Source: Candidatus Acidiferrales bacterium
GTDB lineage: Bacteria > Acidobacteriota > Terriglobia > Acidiferrales > UBA7541
Reading direction: 5' to 3'
Length of the DNA: 64,000 nt
Assembly (NCBI GenBank): GCA_036513895.1
Contig: DATBYF010000048.1
Span: 754-64,753 of the forward strand
The position numbers were made by a program, and so were the translations under genes. Below, one piece after another: positions 1-64,000 of the stretch. The notes beneath the pieces are model-generated. The model was given only the letters and a program-made list of their open reading frames with translations. It searched no databases and was not told the DNA's origin. How positions within the stretch are numbered: the stretch's first letter is position 1; each line of letters starts with the position of its first letter.

Positions 1-506
1 CGCTGCCCGATGCTGGTGGGATGCACGTAGGTCTCGTGCGACAAATCCATCAGATTGTCCACGAGCAACAGGTAATCGCATTTCATGTGGTAGGTACTAC
101 CTTCGAAAACCCACTTCGGGTCCGAGCACCAATGCAGATCCGGGATTTTATTTTCTGCCGCGAGCTTGGGATCGCCGATCCAGATCCACACGAAGCGGTG
201 CTTTTCAGCGATGGGATACGTTCGAACATTCATGTCTTTTCGCACGCCTTCTTGCCCCGGCATCCAGACGCATTGGCCGCATTCGTTGAATTCGAGACCG
301 TGATATTTGCATACGAGATGCTCGCCCTGCAGGTAGCCCATCGAAAGAGGCAGGAGGCGATGCGGACAGCAATCCTCGAAGGCGGAGATGGCACCGTTCA
401 TCTGACGATATAGCACGATGGGCTCACCGCAGACGGTGCGGGCGAACGGAGCGTGCTTGATTTCGGAGTCCCAGGCGACGGCGTACCAATTATCTTGAAG
501 GAACAT
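1..506 (-). CDS. Rieske [2Fe-2S] aromatic oxygenase/O-demethylase alpha subunit, VanA-like (5' part only; gene runs off the left edge)
   Basis: Absent from the ORF track because it has no in-window stop. Reverse-strand translation from ATG 506-504 reads MFLQDNWYAVAWDSEIKHAPFARTVCGEPIVLYRQMNGAISAFEDCCPHRLLPLSMGYLQGEHLVCKYHG... This gives a CxH-x16-CxxH Rieske motif and a VanA-type N-terminus. Track ORF 21..413 (+) is its antisense shadow. Confidence 0.8.
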   Translation of the reverse strand, partial: MFLQDNWYAVAWDSEIKHAPFARTVCGEPIVLYRQMNGAISAFEDCCPHRLLPLSMGYLQGEHLVCKYHGLEFNECGQCVWMPGQEGVRKDMNVRTYPIAEKHRFVWIWIGDPKLAAENKIPDLHWCSDPKWVFEGSTYHMKCDYLLLVDNLMDLSHETYVHPTSIGQ

Positions 507-532
507 TTGCGTTTCTCCCCGATCTAGCTTGT

Positions 533-545
533 TTCACAATGTGAA
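533..545. promoter_or_regulatory. Perfect palindrome TTCACA-A-TGTGAA in the divergent VanA-like/IclR intergenic region (candidate operator)
   Basis: Read directly: ttcacaatgtgaa has 6-bp perfect arms. It lies 27 nt upstream of the VanA-like ATG and is followed by a second tgtga. Confidence 0.3.
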
Positions 546-610
546 CTGTGATTTCATATTGACATTACGGGAATTCTATCTACAATGCGGCGGTCGTCAA
601 GCAAAAGTTC

Positions 611-1525
611 GTGCGCCCAGACTCTTGCCAAGCTTCAGGGGCCACGCATCCTCCGGCAGGCCGTTCGAGGGTAAACAAATTGCAATCGGCGTCACAATTG
701 CGTAAGAGACGGAACTTGCGCGGCGGCCGAGCGCCCGGATCGAGCAAGTCGCTGCAGAAGGCGCTGCGCATTCTCGTTCACCTCGGCCAGAACGGCCCGG
801 AGATGGGCATCACGCAAATCGCGACGGCTCTCAGCATCAACAAGACGACCACTCATCGTCTGCTGAATGCCATGGAGCGATTTCAAATTATCGAGAAGAA
901 TCCGCTCAGCGAGCGCTACCGCCTCGGGTTGAAGTTGCACGAGTTGGGAACCAGGGCGGTGGAATCGCGAACTTTGCGCAGCGAGGCACATGCCGCCCTG
1001 CTTGAGCTGGCGCGGGTCTCGCGCGAAAGTGTGAGCCTTGCCGTGCCGGGATCGGGCGGCATCATGTGCCTCGACCGCGTGGATTCGCGCGATACGGTGA
1101 TCGCGGTGCGCACGCCCGTCGGTGCTCGCTTCCCTGCCCATTGCACGGCCGTCGGAAAGGCTGTGCTAGCGCATCTGCCGGAATACGAAATCGAGATCAT
1201 TCTTGCGGCAGCCGGTGCGACGAAGGGATTGCCTCGGTTCACGGCATCCACGCTAACGCGCATCCCGGCTCTCAAGGAAAATTTGCGGCAGATCATTCAG
1301 CGCGGATATGCTCTTGACAATCAGGAGCTCGAACGCGGTCTAAGCGGCGTCGCGGCTCCGATTCGAACGAACGAAGGCCAAGTGATTGGCGCTGTGGGCA
1401 TGGCGGGGCCAACGCCACGCTTTCGCGGGAAAGAGCTGGCAAAAAAGATTGCATTGACGCGCGAAGCTGCAGAGCAGATTTCATCCAGCATGGCTCTGCA
1501 TCCCGCGGTGATTCGCGAAACCTGA
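611..1525 (+). CDS. IclR-family transcriptional regulator
   Basis: Track ORF. It has an N-terminal winged HTH (LQKALRILVHLGQNGPEMGITQIATALSINKTTTHRLLNAME) and a C-terminal IclR effector-domain pattern (GLSGVAAPI...GAVGMAGP). The first ~35 codons look non-native. An in-frame TTG at 716 is an alternative start. Confidence 0.85.
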   Translation: MRPDSCQASGATHPPAGRSRVNKLQSASQLRKRRNLRGGRAPGSSKSLQKALRILVHLGQNGPEMGITQIATALSINKTTTHRLLNAMERFQIIEKNPLSERYRLGLKLHELGTRAVESRTLRSEAHAALLELARVSRESVSLAVPGSGGIMCLDRVDSRDTVIAVRTPVGARFPAHCTAVGKAVLAHLPEYEIEIILAAAGATKGLPRFTASTLTRIPALKENLRQIIQRGYALDNQELERGLSGVAAPIRTNEGQVIGAVGMAGPTPRFRGKELAKKIALTREAAEQISSSMALHPAVIRET

Positions 1526-1569
1526 TCGCATAGTTTCTGTCTCTGCTACCTCTTGAGGAGGAAAAAGTT

Positions 1570-2670
1570 ATGGCGACAGCGCATAGAGCTGACCACATTG
1601 GAAGTTTTCTGCGACCGGCAGACTTGCTGGCGGGTCGCAAGGCTGACGGGCAGCATCCCGCGCGGATCCACGCGCTCGAGGACGAACATATTCTGCGCGT
1701 TCTCGCCAAGCAGAAGGAGCTTGGTTTCGACATTTTCACGGACGGTGAGCTACGACGGAGAAATTTCATGAGCGACTTCACCGACGCCGTCGAAGGATTT
1801 GACCTTGCGGACGCTGTAGGGCGCACCTGGAAAGCGGGACAAGCCAAGGACGCTGCGGTCAGCAGTGTGACAGGAATCGTCAGCCGCAAGCTGCGTCAGG
1901 TGCGGTCACTCACCGGACACGAGCTCCCATTTTTGAAGGCTCATGCACCGGGCGCAATCAAGATGACTCTGCCGAGCGCAACCCAGTTCCCCGCCATTTC
2001 GTACAAGCAAGGAATTACGGACAAAGCATATCCAACACATTCGGCACTCTTGTGGGACATCGTGGAAATTATGAAGAGCGATCTCGCCAAGCTTTCCGCC
2101 GAAGGCGTGCGCTACATTCAGATTGATGCGCCCCGATATAGCTACTACATGGATCCGAAATGGCGCGAGTGGATTCACACAGAAATGAAAATGGATCCGG
2201 ACGCAGCGCTCGACGAGGCGATCCGCGCCGACAATGCGTGTTTTGAGGCCGCGCGAAAGCCTGGCGTCACGCTTGCAATTCATCTTTGCCGTGGAAATAA
2301 CCGAAGCCACTGGTATGCGGAGGGAGGGTACGACGCGGTTGCAGAGAAACTCTTTGGCACCATGGAGGTCGACCGGTTTCTGCTCGAGTACGATGACGAG
2401 CGCTCCGGCACATTCGAGCCACTACGATTCATTCCCGAAGGAAAGACGGTCGTTTTGGGATTAATCAGCTCGAAGCAGTCGAAACTCGAGAGCGCGGATG
2501 TGCTCGTCGAGCGGATCAAAGAAGCGTCGCGATTCGTTCCGCTCGAGAACCTTGCGCTGAGCCCGCAGTGCGGATTTGCGTCGACGATGGAAGGAAACCT
2601 TCTCACGGAAGATGATCAGTGGGCCAAGCTGCGGCTCGTCGCGGAAACGTCGAAGCGCGTTTGGAATTAG
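1570..2670 (+). CDS. Stand-alone cobalamin-independent methionine-synthase-like (MetE catalytic-domain family) protein
   Basis: Track ORF, 366 aa. It has an HIGSFLRP N-terminus and HLCRGN / SPQCGF Zn-ligand-type motifs typical of the MetE C-terminal/UROD-fold methyltransferase family. Confidence 0.7.
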   Translation: MATAHRADHIGSFLRPADLLAGRKADGQHPARIHALEDEHILRVLAKQKELGFDIFTDGELRRRNFMSDFTDAVEGFDLADAVGRTWKAGQAKDAAVSSVTGIVSRKLRQVRSLTGHELPFLKAHAPGAIKMTLPSATQFPAISYKQGITDKAYPTHSALLWDIVEIMKSDLAKLSAEGVRYIQIDAPRYSYYMDPKWREWIHTEMKMDPDAALDEAIRADNACFEAARKPGVTLAIHLCRGNNRSHWYAEGGYDAVAEKLFGTMEVDRFLLEYDDERSGTFEPLRFIPEGKTVVLGLISSKQSKLESADVLVERIKEASRFVPLENLALSPQCGFASTMEGNLLTEDDQWAKLRLVAETSKRVWN

Positions 2671-2671
2671 C

Positions 2672-3064
2672 CTATGGCTGGGGCTTCTGGTCGGTTTCCG
2701 CCAGCACTTGTTCGGTAATGTGAAACGCGGAATTCGCCGCGGGAACGCCACAGTAGATCGCGGTTTGTAGCAGGACTTCTTTGATTTCGGCGCGCGTGAT
2801 TCCGTTTTTAAACGCGGCGTGCAGGTGCAGGGCCAGCTCGTCGCCGCGATTTAGCGCCACCATCAGCGCAACGGTTATTAAACTGCGCGTTTTCTGCGGC
2901 AAATCCGGCCGCGTCCAGATTTCTCCCCAGGCGTAACGCGTGATGAGGTCCTGAAATTCATCGTTGAATTCGTTGCGATTGGATTGCGCGCGGTCCACAT
3001 GGGCATCTCCCAAAACTTTGCGGCGCACGGACATTCCTTGATTGAAGCGGTCGTGCTCATCCAT
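2672..3064 (-). CDS. pcaC: 4-carboxymuconolactone decarboxylase
   Basis: Track ORF, 130 aa, carboxymuconolactone-decarboxylase (AhpD-like) family pattern (ITRYAWGEIWTRPDL...TRSLITVALMVAL...EVLLQTAIYCGVPAA). It is the last gene of the pca operon. Its stop lies 1 nt from the convergent MetE-like stop. Confidence 0.85.
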   Translation of the reverse strand: MDEHDRFNQGMSVRRKVLGDAHVDRAQSNRNEFNDEFQDLITRYAWGEIWTRPDLPQKTRSLITVALMVALNRGDELALHLHAAFKNGITRAEIKEVLLQTAIYCGVPAANSAFHITEQVLAETDQKPQP

Positions 3065-3082
3065 GGCCGTCCTCCTTAATGC

Positions 3083-3862
3083 TTACGCCGACAGGAAACG
3101 AATTAGTTCCGAGGTGAATTGCTCGGAGGCTTCGATGTTCGATATATGAGCTGCGTTCAGTTCGACGTAACGCGCTCCGGGAATTTTATCGGCAAGCCAA
3201 TGCCCATCTGCAGCGGGAGTCGCGGCATCCTGGTTGCCGGTGATAACCAGCGTCGGAACGCGAATTTGGCTGACGCGTTCGCGCGCGTCGAAATCCCTCA
3301 CCGCGGCGCAGCACGCGACGTAGCCTTCGGGCGGCATGCTCTCGATCATGCGCTGAGCGCCGGCGAAAATTTCAGACGAGCGTGCGCAAAACGCGGGTGT
3401 GAACCATCGTTCGCACACGGCAGCCGAGACGGCAGCCATCCCGCCCTTGCGAACATTTTCGATTCGCGCGTTCCATGCTTCTGCTTTGCCGATTTTCGCG
3501 GCCGTATTGCTTAAGACGAGTTTGTTCAGCCGCTTCTCGGCGTTGAGGCCGAGCCACATGCCGATCATTCCGCCCATGGACAGCCCGCAGAAATGCGCGC
3601 GCTCGATTCCCAAATGATCTATTAGCCGAAGAACGTCGCCTGCCAGCTGTTCGATCGTATAGGGTCCTGGCGTCACAGACGTATTGCCTTCGCCGCGCGT
3701 ATCGCAACGCAGCACACGGAATTGCTTTTCGATTTCAAGCATTTGCGGATCCCACATCGAAAGATTCGCGCCAAGCGAATTCGAAAAGACAATCGCCGGG
3801 CCATCGGCGCGGCCAGTCAGCGAGTAATTTACGTCGAGGTCTTGAATCCTTGCGGTGGGCAT
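3083..3862 (-). CDS. pcaD: 3-oxoadipate enol-lactonase (alpha/beta hydrolase)
   Basis: Track ORF 3083..3928 trimmed to ATG 3862 (MPTARIQDLDVNY...), 4 nt after the pcaB stop. It has the GLSMGG nucleophile elbow and sits between pcaB and pcaC. Confidence 0.85.
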   Translation of the reverse strand: MPTARIQDLDVNYSLTGRADGPAIVFSNSLGANLSMWDPQMLEIEKQFRVLRCDTRGEGNTSVTPGPYTIEQLAGDVLRLIDHLGIERAHFCGLSMGGMIGMWLGLNAEKRLNKLVLSNTAAKIGKAEAWNARIENVRKGGMAAVSAAVCERWFTPAFCARSSEIFAGAQRMIESMPPEGYVACCAAVRDFDARERVSQIRVPTLVITGNQDAATPAADGHWLADKIPGARYVELNAAHISNIEASEQFTSELIRFLSA

Positions 3863-3866
3863 GGGG

Positions 3867-5234
3867 TCACTCGTTGCTTCTGGATAATTTCGCATGACGC
3901 GCGGCATGAGCTTGCAGCACGCCGTCAATCAGACGGCTTGCCTCGCCGAGATACTCGCGCGGATCGAATAGCTTATCGAGTTCCTGATTGCTCAGGTGCT
4001 TGGTGACCGCGGCATCGTGAGCGAGCACCTCGCGCAAATCGCGATGCTCCGCCCGTGCGCGATTGCTCGCCGCCTCGACAATTTCGTGAGCGGTCTGGCG
4101 GCCAACGGCCTGTGCGAGCAACATTTGAGCCGCTTCCGCAAAGATTTGGCCATGCGTGATTTCAAGATTGTCGCGCATTTTCGAACCGTCAATCTCGAGT
4201 TCCATCATCACGGCGGCCAGATGATGTAACGCGCCGCCTGTGAGGCGAATGATTTCCGGAATCGCTTCCCATTCGGCGTGCCAGCCGCCAAGGCCGCGCT
4301 CGTGTTCCTGAACCATCGCAGCGAGAACGGACGCCACGAGGCCGGGGACGCGAGTCGCCGCGGAGAGAACCACGGCGCAGGCGACGGGATTTCGCTTGTG
4401 AGGCAACGTAGACGAGCCGCCACGGCCCGGCGCCGACGGCTCGAATACTTCGGCGACTTCGGTCTGCGTCTCGAGCGAAATATCGCGCGCAATTTTGCCG
4501 AGCGTTCCCGCGTAAAGCCCCATGAGCGTCGCGACTTCGGCGACACGATCGCGATGGCCGTGCCATGAAAGATTGGGAACCGGAAGATCGAGTTCGCGGC
4601 CAAGCGCGGCGGCCACATCCATGCCTCGATTCCCTAATGAAGCTAGTGTTCCGACTGCGCCTCCGAATTGCAGCACCAGAACTCGATGCCGAGTTTCCTC
4701 GAGCCGCGAGCGATGCCGATCTAACGCGTCCACCCATCCCGCCACTTTCAAGCCGAACGTGGTCGGAAGCGCCTGCTGCATCCATGTTCGTCCGGCGACG
4801 ACTGTGTTCCGATGCTTCTCCGCGATCTGAGCTGACGCGTCCGATAAGCGCTCAAGTTCGGCTTCGACGTGATCGAGCGCTTGGCGCAATTGCAAAATGA
4901 AGCCCGTATCAATGGCGTCCTGACTCGTCGCGCCCCAATGAACGAAGCGCATCGCTTCCTTGTCATCTTTGCCGACGAGTTCGGTGAGCTGCTTTACCAG
5001 AGGGATCGCAGGATTTCCGGCGAGAGCGGTGGCGCGAGCAAGTGCGTTAATGTCGAAGAGTTCTGCGCGGCACTTTGCGGAAATGATCGGCGCGACGCGG
5101 CCGGGAATAATTCCGACGCGAGCCTCAGCGCGAGCCAGAGCGGCCTCGAAATCCAAGATGCCTTGCAGGCGGGCGCGATCGTCGAACAGCTCCTCGATCG
5201 CACTCCAACGAAACAGCGGCCCGAGCAGGCTCAT
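3867..5234 (-). CDS. pcaB: 3-carboxy-cis,cis-muconate cycloisomerase (fumarate-lyase superfamily)
   Basis: Track ORF, 455 aa, with the GSSTLPHKRNP signature loop of the fumarase/aspartase superfamily. It lies in pca operon context. Confidence 0.9.
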   Translation of the reverse strand: MSLLGPLFRWSAIEELFDDRARLQGILDFEAALARAEARVGIIPGRVAPIISAKCRAELFDINALARATALAGNPAIPLVKQLTELVGKDDKEAMRFVHWGATSQDAIDTGFILQLRQALDHVEAELERLSDASAQIAEKHRNTVVAGRTWMQQALPTTFGLKVAGWVDALDRHRSRLEETRHRVLVLQFGGAVGTLASLGNRGMDVAAALGRELDLPVPNLSWHGHRDRVAEVATLMGLYAGTLGKIARDISLETQTEVAEVFEPSAPGRGGSSTLPHKRNPVACAVVLSAATRVPGLVASVLAAMVQEHERGLGGWHAEWEAIPEIIRLTGGALHHLAAVMMELEIDGSKMRDNLEITHGQIFAEAAQMLLAQAVGRQTAHEIVEAASNRARAEHRDLREVLAHDAAVTKHLSNQELDKLFDPREYLGEASRLIDGVLQAHAARHAKLSRSNE

Positions 5235-5253
5235 GCCGTTAGTCTTATCACTC

Positions 5254-5823
5254 TCAGCTATCGAAGAAAACCGTTTCTTCGTCGCCCTGCATGATCACGT
5301 TCCATTGAAGGGCGCCGGGCTGTCCGCCGGTTTTCTTCGCGATCAATGTTCCCCGGCGCGCCGGCTCGACCTGGCTCAATATGAAATCGTCGGCATTCGC
5401 GGCTTCATCGGGAAAGTAAATTCGTGTCACTAGACGGCGGAGCAAGCCGCGCGTAAAAACGGAAACGGCAATGTGCGGCGCCTGCATCTTGCCGTTTGGG
5501 CCGGGTACTGGCCCGGGTTTGATTGTGGTGAAGCTAAATTTTCCATTGTCATCCGTGAGCACGCGGCCGAAACCGAGGAACCCTTTCTCTACGGGCATGT
5601 CCTGCGTGTCGTCCGGATGCGCATATTTTCCGTACGCGTTTGCTTGCCATAGTTCGATCACGCCGTCGGGCACTGGTTTGCCATCGCCATCGAGCACGCG
5701 GCCTTCAATTGTCGCGCGCTCTCCGGATACTCCGGGCCCAGCCAAATTATCAACAACCATCCACTCAAATCCGATCACGAAAAATGGGCCTACAGTCTGC
5801 GATGTTGTGGCCTGAAGGCTCAT
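5254..5823 (-). CDS. pcaG: Protocatechuate 3,4-dioxygenase alpha subunit
   Basis: Track ORF 5254..5913 trimmed to ATG 5823 (MSLQATTSQTVGPFF...), which forms an ATGA overlap with the pcaH stop. It has an intradiol dioxygenase fold pattern and pairs with pcaH. Confidence 0.85.
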   Translation of the reverse strand: MSLQATTSQTVGPFFVIGFEWMVVDNLAGPGVSGERATIEGRVLDGDGKPVPDGVIELWQANAYGKYAHPDDTQDMPVEKGFLGFGRVLTDDNGKFSFTTIKPGPVPGPNGKMQAPHIAVSVFTRGLLRRLVTRIYFPDEAANADDFILSQVEPARRGTLIAKKTGGQPGALQWNVIMQGDEETVFFDS

Positions 5824-6593
5824 TTCCAATTCTCCATTGGCGTTCCTTCTCGTCCGCTGAGGATGATGTCGAAGCGATAGCCCAGCGCCTCCGCGGGAAC
5901 CGTCGTCTCCCAATCGAAGAGCGATATCAGGCGTTTTCGCGCCTTATCGTCCGCCGTGCAATTAAAAACGGGGTCGTACTCAAGAAGAGGATCGCCGGGA
6001 AAATACATTTGAGTAACCAAGCGCGTGGCAAAAGCCGGACCGAATACGGAGAAATGAATATGCGCGGGGCGCCACGCGTTGTAGTGATTGCTCCAAGGAT
6101 ACTCGCCCGGGCGAATGGTGATGAAGCGGTATCGGCCCTCCGAATCGGTAAAGGTCTGGCCGCGCCCGGTGAAATTCGGATCGAGCGGCGCGTTATGCTG
6201 ATCGCTTTTGTGGATGTAACGCCCGGCGGCGTTCGCCTGCCAGACTTCGATAAGTGTGTTCCGCACGGGCCGGCCGTTTTCATCCATTACACGACCCGTG
6301 ACAATAATCCGTTGGCCGAGTGGATCGCCAGCGTGCTGGTGGGTTAGATCGTACGCTTTCACATTCACAATATTTTTTTCAAATAGCGGGCCGGTGATTT
6401 CGGAAAGTGTGTGCGGGACATACACGAGAGGCTTACTCGGCGCGCGCTTGATACAGGATGCGTACGGCGTGTGCAAATGGTTCGGCTGAGTGCCCGGATG
6501 CGGACGGCGATAGCCTTGGATGTTGCCCGAGGCGACTTGTGGGCCCCCTGGCGGTACCAGATTGGACTTCGACGACGCGGTCATTCTGCTCAT
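5820..6593 (-). CDS. pcaH: Protocatechuate 3,4-dioxygenase beta subunit
   Basis: Track ORF, 257 aa, with intradiol dioxygenase motifs WQANAAGRYIH and RPAHIHFSV. It has an ATGA overlap with the pcaJ stop (6590-6593). Confidence 0.9.
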   Translation of the reverse strand: MSRMTASSKSNLVPPGGPQVASGNIQGYRRPHPGTQPNHLHTPYASCIKRAPSKPLVYVPHTLSEITGPLFEKNIVNVKAYDLTHQHAGDPLGQRIIVTGRVMDENGRPVRNTLIEVWQANAAGRYIHKSDQHNAPLDPNFTGRGQTFTDSEGRYRFITIRPGEYPWSNHYNAWRPAHIHFSVFGPAFATRLVTQMYFPGDPLLEYDPVFNCTADDKARKRLISLFDWETTVPAEALGYRFDIILSGREGTPMENWK

Positions 6594-7381
6594 TCTCCTC
6601 GATCGGCGGTTCCGTGAGCTGCCGCTGTGCGCGCGTACAAGTCTCGCAACGTTTTCAATTCAGGTACAGTTGGTTTAGATGTGACTTCGAGCTTGGCGGC
6701 CACCTTCAGTTTCCAGCCCGTGGCGCTTTGCACCTGCTCGAGTTCGATGCCCGGATGCAACGCTGTCAGCACAAGTTCGCGTGTGGCTGAGTCTGAATTC
6801 ATTACTCCCAGGTCGGTAATCACGGTTGTGGGGCCACGGCCGCGACGCGCGAACTGACTTTCATGATTAGGCTCGTCAACATATCCCGAAGAAGTTACAA
6901 AATCCAATTTTTCAACGAATGAGCGCGCGTCGTGCTTCAGAATAATCGTCACTTCCTTCGCCGCGGTCGCTATTTCGGGCGCTCCTCCCGCGCCGGGAAG
7001 CCGGACACGAGGAGCGTCGTACGTGCCTCCGATTACGGTCGTATTTATATTCCCAAATTTATCAATTTGGGCGGCGCCCAAAAAACCGATGTCCACCCGG
7101 CCCGCCTGCAGCCAGTATCGAAAGATCTCCGGAACCGAAACCACTGCGTCCGCGGTCTCCGCCAATTCTCCATCGCCGATCGAAAGCGGCAGAACGTGGG
7201 GTTTTGTTCCGATCGTTCCAGATTCATAGATCAGCACAACTGCAGGCGCGTGCGTGAGGCGGGCTAGATTTGCCGCGGCGCTCGGAAGACCAATTCCAAC
7301 GAAGCACACCGTGCCATTCTGAAGTTTGCGCGCCGCGGCGACCGTCATGATTTCGCTCGGCGAATACTCCAAGTCAGGCAT
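6590..7381 (-). CDS. pcaJ: 3-oxoadipate CoA-transferase subunit B
   Basis: Track ORF, 263 aa, family-I CoA-transferase B subunit pattern (GIGLPSAAANLA..., LIYESGTIG). It overlaps pcaI by 8 nt. Confidence 0.8.
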   Translation of the reverse strand: MPDLEYSPSEIMTVAAARKLQNGTVCFVGIGLPSAAANLARLTHAPAVVLIYESGTIGTKPHVLPLSIGDGELAETADAVVSVPEIFRYWLQAGRVDIGFLGAAQIDKFGNINTTVIGGTYDAPRVRLPGAGGAPEIATAAKEVTIILKHDARSFVEKLDFVTSSGYVDEPNHESQFARRGRGPTTVITDLGVMNSDSATRELVLTALHPGIELEQVQSATGWKLKVAAKLEVTSKPTVPELKTLRDLYARTAAAHGTADRGE

Positions 7382-8228
7382 TGCTATTCACTTTTACGCC
7401 GGATTCGATGCTGCGGCGGTATTCCGCGAAGTCGCTTGTCGATAGGATGTGGCGCTGCATCCAGGCGAGAAACATTTTTCGATCGCGCGAAATCTCGTCC
7501 CATGCTTTGTAAAATGCGTTGTCGCGTTTGTAATAACCATGCGCATAAGATGGGTGCGCTCCGCCCGGAACTTCGCACACACACGAAACCACCCACCCTG
7601 GTAACACGCAAGCGTTCACGTGTGCTTGAAGATCGTCAACGATTTCTTCGACGGTGACAATTACGCGCTTGGCCGCCAATGCCGCTTCCTTCTGTATGCC
7701 GATGATGCCGTCGATGAGGACATTCCCTTTTCGATCGGCCTTTTGCGCATGAATGATCGTCACGTCCGGATTGATCGCAGGAGTGGCGGTGAGTACTTCG
7801 CCCGTGAACGGGCATGCGATAGATTTAATTTTCTTATTATATTTCGGCAGATCGGAGCCGACATAACCGCGTGTTACCGCGAACGGCAGCCCAGACGCCC
7901 CGGCCTGATATCGCGCTGCCATATCGGCGTGGCTGTGCTCTTCGATCTGTAGAGGAATCGGCCATCCGCTCTCGATCGCTTCACGGAATCGGTGCAGCGA
8001 ACCCACTCCCGGATTTCCGCCCCAAGAGAAAATCAGCTTTGCGGCGCAGCCCATCCCGATCATTTGATCGTAGATGAGGTCCGGGGTCATGCGGATGAGC
8101 GTCAGATTGCGGCGGCGCTGCCGAATGAGCTCGTGACCTGCCGCGAAAGGAACGAGGTGCGTAAAGCCTTCGAGGGCCACGCTACTCCCATCGAAGACGT
8201 GGCTCGCGATTGCTTCCCGCAATGGCAT
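7374..8228 (-). CDS. pcaI: 3-oxoadipate CoA-transferase subunit A
   Basis: Track ORF 7374..8447 trimmed to ATG 8228 (MPLREAIASHVFDGSSVALEGF...), the usual N-terminus of CoA-transferase A subunits. The upstream 73 codons are Arg/Cys-rich and non-native looking. Confidence 0.8.
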   Translation of the reverse strand: MPLREAIASHVFDGSSVALEGFTHLVPFAAGHELIRQRRRNLTLIRMTPDLIYDQMIGMGCAAKLIFSWGGNPGVGSLHRFREAIESGWPIPLQIEEHSHADMAARYQAGASGLPFAVTRGYVGSDLPKYNKKIKSIACPFTGEVLTATPAINPDVTIIHAQKADRKGNVLIDGIIGIQKEAALAAKRVIVTVEEIVDDLQAHVNACVLPGWVVSCVCEVPGGAHPSYAHGYYKRDNAFYKAWDEISRDRKMFLAWMQRHILSTSDFAEYRRSIESGVKVNSNA

Positions 8229-8325
8229 GATAAAAGCCAAGGCAGTCTCCAACGTATCGGAAGCGCAATTCGAACAAAGCGGGACGAACGCGCCAGCGAA
8301 TCTAAGCAAGGGAAGAAAAGAAGTC

Positions 8326-8341
8326 AAGCCGATTATCGAAA
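8326..8341. promoter_or_regulatory. PcaR-operator-like motif in the pcaI/pcaR divergent intergenic region
   Basis: The + strand reads aagCCGATTATCGAAa. The bottom strand reads tTTCGATAATCGgct, an 11-nt contiguous match to the GTTCGATAATCGCAC PcaR box of Pseudomonas putida as I recall it. It contains the near-palindrome CGATTATCG. Confidence 0.35.
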
Positions 8342-8410
8342 ATGCGTGCGTATATCGCCTAGTTCGTGTATCCTTCCGCGCGTTCTGCCAGTTCCCTACC
8401 GGAGTTCTCG

Positions 8411-9286
8411 ATGCCTCGGCCCGAGAATCGGCCCGCCACCACTTCACTTAAGCAGCCCGCGAATTCTCCGGCAGCGACCCCCATCCCATCGCCAATCCTG
8501 ACACCTGCGGCGCAAGTGGACGCGCTCACGGGCGATCCAAATTTCATGACGTCATTGGCCCGCGGCCTCGTCGTCATTCAAGCTTTCTCCGAAAGAGACC
8601 GCCGCCAAACAATTTCGCAACTTAGCGTAAAGACTGGGTTGTCGCGTGCCGCCGTGCGGCGATGCGTGTACACATTGGTGAAGCTCGGTTTTGCCGGAAC
8701 TGACGACGGCCGCCATTTCCATCTACGTCCTAGAGTTCTGACGCTTGGCCACGCATACATCTCCTCGATGCCCCTTGCGTCCGCAGCACAGCCGGTGCTC
8801 GAGCATTTGAGCCACCTTCTTCACGAATCGAGTTCAATCGCAACGCTGGACGGCCTGGAAATTATTTACGTGGCACGCGCGAGCGCAACGCGAATCATGT
8901 CCATTGATCTGGGTGTTGGCAGCCGCTTGCCGGCATTTTGCACATCCATGGGCCGCGTTTTGCTCGCGAATCTGCCGGCCGAAGAACTCGAATCGTGTCT
9001 CGCGCGCATCGAGTACACGCCGCACACGGATCGCACTGTAAGTAGTGCAGAAAAGCTGCGGCAAGTACTCCGATCGGTTCAACGCAATGAATACGCGATC
9101 GTTGATCAGGAATTAGAACTTGGCCTGCGCTCGATGGCAGTGCCGATTCGAAATCCGATGGGCAAGGTGGTTGCGGCGCTCAACGTCGGCGCGCACGCGC
9201 AGCGCGTCTCGATTCAGGAGTTGCAGAATCGCTTTCTTCCCCATTTGCAGGCGGCGGCACAGGAGTTCTCGATGCTGCTTCGGTGA
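8411..9286 (+). CDS. pcaR: IclR-family pca regulon regulator (PcaR/PcaU-like)
   Basis: Track ORF 8366..9286 trimmed to ATG 8411, preceded by GGAG at 8401. It has DPNFMTSLARGLVVIQAF plus HTH ISQLSVKTGLSRAAVRRCVYTL, typical of the PcaR/PobR subgroup. It is divergent from pcaIJ. Confidence 0.8.
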   Translation: MPRPENRPATTSLKQPANSPAATPIPSPILTPAAQVDALTGDPNFMTSLARGLVVIQAFSERDRRQTISQLSVKTGLSRAAVRRCVYTLVKLGFAGTDDGRHFHLRPRVLTLGHAYISSMPLASAAQPVLEHLSHLLHESSSIATLDGLEIIYVARASATRIMSIDLGVGSRLPAFCTSMGRVLLANLPAEELESCLARIEYTPHTDRTVSSAEKLRQVLRSVQRNEYAIVDQELELGLRSMAVPIRNPMGKVVAALNVGAHAQRVSIQELQNRFLPHLQAAAQEFSMLLR

Positions 9287-9292
9287 CCGCGC

Positions 9293-10564
9293 ATGGCTGA
9301 TACATCTCCATCATCGAGGCGCTACGAAAGTTCGCTGGTCGCGATGCTTTTCGTCACCTGGGGCACCGTCTTTCTCGACCGCATGGCGCAGCTTTATCTC
9401 GCTCCGTACATTGCGCCCGAATTCAATCTGAGCCACGAGCAAATCGGATTGCTCGCGTCCGTTCTTGCAATTACCTGGGCGATTTCGACATTATTTTTCG
9501 GCGCGCTTTCGGATCGTGTGGGGCGCAGGCCGATTCTGATTCCCGCGGTGTTCGCGTTTTCGCTGCTGTCGTGGCTTTCGGGAACGGTCCATTCCTACCA
9601 CCAACTCTTGCTGGTTCGCGCGCTGATGGGAATCGCAGAAGGCCCGACGTGGTCGATCATGACGGCGCTCGTCGAAGAATCGTCATCTCCCGAGCGGCGA
9701 GGAAGAAATATCGGAATTGTGGTGAGCGCCGGCGCTCTCGTCGGACTTGCGGCGACGCCGATTCTGACCACCCAGATTGCTGCGCATTTTGGGTGGCGCT
9801 GGGCGTTTTTCGTGGCGGGGATTCCCGGCTTCATCACTGGCCTGCTCATTTGGCGATTTGTTAAGGAGCCGGCGAAAAAGGAAGGCGGCGAATTTCACGG
9901 CCACAAACCGCGGCTAGGAGATTACGTTTCGATTCTGCGCTACCGCAACATCTGGCTTTGCTGCATTGGCGCGACGGGATTCATCGGATGGCTGTTTTTG
10001 AACAGTGTTTTCGCGCCGCTTTACATCACGGAAGTGGCACACCAATCCGGGACGACTGCCGGCTTTCTTCTCGGCGCTTCCGGCCTGGGAAGTTTCATCC
10101 TCGGATTTCTGCTTCCGTCGCTCTCCGACCGGTGGGGACGCAAGCCGGTGCTGTTGCTGATGGCCGCGATGTCGGCAATCGTGCCGCTGGCGCTTTCGTT
10201 TCGGCCTCTCTATGCGTTCCCGTGGATATTGGCCGCCATTATTTTTCTTACAAACGCGGGCCAAGGGATAGCAGCGCTCGTGATGGTTGTCATCCCTACG
10301 GAAAGTGTGCCCCCGCAATTCGCTGCAACTTCCATTGGACTCGCGACGCTCTCAGGCGAAGTATTTGGCGCGACCGTAGCTCCGGTTCTCGGTGGCGCGC
10401 TCGCGCAAACGCACGGCTTGGCCGCTCCACTGTGGATGTCGGCGGGCGGCGCGGCAATCGTTTTTCTTTCCGCATTGTTTTTGACAGAAAGCTCGAAAGT
10501 TAAAAACGCGCGGCTGCAGGCCGAGGCCGTGCGTGCCGATTCTGTGAGGAGCGCGACATCGTGA
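9293..10564 (+). CDS. MFS transporter (possible aromatic-acid permease)
   Basis: Track ORF, 423 aa, about 12 hydrophobic segments, MFS motif A GALSDRVGRRP. Substrate is inferred only from its position after pcaR. Confidence 0.75.
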   Translation: MADTSPSSRRYESSLVAMLFVTWGTVFLDRMAQLYLAPYIAPEFNLSHEQIGLLASVLAITWAISTLFFGALSDRVGRRPILIPAVFAFSLLSWLSGTVHSYHQLLLVRALMGIAEGPTWSIMTALVEESSSPERRGRNIGIVVSAGALVGLAATPILTTQIAAHFGWRWAFFVAGIPGFITGLLIWRFVKEPAKKEGGEFHGHKPRLGDYVSILRYRNIWLCCIGATGFIGWLFLNSVFAPLYITEVAHQSGTTAGFLLGASGLGSFILGFLLPSLSDRWGRKPVLLLMAAMSAIVPLALSFRPLYAFPWILAAIIFLTNAGQGIAALVMVVIPTESVPPQFAATSIGLATLSGEVFGATVAPVLGGALAQTHGLAAPLWMSAGGAAIVFLSALFLTESSKVKNARLQAEAVRADSVRSATS

Positions 10565-10740
10565 AAAGCAATGAGGATCTCGCAAACGACAGCCTCATCT
10601 GGATGTGGACGCAGAATTGATTTTCCCGATGTTGCTGATCAGAAATCATAATTGGTCCGTCGGAATTGAAAGGATGTAGTCGAATCTTGGGAGAGCGGAT
10701 AAGCGGTGGCCGATATTCGCACGTTCGCTCGATTAAAGTC

Positions 10741-10769
10741 TTGACAACTTCTCGCGTTGCGCGTTAATT
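10741..10769 (+). promoter_or_regulatory. Candidate sigma-70-type promoter for the TonB-dependent receptor
   Basis: TTGACA (10741-10746), 17-nt spacer, TTAATT (10764-10769), about 85 nt upstream of ATG 10855. That ATG has an AAGGAG SD. Confidence 0.3.
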
Positions 10770-10854
10770 CTTTTGCCCATTGCGGGTGTTGTTGTCACAA
10801 AAGTGAGGGTTTCTCCAAATCCTAGCACCGAGTCTTTCCCAGAAGGAGCGGATC

Positions 10855-13800
10855 ATGAGGCTACGTTTGGGTGTGTTGGCCGTTCTTGGTCTTGCCGGTA
10901 TTTTGGGCGCTGCAAACTCCTCGTTTGCGCAAGCCAGCTTCGCTCAGCTCAACGGCACGGTCACAGACGAAAGCGGCGGAGCAGTGGCGAAGGCTTCGGT
11001 CTCGGCGCGCGAGTTGGACACGAACCTCTCGTACACCACAACCACCGGAGACGCGGGCTTCTATGTTTTCCCGAAATTGGAGCCGGGACGCTACGAGCTA
11101 AAGGTGTCCTTCACGGGCTTCGCGAATTACACGCAAACGGGACTCGCACTCACCGTCGGCCAGTCCGCAACAGTAAACGTCACGCTGAAAATCGCATCAA
11201 AGGGTGAACAGCTCGTCGTCACAAGCGAAGCGCCAGTGATCGAGCCGACGCGCACCGAAGTCAGCCAGGTAATTGACACGAAGCAAATTGATTCACTGCC
11301 TATCAGCGGCCGCCTGTTTACGGACTTTGCGCTTCTGACTCCTGGAGTTGCCACCGGCCGGACCAGCCTGCAATCCACGATCACGGAATTCGAAGTGACC
11401 CGCGTCTCCTTTGCCGGCATGCGCGACCTCAGCAATGAAGTCACCGTGGACGGCGCAGACAACATCAATACCGCGACGGGCTCGCAGCGCTCCACGCCTC
11501 CGCAGGAAGCAGTAAGCGAATTTCGCGTCGTCAACAATAGCTTCGGCGCGGAATATGGCCGCGCGCTCGGCGGAATCGTTAACATCGTTACGAAATCCGG
11601 CGGGAATGATTTCCACGGTTCGATTTACGACTATTTGCAAAACAACGCCACTGATGCGCGCTCGCTCCTGCAGCCAGCGCCGGAAGGTGATGCCTTGCGC
11701 CAGAATCAATTCGGCGCAACGGTAGGCGGTCCGATCAAGAAAGATAAGACTTTCTTCTTCGCGAATTATGAGGGACAGCGACGCGGCGAATCTCCGACGT
11801 ATCCGACCACGCTGATTGAACCGGTAACGCTGCTTGATGGAACGCAGACAACAAATCTGGGGCTCGTCGATGCAGCCAAAGCGGCACTAGGAATCGCCCC
11901 TGAGAACGTGAACATTTTGAAGACGAAGGACAATGATTACGGAATCGTCAAAATCGATCACCAATTCAATGCGGACAATCACCTGTCCATCCGGTACGGG
12001 GTCGAAGACGCCCGCGACCTCAATCAACTTGTCGGCAGCACGCTCGACGGCGGCGGCATCGGAGCGCCCAGCAGCGGGCACAATGTATTCCTTCGCGACC
12101 AGTCGCTCGTCGGAGACATCTCCTCCACGCTGAAACCAAACCTAGTGAACAGCTTCCTCGCACAGTGGGCGCGCCGGCACTACAACTTCCCCGGAACTAC
12201 CGGCCAACCAAACCTAGATATTCCAAACACGCTATTATTCGGGCACAACTTTGGCGTCCTCGATGCAATTTACGAGAGCCGCGCGCAATTTTCAGATTCT
12301 TTGGCTTGGGTGAAGGGCAATCACGTTGCGAAGTTTGGGGTAGATTTTAATTACGTCGAGAATTTCGTCATTTGGCCCGGCTTTACGCCGATGCGCATCG
12401 TCCTACCTGGGCTTAACTGCCTCGTCGACTTTGCAAACTCCGTCACCGCTATCGCAAATCCGCTCGGGCCGTTCATCGCCTCGGCTCCCGCCGATGGCCC
12501 CTGCCCGACATCCGGAGGATTCCCATCGGTTCCCGGCCCGAATCCCCTGGATCCGCTCAATGGCGTGCCGATCGTTTTCTGGGGCGACCCGGTCGGGAGC
12601 GGCACGGTCATGCCGGGATTCCAGCCGCCAGCGATTCCGACAAACTGGCAGAACGCCTACCTGCCGTCTCAGGCGGTCAACTTCTCGGAAACGCTTAACC
12701 ACAGCTACTATGGCTTCTACGCGCAAGATCAATGGCGATTGTCGCCGAAGTTTACGGTTAACTACGGCTTGCGTTACGACTTTGAAGCTGGACTCTCAAA
12801 GCAAATCAATCCTGACTATAAAGGATTTCAGCCTCGCATTGGTTTCGCTTATTCGCCGGATACCAAGACCGTTATCCGCGCGGGTTTTGGACTCTTTGAC
12901 GATCGATACAACCTGTCTTTCCTGTTCATCACGCAGCCGCAACGTCCTAATACGATTCCCGGAGAAACATTGCCTGGCATTAGGCAGGGAGCGGACTCGG
13001 CAACATGGGTTCTGAACCAGCTGTCACCGGGCCCTCCGAATCCTGGCGGTCAAGTGATTCTTCCAGCGCAGGCGGCGGCGACTTTGGTGACCTCTGGCGT
13101 AGTGCCCCCGGAATATCTCACAGGTGCTAACAATCAAACCGTTACGGCGGGCTCGGGAATGGTCGACCACGCCAGCCGGATTCCATACTCGGAGCAAGCC
13201 AACATCGAAATTGATCGTGAGATCGGCCACGGCTTGGCAATCAGCGCTGGATACCTCTTCGTCGCCGCGCATAAACTGGTTCGCGCCGAAGATTTAAACG
13301 TTTGCCCGCCAGATGGCGCTCCTGCCAGCACTACTGTCCCGGCCATCACTCCCGGGACACCGGGTTGCACGCCTGGACCGGCATCGGCAATTCCGCCGGA
13401 CTGGCCCGCGGGAAAGGCATATTTCTACAATGGGAATCCCGGCGGCTCGGTCGCGTACACCAATGCCGGCCTTCTGTACTTCACGGACAACTCCGGAAAT
13501 TCCATCTATCACGGCCTAACGCTTCAGGTAAGCGAGAGGATCAAGAACTTCAGCCTGAACGCGAACTACACCTTCTCGCACACGTTGGATGATGGAACTT
13601 TTACCACGTTCGTCAGCACACCTCAGGACCTGTATGACCGGGCTGCGGAACGAGCGAACTCGAACCAGGACGTCCGCCACCGGTTCATTACGAACTTCAC
13701 CGCCGAGGGCCCGAAAGAGAGCTTCCTGCGGAAGTTTGCGTTCAGCAGCATCATCACACTGCAAACGGGACGGCCATTTACGGACTTCGTGGGTTTCGAT

Positions 13801-14241
13801 GCGAACGGCGATACCAATCCGGTTACGGACCGCGTCGGGCTTGAGCCAAGAAACTCCTACTACGGCGATCCACTTTACTCTTGGGACCTTCGGCTCTCTC
13901 GCTACTTCCAGATCAGAGAGCGGCTGCGATTGGATCTGATGGTTGATGCGTTCAATGTGCTCAATCGGCCGAATGTGGACGAAGTCACTTCTGTGTATGG
14001 CGCCGCGGTCTTCTGCGGAACCGGCCCCGTACCGATGCGCTACAAAGACGCAGGGACGCTCGCGGCCCAGCAAGAAGCAATTGCTTTCGACACAGGAACT
14101 GGACCTCCAACTTGCCCTGGATTCGGTGGTACAGGTTTGGGACTGACGCCGGCTCCTCCAGTGCCGAACTCTTTGTTCGGCACGCCGAGAACGATGCTGA
14201 ATCCGCGCCAGTTCCAGTTCGCGGCGAAGTTCTCGTTTTAA
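10855..14241 (+). CDS. TonB-dependent outer-membrane receptor with N-terminal carboxypeptidase-regulatory-like domain
   Basis: Track ORF, 1128 aa. It has a signal peptide (...ANSSFAQA), a CarboxypepD_reg-like domain (GTVTDESGGAVAKASVSAREL...GFYVFPKLEPGRYELKVSFTGF), a long beta-barrel region and a C-terminal aromatic end FQFAAKFSF. Confidence 0.85.
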   Translation: MRLRLGVLAVLGLAGILGAANSSFAQASFAQLNGTVTDESGGAVAKASVSARELDTNLSYTTTTGDAGFYVFPKLEPGRYELKVSFTGFANYTQTGLALTVGQSATVNVTLKIASKGEQLVVTSEAPVIEPTRTEVSQVIDTKQIDSLPISGRLFTDFALLTPGVATGRTSLQSTITEFEVTRVSFAGMRDLSNEVTVDGADNINTATGSQRSTPPQEAVSEFRVVNNSFGAEYGRALGGIVNIVTKSGGNDFHGSIYDYLQNNATDARSLLQPAPEGDALRQNQFGATVGGPIKKDKTFFFANYEGQRRGESPTYPTTLIEPVTLLDGTQTTNLGLVDAAKAALGIAPENVNILKTKDNDYGIVKIDHQFNADNHLSIRYGVEDARDLNQLVGSTLDGGGIGAPSSGHNVFLRDQSLVGDISSTLKPNLVNSFLAQWARRHYNFPGTTGQPNLDIPNTLLFGHNFGVLDAIYESRAQFSDSLAWVKGNHVAKFGVDFNYVENFVIWPGFTPMRIVLPGLNCLVDFANSVTAIANPLGPFIASAPADGPCPTSGGFPSVPGPNPLDPLNGVPIVFWGDPVGSGTVMPGFQPPAIPTNWQNAYLPSQAVNFSETLNHSYYGFYAQDQWRLSPKFTVNYGLRYDFEAGLSKQINPDYKGFQPRIGFAYSPDTKTVIRAGFGLFDDRYNLSFLFITQPQRPNTIPGETLPGIRQGADSATWVLNQLSPGPPNPGGQVILPAQAAATLVTSGVVPPEYLTGANNQTVTAGSGMVDHASRIPYSEQANIEIDREIGHGLAISAGYLFVAAHKLVRAEDLNVCPPDGAPASTTVPAITPGTPGCTPGPASAIPPDWPAGKAYFYNGNPGGSVAYTNAGLLYFTDNSGNSIYHGLTLQVSERIKNFSLNANYTFSHTLDDGTFTTFVSTPQDLYDRAAERANSNQDVRHRFITNFTAEGPKESFLRKFAFSSIITLQTGRPFTDFVGFDANGDTNPVTDRVGLEPRNSYYGDPLYSWDLRLSRYFQIRERLRLDLMVDAFNVLNRPNVDEVTSVYGAAVFCGTGPVPMRYKDAGTLAAQQEAIAFDTGTGPPTCPGFGGTGLGLTPAPPVPNSLFGTPRTMLNPRQFQFAAKFSF

Positions 14242-14627
14242 GGCTGCATAGGCGCGATTTTCGGCGTATAGGCAGTCGCGCAGAACGCAAAAATAAGAGA
14301 GCAGGCAGAACCTCGGCGCGCATCAAATCGGTGCGCGCTGCAGCAGGTTAACTTCGTACCGGTCTAGTCGTCAGACATTCCGTCAAATTTTGACCGCCAT
14401 GAACGCCGGTCATGGATCGTGACGAAACGACGGGGTGCAGATTTCGTTCGGTGGGAACATGCGGCTGTCTGACTGTATCGCGAAGCAAGCCCGCCGTGGC
14501 CGTAACACGACACATACCTCGACGAACTCGTCCTTCTTCCCAGCACCGGAGGCTTTTCTAATGGCAGTCTTCGTGTTGTTCACAGATCCTGGCACAATGG
14601 CGGCGCGTGGCAAACGTGCAAACGTAG

Positions 14628-15329
14628 ATGCTGAAACTCAGCGCTAAACCGGAACCGATCGAAATTGATCCCGCGAAATCTGCGATCGTCGTGGTCGATA
14701 TGCAGAATGCGTTCGCGAGCAAGGGCGGGACACTCGACATCGCGGGAGTGGATCTATCCGACGCGCCACGCGTGGTCCGTACGATTCGCCGCGTCCTCGA
14801 TGCCGCTCGATCGGTCCGCATGCAGATTGTCTATCTCCAAATGGCCTACAAGCCGGACTTGAGCAACGCCGGAGGACCGCATTCCCCGAATGGCTACAAG
14901 GAACTGGCGATGACGCTGATGCGTTCGAAGCCAGAGCTTAGCGGAAAGCTTCTGACCGAAGGAACGTGGGACAGTAAAATCGTCGACGAACTAGCGCCGC
15001 AGCCCGGAGACCTCGTCGTGGTCAAAACGAGATACAGCGGGTTCGCGAGCACAACTCTCGATTCGCAGCTCCGCGTGCGCGGCATTCGGTATCTGATTCT
15101 TGCGGGCGTCGCGGCGAATGTGTGCGTCGAGTCGACGCTGCGCGACGCCTATTTTCACGATTACTGGCCCATCCTTGTGGCCGACGCCACTATGGCCGCG
15201 GGCGGACAGGCCATTTACGATGCCACGTTGTTCAACGTCGAATCTTTTTTCGGCTGGAGCGTGAAATCGGAAGAGCTGTGCATGGCTCTGTGTGAGCGAA
15301 GGGGACAAGCGGCTCGTGTGGACGGCTGA
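14628..15329 (+). CDS. Isochorismatase-family cysteine hydrolase, RutB-like amidohydrolase
   Basis: Track ORF, 233 aa, with VVVDMQNAF, VVKTRYSGF and ANVCVESTLRD (Asp/Lys/Cys triad context). It resembles E. coli RutB end to end as I recall that sequence. Confidence 0.75.
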   Translation: MLKLSAKPEPIEIDPAKSAIVVVDMQNAFASKGGTLDIAGVDLSDAPRVVRTIRRVLDAARSVRMQIVYLQMAYKPDLSNAGGPHSPNGYKELAMTLMRSKPELSGKLLTEGTWDSKIVDELAPQPGDLVVVKTRYSGFASTTLDSQLRVRGIRYLILAGVAANVCVESTLRDAYFHDYWPILVADATMAAGGQAIYDATLFNVESFFGWSVKSEELCMALCERRGQAARVDG

Positions 15330-17325
15330 CATCGACGTTGGCGGGACGCTCACCGACGGCTTATTCACCGGCGGAAACGAAATCGTTTCCGTCAAAGTTG
15401 ACACGACTCCGCACGACCTGACTTTTTGCCTGTTTGATTGCCTCACGCAAGCAGCTACGAAGCTCGATTTCCCCAACGTTGCTTCGTTTCTCGAAGTGGT
15501 CGAATTGATTCGATGGTCCACGACGATTACGTCGAACGTGTTGGCAGAGCTGCGCGGCCCGCGCATCGGTTTGCTAATTTCGGCTGGCAACGAGACGACT
15601 CTCTACGGCAATGAGCCCTGCACGACGGTCTTGAATCGTCTGATATCTGAACGCGATGTAATTGGACTGAACGGCTCGGCGAGTGACGTTGACGTCATGA
15701 ACGCTGCTCGCGCGCTTCTTGAAAGCGGCTCCCGGCGCATCTGCGTCAGCCTAAAAGGCTCGCACGGAAATCCCGATCGGGAGCTCGCATTCAAGCGAAC
15801 CATCGACCAACAATATCCTGACCACTTCCTGGGGTCCGTGCCGGTTCTCGCGGGTAGCGATATCTCGAAAAGTGCTGACGATCGCACGCGAACATATTGC
15901 GCGCTGATCAATGCCTACACGCATGGGGCATTGGCGGCAACGCTCTTCAAGGCAGAAGATGATCTGCGGGAAACTGCCGGTTATGCCGGGTCGTTCCTCG
16001 TAAGCCACATCAATGGCGGCGTCGCAGGCGTTTCGAAAACCAAGGCGATCGACACAATCGAGTCAGGTCCAGTCCTGGGTATTCTCGCCGGCTCTACTTT
16101 CGCGAAGGCCTACGGATTCCGCGACGCAATCGCGATGGATATCGGCGGCACGACGGCGAAAGTCAGCGTCCTCCGAAATTCCGAGCCGATGTACCGAAAG
16201 CCGGCCGACCTCTTCGGAATTCCGGTCGAGATTTCACTTCCCTACTTGCGCTCGATCGCTCTTGGCGGCGGAAGCGTTGTGAAATCAGTAGGAGACGCTC
16301 GATCTCCCGCTATTCAGCTCGGTCCCGAAAGCATGGGGTCCTATCCCGGCCCCGCGTGTTACGCACTCGGCGGCGATCAGCCCACGCTTACTGACGCACT
16401 TGTTGCGGCTGGGCTGATTAATCCTGAATATTTCCTGGGGGGCACGAAACTCATCGATCGCGAACTGGCTCGCAAAGCCATCCAAGAATCCATCGCGCGG
16501 CCGCTTGGTCTTTCTGTTGAAGGCGCGTGTCGCACGATTATCGGATCGGCGTTCGAGTTGGTGGCGAACGTCATCGCCGGCGCTCACGTTGAACTGAAAC
16601 TCGATTTTTCGAAGTTCCCTCTTTTTGCCTATGGTGGAAATGGAGGCCTTTTTGCCTGCGGCGTCGCAGAAAAGGCCGGGTTGTCGAGCGTCCGGATTTT
16701 CTCGCTTGGGCCTGTATTCAGCGCGTTCGGCTCCTCGGTCTCGGATATCGTCCACGTCTACGAGCGCGCTCTTCCCGCAGAATCGGTTACAGACGCGACC
16801 GCCGCTCGCTTTCGCCAGATTCTCGACGAAATGAAGACCGACGCTGCAAAAGATCTTCTGGGCGAAGGAATCAAGCCACACAATTTGAGTTACACGATCG
16901 AATTTGAAATATCAAGGGACGACCGGCATTCGGTATCTGTTGTCGTTTTAGAGACGGCACTCAGGAGTGCAGAAGAACTGAAAACTGCGCTAACGGTCGC
17001 GGTCACCGCTGCCGGAGAAAATCAGTCCACGCCGGGTATTCTCGAACTTCTTCGAGTGCGGGTACGAAAGGAAATGTCGAAGCCACGACTGACCGAGCTT
17101 GCATTGCAAGGTTCCGATTCTTCCGACGCGCTCATCGGAACGCGCGAAGTTTTCTGGGGCAGCTGTAGCGGCCAGGCAAAAATCTACCGCTGGGAATCTC
17201 TGCTGCCCGGCAATCGCGTGGATGGCTGCGCGATTCTCGAAGGCGTCAATACAACATACTTTGTGCCCGAAGACTGGACGATGGTGGTAGACAGCTATGG
17301 AAATGGAGATTTGAGCCGGCGGTAG
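15292..17325 (+). CDS. Hydantoinase A/oxoprolinase-family subunit (first, divergent HyuA paralog; Apc alpha'-like)
   Basis: Track ORF, 677 aa, with DIDVGGTLTDG and AMDIGGTTAKV ASKHA-type phosphate motifs. An in-frame GTG at 15316 is an alternative start that reduces the overlap with the upstream gene. Confidence 0.8.
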   Translation: MSEGDKRLVWTADIDVGGTLTDGLFTGGNEIVSVKVDTTPHDLTFCLFDCLTQAATKLDFPNVASFLEVVELIRWSTTITSNVLAELRGPRIGLLISAGNETTLYGNEPCTTVLNRLISERDVIGLNGSASDVDVMNAARALLESGSRRICVSLKGSHGNPDRELAFKRTIDQQYPDHFLGSVPVLAGSDISKSADDRTRTYCALINAYTHGALAATLFKAEDDLRETAGYAGSFLVSHINGGVAGVSKTKAIDTIESGPVLGILAGSTFAKAYGFRDAIAMDIGGTTAKVSVLRNSEPMYRKPADLFGIPVEISLPYLRSIALGGGSVVKSVGDARSPAIQLGPESMGSYPGPACYALGGDQPTLTDALVAAGLINPEYFLGGTKLIDRELARKAIQESIARPLGLSVEGACRTIIGSAFELVANVIAGAHVELKLDFSKFPLFAYGGNGGLFACGVAEKAGLSSVRIFSLGPVFSAFGSSVSDIVHVYERALPAESVTDATAARFRQILDEMKTDAAKDLLGEGIKPHNLSYTIEFEISRDDRHSVSVVVLETALRSAEELKTALTVAVTAAGENQSTPGILELLRVRVRKEMSKPRLTELALQGSDSSDALIGTREVFWGSCSGQAKIYRWESLLPGNRVDGCAILEGVNTTYFVPEDWTMVVDSYGNGDLSRR

Positions 17326-17369
17326 AATACGAGACCAAGTCCGGATTCAATTTTTGCGGGAAGGCATAT

Positions 17370-17756
17370 ATGCCACAAGAATCGCAAAGCAAAATTCGAA
17401 TCACTGAGCATCTCGATCTCGATGTGGACCACGAGGAATGGCTGTGTAATCGCTGCGGGCGCACTTTGGGCCCAGCCCGCGAGAATTACAAAAAGGGCTG
17501 CCTGTTATACGAACGCGACCCCCGCGAAATTCACCCGCCCATCGTCACCGGAAGCTTCAATTTTTCTCCGGATCCGCTCTGGGTCCGCATCGTCGAATTC
17601 TATTGCCCCGGCTGCGGCACCCAGATCGAAACCGAATACCTGCCTCCCGGCCATCCGATCACGCACGATATCGAACTCGATCTCGACAAACTCAAAGAGC
17701 GCCTCCGCAAAGGTGAATTCGTAATTCGCGCGGAGCGGCTCGAGGTCACGGAATGA
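17370..17756 (+). CDS. Acetone/acetophenone carboxylase gamma-subunit-like small Zn-ribbon protein
   Basis: Track ORF, 128 aa, with CNRCG...NYKKG...FYCPGCGTQIETEYLPPGHP (two CxxC pairs). It has an ATGA overlap with the next gene. Confidence 0.75.
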   Translation: MPQESQSKIRITEHLDLDVDHEEWLCNRCGRTLGPARENYKKGCLLYERDPREIHPPIVTGSFNFSPDPLWVRIVEFYCPGCGTQIETEYLPPGHPITHDIELDLDKLKERLRKGEFVIRAERLEVTE

Positions 17757-19873
17757 ATTCGATTGACATCGACGTAGGTGGAACTTTCACCGACCTCGTT
17801 CTTCATCACAATGGGCGGTCGCTGATCAAAAAAGTCTCGACCACGCCTTACGACCTATCGGTGTGTTTCTCGCGGGTGATCGAGGAGGGCGCGAAGTCTA
17901 TCGGCCTGAAGACCGAAGAGCTCTTGCCTGAAATCGATATGATCCGGTACTCGACCACGATCGCGATGAACCGGCTCATCGAGAGGAAAGGGCCGCGCCT
18001 GGGACTCATCACCACGGAAGGTCACGAAGACGTTGTGCTGATCGGACGCGGCGCGCAGTGGATTGACGGGACGCGGGTCGCCGAACGCCGGAACCTGGCG
18101 ATTCAGAAAAAGCCTGATCCACTAATTCCGCGTGACATGATCGTAGGCGTCAAAGAACGCGTCGATTCGCGCGGGAGAGTAATTCGGCCGCTTGACGAAA
18201 ATAACGTCCGCGAAAAAGTCCGCTATCTCGTGTCACGCGGGGCGCGCGGTTTTGTCGTCTCGTTTCTCTGGGGCTTTCTGAATCCAATCCACGAGCGGCG
18301 CGTGAAGGAAATCATTCGTGACGAATACAAGGAATTCCACATCGGCTACCTGCCGGTCGTTCTGGCTGGTCAGGTAGTCGGCAAGCTCGGGGAATATGAA
18401 AGGACTCTCGCAGCGATTCTCGATGCCTACCTCCAAAGATCCATGCAGATCGAACTTTCCGCGATGTGGGACAAGTTGCGCGAGCGCGGCTACAAGAGAC
18501 CCCTGCTGATGATTCAAAGCTCCGGCGGCATCGCCGAAGTATTTCGCACCACCGCCAGTCGGACTTTTAACAGTGGCCCTGTGTCCGGGCTGATGGGCGC
18601 GCAGCATGTTGCGAAATCTCTGGGATATCAGAACGTCGTGATGTCAGACATGGGCGGCACGAGCTTCGACGTCGGCCTGGTTGTCAAAGATAGCGTCAGA
18701 AGTTATGACTTCCGCCCGATCATCGATCGCTGGATGGTCGGAATCACGATGATCAAGACGCTTTCGATCGGCGCCGGCGGCGGCTCGATCGCCTCGATCA
18801 ATCGCCTGCTCCAAAATCGCGTGCAAGTGGGGCCGCGCAGCGCGGGCTCAATGCCTGGTCCAGCGTGCTTCAATCTCGGCGGAACGGATCCCACAGTCAC
18901 GGACGCCGACGTCGTGCTCGGCTACATCAATCCTGATTATTACTTCGGCGGTCGGATGCGCCTTGAGAAAAGCCGCGCAATACAAGCAATCCGCGACAAA
19001 ATTGCCAAGCCTCTGGGTGTGAGTGTCGAAGAAGGCGCGGAGATCATTCGTAAAATCGTGAACGGAAATATGTCGTCGGCAATCATGAAGGAAGTCCACC
19101 TTCGGGGTCATAGCCCTGATGAATTTATTCTCTTTGTCGGAGGCGGTGCCGGGCCGACGCATGCCGAAGGATTCAAGGGCGATATCCCAAAGGCGGTCAC
19201 GTTCCCATTTTCGCCGGTATTCTGCGCGTTTGGCTCATCAACGATGGATATCATGCATGTGTACGAAGCCTCGAAGAAGCTCACCTTGATGACGCCGGGA
19301 ACTCAGGACATCACCAACGAGTACGAAATCTTCAATCAGACGGTCGAATCGCTGCTCGACCAAGCTCGCAAGGATCTGATCGCAGATGGCCTCGAAGAAA
19401 CACAGGCATCGTACGTACTGGAATTAGACATGCTGTACGGCGGCCAATTTCACGTAAAGCGGGCTCTCTCACCGCGGATGTTAATGCACGGCAAAGAAGA
19501 CGTCATCGCGATATGCGACGCGTTCAATAAAGAGTTCAGCGAAGCTTTCAGCCCCTTCGTCGTGAACCCCGAGGGCGGAATTTTCATCGAGAGTTTCATT
19601 CTCAAGGCCATCGTGCCAACCAAGAAAGTCAGCATGCCCACGATGAAACTCGAAAGAACGAATCCATCGGCGGCGCGAAAGGGTGAACGGCCCGCATATT
19701 GGCCCGCCGAAAAAGATTATCGTGACACGCCCATTTTCACGTACGAAGCGCTGCGCCCGGGCAACGTCGTCGAAGGCCCTGCGATTATCGAAGGCGAATA
19801 CACGACCGTTGTCGTTCCAGCGCCTTTGCATTTGCGAATTGACGAGCGCGGGCTTGGAATATTGGAATTCTGA
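17753..19873 (+). CDS. Hydantoinase A/oxoprolinase-family subunit (second HyuA paralog; carboxylase ATP-binding subunit-like)
   Basis: Track ORF, 706 aa, with IDIDVGGTFTDLV and SDMGGTSFDVG motifs. Confidence 0.85.
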   Translation: MNSIDIDVGGTFTDLVLHHNGRSLIKKVSTTPYDLSVCFSRVIEEGAKSIGLKTEELLPEIDMIRYSTTIAMNRLIERKGPRLGLITTEGHEDVVLIGRGAQWIDGTRVAERRNLAIQKKPDPLIPRDMIVGVKERVDSRGRVIRPLDENNVREKVRYLVSRGARGFVVSFLWGFLNPIHERRVKEIIRDEYKEFHIGYLPVVLAGQVVGKLGEYERTLAAILDAYLQRSMQIELSAMWDKLRERGYKRPLLMIQSSGGIAEVFRTTASRTFNSGPVSGLMGAQHVAKSLGYQNVVMSDMGGTSFDVGLVVKDSVRSYDFRPIIDRWMVGITMIKTLSIGAGGGSIASINRLLQNRVQVGPRSAGSMPGPACFNLGGTDPTVTDADVVLGYINPDYYFGGRMRLEKSRAIQAIRDKIAKPLGVSVEEGAEIIRKIVNGNMSSAIMKEVHLRGHSPDEFILFVGGGAGPTHAEGFKGDIPKAVTFPFSPVFCAFGSSTMDIMHVYEASKKLTLMTPGTQDITNEYEIFNQTVESLLDQARKDLIADGLEETQASYVLELDMLYGGQFHVKRALSPRMLMHGKEDVIAICDAFNKEFSEAFSPFVVNPEGGIFIESFILKAIVPTKKVSMPTMKLERTNPSAARKGERPAYWPAEKDYRDTPIFTYEALRPGNVVEGPAIIEGEYTTVVVPAPLHLRIDERGLGILEF

Positions 19874-19898
19874 GCGCCCTGAGGATTGAAGGAGTCAC

Positions 19899-21959
19899 AT
19901 GCCCATACCGACATTGGCAGAAAAACTGGAGTGGTTGAAGCCAGCTCCGGCGACGCCGCATGAACTCGAGTGCGCTGCCAGAGTGCGCCAGGGCGATTAC
20001 GAAATCGGCGTGCAAATCACCAACGACATCCTCGACGAAGCCATGGAAGTTTTTGTCAGATCGTCGCGAAGCTACTTCGGCGTTTCAGGCGATTCGATGG
20101 TGGCGATTTTCACAGCCAATGGAGATCTAATCAACGCATCCTGTGGAACGTATTTGCACGCAATCATCCAGCCCATCGTAATCAAATTCGTTCAGAAGTA
20201 TTACAGCGAGAATCCCGGTATCCGTGAAGGCGACATCTGGTACACCAACGACGCTCTCTACGGCGGCATCCACAATCCCGATCAAGTTGCTCTGATGCCC
20301 GTGTTCTATCAGGGCAAGCTGCTCGCATGGGCTTCTGCAGCCTTGCACACCACGGAAACTGGAGCCATCGAGCCGGGCGGAATGCCGGTGAGCGCGCGTT
20401 CGCGATTTGAAGAAGGATTAAATCTTCCGCCCATGAAAATCGGAGAGAATTTCGAACTCCGAAACGATTTCCTCGAGTTTTACTCTGTTTACGGATTGCG
20501 CGCGCCCGCGATGTTCATTTCCGACCTTCGCGCGCGATGCACTACCGCCGATCGTGTTCGGATTCGGCTGATCGAGCTCGCCGAGAAACGCGGCCCCGAC
20601 TTCGTTGTCGGATTGCTGCGCAAGATGTGCGAAACCGCCGAAGCGGGCGCGCGTAAGAAAATCGAGGCGCTGCCAGACGGTAAGTTTCGCGCCGTTGTTT
20701 TTAACGATGCGATTGGCTGGACGCCCGCTCTCGTTCGCGCCTGCAATTTGACGCTCATCAAGGAAGGCGGCAAGCTCACCTTCGACTTTCACGGCACGTC
20801 GCCCGAGAATCCTTCTTCCTACAATGTCCATTCTCAGGCGGTCGTCGGTCACATCGCGAATTTCATGTACGAATACATTTTCCATGACCTGCCGATTTGC
20901 AGCACCACGTTTGCGCCCATTGATTTCGTTTTCCCCGAAGGCATCATCCTGAATCCTGACAAGATGGCCGCCACCAGCTGTTGCGTGTTCATCGGCATGC
21001 AGGCGCGATGCGCCACGCACAATGCATTCGCTAAAATGTCTTTTTCGAGTGCCGGCCTATGGCGCCAGGTCACCGCCGCACCCGGCAGCCAGCATACGTC
21101 GCAGATTTGCGCAGGACTTTCTCAATGGAAGCTGGCAGTCGCCGATGTCTTATCGTTCTCGCTCAACACGATGGGGCAGGGCGGCCGCGCATCCGCTGAC
21201 GGCATGGACGCGTACGGGTTTGCGTGGTGCGCTTTTGGCCGCGCGCCGGATTCCGAGCAGGTGGAAAGCGAACTCCCGCTCACTGTAACGCTCTCCCAGC
21301 ACTGGAAAGATTCCTGCGGCCACGGTCGCCATCGGGGAGGCTCCGGCGGTGTGCAGCATTGGATGATTCACAAGATGCCCAATCTCGTTTCCATGTGCAT
21401 GGGCAACGGCACCAAAGTGCCTCTGGGCCAGCCGCTATTTGGCGGTTATGCTTCGGCTCCGATTCCCGGCATCAGCGTACGCAAGGCCGATTTGATGGGA
21501 AAAATGCAGGCAGGCGATTCGAGCATTTCTCTCGATTCCCGGGAAATCCTGGAGAATGGCACGATTAAAGGCGATTGGAATTTCGAGCTGGTTGCGCGGA
21601 CGCCAAAAGTTTACAACGAAGGCGACTTACTCTTCGGCTTTAGCGGTGGAGGGCCAGGTTATGGCGATCCTCTGGAACGCGAGCCTGCGGAAATCTTCGA
21701 AGATCTGCGCAAAAATATTATTTCGGATTGGACGGCGCAGAATATCTACCGTCTGGCCTACGACCCCGAGCGGCGAAAGCTCGATGTTGACAAAACCAAA
21801 CAACAGCGCGACGACGAACGGCGCGCACGGCTCGCTCGCGGTAAATCGTTCGAAGAGTTTCACGAGGAATGGAATAAGCAGAGCCCGCCAAAGGAAATTT
21901 TGCAATGGTACGGCTCTTGGCCGGATGCAAAGTCAACTGGACCGATCTTCCGGCCCTGA
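19899..21959 (+). CDS. Hydantoinase B/oxoprolinase-family subunit (HyuB-like; carboxylase catalytic subunit-like)
   Basis: Track ORF, 686 aa. Its length and conserved blocks (GDIWYTNDALYGGIHNPD, GGGPGYGDPLER) are typical of the HyuB family. GGAG lies upstream of the ATG. Confidence 0.85.
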   Translation: MPIPTLAEKLEWLKPAPATPHELECAARVRQGDYEIGVQITNDILDEAMEVFVRSSRSYFGVSGDSMVAIFTANGDLINASCGTYLHAIIQPIVIKFVQKYYSENPGIREGDIWYTNDALYGGIHNPDQVALMPVFYQGKLLAWASAALHTTETGAIEPGGMPVSARSRFEEGLNLPPMKIGENFELRNDFLEFYSVYGLRAPAMFISDLRARCTTADRVRIRLIELAEKRGPDFVVGLLRKMCETAEAGARKKIEALPDGKFRAVVFNDAIGWTPALVRACNLTLIKEGGKLTFDFHGTSPENPSSYNVHSQAVVGHIANFMYEYIFHDLPICSTTFAPIDFVFPEGIILNPDKMAATSCCVFIGMQARCATHNAFAKMSFSSAGLWRQVTAAPGSQHTSQICAGLSQWKLAVADVLSFSLNTMGQGGRASADGMDAYGFAWCAFGRAPDSEQVESELPLTVTLSQHWKDSCGHGRHRGGSGGVQHWMIHKMPNLVSMCMGNGTKVPLGQPLFGGYASAPIPGISVRKADLMGKMQAGDSSISLDSREILENGTIKGDWNFELVARTPKVYNEGDLLFGFSGGGPGYGDPLEREPAEIFEDLRKNIISDWTAQNIYRLAYDPERRKLDVDKTKQQRDDERRARLARGKSFEEFHEEWNKQSPPKEILQWYGSWPDAKSTGPIFRP

Positions 21960-21962
21960 ACG

Positions 21963-23021
21963 ATGGCCGAAGATTACACTCCGCGGGAGATCGTGAAGAA
22001 TTTGTTGCAAGGGACCGCCTCGCCGCGGCCGCTGTTCCTACCGATCGTTTTCTCTCTCGGCGCGCGAATCGAGAACATGCCGCTTCGCAGCTATTTGACG
22101 AATCCGACGAAAATTACAAATTCTGTGCGACAGATTCGCGGGCGCGTTCGATCCGACGGAATTACCTGCTATTACGATCCGTTCCTTGAAGCGCAAGCTC
22201 TCGGCGGCACGGTGGAGTGGGAATCCGGCGACTACGCGCGCGCTGTGCGCTGGCCCGGGCCTGCATTTAACGGTGAGGTGCCGGCGGGACTTCGTTCACC
22301 GGAAGATTCGGCAAGAAGCTCCTCTGTAAATACAGCGGCGGAGGTTATTCGCCGGCTTAAATCGCTGAAGCGAGATGACGCGCTCTTGATGGCCTGTATT
22401 ACAGGCCCGTTCACACTCGGCGCGCTTCTCTCGAACGCAGACGCCAACGGCGAGCTTCGCGCCGATGACGTCCAAAGCTTCGCCGTGGCATTTTCGGCGG
22501 CGGTGATTGCTCGAATCGCCTCCGTTTTCTCTGAAGCGGGAGCGAATGTGATTTTCATTCGCGAGGAGGTTTTGCCCACAGCGTCTACAGAAGTGTTTTC
22601 GGACTGGACCTCGTCACTCTCTTCCACCATCAATATCATTCGCTTCTACGAAGCGCTGCCAGTTCTTCTCGTCACGGATCCGCGCCCCGCTGACGCGAAC
22701 CGCAATGAACTTTTCTCCGGGATTAAGGATTGTATCGTTTGTGTCGCGGCAGGTATTGGTGGGCCGCCGCGAATTGACGCCGACCGAGTTGATGCCAACC
22801 GAGTTGTCACCATCAACGACGAGCGAATCGCTCTCGGGGGCGTTGCATTGCCTCTGGAATTGTTTAATCCGCAGGATTCCGTGCCTACGGCAACGGATGA
22901 GGCTCTACATTGTGCGATTTTGGATGGAAATCCAGCCGTAATTACCACGGCAGGTGACGTTGGCCCGACAGTTGATGTGAAGCGCTTGAATAAAATATGG
23001 GAACTCCTGCATTGTAGTTAG
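21963..23021 (+). CDS. Uroporphyrinogen-decarboxylase (URO-D)-fold family protein, function unknown
   Basis: Track ORF, 352 aa, starting 4 nt after the HyuB stop. Its N-terminal pattern (EIVKNLLQG...RPLFLPIVFSLGARI...YLTNP) resembles MtaA/UROD-like proteins. This assignment is by eye only. Confidence 0.5.
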   Translation: MAEDYTPREIVKNLLQGTASPRPLFLPIVFSLGARIENMPLRSYLTNPTKITNSVRQIRGRVRSDGITCYYDPFLEAQALGGTVEWESGDYARAVRWPGPAFNGEVPAGLRSPEDSARSSSVNTAAEVIRRLKSLKRDDALLMACITGPFTLGALLSNADANGELRADDVQSFAVAFSAAVIARIASVFSEAGANVIFIREEVLPTASTEVFSDWTSSLSSTINIIRFYEALPVLLVTDPRPADANRNELFSGIKDCIVCVAAGIGGPPRIDADRVDANRVVTINDERIALGGVALPLELFNPQDSVPTATDEALHCAILDGNPAVITTAGDVGPTVDVKRLNKIWELLHCS

Positions 23022-23175
23022 AACGCGACCGGCTATGAGCCATCAATCCCATCAACGAGAGTCTGGAACCACGTCAGCCGATCTGCGCCGCCATGAATCG
23101 CATCGAGGCAGGGATGGCAGCGCGAAAGCGGTCGAGGGCACACGCCCCGTACGTTTGCGGACATCGGGCGTCACA

Positions 23176-24975
23176 ATGAAGACGCTCCCCAACGGCACGA
23201 TTCTCGTTCACCCCGACGAAGCGCTTCGGCCTTACCCCAAAGTCCTCACGGATCGTGTGATTCACTGGGCGAGCGTCGCTCCCAATCGCTGCTGCATGGC
23301 GAAGCGCCAGCCAGGCGGAGAATGGCGGCGCCTTACTTATTCGCAGGTGGTTGATTCTGCAAAGCGCATCGGCCAAGCCTTGCTCGCTCGAGGGCTGTCG
23401 GTAGATCGTCCCGTCGCAATTCTGTCCGAAAACGATCTCGAACACTTCTTGCTGATGATGGCGGGCCAACACGTTGGCATACCGACGGCGCATCTTTCGC
23501 CGGTCTACTCGCTTGTCTCCAAGGATTTCGCAAAGTTGGGACACGCGCTTAAGCTGCTCACGCCGGGCCTGGTTTTCGTTTCGGATGGCTCACGATACTC
23601 ACGCGCCATCGAAGCGGCAGTTGATCGAGGTACGGAAGTCGTGGTGACCGACAATCCCCCGGCAAGGCGGAATACGAAGTTATTCTCCGAGTTGCTCGCC
23701 ACCGAGGCAGGATCTGCGGTTGAAGCGGCCCACGCACGGATCGATCCTGATACTCCCGCAAAGTTTCTCTTTACGTCAGGTTCGACTGCTTCGCCGAAAG
23801 CTGTGGTCAACACGCATCGAATGATCTGCAGCAACCTCGAAATGATCGCGCAGGTGTTCGGCTTTCTAGAGGACAGGGCGCCCGTAATCGTTGACTGGCT
23901 GCCGTGGAACCACACGTTTGGTGGGAATCACAATGTCGGCATCTCGGTCTACAACGGCGGCACCTTTTATATCGATGACGGTAAACCCGGCGCAGGATTC
24001 ATCGAGGAAACCATCCGTAACTTGCGTGAGATTTCGCCGACCGTCTATTTCAACGTGCCAAAAGGATACGAAGATCTGCTGCCCGCCTTGCGCGCGGATG
24101 CCCAGCTTCGCGAAAACTTTTTCCGGAATCTCGAACTTCTCTTCTACGCCGGTGCCGGGCTGTCGCAACCGGTCTGGGATGCCTATAGAGAGCTCGCGCT
24201 TGAAACCTGCGGTGAGCGGATCGTAATGGTCACCGGGCTCGGTGCCACCGAAACCGCTCCGATGGCGATACAAACAACCTGGGAAACGGATCATTCGGGC
24301 GTGATCGGCGTGCCTATTCCTGGCGTCGAAATGAAACTCGTCCCTCAGGCTCGCAAATTAGAAGTGCGCGTTCGCGGGTCGAATATTACTCCGGGATACT
24401 GGCGCCAGCCGGAATTGACCAAACAAGTTTTCGACGATGAGGGTTTCTACATCTTCGGAGACGCGTTGCGTTTTGTGAATCCAGGGGATGTGAATCAAGG
24501 ATTTTATTTTGACGGCAGGTTCGCCGAAGATTTCAAGCTGGCGAGCGGCACATGGGTCAGCGTCGGACCGCTGCGTTCGAAAATCCTTGGCCATTTTGCG
24601 CCGTATGTCCGAGACGTCGTGATTACAGGGCACGATCGCGATCAGGTGGGAATGCTGGTGTTTGCCGAGCCCGGCGCCTGTTGTTCGCTTTGCCCGGGTG
24701 TTTCGCCCGATTCGCAGGCGAGGGAAATTCTTCGGCACGAAAAGGTGCGTTCGCATTTCCAATCGCTGCTCGAGAGCCTCGCCGCCGAAGCAACGGGCAG
24801 TTCCAATCGCGTCGTGCGCGCAATGATTGTCGAGGAGCCCCCGTCGCTCGACGCGGGAGAAATCACGGACAAAGGGTCTGTGAATCAACGAGCGGTGTTG
24901 GAGCGGCGCGCGGCCTTGATCGAGGAGTTATATCGGCCGGAACCGTCATCGGCAATTTTGCGAATCACGTCGTAG
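23176..24975 (+). CDS. AMP-dependent acyl-CoA synthetase/ligase (long feruloyl-CoA-synthetase-like type)
   Basis: Track ORF 23035..24975 trimmed to ATG 23176 (MKTLPNGTILVHPDEAL...). It has AMP-binding motifs FTSGSTASPKAV, LPWNHTFGGNHN and GLGATETAP. The start is uncertain because neither candidate has a good SD. Confidence 0.8.
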   Translation: MKTLPNGTILVHPDEALRPYPKVLTDRVIHWASVAPNRCCMAKRQPGGEWRRLTYSQVVDSAKRIGQALLARGLSVDRPVAILSENDLEHFLLMMAGQHVGIPTAHLSPVYSLVSKDFAKLGHALKLLTPGLVFVSDGSRYSRAIEAAVDRGTEVVVTDNPPARRNTKLFSELLATEAGSAVEAAHARIDPDTPAKFLFTSGSTASPKAVVNTHRMICSNLEMIAQVFGFLEDRAPVIVDWLPWNHTFGGNHNVGISVYNGGTFYIDDGKPGAGFIEETIRNLREISPTVYFNVPKGYEDLLPALRADAQLRENFFRNLELLFYAGAGLSQPVWDAYRELALETCGERIVMVTGLGATETAPMAIQTTWETDHSGVIGVPIPGVEMKLVPQARKLEVRVRGSNITPGYWRQPELTKQVFDDEGFYIFGDALRFVNPGDVNQGFYFDGRFAEDFKLASGTWVSVGPLRSKILGHFAPYVRDVVITGHDRDQVGMLVFAEPGACCSLCPGVSPDSQAREILRHEKVRSHFQSLLESLAAEATGSSNRVVRAMIVEEPPSLDAGEITDKGSVNQRAVLERRAALIEELYRPEPSSAILRITS

Positions 24976-24977
24976 GA

Positions 24978-25005
24978 GCGGGTCCCAGACCCGCCCGGTA
25001 TTTTC
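24978..25005 (+). terminator. Weak terminator-like hairpin between CoA ligase and thiolase
   Basis: GCGGGTC-cca-GACCCGC (7-bp stem) followed by ccggTATTTTcT. It is only a partial terminator or processing site at best. Confidence 0.3.
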
Positions 25006-25036
25006 TAAGATTCATTGAAATGAGGGAGTTGAAATT

Positions 25037-26281
25037 ATGACATCAACAAACGGCGGTCTGTTCACCGCCTATAAAGACACATGGCTATTGGACGGTGTAC
25101 GCACGCCGTTCGCGGACTACAACGGCATTCTCGGCCTCGTATCCCCGATTGATCTCGGCATTAAGGTGGCGCGCGCCGTATTTGAGCGCTCCGGCATTCC
25201 GCCCGCGGATGTGGGCTCGGTAATCGCCGGCAGCGTCGCACAAGCGAGTTTTGACGCCTACGTTTTGCCGCGCCACGTGGGGATTTATTCGGGCGTGCCG
25301 ATCGATCGGCCCGCGCTACTCGTGCAGCGCGTGTGTGGAACCGGCGTCGAGACGATAAGTCAGGCCGCGGACGCAATCGCGCTCGGTAAAATCGAACTTG
25401 GCCTTTGCGTCGGCGCGGAATCGATGAGCCGCAATCCCATCGCGGCGTATACGCATCGCGGCGGATTTCGAATGGGGCAAGTCGAGTTCAAAGATTTTCT
25501 CTGGGAAGCGCTGATGGATACCGCGCCGGGCGTGACCATGGGCCAGACGGCTGAAGCGGTAGCCAAGACTTACAAAATTGCCCGTGAAGACGTGGATCGA
25601 TTCGCGGAATTGAGTTTCTCGCGGGCGGTAGCGGCGCAAAAAGCGTGCTTCCTCTCGGGCGAAATTGTGCCGCTTGTGAGCGAAAGCTTTGAACTTGCGG
25701 GCTACAAAACGCGCGGCATTCGTCTTGCGAAAGGTGCGGAGAAATTTGAGACAGATACTCACATCCGGCCTTCGCCCTATGAGGTGCTGGCGAAAATTCC
25801 GCCGGCGTTTGGCGGAGTGCAGACGGGCGGAAATAGTTCCGCGATTGTTGATGGCGCCGCCGCCGCATTGGTCGGCTCAGGAGAGTATGCGAAATCGCGA
25901 GGAATTAAGCCGCTGGCGCGCGTCGCCGCAGTGGCCGCTGTAGGAGTTCCTCCGGAAATCATGAGCATTGCGCCAGCGCCTGCGATTCGGAAGTTGCTCG
26001 ACGGCGCCGGGATGGCTCTCGATCAGATCGACCGGATCGAGATCAACGAAGCTTTCGGTGCGCAATTGATCTCGGTGGAGCGCGAATTGAATCTGGATCG
26101 AGCGAAGCTGAACATCAACGGAGGCGCCATTGCGATTGGGCATCCGCTGGCGGCGACGGGAATACGTCTCGCGGTTACGCTGGCGCGAGAATTGCGTCGA
26201 GCGAATTTGCGCTACGGCATCGCGTCGGCTTGCATCGGCGGGGGCCAGGGCATCGCGATGCTGCTCGAGAATGTCGCATGA
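25037..26281 (+). CDS. Thiolase (3-ketoacyl-CoA thiolase / acetyl-CoA C-acyltransferase)
   Basis: Track ORF, 414 aa, with the acyl-enzyme Cys in QRVCGTGVE, C-terminal NINGGAIAIGHPLAATG, and CIGGGQGIA. Confidence 0.9.
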   Translation: MTSTNGGLFTAYKDTWLLDGVRTPFADYNGILGLVSPIDLGIKVARAVFERSGIPPADVGSVIAGSVAQASFDAYVLPRHVGIYSGVPIDRPALLVQRVCGTGVETISQAADAIALGKIELGLCVGAESMSRNPIAAYTHRGGFRMGQVEFKDFLWEALMDTAPGVTMGQTAEAVAKTYKIAREDVDRFAELSFSRAVAAQKACFLSGEIVPLVSESFELAGYKTRGIRLAKGAEKFETDTHIRPSPYEVLAKIPPAFGGVQTGGNSSAIVDGAAAALVGSGEYAKSRGIKPLARVAAVAAVGVPPEIMSIAPAPAIRKLLDGAGMALDQIDRIEINEAFGAQLISVERELNLDRAKLNINGGAIAIGHPLAATGIRLAVTLARELRRANLRYGIASACIGGGQGIAMLLENVA

Positions 26282-26338
26282 AATGCTGCTTGTGATTATT
26301 GCTTGAAAATGTCGCTTGAGAATGCGGACTGAGGCGGG

Positions 26339-26767
26339 ATGCTGATCAATCGAAAGGAGATACGTATTGAGTGGGGAGATTGCGATCCCGGCGGCATCGT
26401 GTTTTTCCCGCGGTATTTCGAGTATTGCGACGCTTGTACGAACGCGCTCTTTGAACGTGCGGGGCTGCCCAAGCCGGAACTGCTCAAAGTGCACAGTATC
26501 GGGGGCATTCCGCTTGTCGAGGCGCGCGCGCGATTTATGGTGCCTTCGCAATTCGGAGATACGGTGACGGTTGAATCGTGCGTGTCGGAGTGGGGACGCA
26601 GCAGTTTCTGGGTGCACCATAAAGTATTCAAGGGAGATGTTCTGGCGCTGGAGATTACCGAAAAGCGTGTGTGGGTTACCCGCATCGAAGGGGACGTCAT
26701 TCGATATAAGGGGACTCCAGTTCCGGAAGAAGTGAAAGCTAGATTCACCCGGCCTCCCGAGCCTTAG
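26339..26767 (+). CDS. Hot-dog-fold acyl-CoA thioesterase, 4-hydroxybenzoyl-CoA thioesterase (4HBT class I)-like
   Basis: Track ORF, 142 aa. IRIEWGDCDPGGIVFFPRYFEY and TVESCVSEWGRSSFWVHHKV resemble RIEFGDCDPAGIVWYQNY and TIETCIKEWRRKSF of Pseudomonas sp. CBS3 4HBT as I recall it. Confidence 0.7.
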   Translation: MLINRKEIRIEWGDCDPGGIVFFPRYFEYCDACTNALFERAGLPKPELLKVHSIGGIPLVEARARFMVPSQFGDTVTVESCVSEWGRSSFWVHHKVFKGDVLALEITEKRVWVTRIEGDVIRYKGTPVPEEVKARFTRPPEP

Positions 26768-26875
26768 GTGCTTTGCCAGCATGACCTCATTTCCCCTCCC
26801 AATATCCTCCGAATACCCTGCAATTTTGTCTCGATTAGAACCTACCTCGGTTGTTTGTTTTGTTTGAGTTACGGA

Positions 26876-26909
26876 CGTTTCTAATAATTTCCAGTCTCGA
26901 TTAGAAACG
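26876..26909. promoter_or_regulatory. 10-bp perfect inverted repeat CGTTTCTAAT-N14-ATTAGAAACG upstream of pobA (candidate operator)
   Basis: Read directly in an AT-rich intergenic stretch. The right arm is part of a direct repeat GTCTCGATTAGAA also present at 26828-26840. Confidence 0.3.
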
Positions 26910-26928
26910 GTGCGCTTTCCGCTGATGA

Positions 26929-28371
<1,443 letters not shown>

Positions 28372-28430
28372 ATGCGTTATTGGACTGAGTAGTTTCAATT
28401 TCACGAAATCACGATACGGAGGGAAATAAC

Positions 28431-28931
28431 ATGCCGAAGACCCAAGCTGAAACCAGTTTGGATGCGGTAGTGCGTGAATATGGCCGACCCGATTGCCATA
28501 TTGGCGGGGGCGAGGATGAATCGCCCTACGTGCCGTTCATCGAGAACGTATACATACGCCACGTATCGTTCGATGTTCGAAGCAATTCGTACGCAAACAT
28601 CTTGTGGGTAAAGAAGGGCGGCATACTCGGGCGGCATCGTCACCGCGGCCCTGTTTGGGCGTGCACGCTCGAAGGAAGCTGGCGCTATCTCGAGTACGAT
28701 TGGGTGGCGCGAGCGGGAAGCTACGTGCACGAGAGCCCGGGCGTGATCCACACGCTCGTCTCCGACGATCCGAACGGCATGAAGACATTTTTCTGGCTGA
28801 ATGGATCGCTCGAGTTTTACGACGAAAACGACAATCTATTGCAAACGCTCGATGTCTTCTGGTTTATAGAACACTATCTGAGCTATTGCCGCGAACACGG
28901 ACTCCAGATCAATCAGAAAATGTTTGTCTAG
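28431..28931 (+). CDS. Cupin-fold protein, 2,4'-dihydroxyacetophenone dioxygenase (DAD)-like
   Basis: Track ORF, 166 aa, with HRHRGPVWACTLEGSWRYLEYDW...YVHESPGVIHTL (His-rich cupin metal site). Size and pattern fit the DAD/ChrR-like cupin family. This is an eye assignment. Confidence 0.5.
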   Translation: MPKTQAETSLDAVVREYGRPDCHIGGGEDESPYVPFIENVYIRHVSFDVRSNSYANILWVKKGGILGRHRHRGPVWACTLEGSWRYLEYDWVARAGSYVHESPGVIHTLVSDDPNGMKTFFWLNGSLEFYDENDNLLQTLDVFWFIEHYLSYCREHGLQINQKMFV

Positions 28932-28957
28932 CGGCGAACGCATTTCACGGAGGTGCC

Positions 28958-31384
28958 ATGCGTAAGTGGGGCAAATGCGCGATCTTGATTTGTGCCTGGA
29001 TCGCGATCAGCGGAGCGGCCTTCGGGCAAGGTTGGCAGCACATTGGAAACGCCGAACGCGTTGAAAAGCTGCCCGATGGCGTTGAGTTGTCGTCCGGGCA
29101 TGCTCGCGTGAGAGTCACCGTATTTCGCGACGGCATCGTGCGCGTCCGCTTAGCACCGCAGGGGAATTTTCCGAAGGATTTTTCCTGGGCTGTAATTGAA
29201 TCGCCCGAAGCGCCATCTCTCAAAATCGAAGAATCCAAGCAGGATGTGAGAATCGTCACCAGCCGGGTGGTTGTACTGATTCAAAAGTCGCCGATTCTGA
29301 TTAGTTTCCTCGATCCGTCCGGCAGTGCCGTGCTCGCCGATGAACCTGCCCTGCCAATGGCGTGGGATGGCCCGCGGATTCATGCGTGGAAGCGAATGCC
29401 GGCGGACGAAGGATATTACGGCCTCGGAGACAAAGCCGGCCCGATGAATCGACGTAACCGCTCGTTCACGATGTGGAATACGGATGCGTTCGGCTGGCAG
29501 GAGTCTACCGATCCGCTCTACAAGACATTTCCTTTCTGGATTGGGTTGCGCACGGGCACAGCCTATGGAGTCTTTTTCGACAACACGTATTGGAGCAGCT
29601 TCGATTTTGGAAAAGAGTCGAACGATTACTACTCATTTGGCGCGGAGGGCGGCGAACTGAATTATTACTTCTTCGCCGGGCCAGAGCCGAAAACTGTACT
29701 TGGCGAATATACAGCGATGATTGGGCGGACACCGCTGCCGCCTCTGTGGTCACTGGGCTACCACCAGAGCCGCTACAGTTATTATCCCGAGATTCAGGCC
29801 ATCAAAATCGCCCAATCGCTGCGCGAGAAACAGATTCCAGCGGACGCCATCTACCTCGATATTGACTATCAAAATGGAAATCGCCCGTTCACGATTGACC
29901 GTCAAGGCTTCCCCAGCTTCGAACAAATGATCAAGAATTTGCGGACCGAAGGCTTTCATACCGTTCTCATTACCGATCTGCACGTCAAGAAGGAGGCCGG
30001 ATACGCGCCTTACGATTCGGGGATGAAAGCGGATGTCTTCGTCAAAGATCCGGACGGCACACCATTCGTCGGCGCCGTTTGGCCGGGCGATAGTGTGTTT
30101 CCGGATTTCACGTTGACGCGCGCACGCGATTGGTGGGGCGGGCTTTACAAGGAGTTCGTGGACATGGGCGCCGCAGGTTTCTGGAACGACATGAACGAAC
30201 CATCCGTTTTCTTTCGAACGGACAGAACGATGCCTCGAGATGCGGTACATCGCCTCGACGATGGAACGACGCTCGATCATCGCGCCATTCATAACGTTTT
30301 CGGGCTTGAGAATGCGCGGGCCACGTATGAAGGTGTGCGGAAGTTGCGGCCCGACGAGCGTCCATTTGTTCTGACGCGGGCGGGATATCCAGGTTCGCAA
30401 CGCTATGCCGCGTCATGGACTGGCGACAACAGCAGTACCTGGAATCACCTGAAGATGAGCGTGCCAATGTTGATGAGCCTTGGCATCTCCGGCTACCCGC
30501 TGATGGGGGACGACATTGGCGGTTATGCGGGTTCGCCGCCTGCCGATCTTTTGACGCGGTGGTTTGAAGTGGGAGCGCTGAATCCGATTTACAGGGATCA
30601 CACGGCCAAGGGGACGGCGGACCAGGAACCGTGGGTTAACGGTCCGGAGCACGAGAGCATCCGAAAGCGGTACATCGAACTGCGGTACCGTTTGCTGCCC
30701 TACATTTACACAGCAGTCGAAGAAATGTCGCGGACTGGAATGCCACTCATGCGCCCGATATTTCTAGAATATCCCGAAGCGGATAATTTATATGACCAGG
30801 ATGACGAATATTTGTTCGGTCGGGATTTGCTGGTCTCACCCGTCCTAACCGAGATGGTTGATGCCCACGAAGTGCATTTGCCGCCGGGCGACTGGTACGA
30901 CTATTGGGATGGCTCAAAACACGGGGCAGCCGAGAAGATCAAGAGTCATCTCGAACTTGACCAGATGCCAATCTACGTCCGCTCAGGGGCAATTCTTCCT
31001 GAGGAACCGCTCGTGCAGAACACGACGGAGACGCCGAATGGGCCGCTGGAATTACGCGTGTATCCTGGCGCAGATTGCGGCGGTTCGCTGTATCTCGATG
31101 ATGGGCATACTTTCGCTTACCAGAAGGATGGATTTGTGCGGATGAGCTATGCGTGCCGGGTTTCGGGGAATTCGGTGACGGTTTCGAGCGCGGCTTGGAC
31201 GGGGAGCTATCAACCGTGGTGGACGAGCATCAAATTGGAAGTTTTTGGGATTGGGCACGCGCCGACGGAAGTGCGGGTTGGGAGCCAAGTCGTGAAGGGG
31301 TGGAAATTTGACGGCGAGGATCATTCGGTTGTGTTTGCGGTGCCGGATTCGCGAGAGGGTTGGACGGTGAGTGTGACGTATTAG
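28958..31384 (+). CDS. Glycoside hydrolase family 31 (alpha-glucosidase/alpha-xylosidase-like), secreted
   Basis: Track ORF 28604..31384 trimmed to ATG 28958, preceded by GGAGG. Its signal peptide is MRKWGKCAILICAWIAISGAAFGQ. GH31 motifs are GFWNDMNEP (nucleophile Asp) and SWTGDNSSTW. The track N-terminal extension overlaps the cupin gene. Confidence 0.9.
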   Translation: MRKWGKCAILICAWIAISGAAFGQGWQHIGNAERVEKLPDGVELSSGHARVRVTVFRDGIVRVRLAPQGNFPKDFSWAVIESPEAPSLKIEESKQDVRIVTSRVVVLIQKSPILISFLDPSGSAVLADEPALPMAWDGPRIHAWKRMPADEGYYGLGDKAGPMNRRNRSFTMWNTDAFGWQESTDPLYKTFPFWIGLRTGTAYGVFFDNTYWSSFDFGKESNDYYSFGAEGGELNYYFFAGPEPKTVLGEYTAMIGRTPLPPLWSLGYHQSRYSYYPEIQAIKIAQSLREKQIPADAIYLDIDYQNGNRPFTIDRQGFPSFEQMIKNLRTEGFHTVLITDLHVKKEAGYAPYDSGMKADVFVKDPDGTPFVGAVWPGDSVFPDFTLTRARDWWGGLYKEFVDMGAAGFWNDMNEPSVFFRTDRTMPRDAVHRLDDGTTLDHRAIHNVFGLENARATYEGVRKLRPDERPFVLTRAGYPGSQRYAASWTGDNSSTWNHLKMSVPMLMSLGISGYPLMGDDIGGYAGSPPADLLTRWFEVGALNPIYRDHTAKGTADQEPWVNGPEHESIRKRYIELRYRLLPYIYTAVEEMSRTGMPLMRPIFLEYPEADNLYDQDDEYLFGRDLLVSPVLTEMVDAHEVHLPPGDWYDYWDGSKHGAAEKIKSHLELDQMPIYVRSGAILPEEPLVQNTTETPNGPLELRVYPGADCGGSLYLDDGHTFAYQKDGFVRMSYACRVSGNSVTVSSAAWTGSYQPWWTSIKLEVFGIGHAPTEVRVGSQVVKGWKFDGEDHSVVFAVPDSREGWTVSVTY

Positions 31385-31579
31385 CCGCGGTGATTCCGAC
31401 GAGGGCAGCGATGAGAATTCGTGATAGTGGGAAGAGGCGATAGGAAAGACCCGCCCCTGCTGCGCAAGGATGGGGGCACCCCGGAAAGGCAAAGACTGCC
31501 GGGCTGAAGCCGCGGCGCTACAAGTGCCGGTGTGCGAGGCTTGCCAGTAAGCGAGCGTAATGGAGGCTCCGTACGAAAT

Positions 31580-31609
31580 GCAGATCCCTCGCTTCGCTCG
31601 GGATGACAA
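31580..31609 (+). repeat. REP-like 30-mer, copy 1 (gcagatccctcgcttcgctcgggatgacaa)
   Basis: Matches copy 2 (32467-32496) at 28/30 in the same orientation. It contains the dyad ATCCC...GGGAT. Bottom-strand translation gives VIPSEARDL-type pseudo-peptides in spurious ORFs. Confidence 0.6.
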
Positions 31610-31827
31610 TTTGTGGGCCGTGATCGGACAAGGCGGCTGGTCTTATGAAATATAGCGCCAAAAATGCCTGGCCTGTAATCGTAGCGGCGGTATCTTGCCG
31701 GCGATTTTCCGCCCAGCTACCCCACACAAAAACGCCGGCAAGACGCCGGCGCTACGAGTGACTGTTTGCTGCTGGCAGAACCGGTCGATCATTTGTAGGG
31801 ATGGTCAAATATTCCGGGAGAAGATGA

Positions 31828-32352
31828 ATGGGCAAAGGGTTGGTGATTGGATTTATTTTGGGGGTGCTGGCGCTTGTGGCGTGCGTTTATCTTTACTTTG
31901 CCACTGGACGAGCGCCGGTTGCTGTGACCGATCCGGATCTGCCTTTTGAAAAAACGCTGGCTCACAAGGCCTTGCATGCTCGAATTAACAGCGAAAGACC
32001 GCAGGACTCGCCTGTGCCTGCCGATGAGGCGAATTTCCTCGCAGGCGCAGAGGTCTATCGCGAGAATTGCGCCATGTGCCACGGATTACCGAACCAAGGT
32101 CAGACTGCCATCGCCCAAGGAATGCGCCCGAAGCCGCCGCAACTATTCCACGGAACGGGAGTGACGGACGATCCGGCGTGGGAAACTTTCTGGAAAGCGT
32201 GCAACGGAATTCGGATGACGGGGATGCCCGGGTTCAAGGGAAAGCTCAGCGACACGCAACTTTGGCAGGTGAGTCAACTGCTGGCGAACGCTGACAAGAT
32301 TCCCGACTCGGTGAAGACGGCCCTCGCGTCTGGCGCGCTTCCTGCAAGGTAA
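31828..32352 (+). CDS. Membrane-anchored mono-heme c-type cytochrome
   Basis: Track ORF, 174 aa, with an N-terminal TM helix (LVIGFILGVLALVACVYLYF), a CAMCH heme-binding motif, and a distal Met region (IRMTGMPGF). Confidence 0.8.
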   Translation: MGKGLVIGFILGVLALVACVYLYFATGRAPVAVTDPDLPFEKTLAHKALHARINSERPQDSPVPADEANFLAGAEVYRENCAMCHGLPNQGQTAIAQGMRPKPPQLFHGTGVTDDPAWETFWKACNGIRMTGMPGFKGKLSDTQLWQVSQLLANADKIPDSVKTALASGALPAR

Positions 32353-32466
32353 CTAAGATGGCTATCGGGGCAAGGGAGTCTGTGAGAGAAGTGCAAAGCT
32401 GGATGCTACAGCGCCGGAGTAGTGAGCTTGGCAATACGGAAACGGGACAGAGCCCCGACGCGAACC

Positions 32467-32496
32467 GCAGATCCCTCACTTCGTTCGGGATGACAA
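32467..32496 (+). repeat. REP-like 30-mer, copy 2 (gcagatccctcacttcgttcgggatgacaa)
   Basis: See copy 1. Together the two copies bracket the cytochrome c gene. Confidence 0.6.
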
Positions 32497-32581
32497 CGTT
32501 TCTGCTTTTTTCCGCAACTCGTGAAGTCGTGCCCTGACGAAAATCGACGTTGCCACACAGACTGCAAGAGTGCGGGCGAAA

Positions 32582-35479
32582 CTATTGCGAGGAGGCACCC
32601 GAGTCCCGCAGGAGTACGACATCGGCTTCCGTTTGCGAGCGGATCATGCCGATGGATTTCCCGTCCGGTGCCAAGTGAACGGTATCTATCACTTCGCTCG
32701 TAAAATTTGTGATCTGACGCCCCGGCGAACCATCCAGCGGTTGCATCCACAGATTTCCGACTCCATTCTCCAGAATCGAATAAATCAGCGCTTTCCCGTC
32801 CGAAGTGAAACTCAGATGGCCTTTTACGCGCGGATCTGGATCGATCATGCGCGTCTGCGGCTCCGCTCCAGCGTCGAGGGGCACCAACGCTATTTTCTGC
32901 ACGCCGGCAGCCGCGCCGTTTGTCGGCGTAAGCGTGATCACGCACGCTAGATACTTGCCGTCCGGCGAGACCCCAACATCGTGCGACGACACGATCCCAT
33001 TCGGGATGGCTGTGCCCGGAATAATCGCCGGCTTACTCGAGCCATCCACGGAAACGCGCATGAGATTTCCGGTGTTTTCATCCGTGTAATACGCCCACTT
33101 GGAATCTGGCGAGCACTTCGGGAAGTCATTGAATTTGCCAAGAGTAATTTGCTTCGCGTCGCCTCCGTTCGCGTCCGTGCGCCAGATGTTCTCGATGGCC
33201 GCTTCATTCGGACCGTTCCAGCTAAATAGAACAGTGCGCCCATCCGCGCAGGAGTCAATTCCGTAGAGGCCCACGTTGCTCAGCAAAACCGACTTGTTGC
33301 TCCCATCGACTGACACTCGCTCGAAATCGTCCTCTTGTCGGAGGTAAAAGCCGCCCGCGCCCGCCCAAGCGAAATCGCTGATATCTTTCTCCTGCGAAAG
33401 CGCTGGAGCCGGTACGTTCGCGCCTGTGCCCGTCGTCGGAAACGTGTAAAAGCTGCGCAAAGTTTTTTGTTGCACGGTTGCCAAAGTCTTCGCGTCGCCC
33501 GAGAGCGTCAAAGTCCTGTAACTATTCGTATCCTTGGTAACGGCGTGAAATTGCCCGCCCGGATATCCGATAAATCCGATCTGATAACGCGTGTAATGCG
33601 ACGACGCATCCTGGTAAATCCCGAGCATTCCCTTCCCGTCCGGCAGCCAAACCAGTCTTTCGAAATATTTATCCTTGAATGAGGCAATCGGCTTGGCTTG
33701 GCCGGACGCGACGTCGAAGAGATCAATCACCGTGAGCATATCGCCTATTTGGTATTCGGGTCTGGCGACCCGGTTGTCGTTCGGCAGCCAGGCGACGAAG
33801 CGAGACGCTTCCGTCATCGGTCCCGTGGCAAACATCTTCTCGTCGGAGCCATCGGCGTTTGCGGTTCGGAATTGAAACTTTCCGACATCAGGATCGTTGT
33901 CGCGCATGAACGCGAAGCGTTTCCCATCGGAGGAAAATGAAATGTCGGAATCAATGTCGCGTATCAGAAGTTGAGGGGCACCGCCCAAGACGGGTGCGCG
34001 GTAGAGGTTGTTTACGGAACCGATGGCGGCTTCGGCCTTGGTGAAATAGATGTAATTTCCGTCCGTGGAAAAGCCGAAATAAACATAACGGGAGTCGGCG
34101 GGCGCGATTACTTGCGTATTACTGTTTGTCGGTACGTTGCGCAGCCAGAGGCTCGATTTGCCGCCATCTATTACTTCACTGAGGATGTATTTTCCGTCTG
34201 GTGAAATCGCGGCGCGCGCGGATTTGCCATTGTTGGTGAGCTGGGAAATTGAGAAATTCTGGAAAGGCACAACGCCTTTGCCGGCGAAGAGCGAATAGAT
34301 TCCGTAGCCGGCGCCGATAACGAGAAGCAGAATCACTACAGCGGCTGCGACGAGCTTGCCTTTATTTTGCTTTGCCGCTTCGACTACCACGGAGCTGCCC
34401 GAGGCGTGACTGGCCGACGCTTGGCTGCCCAACAGATGCGGGGCTCCGCTTTGCGGCTGCGCAGTTGACGCGCTCTGAGCCTGAGGGTGGGCCTGGGCCG
34501 AAAGTGCCTGCGACGAGGAGCCGATATTCGCGGCGGCGGACGGCGAACTTGCATCGGTCACCGCGGCCATCGAGGATCCTGAGCGCCCCGATTCCGCTTC
34601 GCGTTTCAGGCGCTTCAAATCCGCGCGCATGTCGGATGCGTGCTGATAGCGGGTCTCGCGATCTTTCTCGAGCGCCTTGGCGATGATGCGCTCGAGTTCG
34701 GCCGGGACTTCGGCGTTCAGCCGCACCGGTGCGGCCACTGGACGATTCATGATGGCATCGAAAATTACGCCGGTGGATTCGCCGCGGAATGGCGGCGTTC
34801 CCGTAACCATTTCGTAGAGCACTACGCCGAACGAAAATAAGTCGCTGCGCGAATCGAGTTCCTTCGCCCGCACTTGCTCCGGGGACATATACGCTACTGT
34901 GCCAAGCGTACTGCCCGGATTCGTCAAGTGTTCAGGAGTCACGGCGGCGGCGGTTTCCTGCGTGGCCGACATGGAGAGGCCGGATGCGGGCGTGAGCGTC
35001 TTCGCGAGGCCGAAGTCAAGGATTTTCACGTGGCCGCGAGCGGTGATGAAAATGTTCGCGGGCTTGATGTCGCGATGCACGATGCCTTTTGCGTGCGCGG
35101 CATCGAGGGCGTCGGCGATCTCAATCGAAAATTCCAGGGTGTCGTCGAGAGGAAGCGCCCGGCCGGAAATGCGATGGCGCAGCGTCTGGCCTTCCAGATA
35201 CTGCATCACGATAAACGGCTGGCCATTTTCCTCGGAAATTTCGTAGATCGAGCAGATGTTTGGATGGTCAAGCGCCGAAGCGGCGCGGGCTTCTCGCTGA
35301 AAGCGTTCGAGGGCCTGGCGGTCATTTGCCATATCTTCGGGCAAAAATTTCAGGGCGACAAATCGGCCGAGCTTGGTGTCTTCGGCCTTGTAGACGACGC
35401 CCATGCCGCCGCCGCCGAGCTTTTCGAGGATTCGATAGTGCGAGAAGGTCCGTCCAGAAAGTGGCGCAGCATCGGGCAT
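32582..35479 (-). CDS. Membrane Ser/Thr protein kinase with extracytoplasmic PD40/TolB-like beta-propeller region
   Basis: Track ORF, 965 aa. Hanks kinase motifs are [27 protein letters not shown] and DFGLAK. It has one TM helix ([21 protein letters not shown]), then ~550 aa with recurring SPDGK/SxDG repeats. Confidence 0.9.
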
Positions 35480-35587
35480 AGGCGCGAATTTTATGCTGCG
35501 GCCTCATTCAAGTCAACGCAGCACGGCTATTCAGATGTGGAATTGGTCGATTGGATTGGCAAGTAAATCCACCACGGTACGGATGTA

Positions 35588-38473
35588 TTACTGAGTAGCG
35601 GCAGAATCGCGAAGAAGTATGACGTCCGACTCGGTATGAATCCGAAGCATCGCGAGAGTTTTGCCATCAGGGGACCAATGCACGACCGAAACAAACTCCG
35701 ATGGAAAATTCGTAATTTGGTGTCCGGCGGAGCCATCGAGCGGCTGAAGCCATAAATTGTCCACGCCGCCGGCGCGGATCGTGTATACCAACGCGCGTCC
35801 ATCGGGCGTGAATCGGGGCCCGTCCGTAATATTCGGATTTGCTTCAATCAATCGAATGCGCGGCTGAGAACCTTGATCAAGAGGGTCGAGAACAATTCTC
35901 TGTACGGTGGAAGCACCGGCCGCCGTTGTCGACGTCATGAACGCCAGCATCTTCCCATCCGGCGACAAGCCCAGATGAGTATCGCCAACGATAGCGTTCG
36001 GAATGACGGACCCTGGAACGACTTCCGGTTTGCTCGATCCATCGATAGGCACGCGCATTACATTGCCGTTGTTTTCGAAATAGTACGCCGCTTTCGAATC
36101 GGAAGAGCAGACAGGATTCAGATCAGCCTTGCCGAACGAGAGTTGCTTCGGATCGCCACCGTCGGCGTTGGTGCGCCAAATTGTGACTTTCTTGTCACCG
36201 CCGTGGTTAATCCAGCTAAACAGCAGCGTCTTCCCATCGGGACATAGGTTCAATCCGAAGATGGGAGAATTGCTCATGAGGACAGTCTTGCTGCTGGCGT
36301 CGGAGGAAATGCGGATTAGTTTGAAGTCTTCGACGAGATAGAAATCTCCGCCGCTCGTCCATGCGAAGTCGCTGAAGCTGCCGTTTTCCTGTGTCAGCGC
36401 CGGGCCGGGAACAGCCGGACCGGCGCCCGCCGCTGGAAAGAGAAAGAAGTTCCGCAGTGTCTTCTGCTGCACGGTGGCGAGGGTATTGCCGTCGCCGGAA
36501 ACTGTTAGTGCTTGGTAGTTGTTCGTATCCTTGGTGATCGGCTGAAATTTTCCTCCGGGATATGAGATCAGGCCGATTTGGAAACGGGAGTAGTTTGTGG
36601 ACTGATCCTGGTAAAGAGCGAGCAAGCCCCTTCCGTTTGGAAGCCACTCGATCCCTCGAATGAGTTTGTCCTTGAATCCGGCGATTGTTTTCACCTTGCC
36701 GGTATCTGTGTCGAAAAGCCGGATCGCGGTCAAGTCGTCGCCAAACTGAATTACCGCGGCCGCGATCTGATTGCTTCCGGGCATCCAGGCGATAAATTGA
36801 GTCGCTTCGGAGTTGGGTCCTCCCGCAAACATCTTCTCGCCCGTCCCGTCTGAATTGGCAACGAGAAATTGATATTTGCCCACGTCGGGATCGTTGTCGC
36901 GCATGTAGGCGATGCGCTTGCCGTCCGCTGAAAAAGCCACGTTGGAATCAATGTCGCGGACAAGGACCTGCGGGGCGCCGCCGAGAACAGGCGCGCGATA
37001 AAGATCGAAGGCATCCAGCAGCGCGGTTTGCGACTTGCGAAAGTAGATGTAGTTTCCATCCGGCGAAAACGCCAAGTCCGCGTAGCCCAGCTCCGACGGA
37101 GCGATTACCTGTGTGTCGCTGCTTGTCGGCACATGGCGCAACCACAGGCTGGACTTCCCGCCGCCGGTTAGCTCACTGAGGATATATTTCCCGTCGGGTG
37201 AGATCGCCGCGAGTGCCGACTTGCCGTTGTCGGTGACCTGTGAAATGGCGAAATTCTGGAACAGTGGAGCGCTCTTGCCGGCCAGAAGCGAATACACGCC
37301 GTAACCCGCCGCGGCCAAGACGATGAGCGCAACGAGGAGGCCAGCCGACAGTCCGAGTTTGTGTTGCTTCGCCGTTTCGACCACGACGGAGCTACCGGAA
37401 GCATGAGCCGGCTGCGCCGCTCCGCTTTCCAGGTGAACTCCTCGGCTGCTCTCAGCGGTAACCGCTGGGTGCCGGGAGGAAGAAGCTATAGTCGCGCCGG
37501 CAGAAGATAACCTCTGCGCAGCCGAACTTGCGCTTTCTGCCGTAACAACATCATCCGGCAACTGTTGGGCAAATGATGCCGACTTGCTCGAATCCGAATC
37601 GCGCTTTAGCCGCTGCAGATCGGCGCGCATCTCGGCGGCGCTCTGGTATCGCAGCTTACGATTTTTTTCGAGTGCTTTGCTGATGATTCGTTCGAGTTCG
37701 GCCGGGACATCTGGATTCAGCCGCACGGGCGCAACGGGCAATCGCTCGAGAATGGCGTTCGTGACGACGCCAGAAGTGTCGCCCCGAAACGGCAGAACGC
37801 CTGTCACCATCTCGTAGATAACCACGCCAAACGAGAAAAGGTCGGTGCGCGCATCGAGTTCTTCGCCACGCACTTGCTCCGGCGACATGTAAGCAACCGT
37901 GCCTACGGCCGTGCCGGGGCTTGTAAGCATTGCACCGATGGCATCGGCGGTCTCACCAACTGAATCAGTCGAAGAGCCGCGCGCCTGGACAAGTTTCGCC
38001 AGACCGAAGTCAAGAATCTTCACCTGTTCCCGCTTCGTGAGGAAAATGTTCGCGGGCTTGATGTCGCGGTGGACGATTCCCTCGGTGTGCGCCGCGTCGA
38101 GCGCGTCGGCAATCTGTGCCGAAATTTCCAGCGCTTCCTGCACAGGGAGGGACTTACCCGATATGCGATGCTTGAGCGTCTGGCCCTTCATCAACTCCAT
38201 GGCAATGAAGGGGCGGCCATCGTGCTGGCCGATCTCGTAAATCGTGCAGATATTGGGATGATTCAGCGCCGAGGCAGCGCGAGCTTCGCGCTGAAAGCGT
38301 TCGAGGGCTTGCCGGTCACTCGAGACGTCGTCGGGCAGAAATTTCAATGCGACGTGGCGGCCAAGGCTTTCGTCCTCAGCCTCATAGACGACGCCCATTC
38401 CGCCGCCCCCGAGTTTTTCAAGGACGCGATAGTGGGAAATTGAACGACCGGACAGTGGGGCGGAATCAGGCAT
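35588..38473 (-). CDS. Membrane Ser/Thr protein kinase with PD40/TolB-like beta-propeller region (tandem paralog)
   Basis: Track ORF, 961 aa, with the same architecture as the neighbor and colinear with it ([34 protein letters not shown]...). Confidence 0.9.
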
Positions 38474-38538
38474 GGATGCGAATGTTATGCTGCGAACCTA
38501 CTCAAGTCAACGCGGGGCATCGCTTTAGGTGCGTCGTG

Positions 38539-41500
38539 CTAGGCTGGATTGGGGGATGGATTTGGCGTCGAGCTGGATTCGGACTGAGTTTCTTCGTCCT
38601 TATGTCCAAATCGGACAAAAACCGGTAGGAGAAGCAAAATCGCCAGCGGGGATGTGACCATGCCGCCGACGACCACGCGGGCGAGCGGTTGCTGAGCTTG
38701 AGCGCCGATTCCGCTTGATAGCGCGGCCGGCAAGAGACCGAGTCCCGCGGCGGTGCAAGCCATCATCACGGCGCGCATTTCTGCCAGCGCGCCTCGTTCG
38801 ATGCCGCCAGCGATGTGCGAGCGCTTCATTCCTTCACGAATGCCGGACAAAAACACCACTCCGCCGAGGGTTGCGACGCCAATGATTGAAGCGAATCCGA
38901 CCGCCGCGGAGATGCTGAATGGAGTGCCAGTGACGGCGAGCGCAAGAACGCCGCCGATGGCACAAAATGGAAGCGTGGCGAGAATCAAGAGCGCGTCACG
39001 CAGAGACTGGAAGGTCATGAATAGCAGCGCGAGAATAATCAACAAGCTGATGGGCAGGACGATCGCCAGTCGCCGCTGCTCTTTCTGCAGTGCGTCGTAC
39101 TCGCCGGCCCACTCATAGTGGTAGCCCTCCGGCAATTGAACTTTTCCGGCGAGCGTGCCCTCGACTTCGTTCATTGTGCTGGCGAGGTCGCGGCCGCGGA
39201 CGCTGAATTTCACGGGAATGTATCGGCGCCCGTTTTCGCGATAGATCATGAAGGCACCCGATTGCAAATCCACGTGAGCCACTTGCCCCAGCGGGACGCT
39301 GCTGCCGTCGGGCGTGGGAAGCAGGATGCTGCGGATGGCTTCCGGGCTTTGCCGATATTCCGGCTTGTAGCGGATCACAAAATCGAAACGGCGATCGCCT
39401 TCGAGAATTTGGGTCGCCGCCTGGCCGCCCACGGCCGCTTGAACGGCCGAATTAATGTCCGAGGCCATCAGGCCGTAACGCGCGCTTTCCGTGCGATCGA
39501 TCGAAACGATTAATTGCGGCTGGCCCGTTTCGGGGAAGACACCGAGGTCCGTGACGCCTTTCACGCCTGCCATCTTGTCGCGAATTTCTCCGGCTTTCGC
39601 GACCAGGACGTCTATATCGTCGCCGAAAAGCTTGAGGGAATTCTCGCCTTTGACGCCGGACATGGCTTCTTCGACGTTGTCTTGAATATTCTGCGAGAAA
39701 TTGAAATCAATGCCGGGAAACTTGGTGAGGCGCTCGTTCATCTGGCGGATCAGCTCGGGCTTGGTCAGTGGGCCCCAGCGATCGGCAGGTTTGAGTTGGA
39801 CGAAGAACTCGATGTTGTTGAATGTGGTGATATCGGTCCCGTCGTCCGGGCGGCCAAGCTGGGATACCACCTGAGTCACAACCGGGAAATCGCGCAAGAT
39901 GGTGCGAATTTCGTTGGAGAGGCGCGTGGCCGATTCGAGCGAAACATCCTGCGGCAATACGGCGCGCACCCATAGATTGCCTTCCTCGAGCTGCGGCATG
40001 AATTCTCCGCCGAGGAAAAACATGACTCCGAGAGTGGCCGCGAGCGCCAGAATCGCCAACGCGAGGACGCCTTTGCGATGCGCCAGCACTCGGGGCAATA
40101 ATTTGGCGTAGCGCATCCGCAACCACGCGACGATAAACGTCATTTTTTCTTTCGGGTGATGATGCTGGCCTGGATTTTCCTCGACGGGCTCCTCTCTGTG
40201 CGCGGCGCCGAATGAAGCGAGGGTCGGCGCGATGAGCAGCGAAAATAAGAGTGCTCCGAGCAGCGCGTAACCGTATGTTGCCGACATCGGCGCGAAGATC
40301 TTGCCGGGGACGCCGCGCATGGTGAAGAGCGGAATTAGCGCGACGATGATGACCATTACTGAAAACAAGACCGGGGTCGCTGCAGCCGCTGTCGCATCCG
40401 CGATCACGTCGAAAACTTGCTCGCCGGGGCGAATGGTCTGCAGGCGGCGATGGATTCGCTCGAGGACAATGATCGCGGCATCGACAAGAATGCCGAAATC
40501 GATGGCGCCGATGGAGATCAGGTTTGCCGATACTCCTGTGGACACCATCAGCGCGAACGCAAAAAGTAGAGAGCACGGAATAGCGAGCGCGGTGATGAGC
40601 GACAGGCGGATATTGCCGAGGAACAACAGCAGAACCGTCGTCACGAGGATTAGTCCCATCAAGACAACGTGCCGCACGGTTCCCGTTGTGACGTTGATGA
40701 GGTCGGTGCGGTCGTAAATCGGAACGATATGAATCCCGTGCGGCAACAGTCCGTTATTGAGCTGGTTCACTTTTACGCGCAGGGCCGCGAGCGCCGGAAG
40801 CGATTTCTCCCCGCGTTGCAACAGGACGATGCCCTCGACGATATCGTTCTGAGCGTCGGCGCCGACCAATCCTAAGCGCGGTTGATAGCCTTCGTGGACG
40901 TCGCCAACGTCGCCGAGAAACACGGGCACGCCATTGCGTGACGTGAGGACGATATTGCGCATGTCGTGCAGACTGTGGAGCAACCCGAGGCCGCGGACGT
41001 TGACGCTCTGGCTGCCGTACGTCAGATAGTTTCCACCCGCGTTGGAATTGCTTGCGGTGACTGCTGTGACCACTTGCGGAAGAGGCACGCCATATTGCAA
41101 CAGCTTCCGCGGATCGATTTCGGCCTGATATTGCTTCGTCGTGCCGCCGAAAGTGGTGATATCAATGATTCCCGGCACCTGCTTCAGCTCGCGGGTAACG
41201 AACCAATCTTGTGTGGCCTTCAGTTCATTCAGCGTATAGCCATTGCCTTCGAGTTTGTAACGGTAGATCTCGCCGATGGGCGACCAAGGGGATAGTTGGG
41301 GTGTGAGATTTTGCGGCAAGGTCACGAGTTGCAGGCGATTCAAAACTTCCTGGCGATCCCAGAGATAATCGCTGTCGTAATCGAAATAGAGTTTTACGTC
41401 GCTGAGGCCGAATACGCTGATCGAACGAATGTACTGAATGCGCGGAATGCCGAAGAGCGTCGTCTCTTCCGGTACGGTAATCTGGCGCTCCATCTCTTCC

Positions 41501-41670
41501 GCCGACCATGCCGGATTCTGGGTGATCACTTCAACGAGAGGTGGCGAGGGATCGGGGTAGGCTTCGATGTTGAGGCCGTGAAAAATGTAAAGCCCGCCGG
41601 CCAGCCAGGCTACGAGGGCCAGAATGACCAGAGGGCGGAACTGCAGAAGGTAGCGGGTCAAGGCTCGCAT
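38539..41670 (-). CDS. RND efflux pump, heavy-metal-efflux (CzcA/CusA) family, pair 1
   Basis: Track ORF, 1043 aa, RND topology, with GAIDFGILVDAAIIVLERI in TM4 (HME-type motif). Confidence 0.85.
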   Translation of the reverse strand: MRALTRYLLQFRPLVILALVAWLAGGLYIFHGLNIEAYPDPSPPLVEVITQNPAWSAEEMERQITVPEETTLFGIPRIQYIRSISVFGLSDVKLYFDYDSDYLWDRQEVLNRLQLVTLPQNLTPQLSPWSPIGEIYRYKLEGNGYTLNELKATQDWFVTRELKQVPGIIDITTFGGTTKQYQAEIDPRKLLQYGVPLPQVVTAVTASNSNAGGNYLTYGSQSVNVRGLGLLHSLHDMRNIVLTSRNGVPVFLGDVGDVHEGYQPRLGLVGADAQNDIVEGIVLLQRGEKSLPALAALRVKVNQLNNGLLPHGIHIVPIYDRTDLINVTTGTVRHVVLMGLILVTTVLLLFLGNIRLSLITALAIPCSLLFAFALMVSTGVSANLISIGAIDFGILVDAAIIVLERIHRRLQTIRPGEQVFDVIADATAAAATPVLFSVMVIIVALIPLFTMRGVPGKIFAPMSATYGYALLGALLFSLLIAPTLASFGAAHREEPVEENPGQHHHPKEKMTFIVAWLRMRYAKLLPRVLAHRKGVLALAILALAATLGVMFFLGGEFMPQLEEGNLWVRAVLPQDVSLESATRLSNEIRTILRDFPVVTQVVSQLGRPDDGTDITTFNNIEFFVQLKPADRWGPLTKPELIRQMNERLTKFPGIDFNFSQNIQDNVEEAMSGVKGENSLKLFGDDIDVLVAKAGEIRDKMAGVKGVTDLGVFPETGQPQLIVSIDRTESARYGLMASDINSAVQAAVGGQAATQILEGDRRFDFVIRYKPEYRQSPEAIRSILLPTPDGSSVPLGQVAHVDLQSGAFMIYRENGRRYIPVKFSVRGRDLASTMNEVEGTLAGKVQLPEGYHYEWAGEYDALQKEQRRLAIVLPISLLIILALLFMTFQSLRDALLILATLPFCAIGGVLALAVTGTPFSISAAVGFASIIGVATLGGVVFLSGIREGMKRSHIAGGIERGALAEMRAVMMACTAAGLGLLPAALSSGIGAQAQQPLARVVVGGMVTSPLAILLLLPVFVRFGHKDEETQSESSSTPNPSPNPA

Positions 41671-41679
41671 GATTATTCG

Positions 41680-42786
41680 CTAGCTCGCCCGCACCAGAAG
41701 CGCTCCTTCGGTCACCACGGTCTCGCCGACCTGTAGGCCCTGCGTGATCTCGACGTCAGAACCGACGGCGCGGCCGGGTGTGACCGCACGTTTTTCAAAA
41801 TGGCCAGGGGATTTTTGAACGAATACAAAGACCCCGCCCGATTCTCGAAGCAGCGCGCTCGTGGGAACCTGGATTCCGTTTAAGGTAGCGCGCAAAACAC
41901 GGATGGAAGCGAACATTTCCGGCTTTAACTTTTCACCGGGATTGGGCAGAACAACGCGCAGCCTCAGAGCATGCGTGACTGGATCAATCGCGTCGCCCAC
42001 GTTGCCCACGCGGCCTTCCAAAGTTAGTCCCGGATAAGCGCTGACGGAAATCTGCGCGCGATCGCCGGACTTCACGCCGACAATGTCTTTCTCGTAGACG
42101 TCGCCAAGCACCCATACGGTGGACAGATCGGCGAGCGTATACAGTGGAGCGGGCGCATCGAGGGATTTCGAAAATTCTCCAGGTGATGCCCCGATATCGA
42201 GCACGACGGCGTCGCGCGGCGCCGTTATGGCCAGGCGATCCATTGCGCCTTCAGGCGATGCGCCCAGAACCTTGAGTTGGGTTTGAGCCCGGTTGACTTC
42301 GGATTTCGCGGTATTGTCGTCCGCAACCGCCTGCTGGTAATCCTTTTCCGCGATGGCTTTGTGCTGGTAGAGATCGGCAGCGCGTTCGAGGGCTCGGGCT
42401 TTGAGTTCCGCGTCCGTTTTCGCTTTCTGATAATCGGATCGCGCCGCGGCGACGTCGCTGCTATCGAGAACCGCGATCACCTGGCCACGATGTACGCGGT
42501 CGCCTGGCCGAACTTCCACGGATGTCACGCGTCCGCCGAGGGGCGGATAGACGCGGATTACCTTTGTCGGATCGGGCGCTACGCGGCCCGGAATTTCGAG
42601 ATAGTCGGGAACGGATTTCTTCGCGAGAACGACCGTTTGGACGCCGGATGAATTCGCCGGAATCGAGATTTCCGACGGCGCGCTGCTCGAATCGGCAGGA
42701 GGCGCAGGGGCCTGTTGCTGCTGAGCCGGGGTGCCGCAGGCAGTCATCGCAGCCGCCATGACTGCGGAGATTAGTAAGCGCCTCAT
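41680..42786 (-). CDS. RND periplasmic adaptor (membrane fusion protein), pair 1
   Basis: Track ORF 41680..42861 trimmed to ATG 42786 (MRRLLISAVMAAAMTACG, lipoprotein-type signal). It has a biotinyl-lipoyl-like plus coiled-coil plus beta-barrel pattern. Confidence 0.8.
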   Translation of the reverse strand: MRRLLISAVMAAAMTACGTPAQQQQAPAPPADSSSAPSEISIPANSSGVQTVVLAKKSVPDYLEIPGRVAPDPTKVIRVYPPLGGRVTSVEVRPGDRVHRGQVIAVLDSSDVAAARSDYQKAKTDAELKARALERAADLYQHKAIAEKDYQQAVADDNTAKSEVNRAQTQLKVLGASPEGAMDRLAITAPRDAVVLDIGASPGEFSKSLDAPAPLYTLADLSTVWVLGDVYEKDIVGVKSGDRAQISVSAYPGLTLEGRVGNVGDAIDPVTHALRLRVVLPNPGEKLKPEMFASIRVLRATLNGIQVPTSALLRESGGVFVFVQKSPGHFEKRAVTPGRAVGSDVEITQGLQVGETVVTEGALLVRAS

Positions 42787-43071
42787 GCTCGTATTTTCAT
42801 AATCGTGATGGCGTTTCAGGCTGGGTTTCAAATGATTCTCATTCCTTCGATTGCGAAGCAAAATTCGCGCCTTTAGATAGATGCGATAGATGAACCAGCG
42901 GCAAGAGATTCTTAGCCATGTACTATTACTCTACACTGAGAACATAGTTCCCTTAAAAAGAGATGTGTTGCGATGCGAAAAGACTGAGAACAAAGGAGGA
43001 ATCGCGAGGTGCCGTCTAACGAGAGGGTGAAAGTTCGGAGTTTTATTGGAACCTAGCGGCGGCGAGGCAAT

Positions 43072-46000
43072 CTACACGCTCGCTTCGAAGTCTGGCTCGA
43101 CGTCGGGAAGCCTGTCACCCTCTCGGGCGAACCATACGTAAAGAGTGGGGAGGATAAAAATGCTCATGGCCAAATTCACCATCAGGCCTCCGACGATGAC
43201 GATTGCGAATGGCCTCTGTGAATCGGAGCCAATGGCATGAGACAGCGCCGCTGGCAGCAATCCCAGCGTCGCTACGAGCATCGTCATCATGATCGGGCGG
43301 AGCCTCAGGACGGCGCCTTCAATCGCGGAGTCTTCGATTGAGTGTCCTCGGGCGCGGAGCTGGTTGATATATTCGAGCATAATCACGCCGGTTTGTACTG
43401 ACACGCCGAACAGTGCCAGGAATCCGACGCCGGACGAAACACTGAAATGGGTGCCGGTAAACAGCAGTGCCAAGAGGCCGCCGAAGCTACCCATCACAAC
43501 CGTTGCGAGAATAAGAGCGGCCCACTTTGGGGAGCGAAACATCATGTACAGGATCAGGTAGATCACCATGATCGTTAGCGGGACGATCACTAACAACCGC
43601 GCTTCGGCGCGTTTCTCACTTTCGTATTCGCCTTCCCAATCAATATGGTATCCGCGGGGCAATTGAACCTGGGCGTTTACTTTCTTGATCGCTTCCTCAA
43701 CAGCGCTGCCTAGATCGCGGCCGCGCACGCTGTACTTAATTGCGACATATCGCTCGTTTCCCTCGCGGTAGATTTCTGAAGCGCCGTCCTGTTCTTTAAT
43801 TTTGCAAAGCTGTGCGAGCGAGACCCGTTCGCCCGATGGCGACAGCAAACGAATATTCTCGATAGCTTGCTCGGTTGTGCGGTACTGCGGGAGATAGCGC
43901 AGAACGAGGTCGTACCGCGCCTCGCCTTGTAATACTTGAGTCAGAGCGGTACCGCCCGCGGCGGTTTGGATGGCATCCTGAATGTCCGATACGTTGATCT
44001 GATAGCGTGCGGCTTGCTCGCGGTCTACCTCGAAATTGATATTTGGCTGGCCGAGGGCACGAAACACGCCGAGATCCTCGATTCCCTTGACCTGGCGCAT
44101 CACGTTCACGATCTGATCGGCCTTTTCCTCGAGTACTTTCAAATCATCGCCATAAACCTTCGTTGCGAGCTCGCCCTTCACCCCGCTCACCGCTTCTTCC
44201 ATGTTGTCTTCGATGGGCTGAGAAAAACCCCAAGTCACGCCGGGGATTTTCTCCAGCTCCCGGTTCATAGCCGCAATCAGCTCATCCTTGTTTTCATGAA
44301 AGACAGGCCGCCACTCTTCTTTGGGCTTCAGATCCACGAAGAATTCGGTATTGAAAAAGCCTGTCGTATCCGTTCCATCATCTGGGCGTCCTACCTGACT
44401 CCAGCACTGAGGCACTTCGGGAAACGAACAAAGTAGAGTCCGTGCCTGATTCATCACGCGGATACCTTCGGTTGGTCCGGTGCTAGGCACAAGCGTACCG
44501 CGCACCCAGAGCGCGCCTTCATCCAAGTGAGGTAGGAATTCAGAACCGATCACGCCGCCGAACGTGAGATAGATGGCGATGAGCAAACCCGCGGCCGCTA
44601 CGCCAATCGTGACCAGACGATGCTCGATCGCCCACCTCGCAGCACTGCGATATCTCGTTTTCAAGAACTCCATCACCGGATTGCGCCATTCGCGCACGCC
44701 CTTCCCGAAGAAGAAACTGGCTAAAACCGGCGCGATGACAATGGAGAATATGATGGCGCCGAGGAGTGCAAACGTGACTGTCCATGCCATGGGCTTGAAT
44801 AGGCGACCCTCCACACGCTGCAAAGTGAAAATCGGCAAATACGCAGTGATGATAATTGCGATGGCATAAAATACAGGACGCTGGACTTCATGCGCGGCCT
44901 CGGCTATGACCTGGATCGGCTTCCTTCGATTATTGCCGTCCTGACGCTCGCTCATATGGCGGACAATGTTCTCGACCATTACCACTGCACCATCCACAAC
45001 CATTCCGAAATCCAACGCGCCAAGCGACAGTAAGTTTGCAGGAATGCCCTTCAGGCTCAGACATGTGGCGGCGAACAACAGTGAAAAAGGGATGGTGAGC
45101 GCAACGATGATCGCTCCCCGAATATTCCCGAGGAATAGAAACAGAATGATGGCGACGAGGATAATGCCTTCCGTCAGATTTCGCAGAACAGTGTGGGTTG
45201 TGAAGTGCACCAAGTCGCTGCGATCGATGAATGGAATCACCTTTACGCCGGCGGGCAGGATTCGCTCGTTCAGTTCTTTGACCTTCGCGTGAATCCCACG
45301 AAGCGCGACGTCTGCATTTGCGCCTTTACGCAAGAGCACGATTCCTGAAACCACATCGCCGTCATCGATGATTTTGCCGTCTTCGCGATGGATTGCTTTC
45401 GCAGTCTGCCCGAGCCGGATTTTCGGTCCTTGCGCGACCTGAGCAATATCCTTTACACGAATGGGAGTGCCGTTCTTCGTGACGATGACAGTGTTTTCAA
45501 TATCTTGGACGTTCTTTACAAGGCCCACTTCCCGGATATTCAGTTGTTGGAGGCCGGACTCGATAAAGCTGCCGCCGGCATTGGCGTTGTTGTTAGTAAG
45601 TTGCTGCTCCACCTGGGCGAGGCTGAGACCGTAGGAAATCAGCTTATCGGGGTCAACGCGAACCTGATACTCGCGGGTGGGACCTCCGAAGCTCGATACG
45701 TCAACCACATCCGGGACAGCTTTGAAATTCTTTTCGATGACCCAGTCTTCGATTGACTTCAACTCCATCGGGTCGTATTGGGGATTCGTACTGTGCAGGG
45801 TATAAAAATAGATTTGACCTACCGGACTCCAGTCCGTACCCATTTGAGGATTGATCCCAGGCGGCAAGGTAACCTGCGAAAGTCTTTCAAGCACTCTCTC
45901 GCGGTCCCAAGCATTCTCCTCCTCATCATCGAATATCAGCTTTAGATCCGAGAGCCCGAACAACGAAAACGATCGCAGGTGGGTTATGTGCGGGATTCCG

Positions 46001-46221
46001 CTCATCTGAATTTCGAGCGGAATGGTGACTTGCTGCTCGATTTGTTCCGCGGAGATCCCCGGCCACTGCGTGATGATCTCGACATAGTTGTCCGCCACGT
46101 CGGGATAGGCTTCTACGGGAAGTTGATGAAATGACACCGCACCCCAGCCGAATAGAAAAAGAGCGGCTGCGAGGACGAGGAGACGATTCTCTAAAGCGAA
46201 ATCGACAACCTTGCGGATCAT
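43072..46221 (-). CDS. RND efflux pump, heavy-metal-efflux (CzcA/CusA) family, pair 2
   Basis: Track ORF, 1049 aa, with GALDFGMVVDGAVVMVENI. Its start abuts the stop of the upstream adaptor gene. Confidence 0.85.
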   Translation of the reverse strand: MIRKVVDFALENRLLVLAAALFLFGWGAVSFHQLPVEAYPDVADNYVEIITQWPGISAEQIEQQVTIPLEIQMSGIPHITHLRSFSLFGLSDLKLIFDDEEENAWDRERVLERLSQVTLPPGINPQMGTDWSPVGQIYFYTLHSTNPQYDPMELKSIEDWVIEKNFKAVPDVVDVSSFGGPTREYQVRVDPDKLISYGLSLAQVEQQLTNNNANAGGSFIESGLQQLNIREVGLVKNVQDIENTVIVTKNGTPIRVKDIAQVAQGPKIRLGQTAKAIHREDGKIIDDGDVVSGIVLLRKGANADVALRGIHAKVKELNERILPAGVKVIPFIDRSDLVHFTTHTVLRNLTEGIILVAIILFLFLGNIRGAIIVALTIPFSLLFAATCLSLKGIPANLLSLGALDFGMVVDGAVVMVENIVRHMSERQDGNNRRKPIQVIAEAAHEVQRPVFYAIAIIITAYLPIFTLQRVEGRLFKPMAWTVTFALLGAIIFSIVIAPVLASFFFGKGVREWRNPVMEFLKTRYRSAARWAIEHRLVTIGVAAAGLLIAIYLTFGGVIGSEFLPHLDEGALWVRGTLVPSTGPTEGIRVMNQARTLLCSFPEVPQCWSQVGRPDDGTDTTGFFNTEFFVDLKPKEEWRPVFHENKDELIAAMNRELEKIPGVTWGFSQPIEDNMEEAVSGVKGELATKVYGDDLKVLEEKADQIVNVMRQVKGIEDLGVFRALGQPNINFEVDREQAARYQINVSDIQDAIQTAAGGTALTQVLQGEARYDLVLRYLPQYRTTEQAIENIRLLSPSGERVSLAQLCKIKEQDGASEIYREGNERYVAIKYSVRGRDLGSAVEEAIKKVNAQVQLPRGYHIDWEGEYESEKRAEARLLVIVPLTIMVIYLILYMMFRSPKWAALILATVVMGSFGGLLALLFTGTHFSVSSGVGFLALFGVSVQTGVIMLEYINQLRARGHSIEDSAIEGAVLRLRPIMMTMLVATLGLLPAALSHAIGSDSQRPFAIVIVGGLMVNLAMSIFILPTLYVWFAREGDRLPDVEPDFEASV

Positions 46222-47394
46222 CTACTGGTCCACTGAATTTTCGAATACCAGAGCGTTCAGAATTACCTTTGTTCCGGGGGTTATGCCCGACGCCACCTCC
46301 TGCATGTTGGCAGGAAGCGTATTTCCAGTGACGATTTCGACTCTCCGAAATTTGTTATCTCCTTCAGGAACGAAGACCCAGTCGCGATCACGTAAATGCA
46401 AGATTGCAGCACTGGGAATCGTGGTGTGAACTTCCTGCTTCTGTCCGTGAAAAGTAGCGGTCGCAAACATGCCAGGGCGGATGAATCCGGGATTGCCGAC
46501 TTCAATTCTGACTTTCGATGCGCGAGTGGCTGGATCGAGAACGGCGCCAATGTTGCTAATTGTGCCCTTCAGAACCTTGTCAGGATATGCGTTCAATTTG
46601 ATATCGGCGGTCTCGCCCAGGCGAACGTTTGGCAAAGCATTTTCGTACACATCGCAAACGATCCAAACGAAGGACAAATCGGAGATCGTGAACGGGTTCT
46701 TGGCGGACAAGCTCTGTACGCCCGCTGCGTTGGTCACTTGCTGGTCGGTAATCACCCCCGAAATGGGCGCGTAAATATCGACTATTCCGGTGGGATGATC
46801 GGGATCGTTACCGAGGAGTCGAAGATGTTCCTCGGTGGTTTCGACGGCGACCTTCGCGTCGTCTTCGGCGTCTTGAGCGATTTCAAGTTCCGACTCCGGG
46901 ATGGCGCCGTGGGCGAAGAGATCTTTGGAGCGAGTGATTTGCTTGCGCGCGAGAAGTTCGTCGGCAACGGCTTTGCGGTAATCGGAGTAACCGCCGGAAA
47001 CATCGTCACTTCGGACGCGCAACAAGAGTTGACCCTTGTGCACCGAGTCTCCTAGCCGCGCGCGAATGTCGACAACGCGACCGGAGGCCAGCGAAATCAC
47101 GGGCACCGTCCGTGCAACATCCGGGCTTACCGCACCTGTGGCTGACAATTGCGAAGCGGCATTGTGCCCGACTGCGGTAAATAAGGGGAATTGCTCAGGA
47201 TGGTCGACCTGAAACACGTTCGAATCCTGCTGGTTTTCGACCTGAGCGAGCGGCGGCGCCTCGGCTGCCGGGTCGCTCTCGGATGAACCACAACCCGCCA
47301 GACACAAAGTCAGTGCGCTCAGAAAAAGTGCACGAGCGATTGCCGGAAAAATGCTGGGTCCGGCATACGCGTGAAAGAAACACGCTTGCTTCAT
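46222..47394 (-). CDS. RND periplasmic adaptor (membrane fusion protein), pair 2
   Basis: Track ORF, 390 aa, with lipobox LCLAGC and an MFP domain pattern. Confidence 0.8.
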   Translation of the reverse strand: MKQACFFHAYAGPSIFPAIARALFLSALTLCLAGCGSSESDPAAEAPPLAQVENQQDSNVFQVDHPEQFPLFTAVGHNAASQLSATGAVSPDVARTVPVISLASGRVVDIRARLGDSVHKGQLLLRVRSDDVSGGYSDYRKAVADELLARKQITRSKDLFAHGAIPESELEIAQDAEDDAKVAVETTEEHLRLLGNDPDHPTGIVDIYAPISGVITDQQVTNAAGVQSLSAKNPFTISDLSFVWIVCDVYENALPNVRLGETADIKLNAYPDKVLKGTISNIGAVLDPATRASKVRIEVGNPGFIRPGMFATATFHGQKQEVHTTIPSAAILHLRDRDWVFVPEGDNKFRRVEIVTGNTLPANMQEVASGITPGTKVILNALVFENSVDQ

Positions 47395-47463
47395 AAATCC
47401 TCACTTGCGACCTACGAATAAAATTCGATTTTCTAAAACGCGATTAGTTGAATTGGCGTGCTG

Positions 47464-47895
47464 CTAGAGGGACTGCAGAGGAGGACCACGAAGCTCGACG
47501 GAACCACGAAGAGTAGGGCGAACGATCTGGACGTTTTGGACCAGAACGTTGCCTTGTAACGCCAGAGGAGGGACACAAACAGCAGATGAAACTACGGCAC
47601 TGAGTAAGGCTTGAGTGTGGACCGGGCGATGATGGTGGCTTGAAACTTTGGAAGATCTCGCACTGACAAGGGCTGCATCTTCTACCAGCGCGGCAATTTC
47701 ATAGAGGTCGTCAGTCAGCGAGATGGCGTAGAACATTAAAACCAGGACGCAGATCAAACCGACTGCACTATAAAGAATTTGCTTGCGACGGCTGCGCGCG
47801 AAGAAGTCTCGACGCCAATACACGACCCACAACATCGTGCCGGTCAGCGCCAGCAGCAGCCAAATGAGATTAAGTAATGCTTCCATGGCTTCCAA
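47464..47895 (-). CDS. Hypothetical small membrane protein with His-rich tail, heading the RND cluster
   Basis: Track ORF, 143 aa, with two predicted TM helices (LLNLIWLLLALTGTMLWVVYW; LYSAVGLICVLVLMFYAI) and then SSHHHRPVH. I recognise no family. Confidence 0.4.
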   Translation of the reverse strand: MEAMEALLNLIWLLLALTGTMLWVVYWRRDFFARSRRKQILYSAVGLICVLVLMFYAISLTDDLYEIAALVEDAALVSARSSKVSSHHHRPVHTQALLSAVVSSAVCVPPLALQGNVLVQNVQIVRPTLRGSVELRGPPLQSL

Positions 47896-48123
47896 AACAT
47901 GCGGCGCAGCAGCCTACCGTTCTTCCAGGATCCTGCGCCTTATACTTTTGATGCTATCTCGAAGCTTGGCGGCGACGCAATCTAGTTGACCGAGGTGGGA
48001 GCAAACCAGTTAGCTGGCAGCGCGGGCAGCCAGAGTTATGTTGACACCCCCATATACCCGCCGCTAAGATTTGCGTCCTAGTTGACCATCTGTCCGGGTG
48101 GTGTGCCCGGCGGGAGATTCATC

Positions 48124-49179
48124 ATGAAAAAAGCTATTTGGACCGTGACGGTCTTGGCGTGTCTTTTTGCGACTTGCGCGGAAGCTCGGCCTCAGAGCAG
48201 TCCACCGCCAGCTGGCGTTACAGCGGCGCCCGCGGCCGTGCCCGCCGTCGCTCCAGCCCCGGCCCAAGGGCGAAAGAAGCGGATCGCTGTTTTCGATTTC
48301 GACTTCGCCACGGTGCAGTCCAGTTCTGCGGCGATATTTGGTCAGAATGTGGACGTCGGCAAAGGAATCTGCGATCTTCTCGTGAGATATCTGGTGCAGG
48401 ACGGCACGTATTCGGTGATCGAGCGAAAGTCACTCGACAAAATCATGGCCGAGCAAAATTTCTCGAATAGCGACCGCGCAAACCCAGCGTCTGCGGCCAA
48501 GATTGGAAAATTGCTTGACGTTGACGCCATTATCGTCGGCAGCGTCACGCAATTTGGAAACGAAACGAAAAACAAGAATTTCGGAGGTAACGGAGGCAAT
48601 TGGGGCGGTTTTGGAGTCGGAGGGGTCGGACATAAGAGCTCGAAGGCGGTCGTGGTCGTTGACGCCCGGTTGGTAGATATTGACACCGCCGAGATCCTTG
48701 GCGTTGCTGACGGCAAAGGCGAGTCAAAGCGCGATAGCACTTCCCTTCTGGGAGGCGGTGGTAATTGGCACGGATTTGGCGGGGGCAACGCGGATTTTGG
48801 CAGCAGCGACTTCCAGCAGACGATTATCGGAGAAGCGATAAATGCGGCGGTTCAGCAGTTGAGCACTGGAATTATCGCTGACAACACGAAGCTTCAGACT
48901 CGCACAATTTCTGTTTCGGGGCTGGTCGCGGCAGTGGATGGCGGGCAGGTTATCCTCAATGTGGGCGGGAAAGCCGGCTTGAAGATTGGGGACCAGCTTA
49001 CGGTCGAACGCGTGACGCGCGAAATCAAGGATCCATCAACCGGCGCGGTGATCCGCAGAATGACATCTCCGGTTGGCACGATTCGCATCACCGATGTGGA
49101 CGATATTTCTTCTGTCTGCACGCCTGTTTCAGGGACTGATTTCAAGGTGGGAGACGCGGTCAAGACGATCACACAATAG
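48124..49179 (+). CDS. CsgG/HfaB-family lipoprotein-like protein
   Basis: Track ORF 48082..49179 trimmed to ATG 48124 (MKKAIWTVTVLACLFATC). KKRIAVFDFDF...GKGICDLLVRYLVQDGTYSVIERKSLDKIMAEQNF...DAIIVGSVTQFG fits the CsgG-like fold. It carries Gly-rich inserts. Confidence 0.6.
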   Translation: MKKAIWTVTVLACLFATCAEARPQSSPPPAGVTAAPAAVPAVAPAPAQGRKKRIAVFDFDFATVQSSSAAIFGQNVDVGKGICDLLVRYLVQDGTYSVIERKSLDKIMAEQNFSNSDRANPASAAKIGKLLDVDAIIVGSVTQFGNETKNKNFGGNGGNWGGFGVGGVGHKSSKAVVVVDARLVDIDTAEILGVADGKGESKRDSTSLLGGGGNWHGFGGGNADFGSSDFQQTIIGEAINAAVQQLSTGIIADNTKLQTRTISVSGLVAAVDGGQVILNVGGKAGLKIGDQLTVERVTREIKDPSTGAVIRRMTSPVGTIRITDVDDISSVCTPVSGTDFKVGDAVKTITQ

Positions 49180-49288
49180 AGGTCGAATTGGAGTTCAATG
49201 CGTTTCCAGCTTTTCTGGCGCCCGGGTGAATTGTCATTCGGGTGCCCGCTTTTTTAGGCACGTTTTCGCACTCCCGCCGCATACATCG

Positions 49289-49318
49289 TTGACAATTTCA
49301 ACAACACACTCGTAGAAT
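49289..49318 (+). promoter_or_regulatory. Candidate sigma-70-type promoter of the sigma-54 activator gene
   Basis: TTGACA (49289-49294), 18-nt spacer, TAGAAT (49313-49318), about 35 nt upstream of the TTG start at 49354. Confidence 0.35.
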
Positions 49319-49353
49319 CACCGCGCGCACTGGGGCGCGCACTTTCCGTCGAA

Positions 49354-50775
49354 TTGCGCCGTTCCGTGTCTGCGGAGCCCAATTTGACGCCTGCCGGCAC
49401 ATCCAATCCCAAAGTCGCAGTGATTGATGCGGACGAATCGTTCCGCTCCGGGATTTCCGCGGACCTCGGAGACGAATTCGAAATTCTCGAAGGCGATGAT
49501 TTCGAAGCCGCGTACCACCATATTCAGGAAAGCGGACTGGATGTGCTTCTGCTCGGCTTGCCCTTGCCTTCGGGCGGGGTTCGCGAAAGCATTCAGCTCC
49601 TCAACCGGCTCGCCGAGAGTGAAATTGATACGCTCGTCATCGTACTGAACGAAGACAATAACAAGGCTCCGGCGCTCAAATTGATCGAGGCAGGATGCTA
49701 CGACTACTTCGTCAAGCCGGTGGATACGGACGTCGTTCGCGCCTTGATGCGCCGGGCGATCAAGAAGCTCCATATCCAGCGCGAAAATCGCATTTTGCGC
49801 GAAGAGGTTTCTCGCAAACAGTTTGGCGGCGATCTCATCGGCTCGACCGATTCGATGCGCGACCTGCTCGAAACCATTCGGAGGATGGCTCGCGCTTCCA
49901 CCAGCGTGATCATCCGCGGCGAAAGCGGAACCGGAAAAGAGTTGGTCGCCCGTGCGCTCCATGAGCAGGGTCCGCGGCGGACGAAACCGTTCATCAGCGT
50001 AAACTGCGCGGCGCTGCCTGAAACTCTCATGGAGGCTGAACTTTTCGGCTACGAACGCGGAGCTTTCACTGGTGCTGTGGCCACGAAAGAAGGCCGGATC
50101 GAGCTGGCTAACCATGGCACATTATTCCTCGATGAAATCGCGACGCTCACGCCCGCGCTGCAATCGAAACTCCTCAGAGTGCTCGAGGATCACGCGCTGA
50201 TCCGGCTCGGTGGCAAGAAGTCCATCAAAGTTGATTTCCGGCTGGTCAGCGCGACGAATGAAAACCTTGAGGAAATGGCTAAGACTGGCAGATTCCGCGA
50301 GGATCTCTACTACCGGATCCACGTGGTGCCGATTTTTATTCCGCCGTTGCGCGAGCGCGTGGAAGATATTCCTCTGCTCATCGACTATTTCGTAAGCGTT
50401 TACTGCGCGGCGAATCGCACGCCAGCGAAACGCATTGCCGAAGATGCCCTTCAGGCGCTGAAGCGCTACGCATGGCCTGGAAACGTTCGCGAGCTTCAGA
50501 ACGTCGTGCAGCGGTTTGTTCTGATGACTGATTCGGACATGATCAATTTGAAGGACCTTCCGAGCGATGTTGTCCAAGCTGCTGGCAAGGGGACCAAGGG
50601 CCGGTTCCGACTGCCGTCAAGCGGCATCAAGCTCAATGAGGAACTCGACGCATTCGAGCGCCAATGGGTGGAAACGGCGCTGGCTCAGGCCGATCAGGTG
50701 AAGTCGGAGGCCGCGCGGTTGCTTGGCGTCGATAGGAACCGAATCAATTATCTCTGCCGGAAGTACGATCTTTAG
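49354..50775 (+). CDS. Sigma-54-dependent enhancer-binding protein (NtrC/Fis family) with atypical receiver-like N-domain
   Basis: Track ORF, 473 aa. Its AAA+ core has GESGTGKE (Walker A), LFLDEI (Walker B) and the sigma-54 contact loop ERGAFTGA. The C-terminal Fis-type HTH is EAARLLGVDRNRINYLCRKY. The start (TTG 49354) is uncertain. Confidence 0.9.
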   Translation: MRRSVSAEPNLTPAGTSNPKVAVIDADESFRSGISADLGDEFEILEGDDFEAAYHHIQESGLDVLLLGLPLPSGGVRESIQLLNRLAESEIDTLVIVLNEDNNKAPALKLIEAGCYDYFVKPVDTDVVRALMRRAIKKLHIQRENRILREEVSRKQFGGDLIGSTDSMRDLLETIRRMARASTSVIIRGESGTGKELVARALHEQGPRRTKPFISVNCAALPETLMEAELFGYERGAFTGAVATKEGRIELANHGTLFLDEIATLTPALQSKLLRVLEDHALIRLGGKKSIKVDFRLVSATNENLEEMAKTGRFREDLYYRIHVVPIFIPPLRERVEDIPLLIDYFVSVYCAANRTPAKRIAEDALQALKRYAWPGNVRELQNVVQRFVLMTDSDMINLKDLPSDVVQAAGKGTKGRFRLPSSGIKLNEELDAFERQWVETALAQADQVKSEAARLLGVDRNRINYLCRKYDL

Positions 50776-50784
50776 CCTGCCGTC

Positions 50785-50818
50785 GTTGAAAAAACAAACA
50801 CGCGATTAAAACTTCAAC
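50785..50818 (+). promoter_or_regulatory. Upstream dyad GTTGA-N24-TCAAC, module 1 (candidate enhancer/UAS)
   Basis: The same dyad, with identical 24-nt A-rich spacing, occurs at the same distance (~115 nt) upstream of each of the three -24/-12 promoters. Confidence 0.45.
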
Positions 50819-50914
50819 ACATCCGGGACGTGCAGCGAATTGGTACTACAACCCGGCTCAGTCCTAAGTGGCTTAAATCGAATAGAATAGGCCCGCGTGG
50901 CGCGACTGCGAGTT

Positions 50915-50930
50915 TGGCATGAGGTGTGCA
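50915..50930 (+). promoter_or_regulatory. Sigma-54 (-24/-12) promoter, module 1
   Basis: TGGCATgaggtGTGCA. GG and GC are at the canonical spacing of TGGCAC-N5-TTGCA. It lies ~55 nt upstream of sORF1 and next to an EBP gene. Confidence 0.7.
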
Positions 50931-50984
50931 ATATAGATATGCGTCGCCCACGAGGGCAAACCCAAATCGAGGAGATTCACGAAA

Positions 50985-51068
50985 ATGACAACGAAAAAGA
51001 CCCAACTGAAGTCGGCCAAGAAGAGCAACAAGATCGTCGCGTTGACGACCCACCTTCCCAAGCCGTAA
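50985..51068 (+). CDS. Small Lys-rich peptide, 27 aa: MTTKKTQLKSAKKSNKIVALTTHLPKP (unannotated sORF 1)
   Basis: Below the ORF-track size cutoff. It has a GAGGAG SD 10 nt upstream, ATG...TAA, and is followed by a strong terminator. Two paralogs in the window differ by synonymous or conservative changes and in-frame indels. Confidence 0.7.
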   Translation: MTTKKTQLKSAKKSNKIVALTTHLPKP

Positions 51069-51116
51069 GATCGCGGCCCTGTCTCGCTGCAAGCGAGAAG
51101 CGGCCACACGAAATCT

Positions 51117-51154
51117 GCGGGGTTGCCAAGCACTGGCAACCCCGCTATTTTTTT
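51117..51154 (+). terminator. Rho-independent terminator of sORF 1
   Basis: Perfect 12-bp stem gcggggttgcca/tggcaaccccgc, 5-nt loop, then T7 run. Confidence 0.85.
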
Positions 51155-51216
51155 GTGCTGACGAGTCGCTGAAAAACAATCGAGAGTTGCTATATCTTTG
51201 ATCAATTGGAGGGCAA

Positions 51217-52035
51217 TTGTCTCAATCGCGAAGGAAACGAAAAGCGCCGCGCCGGTCGCCGTCCTACGAAGCCATCGGACAATTTTACGATTCTCTTTGG
51301 CTGGATAATCCGCGGGCGTGGACAGCTGCCCGGAGCCGGCTGCTGGAACCGATTGTTTCTGGGGCGCGGCGAGTTTGCGAACTCGGATGCGGTACCGGCG
51401 TAACGGCAATGGAATTCGCGCGCCGCGGACTAAAGGTTTTCGCGCTCGATTATTCTCGCGAAATGTGCCGCGTCACCCGCGAAAAGGCTCTTGCGGAAGG
51501 CCTCGACGTCCAGGTTGCTCGCGGCGATATGCGAACGTTCCGTTTGCCGGTGAAGGTAGATCTCGTCACTTCTGAATGGGGAGTCATCAATCATTTGCGG
51601 CGTAAGGCCGAGCTAGCGCAAACATTTCGCGCGGTCGCCCGCGCGGTAAAGCCTGGAGGCTACTTTTTTTTCGATCTTCATCAGCAAAAACTATACGAAG
51701 AGGGTTGGCCCAAGGCAGTAATTGGCGATGGAGTGACCGCCGAAGAGGGGAAGAAATTCTTCGCGGCTCAGCACGGCGGATATGACCGAAAGAACGGCAA
51801 AGGCTGGACGGAAATAACCATTTTCGTTCGCAGGGCCGGCGGCCTGTGGCAGCGCCGCGGGGAACGCATCGAAGAAATTTGCTGGTCTCAAGGAGAGATT
51901 GTTCGAGACCTCAAGCGCGCCGGGTTTCAACTCCTGCGCGTCTGTGATTTCGCCGATATCTGTGCTGCGCCAAGTCCGAAAAGAGGGCCCGACGGCATGC
52001 GTACGATGTATCTCGCCCGGCTGAAAAGCAGGTAG
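51217..52035 (+). CDS. Class I SAM-dependent methyltransferase
   Basis: Track ORF, 272 aa, TTG start with GGAGG just upstream. Motif I is VCELGCGTGVTAMEF, followed by an acidic loop FALDYS and motif post-I/II DLVTSEWGVINHL. Confidence 0.8.
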   Translation: MSQSRRKRKAPRRSPSYEAIGQFYDSLWLDNPRAWTAARSRLLEPIVSGARRVCELGCGTGVTAMEFARRGLKVFALDYSREMCRVTREKALAEGLDVQVARGDMRTFRLPVKVDLVTSEWGVINHLRRKAELAQTFRAVARAVKPGGYFFFDLHQQKLYEEGWPKAVIGDGVTAEEGKKFFAAQHGGYDRKNGKGWTEITIFVRRAGGLWQRRGERIEEICWSQGEIVRDLKRAGFQLLRVCDFADICAAPSPKRGPDGMRTMYLARLKSR

Positions 52036-52105
52036 ACGCATGCTCCTGGTGTAGGGCGTGGTACCCCTCCCGGGCGCAACACGAGTTTGAATTTCGGGAT
52101 GTATC

Positions 52106-52139
52106 GTTGAAAAAGCGAACGCGAGTTGAAAATTCCAAC
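52106..52139 (+). promoter_or_regulatory. Upstream dyad GTTGA-N24-CCAAC, module 2 (candidate enhancer/UAS)
   Basis: Same architecture as module 1, with one mismatch in the right arm. Confidence 0.4.
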
Positions 52140-52235
52140 GCATTTGACGTATTGGCTGGGTTCGTACTAAAACCAAGGCTGCTGCTAAGCTATGTAGATT
52201 CAGTATGTTACGCCGTATCGGTTCGACCGCGAGTT

Positions 52236-52251
52236 TGGCACGAGATGTGCA
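52236..52251 (+). promoter_or_regulatory. Sigma-54 (-24/-12) promoter, module 2
   Basis: TGGCACgagatGTGCA with canonical GG/GC spacing. Confidence 0.7.
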
Positions 52252-52305
52252 ATATAGATATGCGTCGCCCACGAGGGCAAACCCAAACCGAGGAGATTCA
52301 CGAAA

Positions 52306-52389
52306 ATGGCAACGAAAAAGACCCAACTGAAGTCGGCCAAGAAGAGCAACAAGATCGTCGCGTTGACGACCCACCTTCCCAAGCCGTAA
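52306..52389 (+). CDS. Small Lys-rich peptide, 27 aa: MATKKTQLKSAKKSNKIVALTTHLPKP (unannotated sORF 2)
   Basis: Same SD, frame and stop as sORF 1. The single coding difference is T2A. Confidence 0.7.
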   Translation: MATKKTQLKSAKKSNKIVALTTHLPKP

Positions 52390-52437
52390 GATCGCGGCCC
52401 TGTCTCGCTGCAAGCGAGAAGTGGCCACACGAAATCT

Positions 52438-52473
52438 GCGGGGCTGCCAAGGCTGGCAGCCCCGCAATTTTTT
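52438..52473 (+). terminator. Rho-independent terminator of sORF 2
   Basis: 12-bp stem gcggggctgcca/tggcagccccgc plus a T6 run. Relative to terminator 1, the T-to-C change in the 5' arm is matched by an A-to-G change in the 3' arm (compensatory). Confidence 0.85.
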
Positions 52474-52545
52474 GTACGCGTGAGATAGTTCATCTCTTAG
52501 AGCGTATCCCCTGATCCTTCTCAGCCTTCGCCGACACTCCGTGAC

Positions 52546-52579
52546 GTTGAAAAAATAAACGAAAGATGAAAACGTCAAC
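52546..52579 (+). promoter_or_regulatory. Upstream dyad GTTGA-N24-TCAAC, module 3 (candidate enhancer/UAS)
   Basis: Same dyad and spacing as module 1, although the flanking sequence has diverged. Confidence 0.45.
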
Positions 52580-52672
52580 ATGTGCTCGATTTTTGTAGGC
52601 GAGTACTACAACCCGGCTGACTTTAAGTCACCTAATTTCAACGGTGTAACGCGGGCCATCTGCAGTTGCGTT

Positions 52673-52688
52673 TGGCACCGGGCGTGCA
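52673..52688 (+). promoter_or_regulatory. Sigma-54 (-24/-12) promoter, module 3
   Basis: TGGCACcgggcGTGCA with canonical GG/GC spacing. Confidence 0.7.
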
Positions 52689-52742
52689 TCCTTTCCAAGC
52701 GTTGCCCACGAGGGCAAACCCACAGCGAGGAGATACACGAAA

Positions 52743-52823
52743 ATGGCAAAAAAGACCCTGAAATCTGGCAAGAAGGCCAACAAAGTTGTAGCGTTGACCG
52801 CCCACGTGCCCGTGAAGCCGTAA
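52743..52823 (+). CDS. Small Lys-rich peptide, 26 aa: MAKKTLKSGKKANKVVALTAHVPVKP (unannotated sORF 3, diverged paralog)
   Basis: It has a GAGGAG SD. Against sORF 1 there are 5 synonymous changes, 6 conservative replacements (T/A, A/G, S/A, I/V, T/A, L/V) and three indels that are all multiples of 3 nt. That pattern indicates selection on the reading frame. Confidence 0.65.
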   Translation: MAKKTLKSGKKANKVVALTAHVPVKP

Positions 52824-52871
52824 TGGCCCGGCTCTGGCTCGCCTCAGGCGAGCGGGGCGACGAACGAAATC

Positions 52872-52909
52872 TGCGGGGTTTGCCGCAAGCGGCAGCCCCG
52901 CATTTTTTT
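52872..52909 (+). terminator. Rho-independent terminator of sORF 3 (also at the 3' end of the convergent M50-HlyD gene)
   Basis: GC-rich stem gcggggtttgccgc/gcggcagccccgc followed by a T8 run. The stop of the minus-strand gene is at 52917. Confidence 0.8.
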
Positions 52910-52916
52910 TGAAGAT

Positions 52917-55058
52917 CTACCAGATTTGCGAATGAACCCAGCGCCACACGCCGGCAGCAGCCTGCCACGCAAATGGACGATGCTTCCCGCTGATTTTTGC
53001 AGTGCCGGTCATTCCCTCGATCAAGCTACCGTCTGTATTCGGGAAAACCATCTCCACTGCAAAGTAATTCATCACTTCCTGGCCGCGTCTTTCCACTTTG
53101 TTCGGTTGTGAAATCGGGCGATCGGCAGCGGCAGCAGGAAGAATTCGCTCGACGCGGCCAGCGGAGGTTCGAAACGGCTGATCGGATACTTTTAGTTTCA
53201 CGGGCGCGCCCACGGCTACTTCCCCGACCTCCCAGTCGTGGACGAGAATTCGAGCCCGCATCTCGGAACGGTCAACCACTCGTACAAATTCATCTCCCTG
53301 GTTAAGGAAATCTCCCTCGTGCGGTTCGATATCGCCCTCGACGACGATTCCATGGATCGGGGATCTGAGCGCCAAGCCAGCGATGTGCGATCGCACGAGG
53401 GAAAGCTCTGAGGACAGTCGCGCGCGCTCATCCTCAGCGCGTGCCGCCTCGCCTCGCGAGGTGTGCTGTTCTGCAATACGGAGCGCTCCCTCTATATTGC
53501 CGAGTTGGCTCGCGAGAGAAGCGGCCCGCGAGTCAAGTTCCGGATTCTTCAGCTCGGCAAGCACATCGCCAGCTCGCACCTCCTGGCCCGAACGGACCAA
53601 GATATTCGCGAGCTGGCCGCCAACGGGCGATCGAATTTCCGCATTCTGTCCTGGCTCCAGAATGAATTCGCTCGAGACCTTACTCGAGAAAGGGGGCACG
53701 AATAGCACGAGCGCGACGACAGCAACGAACACCTGTTGCGCGCGAGTGAGTTTCCATTTCAAGTAAGCCTCCCTGATGCTCCAGTACCATGCGCGAATGC
53801 GCGGGATTTGCTGCTGAACGCGACTTCGGAGGAGAAGAAATAGGGCCAGCGCCGTAGCAAAGTAGCCCCAGTCACCAAGTACGCTGACAAAAATATTATT
53901 CACAAAGATTAAGGCGATCACGAGAACCGCGACGCCGTAAACCATCGCGGTGGTGCCGAACGCCAGAAATATGCGGCGCTGCCTGCGGCTTGCGGCGGGC
54001 AATTCGACTTTGCGACGCAGCAAATACTTCTGCCACCAAGCCTGCGCGAATTCAATTGAATCTTCCCGAAGAGAATCAATCTGAACGAATTGCGCGAGCG
54101 CGTAGTACCCATCAGCCTTAATCAGCGGGTTGAGGTTGACGGCGATACCCGCGATGCCTGTGAAGAGCAAAGTTTTGTAGGCCAAATCATTCACCAGCGA
54201 TCCGGGCAGCGTAAACGCCCAAACCAAGGTGGCGAGCGCGCACAGCAGAAGTTCCACCCAAATTCCCGCGAATATGGTCAATTGCCGCGGCATTGTCGTA
54301 TCGAAAATCAATATGTCGGTGGTGTCCGTGTAAAAAGCCGGCGTGAAGTAAATGAGAATGAAACCCATCTGGGGAACTTCTCCGCCGTAGTGTTTGCAGG
54401 TGAGGCCGTGCGCAAATTCGTGGATGCCACCGACGGCCAGCATGATGATCCAGAAGGCCCAGAGGTCGTACGCGCTTTTGTTTGAGAACGAATACAAGGC
54501 GGCGCTGTCCTGCTGAATGCGGTACCAATCGCCCGCAAGAATGGCCATTGCAGCAATGAACGCGGCGATGCAGAAAATGATAAAGCCGCGCGTGTAAATC
54601 CAGCCCAAGTAGGGGTCAAGCCACGCGAGGGTCTTGTCCGGATTCCATGCCTTGAATTGGATATAGAGCAGGCTAGATTCTGTGCGGCCTTTACGCTCAT
54701 CGCGAATTCGCTCGAGCATGGCGAGATTTTTCTCGCCGACGGTACGGACCCAGAGGTTCGATTCGACCGTATCCAGGAAATCGAGCACGCTCGTCTCGTC
54801 GAGTGAAGAATCGGGATGGCGCGCGTTCATTTCTTCCGCTACTTCAGCTGCTGTTCGCGTTCCATCGCAGAGCGTCAGTAGCTCGTATTCGGTCGGGCCA
54901 TAGCGGTTATATGAGGCAGTATCCGGATCTTTAATGACGAAACTAGCTTTTCCGGCGACCTGCTGCGCGCTGATTTTCAAATCTTCGCGGAGCTTGGGGC
55001 GGTGAAGTCCTTTTGCCAGGACGCTCGAAATCTGCAGGCTGGTTGGCCCGTATCGCAT
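52917..55058 (-). CDS. Polytopic M50 (site-2-protease-like) zinc metalloprotease fused to a C-terminal HlyD/MFP-like domain
   Basis: Track ORF, 713 aa, with HEFAH (HExxH) inside a TM segment and NLNPLIKADGYY (NxxPxxxxDG third-ligand motif). There are several TM helices. The last ~270 aa have a barrel-sandwich/coiled-coil pattern (VGGQLANILVRSGQEVRAGDVLAEL...LRSPIHGIVV). Confidence 0.8.
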   Translation of the reverse strand: MRYGPTSLQISSVLAKGLHRPKLREDLKISAQQVAGKASFVIKDPDTASYNRYGPTEYELLTLCDGTRTAAEVAEEMNARHPDSSLDETSVLDFLDTVESNLWVRTVGEKNLAMLERIRDERKGRTESSLLYIQFKAWNPDKTLAWLDPYLGWIYTRGFIIFCIAAFIAAMAILAGDWYRIQQDSAALYSFSNKSAYDLWAFWIIMLAVGGIHEFAHGLTCKHYGGEVPQMGFILIYFTPAFYTDTTDILIFDTTMPRQLTIFAGIWVELLLCALATLVWAFTLPGSLVNDLAYKTLLFTGIAGIAVNLNPLIKADGYYALAQFVQIDSLREDSIEFAQAWWQKYLLRRKVELPAASRRQRRIFLAFGTTAMVYGVAVLVIALIFVNNIFVSVLGDWGYFATALALFLLLRSRVQQQIPRIRAWYWSIREAYLKWKLTRAQQVFVAVVALVLFVPPFSSKVSSEFILEPGQNAEIRSPVGGQLANILVRSGQEVRAGDVLAELKNPELDSRAASLASQLGNIEGALRIAEQHTSRGEAARAEDERARLSSELSLVRSHIAGLALRSPIHGIVVEGDIEPHEGDFLNQGDEFVRVVDRSEMRARILVHDWEVGEVAVGAPVKLKVSDQPFRTSAGRVERILPAAAADRPISQPNKVERRGQEVMNYFAVEMVFPNTDGSLIEGMTGTAKISGKHRPFAWQAAAGVWRWVHSQIW

Positions 55059-55067
55059 CGGGAGTCC

Positions 55068-55982
55068 TTATGGCTTGGGCGATGCTGCGCCAGGGGGCCA
55101 CGCAACGCGGACGGCCATACCGGGGCTCAGCGCGGAAAGGCCGGAGCCGGTAAGCTGCATGGTCACGTCGTAGCTGTCGCTGGCCGGATCAACCATGGGA
55201 CTTACTTTAACGATTCGCGCCGTATACGAATGATCGGGATTCACGACGGAGAAAACCTGCGTGCTGTTGCCAATCTTGGGCCTTCCTCCCGAAGCTTCGG
55301 GCACTTGAACGTGAACCTCGAGCGGCTCGAGTTGGCTAATTCGGAAGCTCGGATCATCCTTAGCGACGTTCTGTCCCTGGCGCACGTAGCGGCGTACGGC
55401 GATGCCGGAGAACGGTGCCCGAAATTGAGTTTGTTCGACGTCGAACTTCAAACTCTGTATCTGCGCTTCACTACTCTTCACCAGCGCCTTGCAGCTCTCC
55501 GCATCGAACGCCGTCGCCTTTTCTTCGAATTGGGCCTCTTCGAGGTCTGCTTCGCTGCTCAGCCCGGCTTGCCGCAGGAGTTCCTGACGGCGCAGATTCG
55601 CTTCCTTGGCTTGGTGCTCGGCTTGTTTGTACTTCAGATTATTCTGCGCAACTTGTAAATCGGCCTGAGCCTTCTGCAACTCCATCTGGAGTGAGCGGTC
55701 ATCGAGGCGCCCAAGAATTTCGCCGGCCTTCACCTTTTGGCCTTCCTCTACATTGACTTGCTGGACGATCCCTTCGCGTTGCGCGCGAACATCCACTTCA
55801 TGCTCGACAGTGAGCACGCTGAGAATTTTCCCGAGGTTGGGTGCGCCTGAATCTGCGGGGCTCGGGCTTGGAGACGTTACACGCGCTGGCGCGGCAGCAG
55901 AGGGCGTCGCGGCATTCTCGCCGCCGCAGCCCGCCGTACCCAATGCCAAAACGCCAACTAAAGTCCACGTTCTACGTCTCAT
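55068..55982 (-). CDS. HlyD/RND-adaptor-type membrane fusion lipoprotein
   Basis: Track ORF 55068..56009 trimmed to ATG 55982 (MRRRTWTLVGVLALGTAGC lipobox). It has the lipoyl-like motif GIVQQVNVEEGQKVKAGEILGRLDD, a coiled coil, and FRAPFSGIAV. Confidence 0.8.
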   Translation of the reverse strand: MRRRTWTLVGVLALGTAGCGGENAATPSAAAPARVTSPSPSPADSGAPNLGKILSVLTVEHEVDVRAQREGIVQQVNVEEGQKVKAGEILGRLDDRSLQMELQKAQADLQVAQNNLKYKQAEHQAKEANLRRQELLRQAGLSSEADLEEAQFEEKATAFDAESCKALVKSSEAQIQSLKFDVEQTQFRAPFSGIAVRRYVRQGQNVAKDDPSFRISQLEPLEVHVQVPEASGGRPKIGNSTQVFSVVNPDHSYTARIVKVSPMVDPASDSYDVTMQLTGSGLSALSPGMAVRVAWPPGAASPKP

Positions 55983-56021
55983 GATCGCCCCTAAAACAAA
56001 ACTGCACATGGCTCGCTGCGG

Positions 56022-58445
56022 CTACGGCAGCCAGACCCAGATCTTCTCCCACAGCCAGCGAAATGGTGAACGAAAAAGCGCGTACCCGATAGGATACCAG
56101 CCTGTGCCGAACCATCCACCGTTCGCGCGAATGCGAGCACGGCCTGCCATTCCGTCCCGTGCCCGCATGCCGGCATTATCGAATACTGCCCGGATCACAA
56201 AAAATTCTTCGCCTTCGATGGCCTCGGAACGAACCCCCACGCGGTCCACGGTGCCTTTGAATGTTTGGGTAGGGTACGCGTTTAGCTTAAGGGCCACACT
56301 TCTTCCGGCGCGGATAAGATTCAAATCCGTCTCAGGAACATTCATATCAATTGCCATCTGTTGTTGCTGGACGATTTCGCCGAAGGCTTGCCCTTCCGCC
56401 AACATGGCGCCCGTTTTTTCTTCGATCTTGGGGGTCACAACGACGCCGTCAATTGGGGCACGTAACTGCGCATCCGCCACCCGCTGTTCCTCTAGCGTTA
56501 CATCCGCTTCTGCAGCTTCGGCGCGGAGGCGCGCCTGAGATGCAACCGTCAGGTCGCGCCTAAATTCAGCTTCTGCGAAATCGTGCTGCGCGAGGGCAAG
56601 GTCAGATTTCGCGCGCTCAAGCTTGACGCGATCCTCACCGTCATCGAGTTGAGCCAATGTTTGACCGCGCGTGACAACGTCTCCTTCATGCACAAACACG
56701 CGCCTGACAATGCCCCCGGCAACGGCGCTCACTATGCGGCGATCCGCGGGAACAACTGTTGCGTTGGTGCTGACGCGAACCGGCCACGGAACGATCGTAA
56801 GCACCATCGCGGCGAGTGCTGCTTTCCAGCCATACTCAAACCAGCGCGACTGTGCGCCCGCGCCAAAAAACTGCTGCCTTTTTTCCGCCAGAGGCTGGAG
56901 AAATCCAGCCAGAGGCACTTGCTGATAGAGTTGCGCGTTTCGAATTGCCACGGTGGTCTGATTCGCGAGAATTGACACCGTTTCGCGCTGGTTATCACTG
57001 AGAAATTCCGGATCGCCGTTGAGCATGCAGAGGACGCCGACGGTGCCTTGATCGTCGCGCAGCGGGAGCGCGTAGAAGCCGCCGTATCCATGCTCGTCGA
57101 GAAAGCCAGAAGCCACATCGCGCGCAGATTCGGGATCAGTTTCCCAACCTTCCTCGGATTTGTCGGCGCGGACCGCAGCTTCCTGGGTTGAAACCCACTC
57201 CAGAAGTTTCCGCAACGCATCCATCTCATCGGTCTTCGGCACTTCCTCCTCGCCTGACACCGCGCCAAGAACGAACTTATTGCGATCAAAAAATCCGATG
57301 ACGCACTGGTCAAACGTGATGACGGTGCCGGCCTGTTGCGCTACCGTCGTCAAGACATGATCGAGATCGAGCGTCGAGGTGATGGCCTGGCTAATTTTAA
57401 GAAGCGCGTCGAGCTCGTGCAGTTTCCGTTCGGATTCGAGAAGATTGGCGTTATTCAGCGCCACCGCTGCCTGCTCGCTGATGCTCGAAAGAAAGAAAAC
57501 ATCATCTTCGGTGAATGCCGTTCCGTCCTCTTTGTTTATGAGCTCGATTACGCCGATGACCTGCTCCTCTTTACGTAACGGCGCACAAATGATGGTCTGA
57601 ATCTGGAATTCGCCTCCAGCCTTAATGCGCTCAGCGAGTGATTCATCGTCAGCGGGATGTTCAATAAGTTTCGCGTTGCCGCTGCGTGCCGCGTCGGCCA
57701 GATGTCCAGACTCCACCGAGATGGTCGTGCCTTCTTCGACGGTTGGGTCCTCGCCATCTTTCTGAGCGAGTGTCAGCTCATCTCCATTGCCGCTAACCAG
57801 CCATAAGTTGCAGGCCTGGGCGTGAAGAATGTCGCGCATTTTGCCGGCCACGATGGGGGTGAGTTCGCTGAGCTCGACTGTGGAATTAAAAATTCTGCTG
57901 ATGTCGTAGAGAGATGTGAGGCGTTCGATGGTTGTGAGCTGGTTATCACGTTCGACATCAGCTTCAACGAGCAACCCGTCGGCCTGTGAGGCCAGCCTCG
58001 CCGCAGTTTCCAGGAATTCGGCGTCTTCAGCAGTAAATCCGCCCTTTTTGTTCAGAGCTTCGACGACGCCGGCCGTGCCTTCCATTCCGGGAAACGGAAC
58101 GAGCAGCACCGATTGAATCGCTTTGTGCTGAGAAGCGGAAAAGTGGGTGAGGGAATCGGCGTCAATTTCCTTGCCGGAAGCCCGATAGACAGAGGATTGC
58201 TCGAAGGCAGCGGCAAGGACTCCATCCGCAACGCGATCGCTCGCTGGTGCAAGCTTTTCGTCAGGCTGAGCCCATCGCGCCCGGCTCCCAAGCTCGCCAT
58301 CTTCCCCTTCGGCCAACCACAGAAAAACGGCCCGGGCACCAATCGCGGTGCCCACTCGAGCGACAAAGGTTCTGCTCAACGTCGAACGATCTCGGCAGGC
58401 AAAAAGGACGCTCGCGAGCTCAACGAGCGCCGATGAATTCTCCAT
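56022..58445 (-). CDS. Triple-GAF domain protein with one TM helix and a C-terminal HlyD/MFP-like domain
   Basis: Track ORF 56022..58550 trimmed to ATG 58445 (MENSSALVELASV...). It has three GAF-like units, each ending in a ...FTxxDxxFL...A.ALxNAxL type pattern. These are followed by a TM helix (AALAAMVLTIVPWP) and GGIVRRVFVHEGDVVTRGQTLAQLDD...LRAPIDGVVV. Confidence 0.75.
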   Translation of the reverse strand: MENSSALVELASVLFACRDRSTLSRTFVARVGTAIGARAVFLWLAEGEDGELGSRARWAQPDEKLAPASDRVADGVLAAAFEQSSVYRASGKEIDADSLTHFSASQHKAIQSVLLVPFPGMEGTAGVVEALNKKGGFTAEDAEFLETAARLASQADGLLVEADVERDNQLTTIERLTSLYDISRIFNSTVELSELTPIVAGKMRDILHAQACNLWLVSGNGDELTLAQKDGEDPTVEEGTTISVESGHLADAARSGNAKLIEHPADDESLAERIKAGGEFQIQTIICAPLRKEEQVIGVIELINKEDGTAFTEDDVFFLSSISEQAAVALNNANLLESERKLHELDALLKISQAITSTLDLDHVLTTVAQQAGTVITFDQCVIGFFDRNKFVLGAVSGEEEVPKTDEMDALRKLLEWVSTQEAAVRADKSEEGWETDPESARDVASGFLDEHGYGGFYALPLRDDQGTVGVLCMLNGDPEFLSDNQRETVSILANQTTVAIRNAQLYQQVPLAGFLQPLAEKRQQFFGAGAQSRWFEYGWKAALAAMVLTIVPWPVRVSTNATVVPADRRIVSAVAGGIVRRVFVHEGDVVTRGQTLAQLDDGEDRVKLERAKSDLALAQHDFAEAEFRRDLTVASQARLRAEAAEADVTLEEQRVADAQLRAPIDGVVVTPKIEEKTGAMLAEGQAFGEIVQQQQMAIDMNVPETDLNLIRAGRSVALKLNAYPTQTFKGTVDRVGVRSEAIEGEEFFVIRAVFDNAGMRARDGMAGRARIRANGGWFGTGWYPIGYALFRSPFRWLWEKIWVWLP

Positions 58446-58629
58446 GGCCTTCCCTGGCTGGAATTCTGAAACACCCGTACCGGCTGCTTGAGTGACGGGC
58501 GAATGCCCGCGGGGTGCGAAACGCGGGCAGCCTAACAAATGCGGATGCAAGCGTCAATACGGCCCCTTGGTGTCTCAGGGCTTGATTGCACTGCACTTTT
58601 CAGCTAGTTTGACTGGGCGCGAGGCGCAG

Positions 58630-58965
58630 ATGGAAATTCTGATACGCAAGGCAGGCACCGCCACGATTCTCGATCTGAACGGACCACTTCGACTGGGTGA
58701 TTCGGAGCAGGCGTTCAAGGAGCAAATCCAGAAGTTGGTGGATGCCGGGACGCCTCACATCGCGGTGAATCTATCCGGCGTGACCGAACTCGATAGCTCA
58801 GGTATCGGAGCGCTTGTTCGATCGTTCACCACCGTCAAGCGGGCTGGCGGCAAATGCATCTACTATGCCCCAACACAGCGCATAAAAATGCTTCTCAAGA
58901 TGGTCAGGCTCGATAGCGTGCTCGATATTGTGGATGACGAGGCCGGCGCTCTCGCCCGCGTGTGA
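58630..58965 (+). CDS. STAS-domain protein (anti-sigma-factor antagonist, SpoIIAA-like)
   Basis: Track ORF 58492..58965 trimmed to ATG 58630, giving 111 aa. It reads ...ATILDLNGPLRLGDSEQAFKEQIQKLVDAG...NLSGVTELDSSGIGALV... with the conserved DSSG Ser site. Confidence 0.8.
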   Translation: MEILIRKAGTATILDLNGPLRLGDSEQAFKEQIQKLVDAGTPHIAVNLSGVTELDSSGIGALVRSFTTVKRAGGKCIYYAPTQRIKMLLKMVRLDSVLDIVDDEAGALARV

Positions 58966-58975
58966 CTCGCCCGCT

Positions 58976-60073
58976 TTAAAGCCGCAGCAATCTATCCGCA
59001 CCTAAAACAAGTGCCAGCGTAAACGCTGCAATAATTACCTCTCCGATTGCCCCCACCGCAAATGGTCTCAGCCCTTGCTTGCGCAATGCGCCGATGTCCG
59101 TTCGCAGCCCCACGCCGGCAAATGTCAGGAGGAAGGCCCAGCGCGAAAGCGTCGCGAGAGATCCGATTTGATCTTTGTTGAAAACGTGAATTGTAGCCAG
59201 GATGGATATCAGGAGGAATCCAAGGACAAACTTGGGAAATTTCTTCCAGAGAAACGCGGCTTTATTCCCCACTGTCTTTGCCTGGCCAAGACTTGCCCAG
59301 TAGAGCGCGTAGCCGAGCACGACAAAGCCGATCATCGCGTTGCGAGTAGTTTTCGCGAGCACAGCCAGCTTCGCGGCTGCGTCGGAATAGAGCGCGCCAG
59401 CTGCTGTTGCCTCGGCGGTATTGTCCACGGCGAGCCCGGCCCAAAGACCATAGGCGCGATCACTCATGTGGAGTGCGTGGCCAATCAAAGGAAATGTAAA
59501 GAGGGAAAGCGCGCCGAGCGCGAGAATCGCGGCAATCGCGAAAGAGGAATCTTCATCGTCGGCGTCAATCGCGCCCTTCGTCGCGATAATGGCGGATACG
59601 CCGCAGACAGCTGAGCCAACCGCGAGGAGAGAGATTAGTTTGGGCCGCAGTCCAAACTTGCGCCCGAGAAATGTCATGAACGCGATGGCGACCACTAGCT
59701 CGACCGATACCAGCGCCAGACTTACGCCGCCGAGCTTGACAACATCTCCGAGAAGAAACCGCGATCCCAGGAGTACGATACCGGCCTTTAGCCAGAATTC
59801 ATAAGTCGCCACGCCCGCGCGGAAAATTTCCGGTACGCCAACCGTATTAGCGATTGCGAGGCCGATCAGAATAGCCCACAGGACGTACTCTATATTCGGC
59901 AGAGTGAGATGGTGCGTCTTCCCGTAGGCCGCGATTCCCTGCTCGAGCAGCTTGCCGCCATAGCCAACCGCCGCCAACAAGACTATTCCCGGAACTACAT
60001 GAAGCGCATCCCGCACAAATTGACTCGCGCCGGTTGCCGGTCCGGCATGCAGCACTGCGACTGGTTCGCTCAT
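58976..60073 (-). CDS. YeiH/UPF0324-family integral membrane protein (putative sulfate exporter family)
   Basis: Track ORF, 365 aa, polytopic. Its pattern GSRFLLGDVVKLGG...LLAVGSAVCGVSAIIA is typical of the YeiH family. It is the last gene of the sulfite-reductase operon. Confidence 0.7.
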   Translation of the reverse strand: MSEPVAVLHAGPATGASQFVRDALHVVPGIVLLAAVGYGGKLLEQGIAAYGKTHHLTLPNIEYVLWAILIGLAIANTVGVPEIFRAGVATYEFWLKAGIVLLGSRFLLGDVVKLGGVSLALVSVELVVAIAFMTFLGRKFGLRPKLISLLAVGSAVCGVSAIIATKGAIDADDEDSSFAIAAILALGALSLFTFPLIGHALHMSDRAYGLWAGLAVDNTAEATAAGALYSDAAAKLAVLAKTTRNAMIGFVVLGYALYWASLGQAKTVGNKAAFLWKKFPKFVLGFLLISILATIHVFNKDQIGSLATLSRWAFLLTFAGVGLRTDIGALRKQGLRPFAVGAIGEVIIAAFTLALVLGADRLLRL

Positions 60074-60113
60074 TTGTCACCTTTTTGAAATTGAAATTCT
60101 GCTTGGAGTGCAC

Positions 60114-60245
60114 CTACCACGGGACGTGCTTGATCACCCCGGCGCGTACGAGCAACGCCGCGAGCAATGCCAGTGTCACCGCCCAGCCGTCCACGGGAAT
60201 TGCGAATCGTTTTTGCGGCTGCTCGCTTTTAACCTGTGAAGTCAT
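60114..60245 (-). CDS. 43-aa single-TM small protein MTSQVKSEQPQKRFAIPVDGWAVTLALLAALLVRAGVIKHVPW (unannotated sORF)
   Basis: Below the track cutoff. An AAGGAG SD lies 5 nt upstream of ATG 60245. It fills the cobA-yeiH gap on the operon strand. The overlapping + ORF 60034..60273 looks spurious. Confidence 0.45.
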   Translation of the reverse strand: MTSQVKSEQPQKRFAIPVDGWAVTLALLAALLVRAGVIKHVPW

Positions 60246-60277
60246 GTTGGCTCCTTGGGGATTTCGTGGGTGAAAGT

Positions 60278-61054
60278 TCAGATCGCGGCGTCGTGATCTG
60301 CACCATCGCGGGGCGCCCTATTGATCCAAAATTCCCGGGCTGCCTGAATCGTTTCCCCGGTCACGACGCGCCCGATAATCATCAGCGCGGGTGAGGGAAG
60401 TGCGCCTTCGTTGGCTAGCCTCGTGAGTTTCGTGGTGCGAATTTGCTGTTTGCTTGATGTTGCGTTCGAGACGATCGCGCAAGGCGTGTGCTCAGGCCAT
60501 CCTGCCTCGCGCAACTGCGCGGCGACGTAGGCGTAGTCCGGTCCAGGCATGTAGATCACAACTGTTGTTTCGCTCGAGATTCCGCCCCATTGAATAGAGC
60601 GGTTCGTCGCGCCGCGATGAATGGACGTGAACAGCACCTGAGAAGCGATCCGCCGGTCCGTGAGTGAAATGCCCACGGCCGCAGCAGCGCTGGCCGCCGC
60701 CGTGATTCCCGGAACGATCTCGAACGCGACACCGGCTTCACGCAGCGCCGCGATCTCTTCGCCAGCCCGGCCAAAGATCGAAGGATCGCCGCCCTTCAGC
60801 CGGACGACCACCTGGTGTGATTTCGCGGACGAAATCAGCAGCGCGTTGATCTCGTCCTGCGTTAATAATTTGCGCCCGCAGCGCTTACCCACATTAATCC
60901 GCACGGCGTCGGGACCGGCTAAGGCCAAAACTTCGGCGCTCACAAGCGCGTCGTGCAGCACCACCCTCGCTCGCCCGAGTAACTTCAGCGCCTTCACTGT
61001 TAACAGTTCCGCATCCCCCGGGCCGGCGCCGACAAGATAGACTTTTCCGCTCAT
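60278..61054 (-). CDS. cobA: Uroporphyrinogen-III C-methyltransferase (SUMT)
   Basis: Track ORF, 258 aa, with VYLVGAGPGDAELLTVKALKLL and VVRLKGGDPSIFGRAGEE motifs. It overlaps the upstream gene by 4 nt. Confidence 0.9.
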   Translation of the reverse strand: MSGKVYLVGAGPGDAELLTVKALKLLGRARVVLHDALVSAEVLALAGPDAVRINVGKRCGRKLLTQDEINALLISSAKSHQVVVRLKGGDPSIFGRAGEEIAALREAGVAFEIVPGITAAASAAAAVGISLTDRRIASQVLFTSIHRGATNRSIQWGGISSETTVVIYMPGPDYAYVAAQLREAGWPEHTPCAIVSNATSSKQQIRTTKLTRLANEGALPSPALMIIGRVVTGETIQAAREFWINRAPRDGADHDAAI

Positions 61055-61683
61055 GCGACTTTCCCGTTCGAGCCGCTGTTGTTTGATCGGCTGTCGCGCG
61101 ACGCGCGCAAGAATTGTTCGAACATCTCGTTGCTCGCGAGGGCGTGCAAAATTTTCCTTGTCTCCTCGGGGTTCTCACTCTCCGCGCGCATCGCGGCGCG
61201 AACCGCGCCAAGCCATTCGAGCCACGCTTCGTATTCCGACCCGAATTGCGCTTTCAGTTCGCGCCTCAATCGTTGGGCAAGCGCTGGGCTGAATCCAGCG
61301 GTAGAAATAGCGATCTGGAGCGGCCCGCGGCGCACGACGGCTGGATAGTAGAAATGGCATCGTTCGGGATCGTCCACGGCATTACAGAGAATTCCTTGAG
61401 CGTCGGCCTCATGAAAGACGTCTTGATTGACGCCGAAGGCGGACGTAGCGGCAATCACGACGAAGGCTCCCGAGAGATCGCCCGGTCCAAACCTTCTCGG
61501 TGCCCATTGGAGCCTGCCCTCCTTCGCCCATGCGGAAATCGCTTCGGTCACTTCGGGTGCGATTACGCGCACTTTCGCCCCCGCTTCAAGCAGGCTGGGA
61601 ATTTTTGCTTCGGCTACTTCGCCCCCGCCAACGACGACGCACAGCCGATCTTGCAATTTCACGAACATTGGGAATAAGGACAT
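61051..61683 (-). CDS. Precorrin-2 dehydrogenase / sirohydrochlorin ferrochelatase (siroheme synthase N-domain-like)
   Basis: Track ORF, 210 aa. The Rossmann motif VVVGGGEVAEAKIPSLLEAGAKVRVIAPE is typical of CysG-N/SirC/Met8. Confidence 0.8.
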   Translation of the reverse strand: MSLFPMFVKLQDRLCVVVGGGEVAEAKIPSLLEAGAKVRVIAPEVTEAISAWAKEGRLQWAPRRFGPGDLSGAFVVIAATSAFGVNQDVFHEADAQGILCNAVDDPERCHFYYPAVVRRGPLQIAISTAGFSPALAQRLRRELKAQFGSEYEAWLEWLGAVRAAMRAESENPEETRKILHALASNEMFEQFLRASRDSRSNNSGSNGKVA

Positions 61684-61685
61684 AG

Positions 61686-63386
61686 CTAGCCCTCGACTCC
61701 GTGCGGAACGGGACCTGCGGCAAGGTCGCGCTCGAATTCTTCAGAGACACTGCCACCAAGCAGCGTGCGAATCTCATCGTTCGAATGCCGCGCGAAAAAC
61801 TGCCGCAAGTTCTCGGCTTCATGCCGGCCGGCTTGATACGCCTTCAACACGCGCTCGATCGCGTCCGGCACTTCCGCAGCGACGCACCGATATCCAACCG
61901 GCCGCGCGAACGCTTGATGCTTGCCAACAGCCCCGCCAACGCAAAAGTAGTACGCGTCCACCAGCTCGCCATCCACCTTGATCTTTTTGCCCTCGATTCC
62001 AATGTCTGCGATCCAATGCTGGCCGCAACTGTTCGGGCAACCGGTAATGTGCAGCTTCAACTGCTGATCGAACCCGGGAATCCGGTCGTCAAGCTCTTCT
62101 ACTACCCAGCGCGCGAAGCCCTTCGTTTCGGTCAGCGATAATTTGCAGAATTCGGACCCGGTGCACGCGACCGTCCCACGTGCGAAAGGGGATGCTGCAA
62201 CGTGCAATGCCGCGTATCCGAGCTCGCGAGCCACCGTTGCGGAATCCTGCTCGCGAATATTCACGAGAAGGAGATTCTGCATATTCGTCGTGCGAATTTC
62301 GCTCGAGCCGTATCGCTGCGCCAGGTCGGCTGCGACATTCATCTGTTCTGGCGTGATGCGCCCCCGCAGAACGGAGGCGCCGACATAAACGAGGCCAACC
62401 TGTTTCTGCGGATGCACACCGACGTGATCGCGATAAATGTCATCGGGTATGTTTTCTTGTTCGGCGGGATCGAGCGAGAATCCGATGCGTTGTTCCAGCT
62501 CAGCCTGAAACGATTCGGCCGTCCAGCCATGCTTCAAGAAAAAAAACTTCAGCCGCGCTTGCTCTCGGCTCTGGCGAAGAATTTCGCTGTCGCGAAAGAT
62601 TTGGGCTATGCCTCGCACTACCGGAACTACTTGATCCCAAGCAATGAACGCATTAAGCCGCACACCAAAGTGCGGGTCCGCGGAAAGGCCGCCGGCCACA
62701 CGAAGCGAAAAGCCAATTTCAGACCCGCCATTCCTTCGCCGTATGGTTGGCGTCAATCCGATGTCGTTGATTTCTGGATAGGAGCACCAGTAACAGCATC
62801 CAGTAATCGAGACTTTGAACTTCCGAGGCAAGTTGTAGAATTCCGGATTCCCGGCGAGTTCGCGATTCACTGCCAGAGCCAGCGGTGACGCATCGCAGAT
62901 TTCGTCCGCGTCCACGCCGGCGAGAGGACATCCCGTGATATTTCGCGCGACGTCGCCGCATGCGCCGGTCGTCGTCAGTCCTGCCGACCAGAGACTTTCG
63001 AGAATTTCCGGAAGAGCTTCTATTGTGACCCAGTGAAGCTGAATGTTTTGACGAACGGTCAGATCGGCGACGCCTCTTGCGTGTTGCGCCGCCAGATTCG
63101 CAATCACTCGCAACTGATCGCTGCGCAGAATCCCGTTCGGAACGCGAATGCGCACCATGAAATACGGAACGGCCTTTCCTTCGCCACCCCTGCCGCTCAT
63201 GACGCCATTTCCATCGCCCTGCGTGTAAACGCCCCACGACCGAAAGTAAGTTCCCAGCCACTCCGGCGGAATAGACGCGAATCCCTGCCGCGCAAAGCCG
63301 TGAATCTCGTCAATGCAGTCCCAAGCGTTCTTGGCCCGCTTGAGCCGTTCGACTCGCTGCGCCTTGGTTTCTTTGAGTTCGGTCAT
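61686..63386 (-). CDS. Ferredoxin-type sulfite (or nitrite) reductase hemoprotein
   Basis: Track ORF 61686..63419 trimmed to ATG 63386 (MTELKETKAQRVE...). Siroheme/4Fe-4S Cys motifs are TGCPLAG...ITGCCYWC and ACTGSEFCKLS...ITGCPNSCGQ. Confidence 0.85.
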   Translation of the reverse strand: MTELKETKAQRVERLKRAKNAWDCIDEIHGFARQGFASIPPEWLGTYFRSWGVYTQGDGNGVMSGRGGEGKAVPYFMVRIRVPNGILRSDQLRVIANLAAQHARGVADLTVRQNIQLHWVTIEALPEILESLWSAGLTTTGACGDVARNITGCPLAGVDADEICDASPLALAVNRELAGNPEFYNLPRKFKVSITGCCYWCSYPEINDIGLTPTIRRRNGGSEIGFSLRVAGGLSADPHFGVRLNAFIAWDQVVPVVRGIAQIFRDSEILRQSREQARLKFFFLKHGWTAESFQAELEQRIGFSLDPAEQENIPDDIYRDHVGVHPQKQVGLVYVGASVLRGRITPEQMNVAADLAQRYGSSEIRTTNMQNLLLVNIREQDSATVARELGYAALHVAASPFARGTVACTGSEFCKLSLTETKGFARWVVEELDDRIPGFDQQLKLHITGCPNSCGQHWIADIGIEGKKIKVDGELVDAYYFCVGGAVGKHQAFARPVGYRCVAAEVPDAIERVLKAYQAGRHEAENLRQFFARHSNDEIRTLLGGSVSEEFERDLAAGPVPHGVEG

Positions 63387-63400
63387 AGTCAAAATGTCCC

Positions 63401-63443
63401 CAGAAAAGCAAAAGCCCACCAGCCAAAATTTCTGGCGGTGGGC
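63401..63443 (-). terminator. Intrinsic-terminator hairpin inside the sulfite-reductase leader (attenuator expression platform)
   Basis: The bottom strand reads GCCCACCGCCA-gaaatttt-TGGCtGGTGGGC (7+4 bp, one bulge), then TTTTGCTTTTC. It ends ~15 nt before the sir ATG. No upstream gene on that strand needs terminating. Confidence 0.65.
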
Positions 63444-63468
63444 TTCGGAACTTCAGTTTAGATTACAG

Positions 63469-63576
63469 CTAAGTCCGGAGTCTCCTCTCGCCAGAGTTGT
63501 GGGCCATACAACACACGCAACATACGCAGCACATCTGCGTGTACCGGGAGCTTTGGCTCTGGCAAGTATTCGACAT
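63469..63576 (-). CDS. Cys-rich leader mini-ORF: MSNTCQSQSSRYTQMCCVCCVCCMAHNSGERRLRT (35 aa; internal ATG at 63534 gives MCCVCCVCCMAHNSGERRLRT)
   Basis: Read from the bottom strand: atg tgc tgc gta tgt tgc gtg tgt tgt atg gcc cac ... tag. Six Cys codons fall within eight consecutive codons, upstream of the terminator hairpin and of sulfite reductase. There is no clear SD. The long form starts close to a putative TTGACA-N17-TAGCCT promoter (63552-63614 region). Confidence 0.55.
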   Translation of the reverse strand: MSNTCQSQSSRYTQMCCVCCVCCMAHNSGERRLRT

Positions 63577-63758
63577 GAAGATTAAGGCTACGGGACGTCA
63601 CCCGTGATGTCAATCCAAAATCTGTCTCGGATTGTAAACGAAATGTAACTTCGCCGGGACATACTTTGAACAGGAATCATCCCGAGGGCCAACTTCAATC
63701 GCTGGCATACTATATGCATTCGAAGCTGTTCTGTTTAGAGCATCTTGCGATTAAGCCG

Positions 63759-64000
63759 ATGCATCGAATGGACTTCATGAAGATGGGTCTGGCACACGCG
63801 AATACGCGCAGCGCGGATGTTTTGATCGTGGGTGGCGGACCAGCGGGACTCGCCGCCGCCATCGCAGCGCGACAAAAAGGCTTTGAGGTCATCGTCGCAG
63901 ATCGCAATCGTCCGGCGATCGACAAATCATGCGGCGAAGGCTTGATGTCAGACGGCGTCGAGGCCCTACGCGCGCTCGGCGTTGACATTCCTGCCGCAGA
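63759..64000 (+). CDS. FAD-dependent oxidoreductase (geranylgeranyl-reductase-like), 5' part; runs off the right edge
   Basis: Not in the track because it has no stop. The + frame from ATG 63759 reads MHRMDFMKMGLAHANTRSADVLIVGGGPAGLAAAIAARQKGFEVIVADRN...DKSCGEGL. It has a GxGxxG dinucleotide fold. The start could also be 63768, 63777 or 63783. Confidence 0.7.
   Translation, partial: MHRMDFMKMGLAHANTRSADVLIVGGGPAGLAAAIAARQKGFEVIVADRNRPAIDKSCGEGLMSDGVEALRALGVDIPAA

Follow-up and report, generated by a model that had tools for sequence, protein, structure and literature searches.

PCAT and type I secretion rely on a membrane peptidase that recognises an N-terminal leader, cuts it off, and is joined to an MFP (and TolC) conduit, and PCAT substrates—the double-glycine-leader bacteriocins and microcins—range from small peptides to proteins. 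In daptide clusters, the leader peptidase is a site-2 protease with an RRE fused to its N-terminus, and it is through this RRE-site-2-protease family that clusters and precursors were found (Ren et al., bioRxiv 10.1101/2023.03.08.531785). EpeP of the epipeptide system is thought to cleave and export (PMC10885120). Finally, Kamneva, Poudel and Ward (2015, PLoS One, PMC4452313) described a conserved "type I secretion-related" module in which a Peptidase_M50+HlyD protein, an HlyD/biotin-lipoyl protein, and a GAF+HlyD protein occur with a secondary SecA_DEAD component; they proposed its secretion-related role on the strength of domain content alone, and reported nothing on substrates, an RRE, a leader motif, or control by sigma-54 and an EBP. 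Theirs was the sole description that we found in the literature on the motif reported below or on M50/HlyD/sigma-54/RRE combinations.

The locus analysed here occupies positions 49289-58965 of the window, a stretch of 64,000 nt from Candidatus Acidiferrales bacterium (GCA_036513895.1 DATBYF010000048.1:754-64753). It encodes the same three membrane proteins as the Kamneva module, with the same domain make-up: Peptidase_M50+HlyD, GAF+HlyD, and a third HlyD/biotin-lipoyl protein. A preliminary description had called the locus a candidate undescribed system, which needs narrowing—the membrane triad was already on record in 2015, though without substrates, RRE, leader, or sigma-54 control. Unlike in that module, a STAS gene, an EBP gene, and leader-bearing sORFs form part of the conserved unit here. 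An OEP gene, sometimes present in the module, is found beside two distant homologues (L111 and L114). Using the motor domain of E. coli SecA as query, we obtained no tblastn match to a SecA_DEAD gene at E <= 1e-3 in the window plus 114 loci (1.2 Mb), and SecA_DEAD does not appear in the precomputed Pfam lists of the related loci so checked.

Daptide clusters share with this locus the architecture of an RRE-M50 fusion (theirs is the best NCBIfam match, at a score under the family cut-off), several small precursor genes, and a class I methyltransferase, but the daptide DUF-RRE protein, oxidative decarboxylase (alcohol dehydrogenase family), and PLP aminotransferase were not found in the locus or its flanks, and daptide precursors have an invariant C-terminal Thr, whereas the window peptides end in Pro (...PKP and ...VKP). 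Here, unlike in daptide clusters, a periplasmic adaptor forms one polypeptide with the protease, two further adaptors accompany it, the organism is a diderm, and regulation is putatively through sigma-54. The logic of PCATs is the same, yet of their components the MFP alone is present: there is no ABC transporter or C39 peptidase, and the window lacks an OEP; KPL or IAPA, instead of GG, closes the leader (no GG motif was found in it), recognition would be by an RRE, and the metalloprotease is fused to the adaptor itself. As in the epipeptide system (yydFGHIJ/EpeXEPAB), an M50 protease (YydH/EpeP there) is associated with a small peptide gene, but the YydH/LiaK model (NF058609) reaches 34 bits against a cut-off of 225, YydH lacks an RRE or adaptor fusion, and neither a radical-SAM epimerase nor an ABC transporter accompanies the protease here. 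YydH, the comparison originally offered for the protease, gives way to the daptide RRE-site-2 protease as closest relative (166 versus 34 bits).

Organisation of the locus

On direct reading and in Pfam searches, every feature listed in the preliminary description is in place (Table 1): the EBP gene with GAFTGA, for which the Pfam domains agree; the methyltransferase gene between modules 1 and 2; the convergent operon for GAFx3-HlyD, lipoprotein HlyD, and M50-HlyD proteins, with lipobox and protease motifs; the divergent STAS gene; and three modules, each complete with promoter, hairpin, GAGGAG SD, ORF, and terminator. One detail differs, in that the dyad of module 2 ends in CCAAC, not TCAAC. 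Translation probably starts at the TTG at 49384 in the EBP gene, near 58445 in the GAFx3-MFP gene, and at 58630 in the STAS gene, which gives 111 aa as in homologues.

Table 1. Features of the locus and of the gene upstream, in window positions
Feature	Position	Strand	Basis
CsgG-like outer-membrane lipoprotein gene	48082..49179	+	Pfam CsgG 1.3e-36
Sigma-54 EBP	49354..50775	+	Pfam Response_reg, Sigma54_activat, AAA_lid_14, HTH_8; GAFTGA; NCBIfam
Dyad, module 1, GTTGA-N24-TCAAC (putative EBP binding site)	50785..50818	+	Sequence, alignment
-24/-12 promoter, module 1, TGGCATGAGGTGTGCA	50915..50930	+	Motif scan, alignment
5'-proximal hairpin, transcript 1, GCCC-ACGA-GGGC	50946..50957	+	Alignment
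SD of sORF 1, GAGGAG	50969..50974	+	Sequence
sORF 1, MTTKKTQLKSAKKSNKIVALTTHLPKP, 27 aa	50985..51068	+	Family HMM E = 0.0059 among 10591 small ORFs
Intrinsic terminator, module 1	51117..51155	+	Predicted
Class I SAM methyltransferase	51217..52035	+	Pfam Methyltransf_25 6e-19
Dyad, module 2, GTTGA-N24-CCAAC (one mismatch)	52106..52139	+	Sequence, alignment
-24/-12 promoter, module 2	52236..52251	+	Motif scan
5'-proximal hairpin, transcript 2	52267..52278	+	Alignment
sORF 2, MATKKTQLKSAKKSNKIVALTTHLPKP, 27 aa	52306..52389	+	Family HMM E = 0.00082
Intrinsic terminator, module 2	52437..52474	+	Predicted
Dyad, module 3, GTTGA-N24-TCAAC	52546..52579	+	Sequence, alignment
-24/-12 promoter, module 3	52673..52688	+	Motif scan
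5'-proximal hairpin, transcript 3	52704..52715	+	Alignment
sORF 3, MAKKTLKSGKKANKVVALTAHVPVKP, 26 aa	52743..52823	+	Family HMM E = 0.00034
Intrinsic terminator, module 3	52873..52910	+	Read from sequence, alignment
RRE-M50-MFP fusion, 713 aa	52917..55058	-	Pfam Peptidase_M50 + HlyD_3/HlyD_D23, NCBIfam
MFP/HlyD adaptor lipoprotein, LGTAGC lipobox	55068..56009	-	RND_mfp 148 bits, cut-off 94.9
GAFx3 (cytoplasmic) + C-terminal MFP/HlyD protein	56022..58550	-	Pfam GAF x3 + HlyD_D23; RND_mfp 97.4 bits
Single-domain STAS protein (anti-sigma-antagonist fold), divergent	58492..58965	+	Pfam STAS 9e-14

The modules are paralogues (83% mean column identity over ~400 nt of alignment), and each carries one set of GCCCACGAGGGC hairpin, GAGGAG SD, and ATG and is closed by a strong terminator. 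TGGCA(C/T)-N5-GTGCA occurs in three copies only in the locus region, with a fourth at 63703. A GAFTGA AAA+ activator, GG-N10-GC promoters, and a putative upstream activator site, the features of a sigma-54 unit, are thus all recognisable in the sequence, and support the three modules as the predicted sigma-54/EBP-regulated output of the locus. That the peptides are its regulated product had been proposed at the outset and is borne out across the family: 100 of 124 family genes have the -24/-12 motif upstream, as against 1 of 22 membrane operons. For the membrane operon of the window no sigma-54 promoter was found, and the peptide and membrane transcription units are separate and convergent.

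The receiver-like domain of the EBP, in which Gly replaces the phospho-acceptor Asp, is by its sequence a pseudo-receiver. Orthologues of the EBP (60-94% identity) are convergent to the M50 gene in 39 of the 41 loci with enough flank. Against NCBIfam models, the protein scores 297 bits for LuxO (cut-off 800) and 413 bits for PrsR, the PEP-CTERM-box response regulator (TIGR02915, cut-off 502.6); we rejected a PrsR/PEP-CTERM identity on account of this score and of peptides that lack the PEP-CTERM motif. Directly upstream of the EBP gene is the CsgG-like gene, which also adjoins the EBP gene in L003, L005, L011, L015, L016, and L021 and is absent at 80 of 80 metagenome loci; it is possibly an accessory part, kept next to the EBP gene in the nearest clade only. 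Further upstream in the window lie two RND pumps with adaptors of their own, which are not conserved with the locus. The earlier claim that radical-SAM enzymes, ABC transporters, RND pumps, and outer-membrane factors are missing held in part: no radical-SAM enzyme, ABC transporter, or outer-membrane factor was found among the locus genes (Pfam, flanks included), but the CsgG-like gene and the two pumps do lie upstream.

Conservation of the locus and the peptide family

A scan of 185,579 genomes for the promoter and hairpin pattern returned the same gene order in every acidobacterial locus long enough to include neighbours, exemplified in L001-L003 by STAS / GAF-MFP, MFP, M50-MFP / sORFs / EBP, and 80 metagenome loci were retrieved via the M50 protein alone. 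Thiobacillus matches to the DNA pattern were set aside as the sigma-54 promoter of an unrelated YceI-like gene. The whole arrangement recurs in other genomes and hence reflects more than chance; the STAS position, for instance, is conserved in L001-L003, L109, and many metagenome loci. Flanking genes instead vary between loci (pstSCAB-phoU, MacB and an esterase, or sulfite reductase). The MacB-type ABC and esterase genes beside STAS in L001-L003 were considered as the missing pump and discarded, because L056 has pstSCAB-phoU in their place and the window lacks them. No inner-membrane energiser (ABC, RND, MFS, SecA-like) or outer-membrane factor is conserved in the acidobacterial loci.

The sORFs are members of an Acidobacteriota family that numbers ~100 distinct small ORFs, nearly all located between the EBP gene and the convergent membrane operon (108 of 115 in the EBP-M50 gap, on the EBP strand). 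Co-occurrence of sORFs with the M50/HlyD operon and the EBP, as the initial reading had envisaged, is conserved across ~100 loci; family sORFs were detected by HMM in 53/67 loci and by eye in ~60/67, and none was seen between the EBP and M50 genes of L053, L090, L091, and L092. Several properties bear on coding status. Codon-position entropy over 79 distinct cores is 0.89/0.50/1.15, an SD-like motif precedes 110 of 116 family genes (95%, compared with 16% at random positions), and sORF 3 is set apart from sORFs 1 and 2 by three indels of 3 nt each, together with several synonymous changes. Because indels come in threes, third positions vary most, and an SD is present in 95%, the sORFs are, as judged from sequence, protein-coding. 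Their transcripts are also framed by recurrent elements: a hairpin sits at the 5'-proximal place in 64 of 93 distinct leader regions (11.6 +/- 3.1 in shuffles), and a terminator-like site follows 69/116 genes (3% at random), while DNA beyond ORF and hairpin is not conserved between clades. Most family genes are shorter than the length accepted by gene callers, and one sORF variant is present on 436 contigs.

The encoded peptides are best seen, from their alignment, as a leader plus a short tail. The leader, conserved over ~20 aa, follows [LVI]KKxKKLxxxKPL, or more fully MAxKKT-[LVI]K[KS]xKK-x4-[KV]x[L], and the tail, with a median of 8 aa and in some cases just 3-8 aa, is unconserved; pairwise identity averages 63% over the core and 10% over the tail. 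Net charge is ~+8, and there is no Cys or hydrophobic segment. Nine peptides searched against NCBIfam and Pfam at E <= 10 gave no match.

Membrane proteins and methyltransferase

The M50 protein comprises a PqqD-like RRE (aa ~28-100), an M50/site-2 protease domain (~150-410), a TM segment, and an MFP/HlyD domain (~455-713) whose modelled alpha-hairpin resembles that of TolC-docking adaptors; HExxH (HEFAH) and NxxPxxxxDG (NLNPLIKADG) are retained across 21 homologues. The NCBIfam daptide RRE-protease model (NF041824) aligns to aa 33-409 over model positions 11-361 of 379, scoring 166 bits against a cut-off of 300, and Pfam PqqD matches 11 of 12 M50-MFP members at E >= 2e-4. Profile searching with the N-terminal domain gave nothing significant in the PDB (PqqD at E = 0.5), and a fold search was therefore needed: the AF2 model of this region has beta-beta-beta-alpha-alpha-alpha topology, and its top Foldseek PDB matches were TbiB1-leader complexes, PqqD, and lasso B1 (E ~0.01). 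Full-length, the model matches MacA/MexA/AcrA at E = 1e-15, where the adaptor domain dominates. Model and profile matches, at modest scores, support an N-terminal PqqD-like RRE, and this domain makes a link between the M50 protein and the peptides mechanistically plausible. At E <= 1e-30, the RRE-M50-MFP family comprises 2692 clusters at 50% identity, with no more than the two nearest full-length representatives (77% and 57% identity) coming from the acidobacterial clade, and NCBIfam and Pfam scans found no curated family that names it.

The best NCBIfam match of the methyltransferase is daptide_MTase (NF041820), at 57.8 bits against a cut-off of 175. A methyltransferase gene recurs in 15 loci, always in the EBP-M50 interval and in either orientation, but in a minority overall (5/13 genome loci, 6/54 metagenome loci). 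The enzyme had been counted as a part of the system; it is present here and, from this distribution, is an accessory tailoring candidate.

Related leaders beside distant homologues

Next to distant homologues, with M50 proteins at 25-34% identity, lie genes for a related leader (KLEDRIAP); in some of them tandem repeats come after it, and in others it heads acidic proteins as long as 2017 aa. In L109/L108, a putatively sigma-54-driven ORF adjoining an EBP gene encodes a leader and (SKGLSV)n; in L110, ...EKLEDKIAPG... precedes (GTKGTA)n; and in L111, L113, and L114, proteins of 328-2017 aa start with ...KKLEDRIAPA.... The OEP genes of L111 and L114 are TolC-like. An HMM built from six distant leaders only ranked the acidobacterial sORF family first among 10591 small ORFs (best E 0.0096), with ~40 of the top 45 matches being family members. 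Reciprocally, the acidobacterial leader HMM placed the distant cargo at the top among N-termini of large ORFs, not significantly (E = 1.7-19), so that the leader similarity is significant as an enrichment only, not per sequence. Searching a protein database with the distant leader profile returned just one match, because of the word index and 40-aa minimum that limit that search. Lengths form a continuum—peptides from 20 aa, repeat peptides of 50-140 aa, and proteins—which suggests one substrate class of variable length.

Proposed mechanism and alternative readings

We consider it somewhat probable that this is a leader-peptide-directed processing and export locus, for which we infer the following course. 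The EBP would bind the dyads and fire the three sigma-54 promoters, each yielding a short monocistronic mRNA and a 26-27-aa peptide of net charge ~+8. The PqqD-like RRE of RRE-M50-MFP would bind the leader in the cytoplasm, the site-2-protease domain would cut near the leader end (...KPL in the family, ...IAPA in distant relatives), and the freed tail or whole peptide would exit via a periplasmic conduit in which the three adaptor-domain proteins join an outer-membrane channel whose gene lies outside the locus. Gating of the machine may fall to the triple-GAF domain and the STAS protein, and the methyltransferase, where present, would tailor the product. Points against this reading are that no energiser or outer-membrane factor is encoded in the locus or conserved, and that the peptides are polar, with no membrane-spanning or amphipathic segment as is typical for site-2-protease substrates. 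It also has to contend with a membrane operon that is not under sigma-54 control, the four loci without an sORF, modest RRE scores, a leader similarity to distant loci that is significant as an enrichment only, and tails of 3-8 aa, which would be unusual as end products.

Some of these points would be natural if the peptides were cytoplasmic small basic proteins that bind nucleic acids, the ribosome, or the EBP, the Lys-rich N-terminus being functional and the membrane operon a mere long-standing neighbour of the EBP gene. The high positive charge without Cys or a hydrophobic segment, the operon's own, non-sigma-54 promoter, the separate convergent transcription units, and the few loci with EBP and M50 genes but no sORF between them all fit, but the linkage holds down to 25-34% M50 identity while every other flank changes, the M50 protein bears a peptide-recognition element, and leaders of the same type on large repeat or acidic proteins are to be expected of a targeting signal and not of a small protein that binds DNA or the ribosome; we judge this reading unlikely. 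In another reading the real cargo would be encoded elsewhere, with the short peptides being leader-only ligands that regulate the machine as competitive plugs, as activators of RRE-M50-MFP, or through GAF/STAS feedback. Very short, unconserved tails, the large proteins with this type of leader beside distant homologues, and seemingly tight regulation by a dedicated EBP are in keeping with such a role, which we nevertheless regard as improbable given that the window has no larger leader-bearing gene (the leader HMM matches the three sORFs alone) and that 20-aa peptide, repeat peptide, and protein grade into one another.

Two further readings place the emphasis elsewhere. In a strict methylated RiPP cluster, the methyltransferase would be class-defining and the M50 protein only a leader peptidase, which agrees with a methyltransferase gene between peptide modules, its best match being the daptide enzyme, and its recurrence in 15 loci; this is quite improbable in view of a score far under the cut-off, the minority of peptide-bearing loci with such a gene, and the lack of any further tailoring enzyme at the locus or its flanks (Pfam). 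Least credible, to the point of being very improbable, is that the modules are sigma-54-dependent regulatory sRNAs, Qrr-like beside LuxO, with incidental ORFs. The layout does recall LuxO-Qrr, where short terminator-ended units, each with a -24/-12 promoter and an upstream activator site, adjoin an NtrC-family EBP gene, and the 5' and 3' hairpins are conserved. On the contrary, the transcripts here are apparently mRNAs of a conserved peptide family, as ORF, SD, and frame are kept over ~100 diverged genes with third-position variation, little else in the DNA is conserved between clades beyond the hairpin, and the EBP falls far under the LuxO cut-off. No Rfam match was significant (best E = 0.08-0.2, over the terminator), and an sRNA family assignment was dropped with these matches all sub-threshold.

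Implications

Returning to processing and export, a broader proposal is possible but rather doubtful: that RRE-M50-MFP, GAF-MFP, and MFP (plus an outer-membrane factor in loci that encode one) make up a widespread ABC-free envelope-spanning secretion pathway, addressed by an N-terminal Lys-rich leader (KKLExxKPL or KLEDRIAP) and carrying substrates from ~25 aa to 2000-aa repeat proteins, with the acidobacterial tails serving as sigma-54-regulated extracellular signals or antagonists. To a long-open "conserved module of unknown function", which becomes directly testable, the locus adds a candidate substrate class with its address tag, a recognition domain (the RRE), and a dedicated regulator, and it brings to light, in abundant soil bacteria, ~100 small peptide genes that are unannotated or labelled "hypothetical". 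Leader removal may here be coupled in a new way to passage across the diderm envelope, and the pairing of peptides and membrane proteins, which recurs in ~100 acidobacterial loci as well as in distant bacteria, points to a leader-guided pathway of peptide and protein processing and export that is largely uncharacterised.

Layout of the locus

Every feature that the preliminary description had listed for the 49.3-59.0 kb interval of this Candidatus Acidiferrales (Acidobacteriota) MAG was present, the sole deviation being CCAAC in the dyad of module 2. The three modules lie on the same strand, downstream of the gene for the sigma-54 enhancer-binding protein (EBP), and show 83% mean column identity over an alignment of ~400 nt. 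The membrane operon encodes three proteins with a periplasmic adaptor domain of the HlyD family (MFP)—a GAF-MFP, a lipoprotein MFP, and an M50-MFP. The CsgG-like gene beside the EBP gene recurs in the related loci L003, L005, L011, L015, L016, and L021 and in 0 of 80 metagenome loci; it may provide an outer-membrane exit particular to this clade, or simply reflect synteny. Further upstream, the kinase and RND genes have a similar pair beside the related locus L001, with no wider conservation of the pair.

Features of the locus and its surroundings in the window
Feature	Position	Strand	Characteristics
Kinase and RND genes	32582..47394	-	upstream of locus; two Ser/Thr kinases with PD40/WD40 beta-propeller repeats, two RND pump/adaptor pairs
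CsgG-like outer-membrane lipoprotein gene	48082..49179	+	FlgT_C-like tail; directly 5' of EBP gene
EBP gene	49354..50775	+	NtrC-type; receiver-like domain (49408..49830), sigma-54 interaction domain with GAFTGA, AAA lid, Fis-type HTH
Module ORFs (sORFs) 1, 2, 3	50985..51068, 52306..52389, 52743..52823	+	ATG start; 27, 27, 26 codons
Module upstream dyad		+	GTTGA-N24-TCAAC in modules 1 and 3; CCAAC second half in module 2
Module -24/-12 element		+	TGGCA(C/T)-N5-GTGCA in each of three
Module 5' hairpin		+	GCCC-ACGA-GGGC in each of three
Module Shine-Dalgarno (SD)		+	GAGGAG in each of three
Module 3' end		+	second hairpin and strong terminator in each of three
Class I methyltransferase gene			between modules 1 and 2
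M50 + HlyD protein	52917..55058	-	713 aa; convergent to modules
HlyD-family lipoprotein			LGTAGC lipobox; same convergent operon
GAF x3 + HlyD-domain protein			same convergent operon
STAS gene			divergent from membrane operon
Fourth -24/-12-like motif	63666..63718	+	TGGCATACTATATGCA; TTGAA-N23-TTCAA dyad 5' of motif; ~60 nt 5' of FAD-dependent oxidoreductase-like ORF running off window

The sORFs encode a peptide family

Relative to modules 1 and 2, module 3 carries three indels within the ORF, each of exactly 3 nt, besides several synonymous changes. When promoter plus hairpin was used as a DNA pattern on one genome per species, 24 places matched, 13 of them in Acidobacteriota, where every match had an SD, an ATG, and a lysine-rich sORF downstream; loci retrieved through the M50 protein alone had a like sORF at the same position. 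An alignment of about 99 distinct peptides gave the core MAxKK(T/P)-[LVI]KK[GAS]KK[LI]xxxK[PKT]L. Searched against 10,591 small ORFs, a profile of this core recovered 127 at E <= 0.01, nearly free of false positives, and on the 64-kb window it matched only the three sORFs. Across 79 distinct core DNA sequences, entropy was 0.89, 0.50, and 1.15 at codon positions 1, 2, and 3. An SD-like motif preceded 110 of 116 distinct genes (16% at random positions) and a terminator-like site followed 69 of them (3% at random positions), with a GG-N10-GC promoter 30-75 nt upstream of 100/124 family genes, the remainder being mostly downstream cistrons of tandem pairs. Near the transcript 5' end, 64 of 93 distinct leader regions have a short GC-rich hairpin, compared with 11.6 +/- 3.1 in shuffles, and its stems vary in sequence among the family (GCCC/GGGC, GCCCC/GGGGC, AGCC/GGCT, GAGC/GCTC). 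We rejected a reading of the modules as small RNAs because SD, frame, and entropy all indicate coding and because an Rfam scan of the locus gave no match.

The pattern-scan matches in Thiobacillus (L007, L008, L012, L023, and L026) proved unrelated and had no lysine-rich sORF; in these five genomes, a conserved sigma-54 promoter and GCCC-N4-GGGC hairpin lie 5' of a secreted YceI-like gene. A collection of 15 billion proteins contains none of the window's peptides and names their longer relatives only "hypothetical protein." One family member, MEKKSKPVKGKKTAPVKPLMKRADLPAVKPLIKF, occurs on 436 contigs (NCBI, JGI, Logan, ENA), always under that same name, and the peptide family is thus abundant in sequenced environments. 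In the related locus L077, ~6 further family sORFs stand on both strands 5' of the STAS gene (~2280..3830), plus one between the EBP and M50 genes.

Conservation is concentrated at the N-terminus, where one leader sequence is MAKKTLKSGKKANKVVAL: mean pairwise identity falls from 63% across the 13-aa core to 10% across the first eight residues beyond it. The tails of the seed peptides span 3-20 aa (median 8), and in some clades they consist of tandem repeats—(GTLQR)n, (GALTRP)n, (APGTVLR)n, or repeated xPLx(K/R) units. The peptides have a median net charge of +8 and almost no Cys. At the level of sequence, a conserved N-terminus with a free C-terminus is a leader/core pattern, unlike that of a small folded protein.

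Conserved linkage and regulation

The preliminary description had proposed looking, by HMM and neighbourhood searches, for co-occurrence of the sORFs with M50-HlyD orthologs, and this was found: 108 of 115 family sORFs lie in the gap between the EBP and M50 genes, on the EBP strand. On the megabase-sized contigs of loci L001-L003, whose M50 proteins share 77%, 67%, and 61% identity with that of the window, the gene order is STAS / GAF-MFP, MFP, M50-MFP / sORFs / EBP, and this order is kept in every acidobacterial pattern-scan locus long enough to show neighbours. Among 80 metagenome loci picked by their M50 protein only (48-85% identity), an orthologous EBP gene (60-77% identity) lies convergently downstream of the M50 gene in 39 of the 41 whose flank reaches 3.5 kb or more. 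The HMM detected sORFs in 53 of the 67 loci with at least 600 nt of flank (~60 after inspection). The gap of L092 (251 nt) holds no sORF, and those of L053, L090, and L091 measure only 63-76 nt. Beyond this core, neighbours differ—pstSCAB-phoU in L056, a MacB-type ABC system and an esterase in L001-L003, and siroheme/sulfite reductase in the window.

The methyltransferase gene, though present between modules 1 and 2 as described, is an accessory gene, since it occurs in only a minority of loci (5/13 genome loci and 6/54 metagenome loci having both anchors), always within the EBP-M50 interval and on either strand. In the nearest clade, peptides of methyltransferase-bearing loci (window, L005, L015, L021, L025, L029) tend to carry a C-terminal Pro (...LPKP, ...PVKP, ...LKRP, ...LKHP) and those of loci lacking it end in ...RPIL, ...RPIA, ...LPHK, or ...KVHA, in a small sample.

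For the membrane operon, a sigma-54 promoter was absent from the window and turned up in just 1 of 22 loci, which argues that the EBP controls the peptides and not the machine, as judged from promoter motifs. At the position of the phospho-acceptor Asp (Asp54 of NtrC), its receiver-like domain has Gly, both in the window (LLLGLPLP) and in L001-L003; the EBP of the distant locus L109 keeps Asp there. Given this Gly, the EBP is probably a pseudo-receiver protein that acts without a histidine kinase, and no gene for such a kinase is adjacent.

Architecture of the M50 protein

All of 21 M50-MFP homologues retain the motifs HExxH and NxxPxxxxDG without change. YydH, to which the protein had initially been likened, is the more remote analogue: the best curated model, the daptide biosynthesis intramembrane metalloprotease, aligns over aa 33-409 with 166 bits (cut-off 300), versus 34 bits for the YydH/LiaK model. 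PqqD models match aa 59-106 weakly, and the Pfam PqqD model hits the N-terminal domain of 11 out of 12 M50-MFP family members (best E = 2e-4). AlphaFold2 models aa 28-97 as three strands followed by three helices (pLDDT ~85 in the isolated domain), for which the top Foldseek matches in the PDB are all RiPP-recognition elements (RREs)—TbiB1 with leader peptide, PqqD, and lasso-peptide B1 with leader—with CteB and TglHI ranked lower; the top six have E ~0.01-0.04, probability 0.98-1.00, and target TM 0.50-0.64. In the AlphaFold2 model, lipoyl, alpha-hairpin, and beta-barrel parts make up a periplasmic adaptor in the C-terminal third, which matches MacA, MexA, and AcrA at E = 1e-15. The M50 protein is thus, as modelled, a fusion of RRE, site-2 protease, and adaptor. 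In this layout it would share an RRE N-terminal to a site-2 protease with the daptide protease, the fusion family by which daptide clusters and precursors were found (Ren et al., 10.1101/2023.03.08.531785).

Distant relatives

Scanning 1.84 billion representatives with the M50-MFP returned 2692 clusters at E <= 1e-30, of which many match along the full length at 25-34% identity; only the two closest full-length representatives (77% and 57%) come from the acidobacterial clade. Six distant loci, at 25-34% M50 identity, were readable. L109/L108 (34%) retain STAS, GAF-MFP, MFP, M50-MFP, and a convergent EBP gene, and between the last two lies a sigma-54-driven ORF, MAIEKKSLISNLNATKKAMLASRIAAPSS..., continuing into 10-17 copies of SKGLSV. 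Immediately 5' of the M50-MFP gene of L110 (31%) is a 314-aa ORF uncalled in the source annotation (5950..6894, +), reading MNKPMKLGIEKLEDKIAPGLL..., with a leader ...EKLEDKIAPG... and then (GTKGTA)n, interrupted by a masked N run. L112 (28%) has a convergent ORF of PKPEGKFAM repeats; ~4 kb from its GAF-MFP operon, an MbnB/TglH/ChrH-family (DUF692) gene and a 92-aa ORF (1..1123) may form a separate RiPP cluster. Acidic repeat proteins of 2017 aa (start MGEELKKKKKGLKADKLEERIAPAMM) and 1559 aa (start MTKRKMSKLSTKKLEDRIAPAI) occur in L113 (27%) and L111 (26%), the latter with genes for an outer-membrane channel component (OEP), GAF-MFP, and M50-MFP and a small MFP. In L114 (25%), EBP, small MFP, OEP, GAF-MFP, and M50-MFP run in one direction, with two divergent proteins starting MRHKKLHGGKELEDRISPAL and MSKKKLKGGKTLEDRIAPAF.

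A profile built solely from six such distant leaders placed the acidobacterial family on top when run against the 10,591 small ORFs (best E = 0.0096), with ~40 of the top 45 matches being family members, although the family makes up ~1% of the set; the reverse search ranked distant cargo first but without significance. These results support, short of proof, the lysine-rich KKLE...P(L/A) N-terminus as a common address tag, of which the window's peptides would be the shortest bearers.

A proposed pathway and its known relatives

In the pathway that we propose, the EBP and sigma-54 would switch on leader-tagged peptides, the cytoplasmic RRE would capture the leader, and the site-2-protease domain would cut at or near its end, after which the product would leave through a conduit that the three adaptor-domain proteins form together with an outer-membrane channel; gating would fall to the GAF and STAS parts, with the methyltransferase as an optional tailoring enzyme. 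We give this five-step reading, drawn from sequence comparison, slightly better than even chances. The original interpretation, which paired the peptides with a membrane machine, is partly borne out and sharpened; the role first assigned to the methyltransferase and the YydH analogy are both downgraded. As to energy and passage through the inner membrane, the acidobacterial loci share no ABC, RND, MFS, or SecA-like gene, nor do they share a gene for an outer-membrane channel.

A conserved neighbourhood of Peptidase_M50+HlyD, HlyD, and GAF+HlyD around a secondary SecA_DEAD, sometimes with OEP, has been described (Kamneva, Poudel and Ward 2015, PMC4452313), with no substrate, RRE, leader, or regulator reported. 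The present locus has the same membrane triad without SecA_DEAD, and adds an EBP, a STAS protein, and a candidate substrate family with a recognition domain. As that triad is known, and we found neither a follow-up to it in the literature nor a curated family for any locus component or for the peptides, we regard the locus as a variant of a known, uncharacterised kind. It offers a concrete, testable hypothesis of substrate and recognition for membrane machines that form a very large and so far unexplained family.

Follow-up and report, generated by a model that had tools for sequence, protein, structure and literature searches.

Three short genes for lysine-rich peptides very probably each stand under a functional sigma-54 promoter of their own, as separate units controlled by the enhancer-binding protein encoded beside them; their products would be processed by RRE-M50/HlyD proteins. 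They lie in a 64-kb window (the whole stretch of Acidiferrales DNA that was analysed). The promoters are ordinary textbook sigma-54 elements, and the regulated peptide system appears undescribed: the literature consulted, whose coverage falls short of most subscription journals, describes neither the locus nor its regulation, and the part of it devoted to rpoN in Acidobacteria holds nothing on Acidobacterial sigma-54.

Promoter elements and architecture of the three units

The strict pattern TGGCAYNNNNNKTGCW (TGGCAY-N5-KTGCW), searched on both strands of the 64-kb window, has exactly three matches, all on the + strand, against 0.14 expected and with none of 100 shuffles reaching 3. They fall at 50915, 52236 and 52673, where the initial annotation had placed sigma-54 elements, and nowhere else in the window. 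As it had also claimed, the GG and GC dinucleotides are positioned as in the TGGCAC-N5-TTGCA consensus, with 10 nt between them at 3/3 sites, and each motif fronts an ORF of fewer than 30 codons (27, 27 and 26) close to the gene for the enhancer-binding protein (49354-50775). The sole deviation from the consensus is a G instead of a T at -15, and the distance from the -12 C to the ATG is 55 nt at each site. Allowing two mismatches, the consensus is found 17 times against 17.4 expected, so that only the strict form stands out in the window. A precise layout is repeated three times: two 15-bp dyads (consensus GTTGA-N5-TCAAC) about 110-130 bp upstream of the promoter, the -24/-12 element, a leader of 44 nt that includes a Shine-Dalgarno site, an ORF of 26-27 codons and a two-hairpin intrinsic terminator. 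The features of the units are as follows.

50785-50818, + strand: unit 1, putative upstream activating sequence; 15-bp dyads GTTGAAAAAACAAAC and GATTAAAACTTCAAC, with starts 19 bp apart, at -130 and -111 counted from the T of TGG
50915-50930, + strand: unit 1, -24/-12 element TGGCATGAGGTGTGCA; GG at 50916-17, GC at 50928-29
about 50941, + strand: unit 1, predicted transcription start
50946-50974, + strand: unit 1, 5' leader; hairpin GCCCACGAGGGC at 50946-50957, Shine-Dalgarno site GAGGAG at 50969-50974
50985-51068, + strand: peptide gene 1, MTTKKTQLKSAKKSNKIVALTTHLPKP, 27 aa
51075-51155, + strand: unit 1, 3' double hairpin; the second hairpin (51117-51145) and its T-run form the intrinsic terminator; z = -6.9
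52106-52139, + strand: unit 2, putative upstream activating sequence; dyads GTTGAAAAAGCGAAC and GTTGAAAATTCCAAC
52236-52251, + strand: unit 2, -24/-12 element TGGCACGAGATGTGCA, strict pattern match
about 52262, + strand: unit 2, predicted transcription start
52306-52389, + strand: peptide gene 2, MATKKTQLKSAKKSNKIVALTTHLPKP, 27 aa
52396-52474, + strand: unit 2, 3' double hairpin and terminator; stem at 52437-52466; z = -6.3
52546-52579, + strand: unit 3, putative upstream activating sequence; dyads GTTGAAAAAATAAAC and GATGAAAACGTCAAC
52673-52688, + strand: unit 3, -24/-12 element TGGCACCGGGCGTGCA, strict pattern match
about 52699, + strand: unit 3, predicted transcription start
52743-52823, + strand: peptide gene 3, MAKKTLKSGKKANKVVALTAHVPVKP, 26 aa, a diverged paralogue
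52831-52910, + strand: unit 3, 3' double hairpin and terminator; GC stem at 52872-52902 and T-run; z = -2.7

Peptide genes and their products

Judged by their substitution pattern, the peptide ORFs are translated, because codon positions 1, 2 and 3 of the leader vary in 7, 0 and 13 of 18 columns. Codon differences in the leaders amount to 1106 synonymous and 662 non-synonymous, peptide gene 3 departs from genes 1 and 2 by in-frame 3-nt indels, and the amino-acid motif is kept while the nucleotide sequence drifts. Specifically, the N-terminus is conserved (M-x-KK-x-LK-x-KK-x3-K/V-P/A-L) and followed by a short, hypervariable tail that ends in P, V, I, K or other residues; the peptides measure 21-60 aa across the family and contain 26% Lys, with Cys and Asp essentially absent. 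Neither the window peptides nor 30 diverse members of the peptide family match any entry in Pfam or NCBIfam, and the window peptides are absent from protein databases, including a collection of 15 billion proteins, where their longer relatives carry the label "hypothetical protein" only. The 26-27-codon genes of the window are shorter than the minimum of common gene callers.

Alternatively, the units could yield small non-coding RNAs from sigma-54 promoters, as the LuxO-dependent Qrr genes do, with the short ORFs incidental; this reading is very unlikely. The luxO and qrr genes have the layout of short sigma-54-driven units with terminators next to an activator gene, and the units of the window are likewise short and monocistronic, with a sigma-54 promoter of their own, a strong terminator, structured ends and conserved 5' and 3' hairpins, beside the gene of an activator. 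However, non-coding RNAs would not account for the codon-position periodicity, the in-frame indels, the amino-acid motif that outlasts the drift of the nucleotides, or the Shine-Dalgarno site followed at a fixed distance by the ATG of a small Lys-rich ORF after 130 of 140 promoter sites in related loci. Moreover, no Rfam family is matched at the gathering score over the whole window, and relaxing the threshold to E<=1 over 50700-53000 returns sub-threshold terminator-like matches only, with none to Qrr. The units thus share with the LuxO-Qrr system of Vibrio the arrangement of one activator with several paralogous units of about 100-200 nt, each with one sigma-54 promoter and a strong terminator, whereas their products are, as predicted from the codon pattern, translated peptides and not Hfq-dependent sRNAs, and they are clustered beside a putative export/processing operon. 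Membership in LuxO/Qrr is rejected on the lack of a Qrr match and on the score of the activator (297 bits against a LuxO cut-off of 800). About 50 of the 121 leaders contain the GCCC/GGGC stem of the 5'-UTR hairpin, counting forms extended by T/A or C/G pairs; the stem shows hardly any covariation and may be a DNA-level element.

Conservation across Acidobacteriota

The comparison covers 80 related Acidobacteriota loci, which were retrieved with the protease-adaptor protein encoded downstream of the units and aligned by the zone between the stop codon of the activator gene and that of the protease gene. The activator always points towards 1-5 small ORFs in this zone, and 1-5 promoters are found per locus. 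Several carriers derive from the palsa (PMAA, PLZZ, PMHK), SPRUCE and MFD sample sets, and a 7.3-kb copy of the locus lies on JBARDP010000672.1 (GCA_049795215.1). Of the 140 -24/-12 sites in the homologous intergenic zones, 132 are accompanied by a dyad at -140 to -105, against a background frequency of 0.12 per 185 nt, and 68 by two dyads 19 bp apart. The density of TGGC-N8-TGC[AT] is 1.09/kb on the peptide strand of the zone, 0.029/kb on the opposite strand and 0.069/kb elsewhere, and the strand-specific enrichment is 16-fold. The motif is conserved in about 74 genomes whose protease genes are only 50-85% identical. In 49 of 57 peptide genes found independently of the promoters, the -24 GG and -12 TGCA keep their spacing and stand at a constant distance from the start codon (shuffles give a mean of 6.5 and a maximum of 13).

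The 124 unique promoter sequences with dyad and ORF yield the consensus gtTTGGc-N7-tTGCA, in which the columns that the search pattern did not force (T-1 in 114/124, C+3 in 108/124, T+11 in 107/124, A+15 in 119/124) match the sigma-54 consensus. The claim that the spacer is free while the two elements are kept holds both in the window, where the spacers are GAGGT, GAGAT and CGGGC, and in the family, where GG and TGCA are constant and the spacer varies. Likewise, the proposal that each peptide gene has its own promoter describes a family-wide rule, with exceptions in which downstream peptide genes are promoterless (loci L040, L066, L045 and L077). Composites of dyad and promoter number 132 inside the zones and 16 outside, of which at least 5 are further peptide genes. 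Taken as a whole, these comparisons support the sigma-54 promoter reading at the level of sequence, with each of its testable predictions borne out.

An operator for a dimeric transcription factor, with the peptide genes read by a sigma-70-type polymerase, is an extremely unlikely explanation of the motif. It draws on the G at -15, which in this clade creates the small palindrome GCAC-N5-GTGC that could be a repressor or activator operator, and on the GTGCA of the -12 region in the three window copies and in locus L058, which gives an inverted repeat resembling NtrC-type half-sites. Yet the element is TTGG(C)-N7/8-TTGCA across the family and lacks dyad symmetry (e.g., TGGCGATTGCTTTGCA), its invariant bases are exactly the GG and TGCA of sigma-54, no sigma-70-like hexamer pair is found on the + strand upstream of any of the three ORFs, and a separate, clear dyad site is already present about 110-130 bp upstream, at enhancer distance.

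The alignment of the three units displays conserved islands (dyads, -24/-12 element, hairpin, Shine-Dalgarno site, ORF and terminator) within diverged flanks, and the three copies are paralogous modules. From -30 through the terminator, units 1 and 2 share about 98% identity; upstream of -30 they have diverged, dyads excepted, and unit 3 is diverged throughout with the GG/GC register kept. The initial annotation had regarded three promoters within 1.8 kb as highly non-random; the excess of the strict motif bears this out, but the copies, being paralogues, do not represent three independent events, and the significance rests on copy 3, which has diverged, on the upstream halves, likewise diverged, of the other two copies, and on the cross-genome data. 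That the matches merely reflect a module duplicated in tandem not long ago, and have no promoter function, is hardly credible in spite of the near-identity of units 1 and 2 and the lack of enrichment of the relaxed consensus in the window, given the dyads retained in the diverged upstream halves, the register retained in unit 3, the conservation across about 74 genomes and the strand-specific enrichment.

The activator, the putative export operon and related systems

The surroundings of the three units comprise the following.

49288-49302, + strand: perfect dyad GTTGACAATTTCAAC in front of the activator gene, overlapping the -35 element
49289-49318, + strand: sigma-70-like promoter of the activator gene, TTGACA-18-TAGAAT
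49354-50775, + strand: sigma-54 enhancer-binding protein with degenerate receiver, AAA+ domain with GAFTGA and Fis-type HTH
51217-52035, + strand: class I SAM methyltransferase; accessory, encoded in the zone at only 7/80 related loci
52917-55058, - strand, convergent: fusion of a PqqD/RRE-like domain, an M50 (site-2) intramembrane metalloprotease and a C-terminal HlyD/MexA-like periplasmic adaptor
55068-56009, - strand: HlyD-family periplasmic adaptor, found in 78/80 loci
56022-58550, - strand: protein with three GAF domains and an HlyD adaptor, encoded at the head of the convergent operon, found in 75/80 loci
58492-58965, + strand: STAS-domain protein, divergent from the operon, conserved in 64/80 loci

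Profile searches assign to the activator a Sigma54_activat domain (232 bits), an AAA lid and HTH_8, and its gene is co-conserved in 70-73 of the 80 related loci. The GAFTGA loop (residues 236-241, DNA 50059-50076) is invariant in 70/70 orthologues. To our knowledge, GAFTGA activators work only with sigma-54, and rpoN is therefore expected in the genome; the RpoN-box motif has no match in the 64-kb window or in the related loci. The phospho-acceptor position of the receiver is Gly or Ala in 70/70 orthologues (Gly68 of the activator aligns opposite D54 of NtrC1, 1NY5), so a classical phosphorelay cannot be the signal, and by its predicted sequence the protein lacks the aspartate that would make it an NtrC-family response regulator in the two-component sense. 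Sigma-54 promoters are silent without their activator, which makes signal-dependent control plausible; of the tight signal-dependent control proposed initially, this much stands, whereas the receiver cannot be phosphorylated in the usual manner and no histidine kinase is linked to the activator gene. The activator would then be switched otherwise than by classical aspartate phosphorylation, and the STAS and GAF-domain proteins are candidate inputs. The dyad at 49288-49302 is a candidate autoregulation site; of the related loci, only the closest (L002, L003, L004 and L058) have it in this position.

In the proposed mechanism, which is modelled on the established NtrC/PspF family, each promoter would head a self-contained transcription unit of about 210 nt, and the two tandem dyads, with centres about 149 and 130 nt upstream of the predicted start, would be the binding sites of the adjacent GAFTGA activator. 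An oligomer of the activator may bind the dyads and, by looping, reach the closed complex of the sigma-54 holoenzyme, which it would open at the expense of ATP, so that peptide mRNA would be made only when the activator is active. The arrangement resembles E. coli glnAp2 and other NtrC-type promoters in the GG/GC element, in the two adjacent dyad activator sites more than 100 bp upstream, in a nearby activator gene whose product combines an AAA+ GAFTGA domain with a C-terminal Fis-type HTH, and, in this clade, in a site carried by the sigma-70-like promoter of the activator. In contrast to NtrC-type systems, the Acidiferrales receiver has neither a phospho-acceptor Asp nor a linked kinase, the targets are peptide genes of 21-60 codons with a promoter each, the dyad GTTGA-N5-TCAAC is unlike the NtrC site, and there is no IHF-like site; an IHF site between dyads and promoter was rejected, as the IHF consensus occurs in 2/125 sites.

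The likeliest binding partner of the Lys-rich peptides is the RRE-like N-domain of the M50 protease. This protease would cleave them close to the K-P-L / V-A-L motif, and the product would cross the envelope by way of the three HlyD-type adaptors; gene linkage and homology to MpaP, the leader peptidase of daptides, suggest this step. The protease fusion matches daptide_HExxH (166 bits over residues 33-409), its motifs HExxH and NxxPxxxxDG are intact, and H213, E214, H217, N308, P311, D316 and G317 are invariant in 14 homologues. Its N-domain has a PqqD-like match at residues 59-104 (E 5e-4), which by sequence score alone makes a weak RRE call, and is modelled as a beta3-alpha3 fold with pLDDT 70-85; the AlphaFold model of the whole protein is of low confidence (pLDDT 60, pTM 0.36), and the fold search gives meaningful matches for the adaptor part only, namely the adaptors MexA, MacA and EmrA. 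By sequence and model, the protein appears to fit the architecture class of RRE-fused site-2 (M50) leader peptidases. Upstream of the GAF-HlyD operon, sigma-54 sites and dyads are absent as a rule (4/70 and 2/70), which places this putative processing and export operon outside the regulon and not under this promoter type. The window contains no gene for an energy-coupled transporter of the inner membrane; about 45/80 related loci have a MacB-type ABC ATPase cluster, which the window lacks. PADLOC reports generic AAA+ and methyltransferase similarity only, and nothing for the core proteins.

Daptide precursors lose their leader to an RRE-fused site-2 protease, and daptides are defined by a Thr-ending precursor with an oxidative decarboxylase, an aminotransferase and a DUF-RRE protein (10.1101/2023.03.08.531785). 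The locus resembles these clusters in its M50 intramembrane metalloprotease with an RRE-like domain fused to the N-terminus (as in MpaP), in its tandem run of several short precursor genes, conserved in the leader and variable in the rest, and, sometimes, in a class I methyltransferase. It differs from daptide clusters in its diderm host, an Acidobacterium, in the additional fusion of the protease to an HlyD adaptor and in its control by sigma-54. Membership is rejected, since the peptides do not end in Thr and no oxidative decarboxylase, aminotransferase or DUF-RRE gene is found among the neighbours; the NCBIfam equivalog cut-offs are missed by the protease (NF041824, 166 against 300 bits) and by the methyltransferase (NF041820, 58 against 175). 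Eep with SHP or sex pheromones and YydH with YydF also combine small precursors with a site-2-type intramembrane metalloprotease, which sets very short secreted peptides free, and with hypervariable mature parts. Their precursors are hydrophobic or signal-peptide-like, or radical-SAM-epimerized, whereas those of the locus are rich in Lys and the export components are HlyD-type adaptors. A YydF-type epipeptide system is rejected because there is no radical SAM epimerase (YydG), no radical SAM gene being found in the window neighbourhood or in the conserved clusters, and the YydH/LiaK model NF058609 scores 34 bits against 225.

These observations suggest a peptide family that has escaped annotation, is under tight regulation and is probably secreted. 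A broader reading, possible but held as slightly short of probable, is an undescribed Acidobacteriota-wide system in which an orphan activator controls hypervariable Lys-rich micro-peptides that are exported by a new RRE-M50-adaptor machine as secreted signals or cationic antimicrobials. If true, this machine would consist of an RRE-guided M50 protease fused to a tripartite-pump adaptor and of two more adaptors, one with three GAF domains. The fusion of a leader-recognising intramembrane protease with an HlyD-type adaptor suggests that cleavage is directly coupled to transit through the envelope, possibly a new export principle, and the locus offers a place to study the switching of a sigma-54 activator without aspartate phosphorylation. 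Few soil bacteria are as abundant, or as hard to manipulate genetically, as Acidobacteria, and the locus provides this poorly studied phylum with a testable regulon of one activator, one DNA site, a defined target set and a linked candidate route of peptide secretion. Moreover, promoter and dyad together are a searchable signature by which peptide genes can be found from DNA alone: it recovered about 130 of them in about 74 genomes, and the marker protein has more than 560 genomic relatives. Lastly, the true start of the STAS gene is probably near 58630.

Promoter elements and unit anatomy in the window

The pattern TGGCAY-N5-KTGCW matches exactly three positions in the 64-kb window, all on the forward strand (50915, 52236 and 52673), confirming that the three elements reported in the initial annotation are real and have the sequences written there. 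The GG and GC dinucleotides hold the canonical register in 3/3 sites, as had been claimed, and the sole deviation from the TGGCAC-N5-TTGCA consensus is a G for T at -15. Each site belongs to a unit with the following features.

50915-50930, 52236-52251, 52673-52688, forward strand: sigma-54 -24/-12 elements, with a -12 region reading GTGCA, not TTGCA
50785/50804, 52106/52125, 52546/52565, forward strand: two adjacent 15-bp GTTGA-N5-TCAAC-like dyads per unit, from alignment and motif search
50946-50957, 52267-52278, 52704-52715: leader hairpin GCCC-N4-GGGC, 3-6 nt after the predicted transcription start

Alignment of the three regions reveals that each is a complete module of dyads, -24/-12 elements, leader, ORF and 3' hairpins, and includes a clade-specific conserved box, GTACTAcAACC. 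A hairpin (GCCCACGAGGGC) lies in the leader, with GAGGAG as the Shine-Dalgarno sequence, and the ATG lies 55 nt downstream of each site, opening ORFs of 27, 27 and 26 codons, in agreement with the proposed ORFs of fewer than 30 codons. Two hairpins follow each ORF, the second having a GC-rich stem and then a run of Ts (z = -6.9, -6.3 and -2.7 in units 1, 2 and 3). The GCCC-N4-GGGC leader hairpin is seen in about 50 of 121 leaders across the family with almost no covariation; it may stabilise the 5' end as a stem-loop, or may act at the DNA level instead.

Downstream of -30, units 1 and 2 hardly differ, whereas upstream of it only their dyads remain alike; in unit 3 the divergence extends over the whole unit, and its ORF differs from the other two by three in-frame 3-nt indels. 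The conserved islands within diverged flanks already amount to a footprint. This alignment pattern also means that the copies are paralogues and not three independent occurrences, which tempers the claim that their arrangement is non-random. The strict pattern is expected only 0.14 times in the window and none of 100 shuffles reaches three matches. The consensus with two mismatches, in contrast, does not exceed expectation (17 found versus 17.4 expected); therefore, it is the strict motif, together with what surrounds it, that carries the signal. Taken as promoters, the elements are of a familiar type and unexceptional within it.

Conservation of the promoter-dyad arrangement

For the 713-aa protease-adaptor gene (52917-55058, reverse strand), there is a database entry with 100% identity, from a Candidatus Acidiferrales MAG, and homologues number over 1,100. 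A profile of 14 of these homologues retrieved 80 genomic loci, nearly all from Acidobacteriota by record title, and at least 564 of 599 pattern-matching stretches were confirmed as relatives among the matches listed. By tblastn of the window proteins, the protease-adaptor is present in 80/80 loci, in the same direction as the GAF-HlyD (75/80) and HlyD (78/80) genes, and the activator is present in 70/80, convergent to this operon and with 61-97% identity; a methyltransferase occurs in only seven loci and a CsgG-like gene in four.

Peptide genes were first sought with a regular expression for Lys-rich ORFs, free of any promoter model. This yielded 57 genes in 38 loci and the window, nearly all located in the zone between the stop codons of the activator and protease genes, and in 49 of them GG-N10-GC precedes the ATG by 40-60 nt, whereas shuffling of the upstream regions gives a mean of 6.5 and a maximum of 13. 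The promoter-side search of the zones in the 80 loci found 140 TGG-N9-TGC[AT] sites. At least one dyad lies at -140 to -105 in 132/140, against a background expectation of 0.12 per 185 nt, and two dyads 19 bp apart in 68/140; a Shine-Dalgarno site and a small ORF follow 130/140, and dyad and ORF are both found at 125/140. Complete units number one in 19 loci, two in 35, three in nine, four in one and five in one. TGGC-N8-TGC[AT] reaches 1.09/kb on the peptide strand of the zones, 0.029/kb on their other strand and 0.069/kb elsewhere. The zones contain 132 copies of the dyad-plus-promoter composite, against 16 elsewhere, of which at least five mark additional peptide genes; the window has it at the three sites only. 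One promoter per peptide gene is the rule, with exceptions in a few loci, as promoterless peptide genes lie downstream of a promoter-bearing one in L040, L066, L045 and L077.

Among 124 unique promoters, the columns free of the search pattern match the sigma-54 consensus (T-1 114/124, C+3 108/124, T+11 107/124, A+15 119/124) and the seven spacer columns are nearly uninformative, bearing out the view that the spacer varies while the elements stay. In the window clade, GTGCA creates a small inverted repeat, GCAC-N5-GTGC, within the promoter, which is missing from the rest of the family. A palindromic operator would fit this GTGCA variant and is compatible only with it, as it clashes with the family consensus. 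The sigma-54 interpretation is supported, with the qualifications on paralogy, on the relaxed pattern and on the receiver domain of the activator (below).

The activator and its predicted circuit

The gene just upstream of unit 1 (49354-50775) codes for a sigma-54 activator by its domain matches (Sigma54_activat, 232 bits; AAA lid; HTH_8; a weak Response_reg match), in accordance with the enhancer-binding protein gene said to adjoin the sites. The GAFTGA motif, the loop contacting sigma-54, is present (DNA 50059) and invariant in 70/70 orthologues. In the alignment to Aquifex NtrC1 (1NY5), Gly68 stands opposite the phospho-acceptor D54, this position is Gly or Ala in 70/70 orthologues, and no linked histidine kinase is found at the locus; therefore, the protein is an orphan activator with a pseudo-receiver, whose activity, judging from these residues, must be set by means other than receiver phosphorylation. 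Two further features precede its gene.

49288: perfect dyad GTTGACAATTTCAAC, overlapping the -35 hexamer of the activator-gene promoter
49289-49318 region: strong sigma-70-like promoter TTGACA-18-TAGAAT, 11/12 (dyad plus promoter, 49288-49318)

This dyad is kept at position only in the nearest relatives (L002, L003, L004 and L058); it suggests autoregulation and supports GTTGA-N5-TCAAC as the predicted site of the activator itself. As a rule, both a sigma-54 site and a dyad are missing upstream of the GAF-HlyD operon. By analogy with the NtrC/PspF family, the activator would bind the dyads, loop to the closed sigma-54 complex and open the promoter by ATP hydrolysis, resulting in near-zero basal expression and a steep response. 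Sequence and comparison together show three sigma-54-type promoters with enhancer-like dyads adjoining a GAFTGA activator, each preceding a translated micro-peptide gene with its own terminator.

Peptides, partner proteins and neighbouring genes

In 25 unique subfamily-A leaders, 7, 0 and 13 of 18 columns vary at codon positions 1, 2 and 3, and codon differences in the peptides are synonymous in 1106 cases versus 662 non-synonymous; on this codon-level evidence, the peptide genes are translated. This periodicity, together with the Shine-Dalgarno site and ATG and the in-frame indels, contradicts a reading of the units as Qrr-like non-coding RNAs, and cross-genome conservation contradicts a mere duplication relic.

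The peptides have a median of 29 aa and 26% Lys, and almost lack Cys, Asp and aromatic residues. The N-terminal ~18 residues are conserved (M-x-KK-x-[LV]-KK-x-KK-L-x3-KPL, with V-A-L in the window clade where most members have K-P-L), and the remaining 4-40 residues are hypervariable, at times with internal repeats. No Pfam or NCBIfam model matches the peptides, and the 26- and 27-aa peptides of the window were not found in a 15-billion-protein collection, in which longer relatives are labelled only "hypothetical protein". Public gene calls include no peptide gene at 5524-6406 of L081 (JBARDP010000672.1), a contig carrying the 100% identical protease-adaptor gene. Internally repeated tails occur in the zones of L059, L063, L078, L072, L006, L007, L031 and L055 (LQRAS x6, GAGVLQR x3, GALTRP x3, and x-P-L-M/T motifs after the first K-P-L), and one such precursor might give several short products. 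Two subfamilies usually occur together per locus (L008, L010, L013, L021, L033, L045, L057 and L077 among many), an activator-proximal "MAKKTLKKAKKLEATKPL..." type together with one nearer the protease gene, "MAKAKPVKKGKKLGSVKPL..." or "...KKLEKKxxL..."; the window clade has a single subfamily.

Three parts make up the 713-aa protein. The N-terminal domain weakly resembles PqqD and is modelled as beta3-alpha3, the membrane protease is of M50 type with HExxH and N..P....DG both invariant, and the C-terminal part is a periplasmic adaptor similar to MexA, MacA and EmrA. Among named proteins the closest is the daptide leader peptidase (166 bits, under the 300 cut-off), an RRE-fused site-2 protease that removes the leader in daptide biosynthesis (10.1101/2023.03.08.531785). 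Daptide clusters share the fused leader peptidase, whereas here the weakly PqqD-like domain and M50 protease are joined to an adaptor, the class-defining daptide enzymes are absent from the locus, and Thr is not the last residue of the peptides, as it is in daptide precursors. The conserved set includes two further HlyD-type adaptors, one with three cytoplasmic GAF domains. From linkage and homology, the conserved N-terminus would act as a leader that the RRE-like domain recognises and the M50 protease cleaves, and the adaptors would carry across the envelope a product that is a candidate signal or cationic antimicrobial. Sigma-54 enhancers, RRE-fused leader peptidases and multi-copy short sigma-54 units are already known; the combination of an orphan sigma-54 activator, a set of hypervariable, Lys-rich and unannotated peptides and an RRE-M50-adaptor fusion appears new, with no description in the searchable literature or family libraries.

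A class I SAM methyltransferase gene (51217-52035, forward strand) lies within the peptide zone of the window, as in L003, L015, L024, L039, L051, L056 and L058, in either orientation. Its best named match is a daptide methyltransferase at only 58 bits, and it may be an optional tailoring enzyme. A single-domain, anti-sigma-antagonist-like STAS protein (58492-58965, forward strand), divergent from the GAF-HlyD operon and conserved in 64/80 loci, might provide an input to the activator. About 45/80 loci (L002, ~2010-2880; L014, 3307-5784, also with a MacB/FtsX-type permease), but not the window, have a MacB/LolD-type ABC ATPase cluster close to the STAS gene, which may be the missing energy-coupled exporter. 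The DNA upstream of the locus encodes a tandem pair of Ser/Thr protein kinases bearing PD40/WD40 beta-propeller repeats, as well as two RND efflux pumps and their adaptors; no evidence ties them to the locus.

32582-38473, 38539-47394, reverse strand: kinase and RND pump region

Lastly, TGGCATACTATATGCA at 63703-63718 (forward strand) has GG-N10-GC spacing, yet its sequence is palindromic as well (GCATA...TATGC). The first in-frame ATG (63764) follows after ~45 nt and the MKM start after ~75 nt, in an ORF with a FAD-oxidoreductase-like N-terminus (DVLIVGGGPAGL). No GTTGA-N5-TCAAC dyad is found upstream of this element, which may be a sigma-54 promoter or an operator.

Follow-up and report, generated by a model that had tools for sequence, protein, structure and literature searches.

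A conserved leader of the sulfite reductase operon in soil Acidobacteria is a candidate cysteine-sensing transcription attenuator

In a 64-kb stretch of DNA from a Candidatus Acidiferrales bacterium (64,000 nt, hereafter the window), the sulfite reductase/siroheme operon is preceded by a leader that we consider, with a probability of roughly 80%, to be a ribosome-mediated, cysteine-sensing transcription attenuator built on four-segment logic. As judged by comparison among relatives, its upstream ORF (uORF), the Cys codons, the terminator, three complementarities and the promoter spacing (Table 1) are real and conserved, and the arrangement recurs in about 190 distinct sequences from soil Acidobacteria. 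The initial annotation of this DNA had placed a Cys-rich leader ORF, a TTGACA-N17-TAGCCT element and a hairpin with a U-tract at the same positions and had likened the leader to trp/his-type attenuators, here sensing cysteine. All three elements were found again, and the analogy is supported by the comparison, from which we infer that the leader responds to cysteine.

Table 1. Features of the sir leader and operon (positions in the window)
Feature	Position	Strand	Remarks
Sigma-70-like promoter	63585..63613	(-)	TTGACA 63613-63608, 17-nt spacer, TAGCCT 63590-63585
Leader ORF MSNTCQSQSSRYTQMCCVCCVCCMAHNSGERRLRT	63576-63469	(-)	35 codons and stop, 7 Cys codons
Segment 1 CUUGCCAGAG	63557..63566	(-)	Anti-antiterminator 5' strand; pairs with 63496-63487 in the full-leader MFE fold
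Cys-codon run UGC UGC GUA UGU UGC GUG UGU UGU	63508..63531	(-)	6 Cys per 8 codons
Segment 2 CUCUGGCGAG	63487..63496	(-)	uORF tail; partner is segment 1 or the terminator 5' arm
Stop-codon hairpin	63446..63477	(-)	GGACUU:AAGUUC, encloses UAG 63471-63469; from folds of truncated transcripts
Segment 3 GAAGCCCACCGCCAGA	63431..63446	(-)	Terminator 5' arm
Predicted terminator hairpin GCCCACCGCCAGAAA/UUUUGGCUGGUGGGC	63443-63414	(-)	Followed by CUUUUGCUUUU to 63404
Segment 4 UUUGGCUGGUGGGC, then U-tract CUUUUGCUUUU	63404..63427	(-)	Terminator 3' arm
sir	63386-61686	(-)	NIR_SIR sulfite reductase by Pfam; ATG at 63386
sirC-like siroheme synthase gene	61683-61051	(-)	Pfam and ORF list
cobA-type uroporphyrinogen methyltransferase gene	61054-60278	(-)	Pfam and ORF list
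Putatively regulated genes sir-sirC-cobA	60278..63386	(-)	Neighbouring frames abut or overlap

Consistent with the operon first read from the DNA, Pfam assigned NIR_SIR, SirC-like and CobA-type products to the genes behind the leader and a YeiH-family protein to the same gene context. The upstream neighbour, an FAD oxidoreductase gene, is transcribed divergently from sir, and the hairpin before sir is therefore not the 3' terminator of another gene. The link between leader and target holds in metagenomes as well: the leader was joined to a sulfite-reduction and siroheme operon in 105 of 105 contigs, preceding sir in 102 of them and sirC in the remaining 3.

The Cys run of the window reads CC-V-CC-V-CC, with consecutive Cys codons, upstream of sir-sirC-cobA. 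A scan of the 64 kb in six frames (~96,000 stop-free windows of 12 codons) returned the leader ORF as the sole site with at least 5 Cys per 12 codons; all 7 overlapping 12-codon windows that passed lie here, and no other Cys-rich uORF was present in the window. By the same threshold, a Cys-rich in-frame uORF precedes sir in 71 of 80 species-level Terriglobia (Acidobacteriota) genomes, and such a uORF was present in all 118 metagenome leaders, with the reverse strand of the same regions giving only 1-5 Cys. The alignment of orthologous leaders that the initial annotation had proposed as a check thus recovers the Cys run. The family median is 7 Cys in a 30-codon uORF; the number of Cys codons ranges from 3 to 12, differing even between close relatives, and falls to 3-4 in three leaders (L002, L009 and L011). 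Chance co-occurrence of a Cys-rich ORF and an intergenic hairpin, which has nothing in its favour beyond the shortness of the elements, is refuted by these comparative data and retains a negligible probability, as the window has no second Cys run of this kind and the arrangement is kept across the family.

Several features of the alignment point to translation of the uORF. The in-frame uORF has homologues in 76 relatives, with its ATG and stop conserved; indels within its columns are multiples of three, unlike those in the non-coding spacer; Cys identity is kept while third positions alternate between UGU and UGC; and the rare codon UGU accounts for 60% of the Cys codons in leaders, compared with 9% in sir genes. 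The conserved start and stop, the frame-keeping indels, the Cys-codon pattern and the UGU enrichment are signatures that a translated uORF would leave. In the same 76 leaders, the two alternative frames of the region lack conserved starts or stops. The +1 frame was rejected since it has a start codon within the predicted transcript in only 3 of the 76 leaders and no conserved stop, and a 51-aa ORF called over the leader by gene finders was rejected since it lies in the wrong frame and its start falls inside the -35 element.

Translation of the uORF would have to begin at or very near the 5' end of the RNA. In the window, the -10 element ends 8 nt ahead of the uORF ATG, leaving no room for a Shine-Dalgarno sequence. 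The layout TTGACN-N16-18-TAnnnT, followed after 6-12 nt (mode 9-10) by the in-frame ATG, is found in 69 of 76 genome leaders and 111 of 115 metagenome leaders, again without a Shine-Dalgarno sequence. The probable transcription start coincides with the uORF AUG or precedes it by a few bases; the spacing fits a 0-4 nt leader, that is, an mRNA that is leaderless or nearly so, and is not proof of strict leaderlessness. This conserved spacing lends support to the leaderless start suggested in the initial annotation. A consensus promoter scanner did not detect the leader promoter, whose TAGCCT -10 element is weak.

Between the leader ORF and sir lies a hairpin with a U-tract, which we interpret as a predicted intrinsic terminator. 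The window hairpin alone has a folding energy of -23.9 kcal/mol. A simple terminator scanner missed it, probably because of a one-base bulge in the stem, which is a limit of the tool and not evidence against the hairpin. A free search found a hairpin with U-tract in 78 of 81 leaders (-18 to -33 kcal/mol), and family-wide 89% of the stem cells are paired, with compensatory changes in 9 of 14 pairs; none of 500 shuffles matched the observed pairing and covariation. The terminator that the initial annotation expected to see kept in orthologues is thus retained, with a covarying stem.

The same hairpin could instead sequester the sir ribosome-binding site (RBS), so that a stall on the poly-Cys codons would control access to it translationally, as in mycobacteria, with no termination involved. 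The experimentally studied poly-Cys leaderless sORF does act translationally (10.1101/834739), and in several relatives (L029, L044, L077, L017 and L057) hairpin and U-tract end only 7-13 nt ahead of the sir ATG; the sole Shine-Dalgarno-like sequence there is the purine-rich 3' arm (GGUGGG), which the hairpin would occlude. Nevertheless, a U-rich tract directly follows the stem in 73 of 73 aligned leaders, a feature for which RBS occlusion has no need, and in the window hairpin and U-tract finish 17-25 nt before the sir ATG, with a separate GGGGA in between and the sir RBS region outside the hairpin. We therefore regard a purely translational mechanism as unlikely. Occlusion and termination are compatible, and occlusion may add to transcription attenuation where the hairpin abuts the ATG.

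Transcription attenuation further calls for pairings that exclude one another, two of which had been noticed in the initial annotation. One is that of GCCAGAG (63563-63557) with CUCUGGC (63496-63490). It is present, and its extent had been underestimated: the anti-antiterminator, formed by segments 1 and 2 (S1:S2), is far longer than 7 nt, taking in the greater part of the uORF's N-terminal half and, in many relatives, the AUG. An isolated Cys codon (UGC 63564-63562) lies inside segment 1 of the window, and the Cys run occupies the apex of the segment 1:2 hairpin. Given the whole alignment, RNAalifold recovered only the terminator. The registers of S1:S2 differ between subfamilies, and we therefore tested this pairing by per-sequence duplex energies and by permutation of cognate and non-cognate partners. 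The family median of the S1:S2 duplex is -24.5 kcal/mol, and cognate duplexes average -19.7 kcal/mol versus -16.3 kcal/mol for non-cognate ones, a difference reached in 0 of 5000 permutations.

The other pairing joins UCUGGCG of the uORF tail (63495-63489) to CGCCAGA of the terminator arm (63437-63431); it was found as described, and the complementarity is conserved. Across 73 leaders, 82% of cells between segment 2 and the terminator 5' arm are paired overall and 89% in the core helix, and CUGGC:GCCAG is recovered by RNAalifold when transcripts are cut before segment 4. Within the tail, the CUGGC core hardly varies: each of its five positions is kept in 70-73 of 73 leaders, synonymous third positions included. 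Compensatory changes occur at flanking pairs and in the helix around the stop codon, which in relatives (CUGCUGA/UCAGCA) covaries, with UG, UA and CG at one pair and GC replaced by CG in 14 sequences. This stop-codon hairpin is predicted to bring segment 2 beside segment 3 and to extend the antiterminator. Cognate segment 2:3 (S2:S3) duplexes are only slightly favoured (-14.5 versus -14.1 kcal/mol, 67 of 5000 permutations). The case for a putative antiterminator that is mutually exclusive with the terminator comes mostly from conservation, the covariation support being modest. A third proposal, that GCCCAC at 63504-63499 duplicates the terminator arm and captures its partner, held as to the duplicate and failed as to the pairing: as a conserved element it was rejected, being present only in a relative of 93% identity (L085) and replaced elsewhere by GCGCAC or GAGCAA, and it is probably incidental.

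Constraint on the uORF tail also bears on the possibility that the uORF encodes a functional Cys-rich micropeptide (metal- or sulfide-binding, or a RiPP precursor) that is co-expressed with sir and does not sense anything. In its favour, conservation at the peptide level extends to the Cys residues and to a C-terminal ...SGAGRLLT motif. The tail, however, is constrained as RNA: in the xCU codon before GGC the first base varies freely, so that Ser, Thr, Ala or Pro is encoded, while the third positions of xCU GGC are frozen. The complementarity of the tail to the terminator arm, an intrinsic terminator directly after the ORF, the preference for rare UGU codons and a Cys-codon number that shifts even among close relatives all argue in the same direction, and make a micropeptide without a sensing role very improbable.

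The 206-nt leader of the window has a folding energy of -72.8 kcal/mol, with z = -3.3 relative to dinucleotide shuffles. The initial annotation had suggested folding with the ribosome masked, which we carried out for 76 leaders on transcripts cut before segment 4. Segment 3 paired with the uORF tail in 64 of the 76 when the ribosome was placed on the first Cys codon of the run, in 10 when it stood at the stop codon and in 34 when there was no ribosome. The window's own leader switches likewise, and the terminator 5' arm is thus tail-paired or free depending on ribosome position. When the cut transcript of the window is folded without a ribosome, the antiterminator conformer comes out slightly ahead of the S1:S2 one in stability (-44.5 versus -40.6 kcal/mol), so that the default "off" state of this leader would depend on folding order and not on thermodynamics. 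The full-length window RNA contained the terminator in its MFE fold at every ribosome position, as expected of a switch that would act kinetically. In the window, segment 1 precedes the Cys run by 24 nt, whereas the gap is only a few codons in most relatives; unlike in these, segment 1 would remain outside the footprint of a ribosome that stalls in the run, so that the case for this leader depends on the inner hairpin being disrupted and on sterics. The modelled geometry by which segment 1 sequesters segment 2 is accordingly less clear-cut here.

Based on these features, we propose the following mechanism. The RNA would begin at or near the AUG of the 35-codon leader ORF, on which a ribosome loads without a Shine-Dalgarno sequence. 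With plentiful Cys-tRNA(Cys), the ribosome would pass the Cys codons and reach the stop codon; segment 1 would then re-pair with segment 2 (tail CUCUGGCG), and/or the terminating ribosome would cover the tail, leaving segment 3 free for segment 4, and the GC-rich hairpin with its U-tract would terminate transcription ~17 nt before sir. With Cys-tRNA(Cys) in short supply, it would instead be the Cys run, between segments 1 and 2, where the ribosome stalls and holds the two apart. Lengthened by the stop-codon hairpin, segment 2 could now capture segment 3 as it emerges, which would block the terminator and let RNA polymerase read into sir-sirC-cobA, providing more sulfide for cysteine synthesis.

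A terminator with alternative pairings would equally suit control by a bound protein or ligand, either a TRAP-like binder of UGU/UGC repeats or a riboswitch, in which case the reading frame would be incidental; the UGY repeats do resemble the spaced-triplet sites of TRAP-type regulators. Such a system would hardly explain an ATG at a fixed promoter distance, a conserved in-frame stop, indels that keep the frame or the irregular interspersion of non-Cys codons among the Cys codons. Moreover, Rfam cmscan with E up to 10 gave only noise and no family matching the leader (the best overlapping match, the rnk_pseudo leader, scored 21.1 bits with E = 0.77, the gathering score being 55), and alignment folding revealed no conserved structured aptamer outside the alternative helices. 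We consider this explanation highly improbable as compared with ribosome-mediated attenuation. An HMM built without the window found the leader as its only match there (E = 1.5e-10). No second leader copies were detected in the window or in the 80 loci; extra nhmmer matches, considered as second copies, proved to be reverse-strand matches to the palindromic terminator. In one relative (L041), a second Cys-rich uORF of leaderless type precedes a TonB-receptor-like gene, the one such candidate among the relatives.

The sir leader shares with the classical trp, his, leu, thr, ilv and pheA attenuators of Proteobacteria (Yanofsky model) a leader ORF rich in codons for the sensed amino acid, the use of rare sensing codons, four segments with mutually exclusive 1:2, 2:3 and 3:4 pairings, and an intrinsic terminator just before the first structural gene. 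It differs from them in its presumed signal, cysteine, in its presumed targets, sulfite reductase and siroheme synthesis and not amino-acid pathway enzymes proper, in carrying its sensing codons at the apex between segments 1 and 2 where the classical systems have them inside segment 1, in its phylum (Acidobacteriota) and in lacking sequence homology.

Cysteine attenuators have bacterial precedent in mycobacteria (10.1101/834739), Rhodobacterales cysS (PMC8632094) and Deinococcus (PMC4007540). The mycobacterial polycysteine leaderless sORFs (Canestrari et al. 2020, Mol Microbiol 114:93) are leaderless or nearly so, as is predicted for the sir uORF; they also contain consecutive Cys codons upstream of cysteine/sulfur operons and are likewise proposed to sense through ribosome pausing on these codons. 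They belong to Actinobacteria, occur at several loci per genome (a "ribulon") and have no sequence similarity to the sir leader. The mechanism demonstrated for them is translational, an RNA duplex sequestering the downstream RBS with no intrinsic terminator (10.1101/834739), whereas the sir leader conserves a canonical terminator and U-tract and does not match this terminator-free type. The uORFC-8-2 motif upstream of cysS in Rhodobacterales, a predicted ribosome-mediated attenuator (Brewer et al. 2021, PMC8632094), also combines a Cys-codon uORF with an intrinsic terminator downstream; it differs in having only two tandem Cys codons, a cysteinyl-tRNA synthetase target, an alpha-proteobacterial host and another structure. 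Among the leaderless leader peptides of Deinococcus deserti (de Groot et al. 2014, PMC4007540), that of cysS starts at the mRNA 5' end and is predicted to act by transcription attenuation, but it comprises 10 aa with 2 Cys, lies before cysS in another phylum and has an experimentally mapped transcription start. For actinobacterial cys and cbs leader peptides, which differ from the sir leader in genes and phylum, the search for terminator hairpins detected none, and Rho dependence has been suggested (Seliverstov et al. 2005, PMC1262725).

The sir leader is a new family of a known switch type. Our literature search returned no description of an acidobacterial or sulfite-reductase Cys leader; such an attenuator appears undescribed for Acidobacteria, and the initial annotation likewise pointed to no description for this lineage. 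It is conceivable, though we put this forward only tentatively, that the leader represents both the first ribosome-mediated attenuator family of Acidobacteriota and the first switch to combine a leaderless poly-Cys ORF with four segments and an intrinsic terminator, possibly acting as a single-round sensor and as part of a ribulon. In many members of the main subfamily, the 5'-terminal AUG is predicted to pair with the uORF end, a pairing not seen in the fold of the window; if the AUG does pair, only the first ribosome, loaded co-transcriptionally, could read the cysteine status. The second uORF of L041 hints at a cysteine "ribulon" in these soil bacteria.

Beyond this locus, the leader alignment is ready for an RNA family model, and the annotation is corrected where a spurious, wrong-frame 51-aa ORF had been called. 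With this family, the range of cysteine-sensing leader peptides would reach beyond Actinobacteria into a distant phylum, here in the classical form with a terminator, and the comparison lends support to the view that attenuators can be driven by leaderless initiation. In soils, Acidobacteria (Terriglobia) rank among the most abundant bacteria, and to our knowledge almost nothing is known about their gene regulation. The leader offers a testable mechanism by which cysteine supply would control assimilatory sulfate reduction in these organisms without a dedicated transcription factor.

The initial annotation had proposed a Cys-codon attenuator upstream of sir, and every leader element that it named was found on the minus strand (see table). 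Pfam assigns the downstream genes as a NIR_SIR sulfite reductase, a SirC-like siroheme synthase, a CobA-type methyltransferase and a YeiH-family protein. As the upstream gene, an FAD oxidoreductase, is divergent, the hairpin belongs to a 5' leader and not to another gene's end. A composition effect is ruled out as the source of the Cys run: a six-frame count over the 64-kb window gave ~96,000 stop-free stretches of 12 codons, and the only ones with at least five Cys were seven overlapping stretches, all at the leader. The leader has a predicted folding energy of -72.8 kcal/mol (z = -3.3); no Rfam family matched it, and a simple promoter/terminator scan missed both its promoter and its bulged terminator. 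Gene finders call a 51-aa ORF over the leader in the +1 frame (window 63458-63613(-); L081:1246-1401(+) in the sir locus of a close relative, MRSLTLVGYVEHLPDRALRAQLLRVLCVLRVL...). Its counterpart in the window begins at the TTG of the -35 element, and the call is very probably a mis-annotation masking the true Cys-frame uORF.

Leader features in the window, from the minus-strand reading of 63200-64000 and the ORF listing
Feature	Coordinates	Strand	Details
Leader uORF	63576-63469	minus	encodes MSNTCQSQSSRYTQMCCVCCVCCMAHNSGERRLRT
Promoter-like element	TTGACA 63613-63608, 17 nt, TAGCCT 63590-63585	minus	8 nt to ATG
Terminator hairpin, bulged	63443-63414	minus	GCCCACCGCCAGAAA/UUUUGGCUGGUGGGC; CUUUUGCUUUU comes next
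sir ATG	63386	minus	

Close homologues of the Sir protein number in the hundreds, those named being 'Candidatus Acidiferrales' or Acidobacteriota. We compared 80 loci from GTDB species genomes (Sir 65-75% identity, nearly all Terriglobia), closer relatives (81-93% identity) added by three look-ups, and at least 120 further metagenome contigs matched by a 22-nt uORF-tail motif. At least five Cys in 12 codons occur just upstream of sir at 71/80 genome loci, with up to 9 in some, versus 1-5 on the reverse strand of the same regions; an in-frame Cys-rich uORF is present in 118/118 metagenome leaders with enough sequence (among the matches listed). An HMM of 51 leaders of the main subfamily, from which the window was left out, matched the window once only (63536-63405(-), E = 1.5e-10) and also picked up its close relatives. 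Extra HMM matches in the loci, considered as second leader copies, proved to be reverse-strand matches to the palindromic terminator. Two loci, one binned as Methylomirabilota and the other from an unclassified MAG (L027 and L033), have no Cys uORF upstream of sir, so the leader is lineage-restricted; in its place they have a zinc-ribbon-like ORF (CxxC...CxxC) that is followed by a terminator of its own and ends ~130 nt before sir.

A TTGACN-N16-18-TAnnnT promoter ends 6-12 nt before the in-frame ATG in 69/76 genome leaders and, among the matches listed, in 111/115 metagenome leaders, the mode being 9-10 nt. Given this short gap, in which Shine-Dalgarno-like sequences are rare, the mRNA from which the uORF is translated would, by its inferred transcription start, be leaderless or have a leader of at most 4 nt. 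The median uORF length is 30 codons and the median Cys count 7, with a range of 3-11 that extends to 12 among close relatives. Both the ATG and the in-frame stop of the uORF are conserved, and the remaining two frames have neither across leaders. Gaps within the uORF columns come in multiples of three, bar one shared single-column event; those in the spacer do not. The Cys codons keep their amino acid and vary in the third base, and UGU makes up 60% of Cys codons in leaders versus 9% in the adjacent sir genes. Rare-codon enrichment is a classical trait of sensing codons. By these signs, the uORF looks translated.

The number of Cys codons shifts fast among close relatives (L081-L085 versus window 63508-63531), from 6 in a 93%-identity relative to 7 in the window and 12 in 81-82% relatives. 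UGY-UGY-GCN units are gained or lost, which might reflect tuning of sensor sensitivity, or repeat slippage.

Nearly all leaders share the uORF tail sequence xCU GGC G.. GGG. The CUGGC core of this tail is near-invariant (70-73/73 at each of five positions), synonymous third positions of both codons included, and the first base of xCU is free to vary, so that the codon specifies Ser, Thr, Ala or Pro, a pattern suggesting that the tail is selected as RNA rather than as peptide. Such contrasting constraints, with selection on codons in the Cys run and on the RNA itself in the tail, lead us to disfavour a micropeptide gene, a protein- or ligand-binding RNA and a chance co-occurrence of the leader elements alike.

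A free search of the stretch from the uORF stop to the operon start found, in 78/81 leaders, a hairpin (-18 to -33 kcal/mol) with a U-tract behind it, with the consensus ACCCACCGCCAGA-loop-UCUGGCGGUGGGU(U)n. In the 73-leader alignment A1, 89% of stem cells pair and 9/14 pairs show changes on both sides; 0/500 shuffles reach the observed values and slid controls fall to 29-48%. The U-rich tail is present in every sequence. Occlusion of the ribosome-binding site may add to the effect in relatives whose hairpin abuts the sir ATG.

The predicted antiterminator builds on a complementarity, listed in the initial annotation, of the uORF tail (S2) to CGCCAGA in the terminator 5' arm (S3). A second helix joins the last uORF codons and stop (CUGCUGA; window GGACUU) with bases just 5' of the terminator (UCAGCA; window AAGUUC), and the two form one long hairpin in which 82% of cells pair overall and 89% in the core helix. 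RNAalifold recovered CUGGC:GCCAG in transcripts ending before the terminator 3' arm. Compensatory changes fall in the flanking pairs and the stop-codon helix (one pair, for instance, varies among UG, UA and CG, and 14 sequences have CG in place of GC), and cognate S2:S3 duplexes average -14.5 versus -14.1 kcal/mol for non-cognate ones (67/5000 permutations). This covariation evidence is modest because the CUGGC core hardly varies. The 5' half of the uORF (S1), in many species including the AUG, is complementary to its 3' half, placing the Cys run at the apex of a predicted anti-antiterminator (median S1:S2 duplex -24.5 kcal/mol; cognate -19.7 versus non-cognate -16.3 kcal/mol, 0/5000 permutations). 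Consensus folding of the leaders did not recover S1:S2, because two leader subfamilies, one pairing CGCCAGA with UCUGGCG and the other CUUCGCGCC with GGCGCGGGGAG, differ in sequence and register. A Shine-Dalgarno-like GGGAGG (GAGAGGAG in the window; A1 columns 120-127, window 63488-63481), conserved inside the tail ~15 nt before the stop, is a partner in both pairings and could pause ribosomes via anti-Shine-Dalgarno pairing.

We then folded 76 leaders, each ended just before the terminator 3' arm, under a 30-nt ribosome mask, scoring pairing of the terminator 5' arm with the uORF tail as antiterminator. The antiterminator formed in 64/76 leaders with the A-site on the first Cys codon of the run, 61/76 on the third, 31/76 on the last and 10/76 on the stop codon, and in 34/76 with the ribosome absent. 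The window's leader behaves alike: a ribosome on any Cys codon of the run yields the antiterminator, and one on the stop codon lets S1:S2 form, leaving the terminator 5' arm free. The MFE structure of the window's full-length leader RNA includes the terminator in every case, so the switch must be kinetic, as in classical attenuators. Owing to an insertion relative to most family members, 24 nt separate S1 from the downstream Cys run in the window, which would place S1 outside the footprint of a stalled ribosome. When the window's shortened RNA is folded with no ribosome, the antiterminator conformer has a slightly lower energy (-44.5 kcal/mol) than S1:S2 (-40.6 kcal/mol). Comparison and masked folding together support the attenuator interpretation of the initial annotation, and we put at roughly 80% the probability that the sir leader is a Cys-tRNA-sensing, ribosome-mediated transcription attenuator.

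Among the matches listed, 105 metagenome leaders have 250 nt or more of downstream sequence; sir follows ~110 nt on in 102 of them and sirC directly in the remaining 3, making the leader specific to the operon for sulfite reduction and siroheme. In those three contigs (L115, L169, L203) the same leader and terminator stand directly upstream of sirC (MSLFPIFLKLEGRRCLVVGAG...), not sir; the operon's gene order varies and the leader is kept. Between cobA and yeiH, the window holds a 43-codon ORF (60114-60245(-), MTSQVKSEQPQKRFAIPVDGWAVTLALLAALLVRAGVIKHVPW) with a hydrophobic C-terminal half and no Pfam match. A like N-terminus (MSSQ.ETIPQ.KR.KFSIDAWA) is called at the same place in the two closest relatives (L081:4637-4704 and L083:4631-4701), and the ORF may encode a conserved small membrane protein of the operon.

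Upstream Cys-codon leader peptides lacking terminators have been predicted for actinobacterial cys operons (PMC1262725), and leaderless poly-Cys sORFs of M. smegmatis were shown to be cysteine-responsive translational attenuators (10.1101/834739). For cysS, predictions comprise a uORF with two Cys codons and a terminator in Rhodobacterales (PMC8632094) and a leaderless 10-aa leader with two Cys in Deinococcus deserti (PMC4007540). The literature searched on Cys-codon leader peptides, uORFs and attenuation in Acidobacteria or at sulfite reductase gave no description of the sir leader, in agreement with the earlier remark that it was not known to be described in this lineage.

One relative's locus contains a second Cys-rich small ORF (L041:7065-7138(+), MIKIPSQCCCCTAPCAGCCRPLCI, 7 Cys in 12 codons) with the same leaderless-type layout (TTGGCA-N17-TATCAT, 10 nt to ATG), ~255 nt upstream of a CarboxypepD_reg gene (ORF from 7393; Pfam E = 5.6e-8). 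This domain typically forms the N-terminus of acidobacterial TonB-dependent receptors. The arrangement suggests that Cys-uORFs may control more than one operon in some Acidobacteria. The sir leader itself brings no new principle; the kind of switch is known, and the leader adds a new, phylum-specific family to it.
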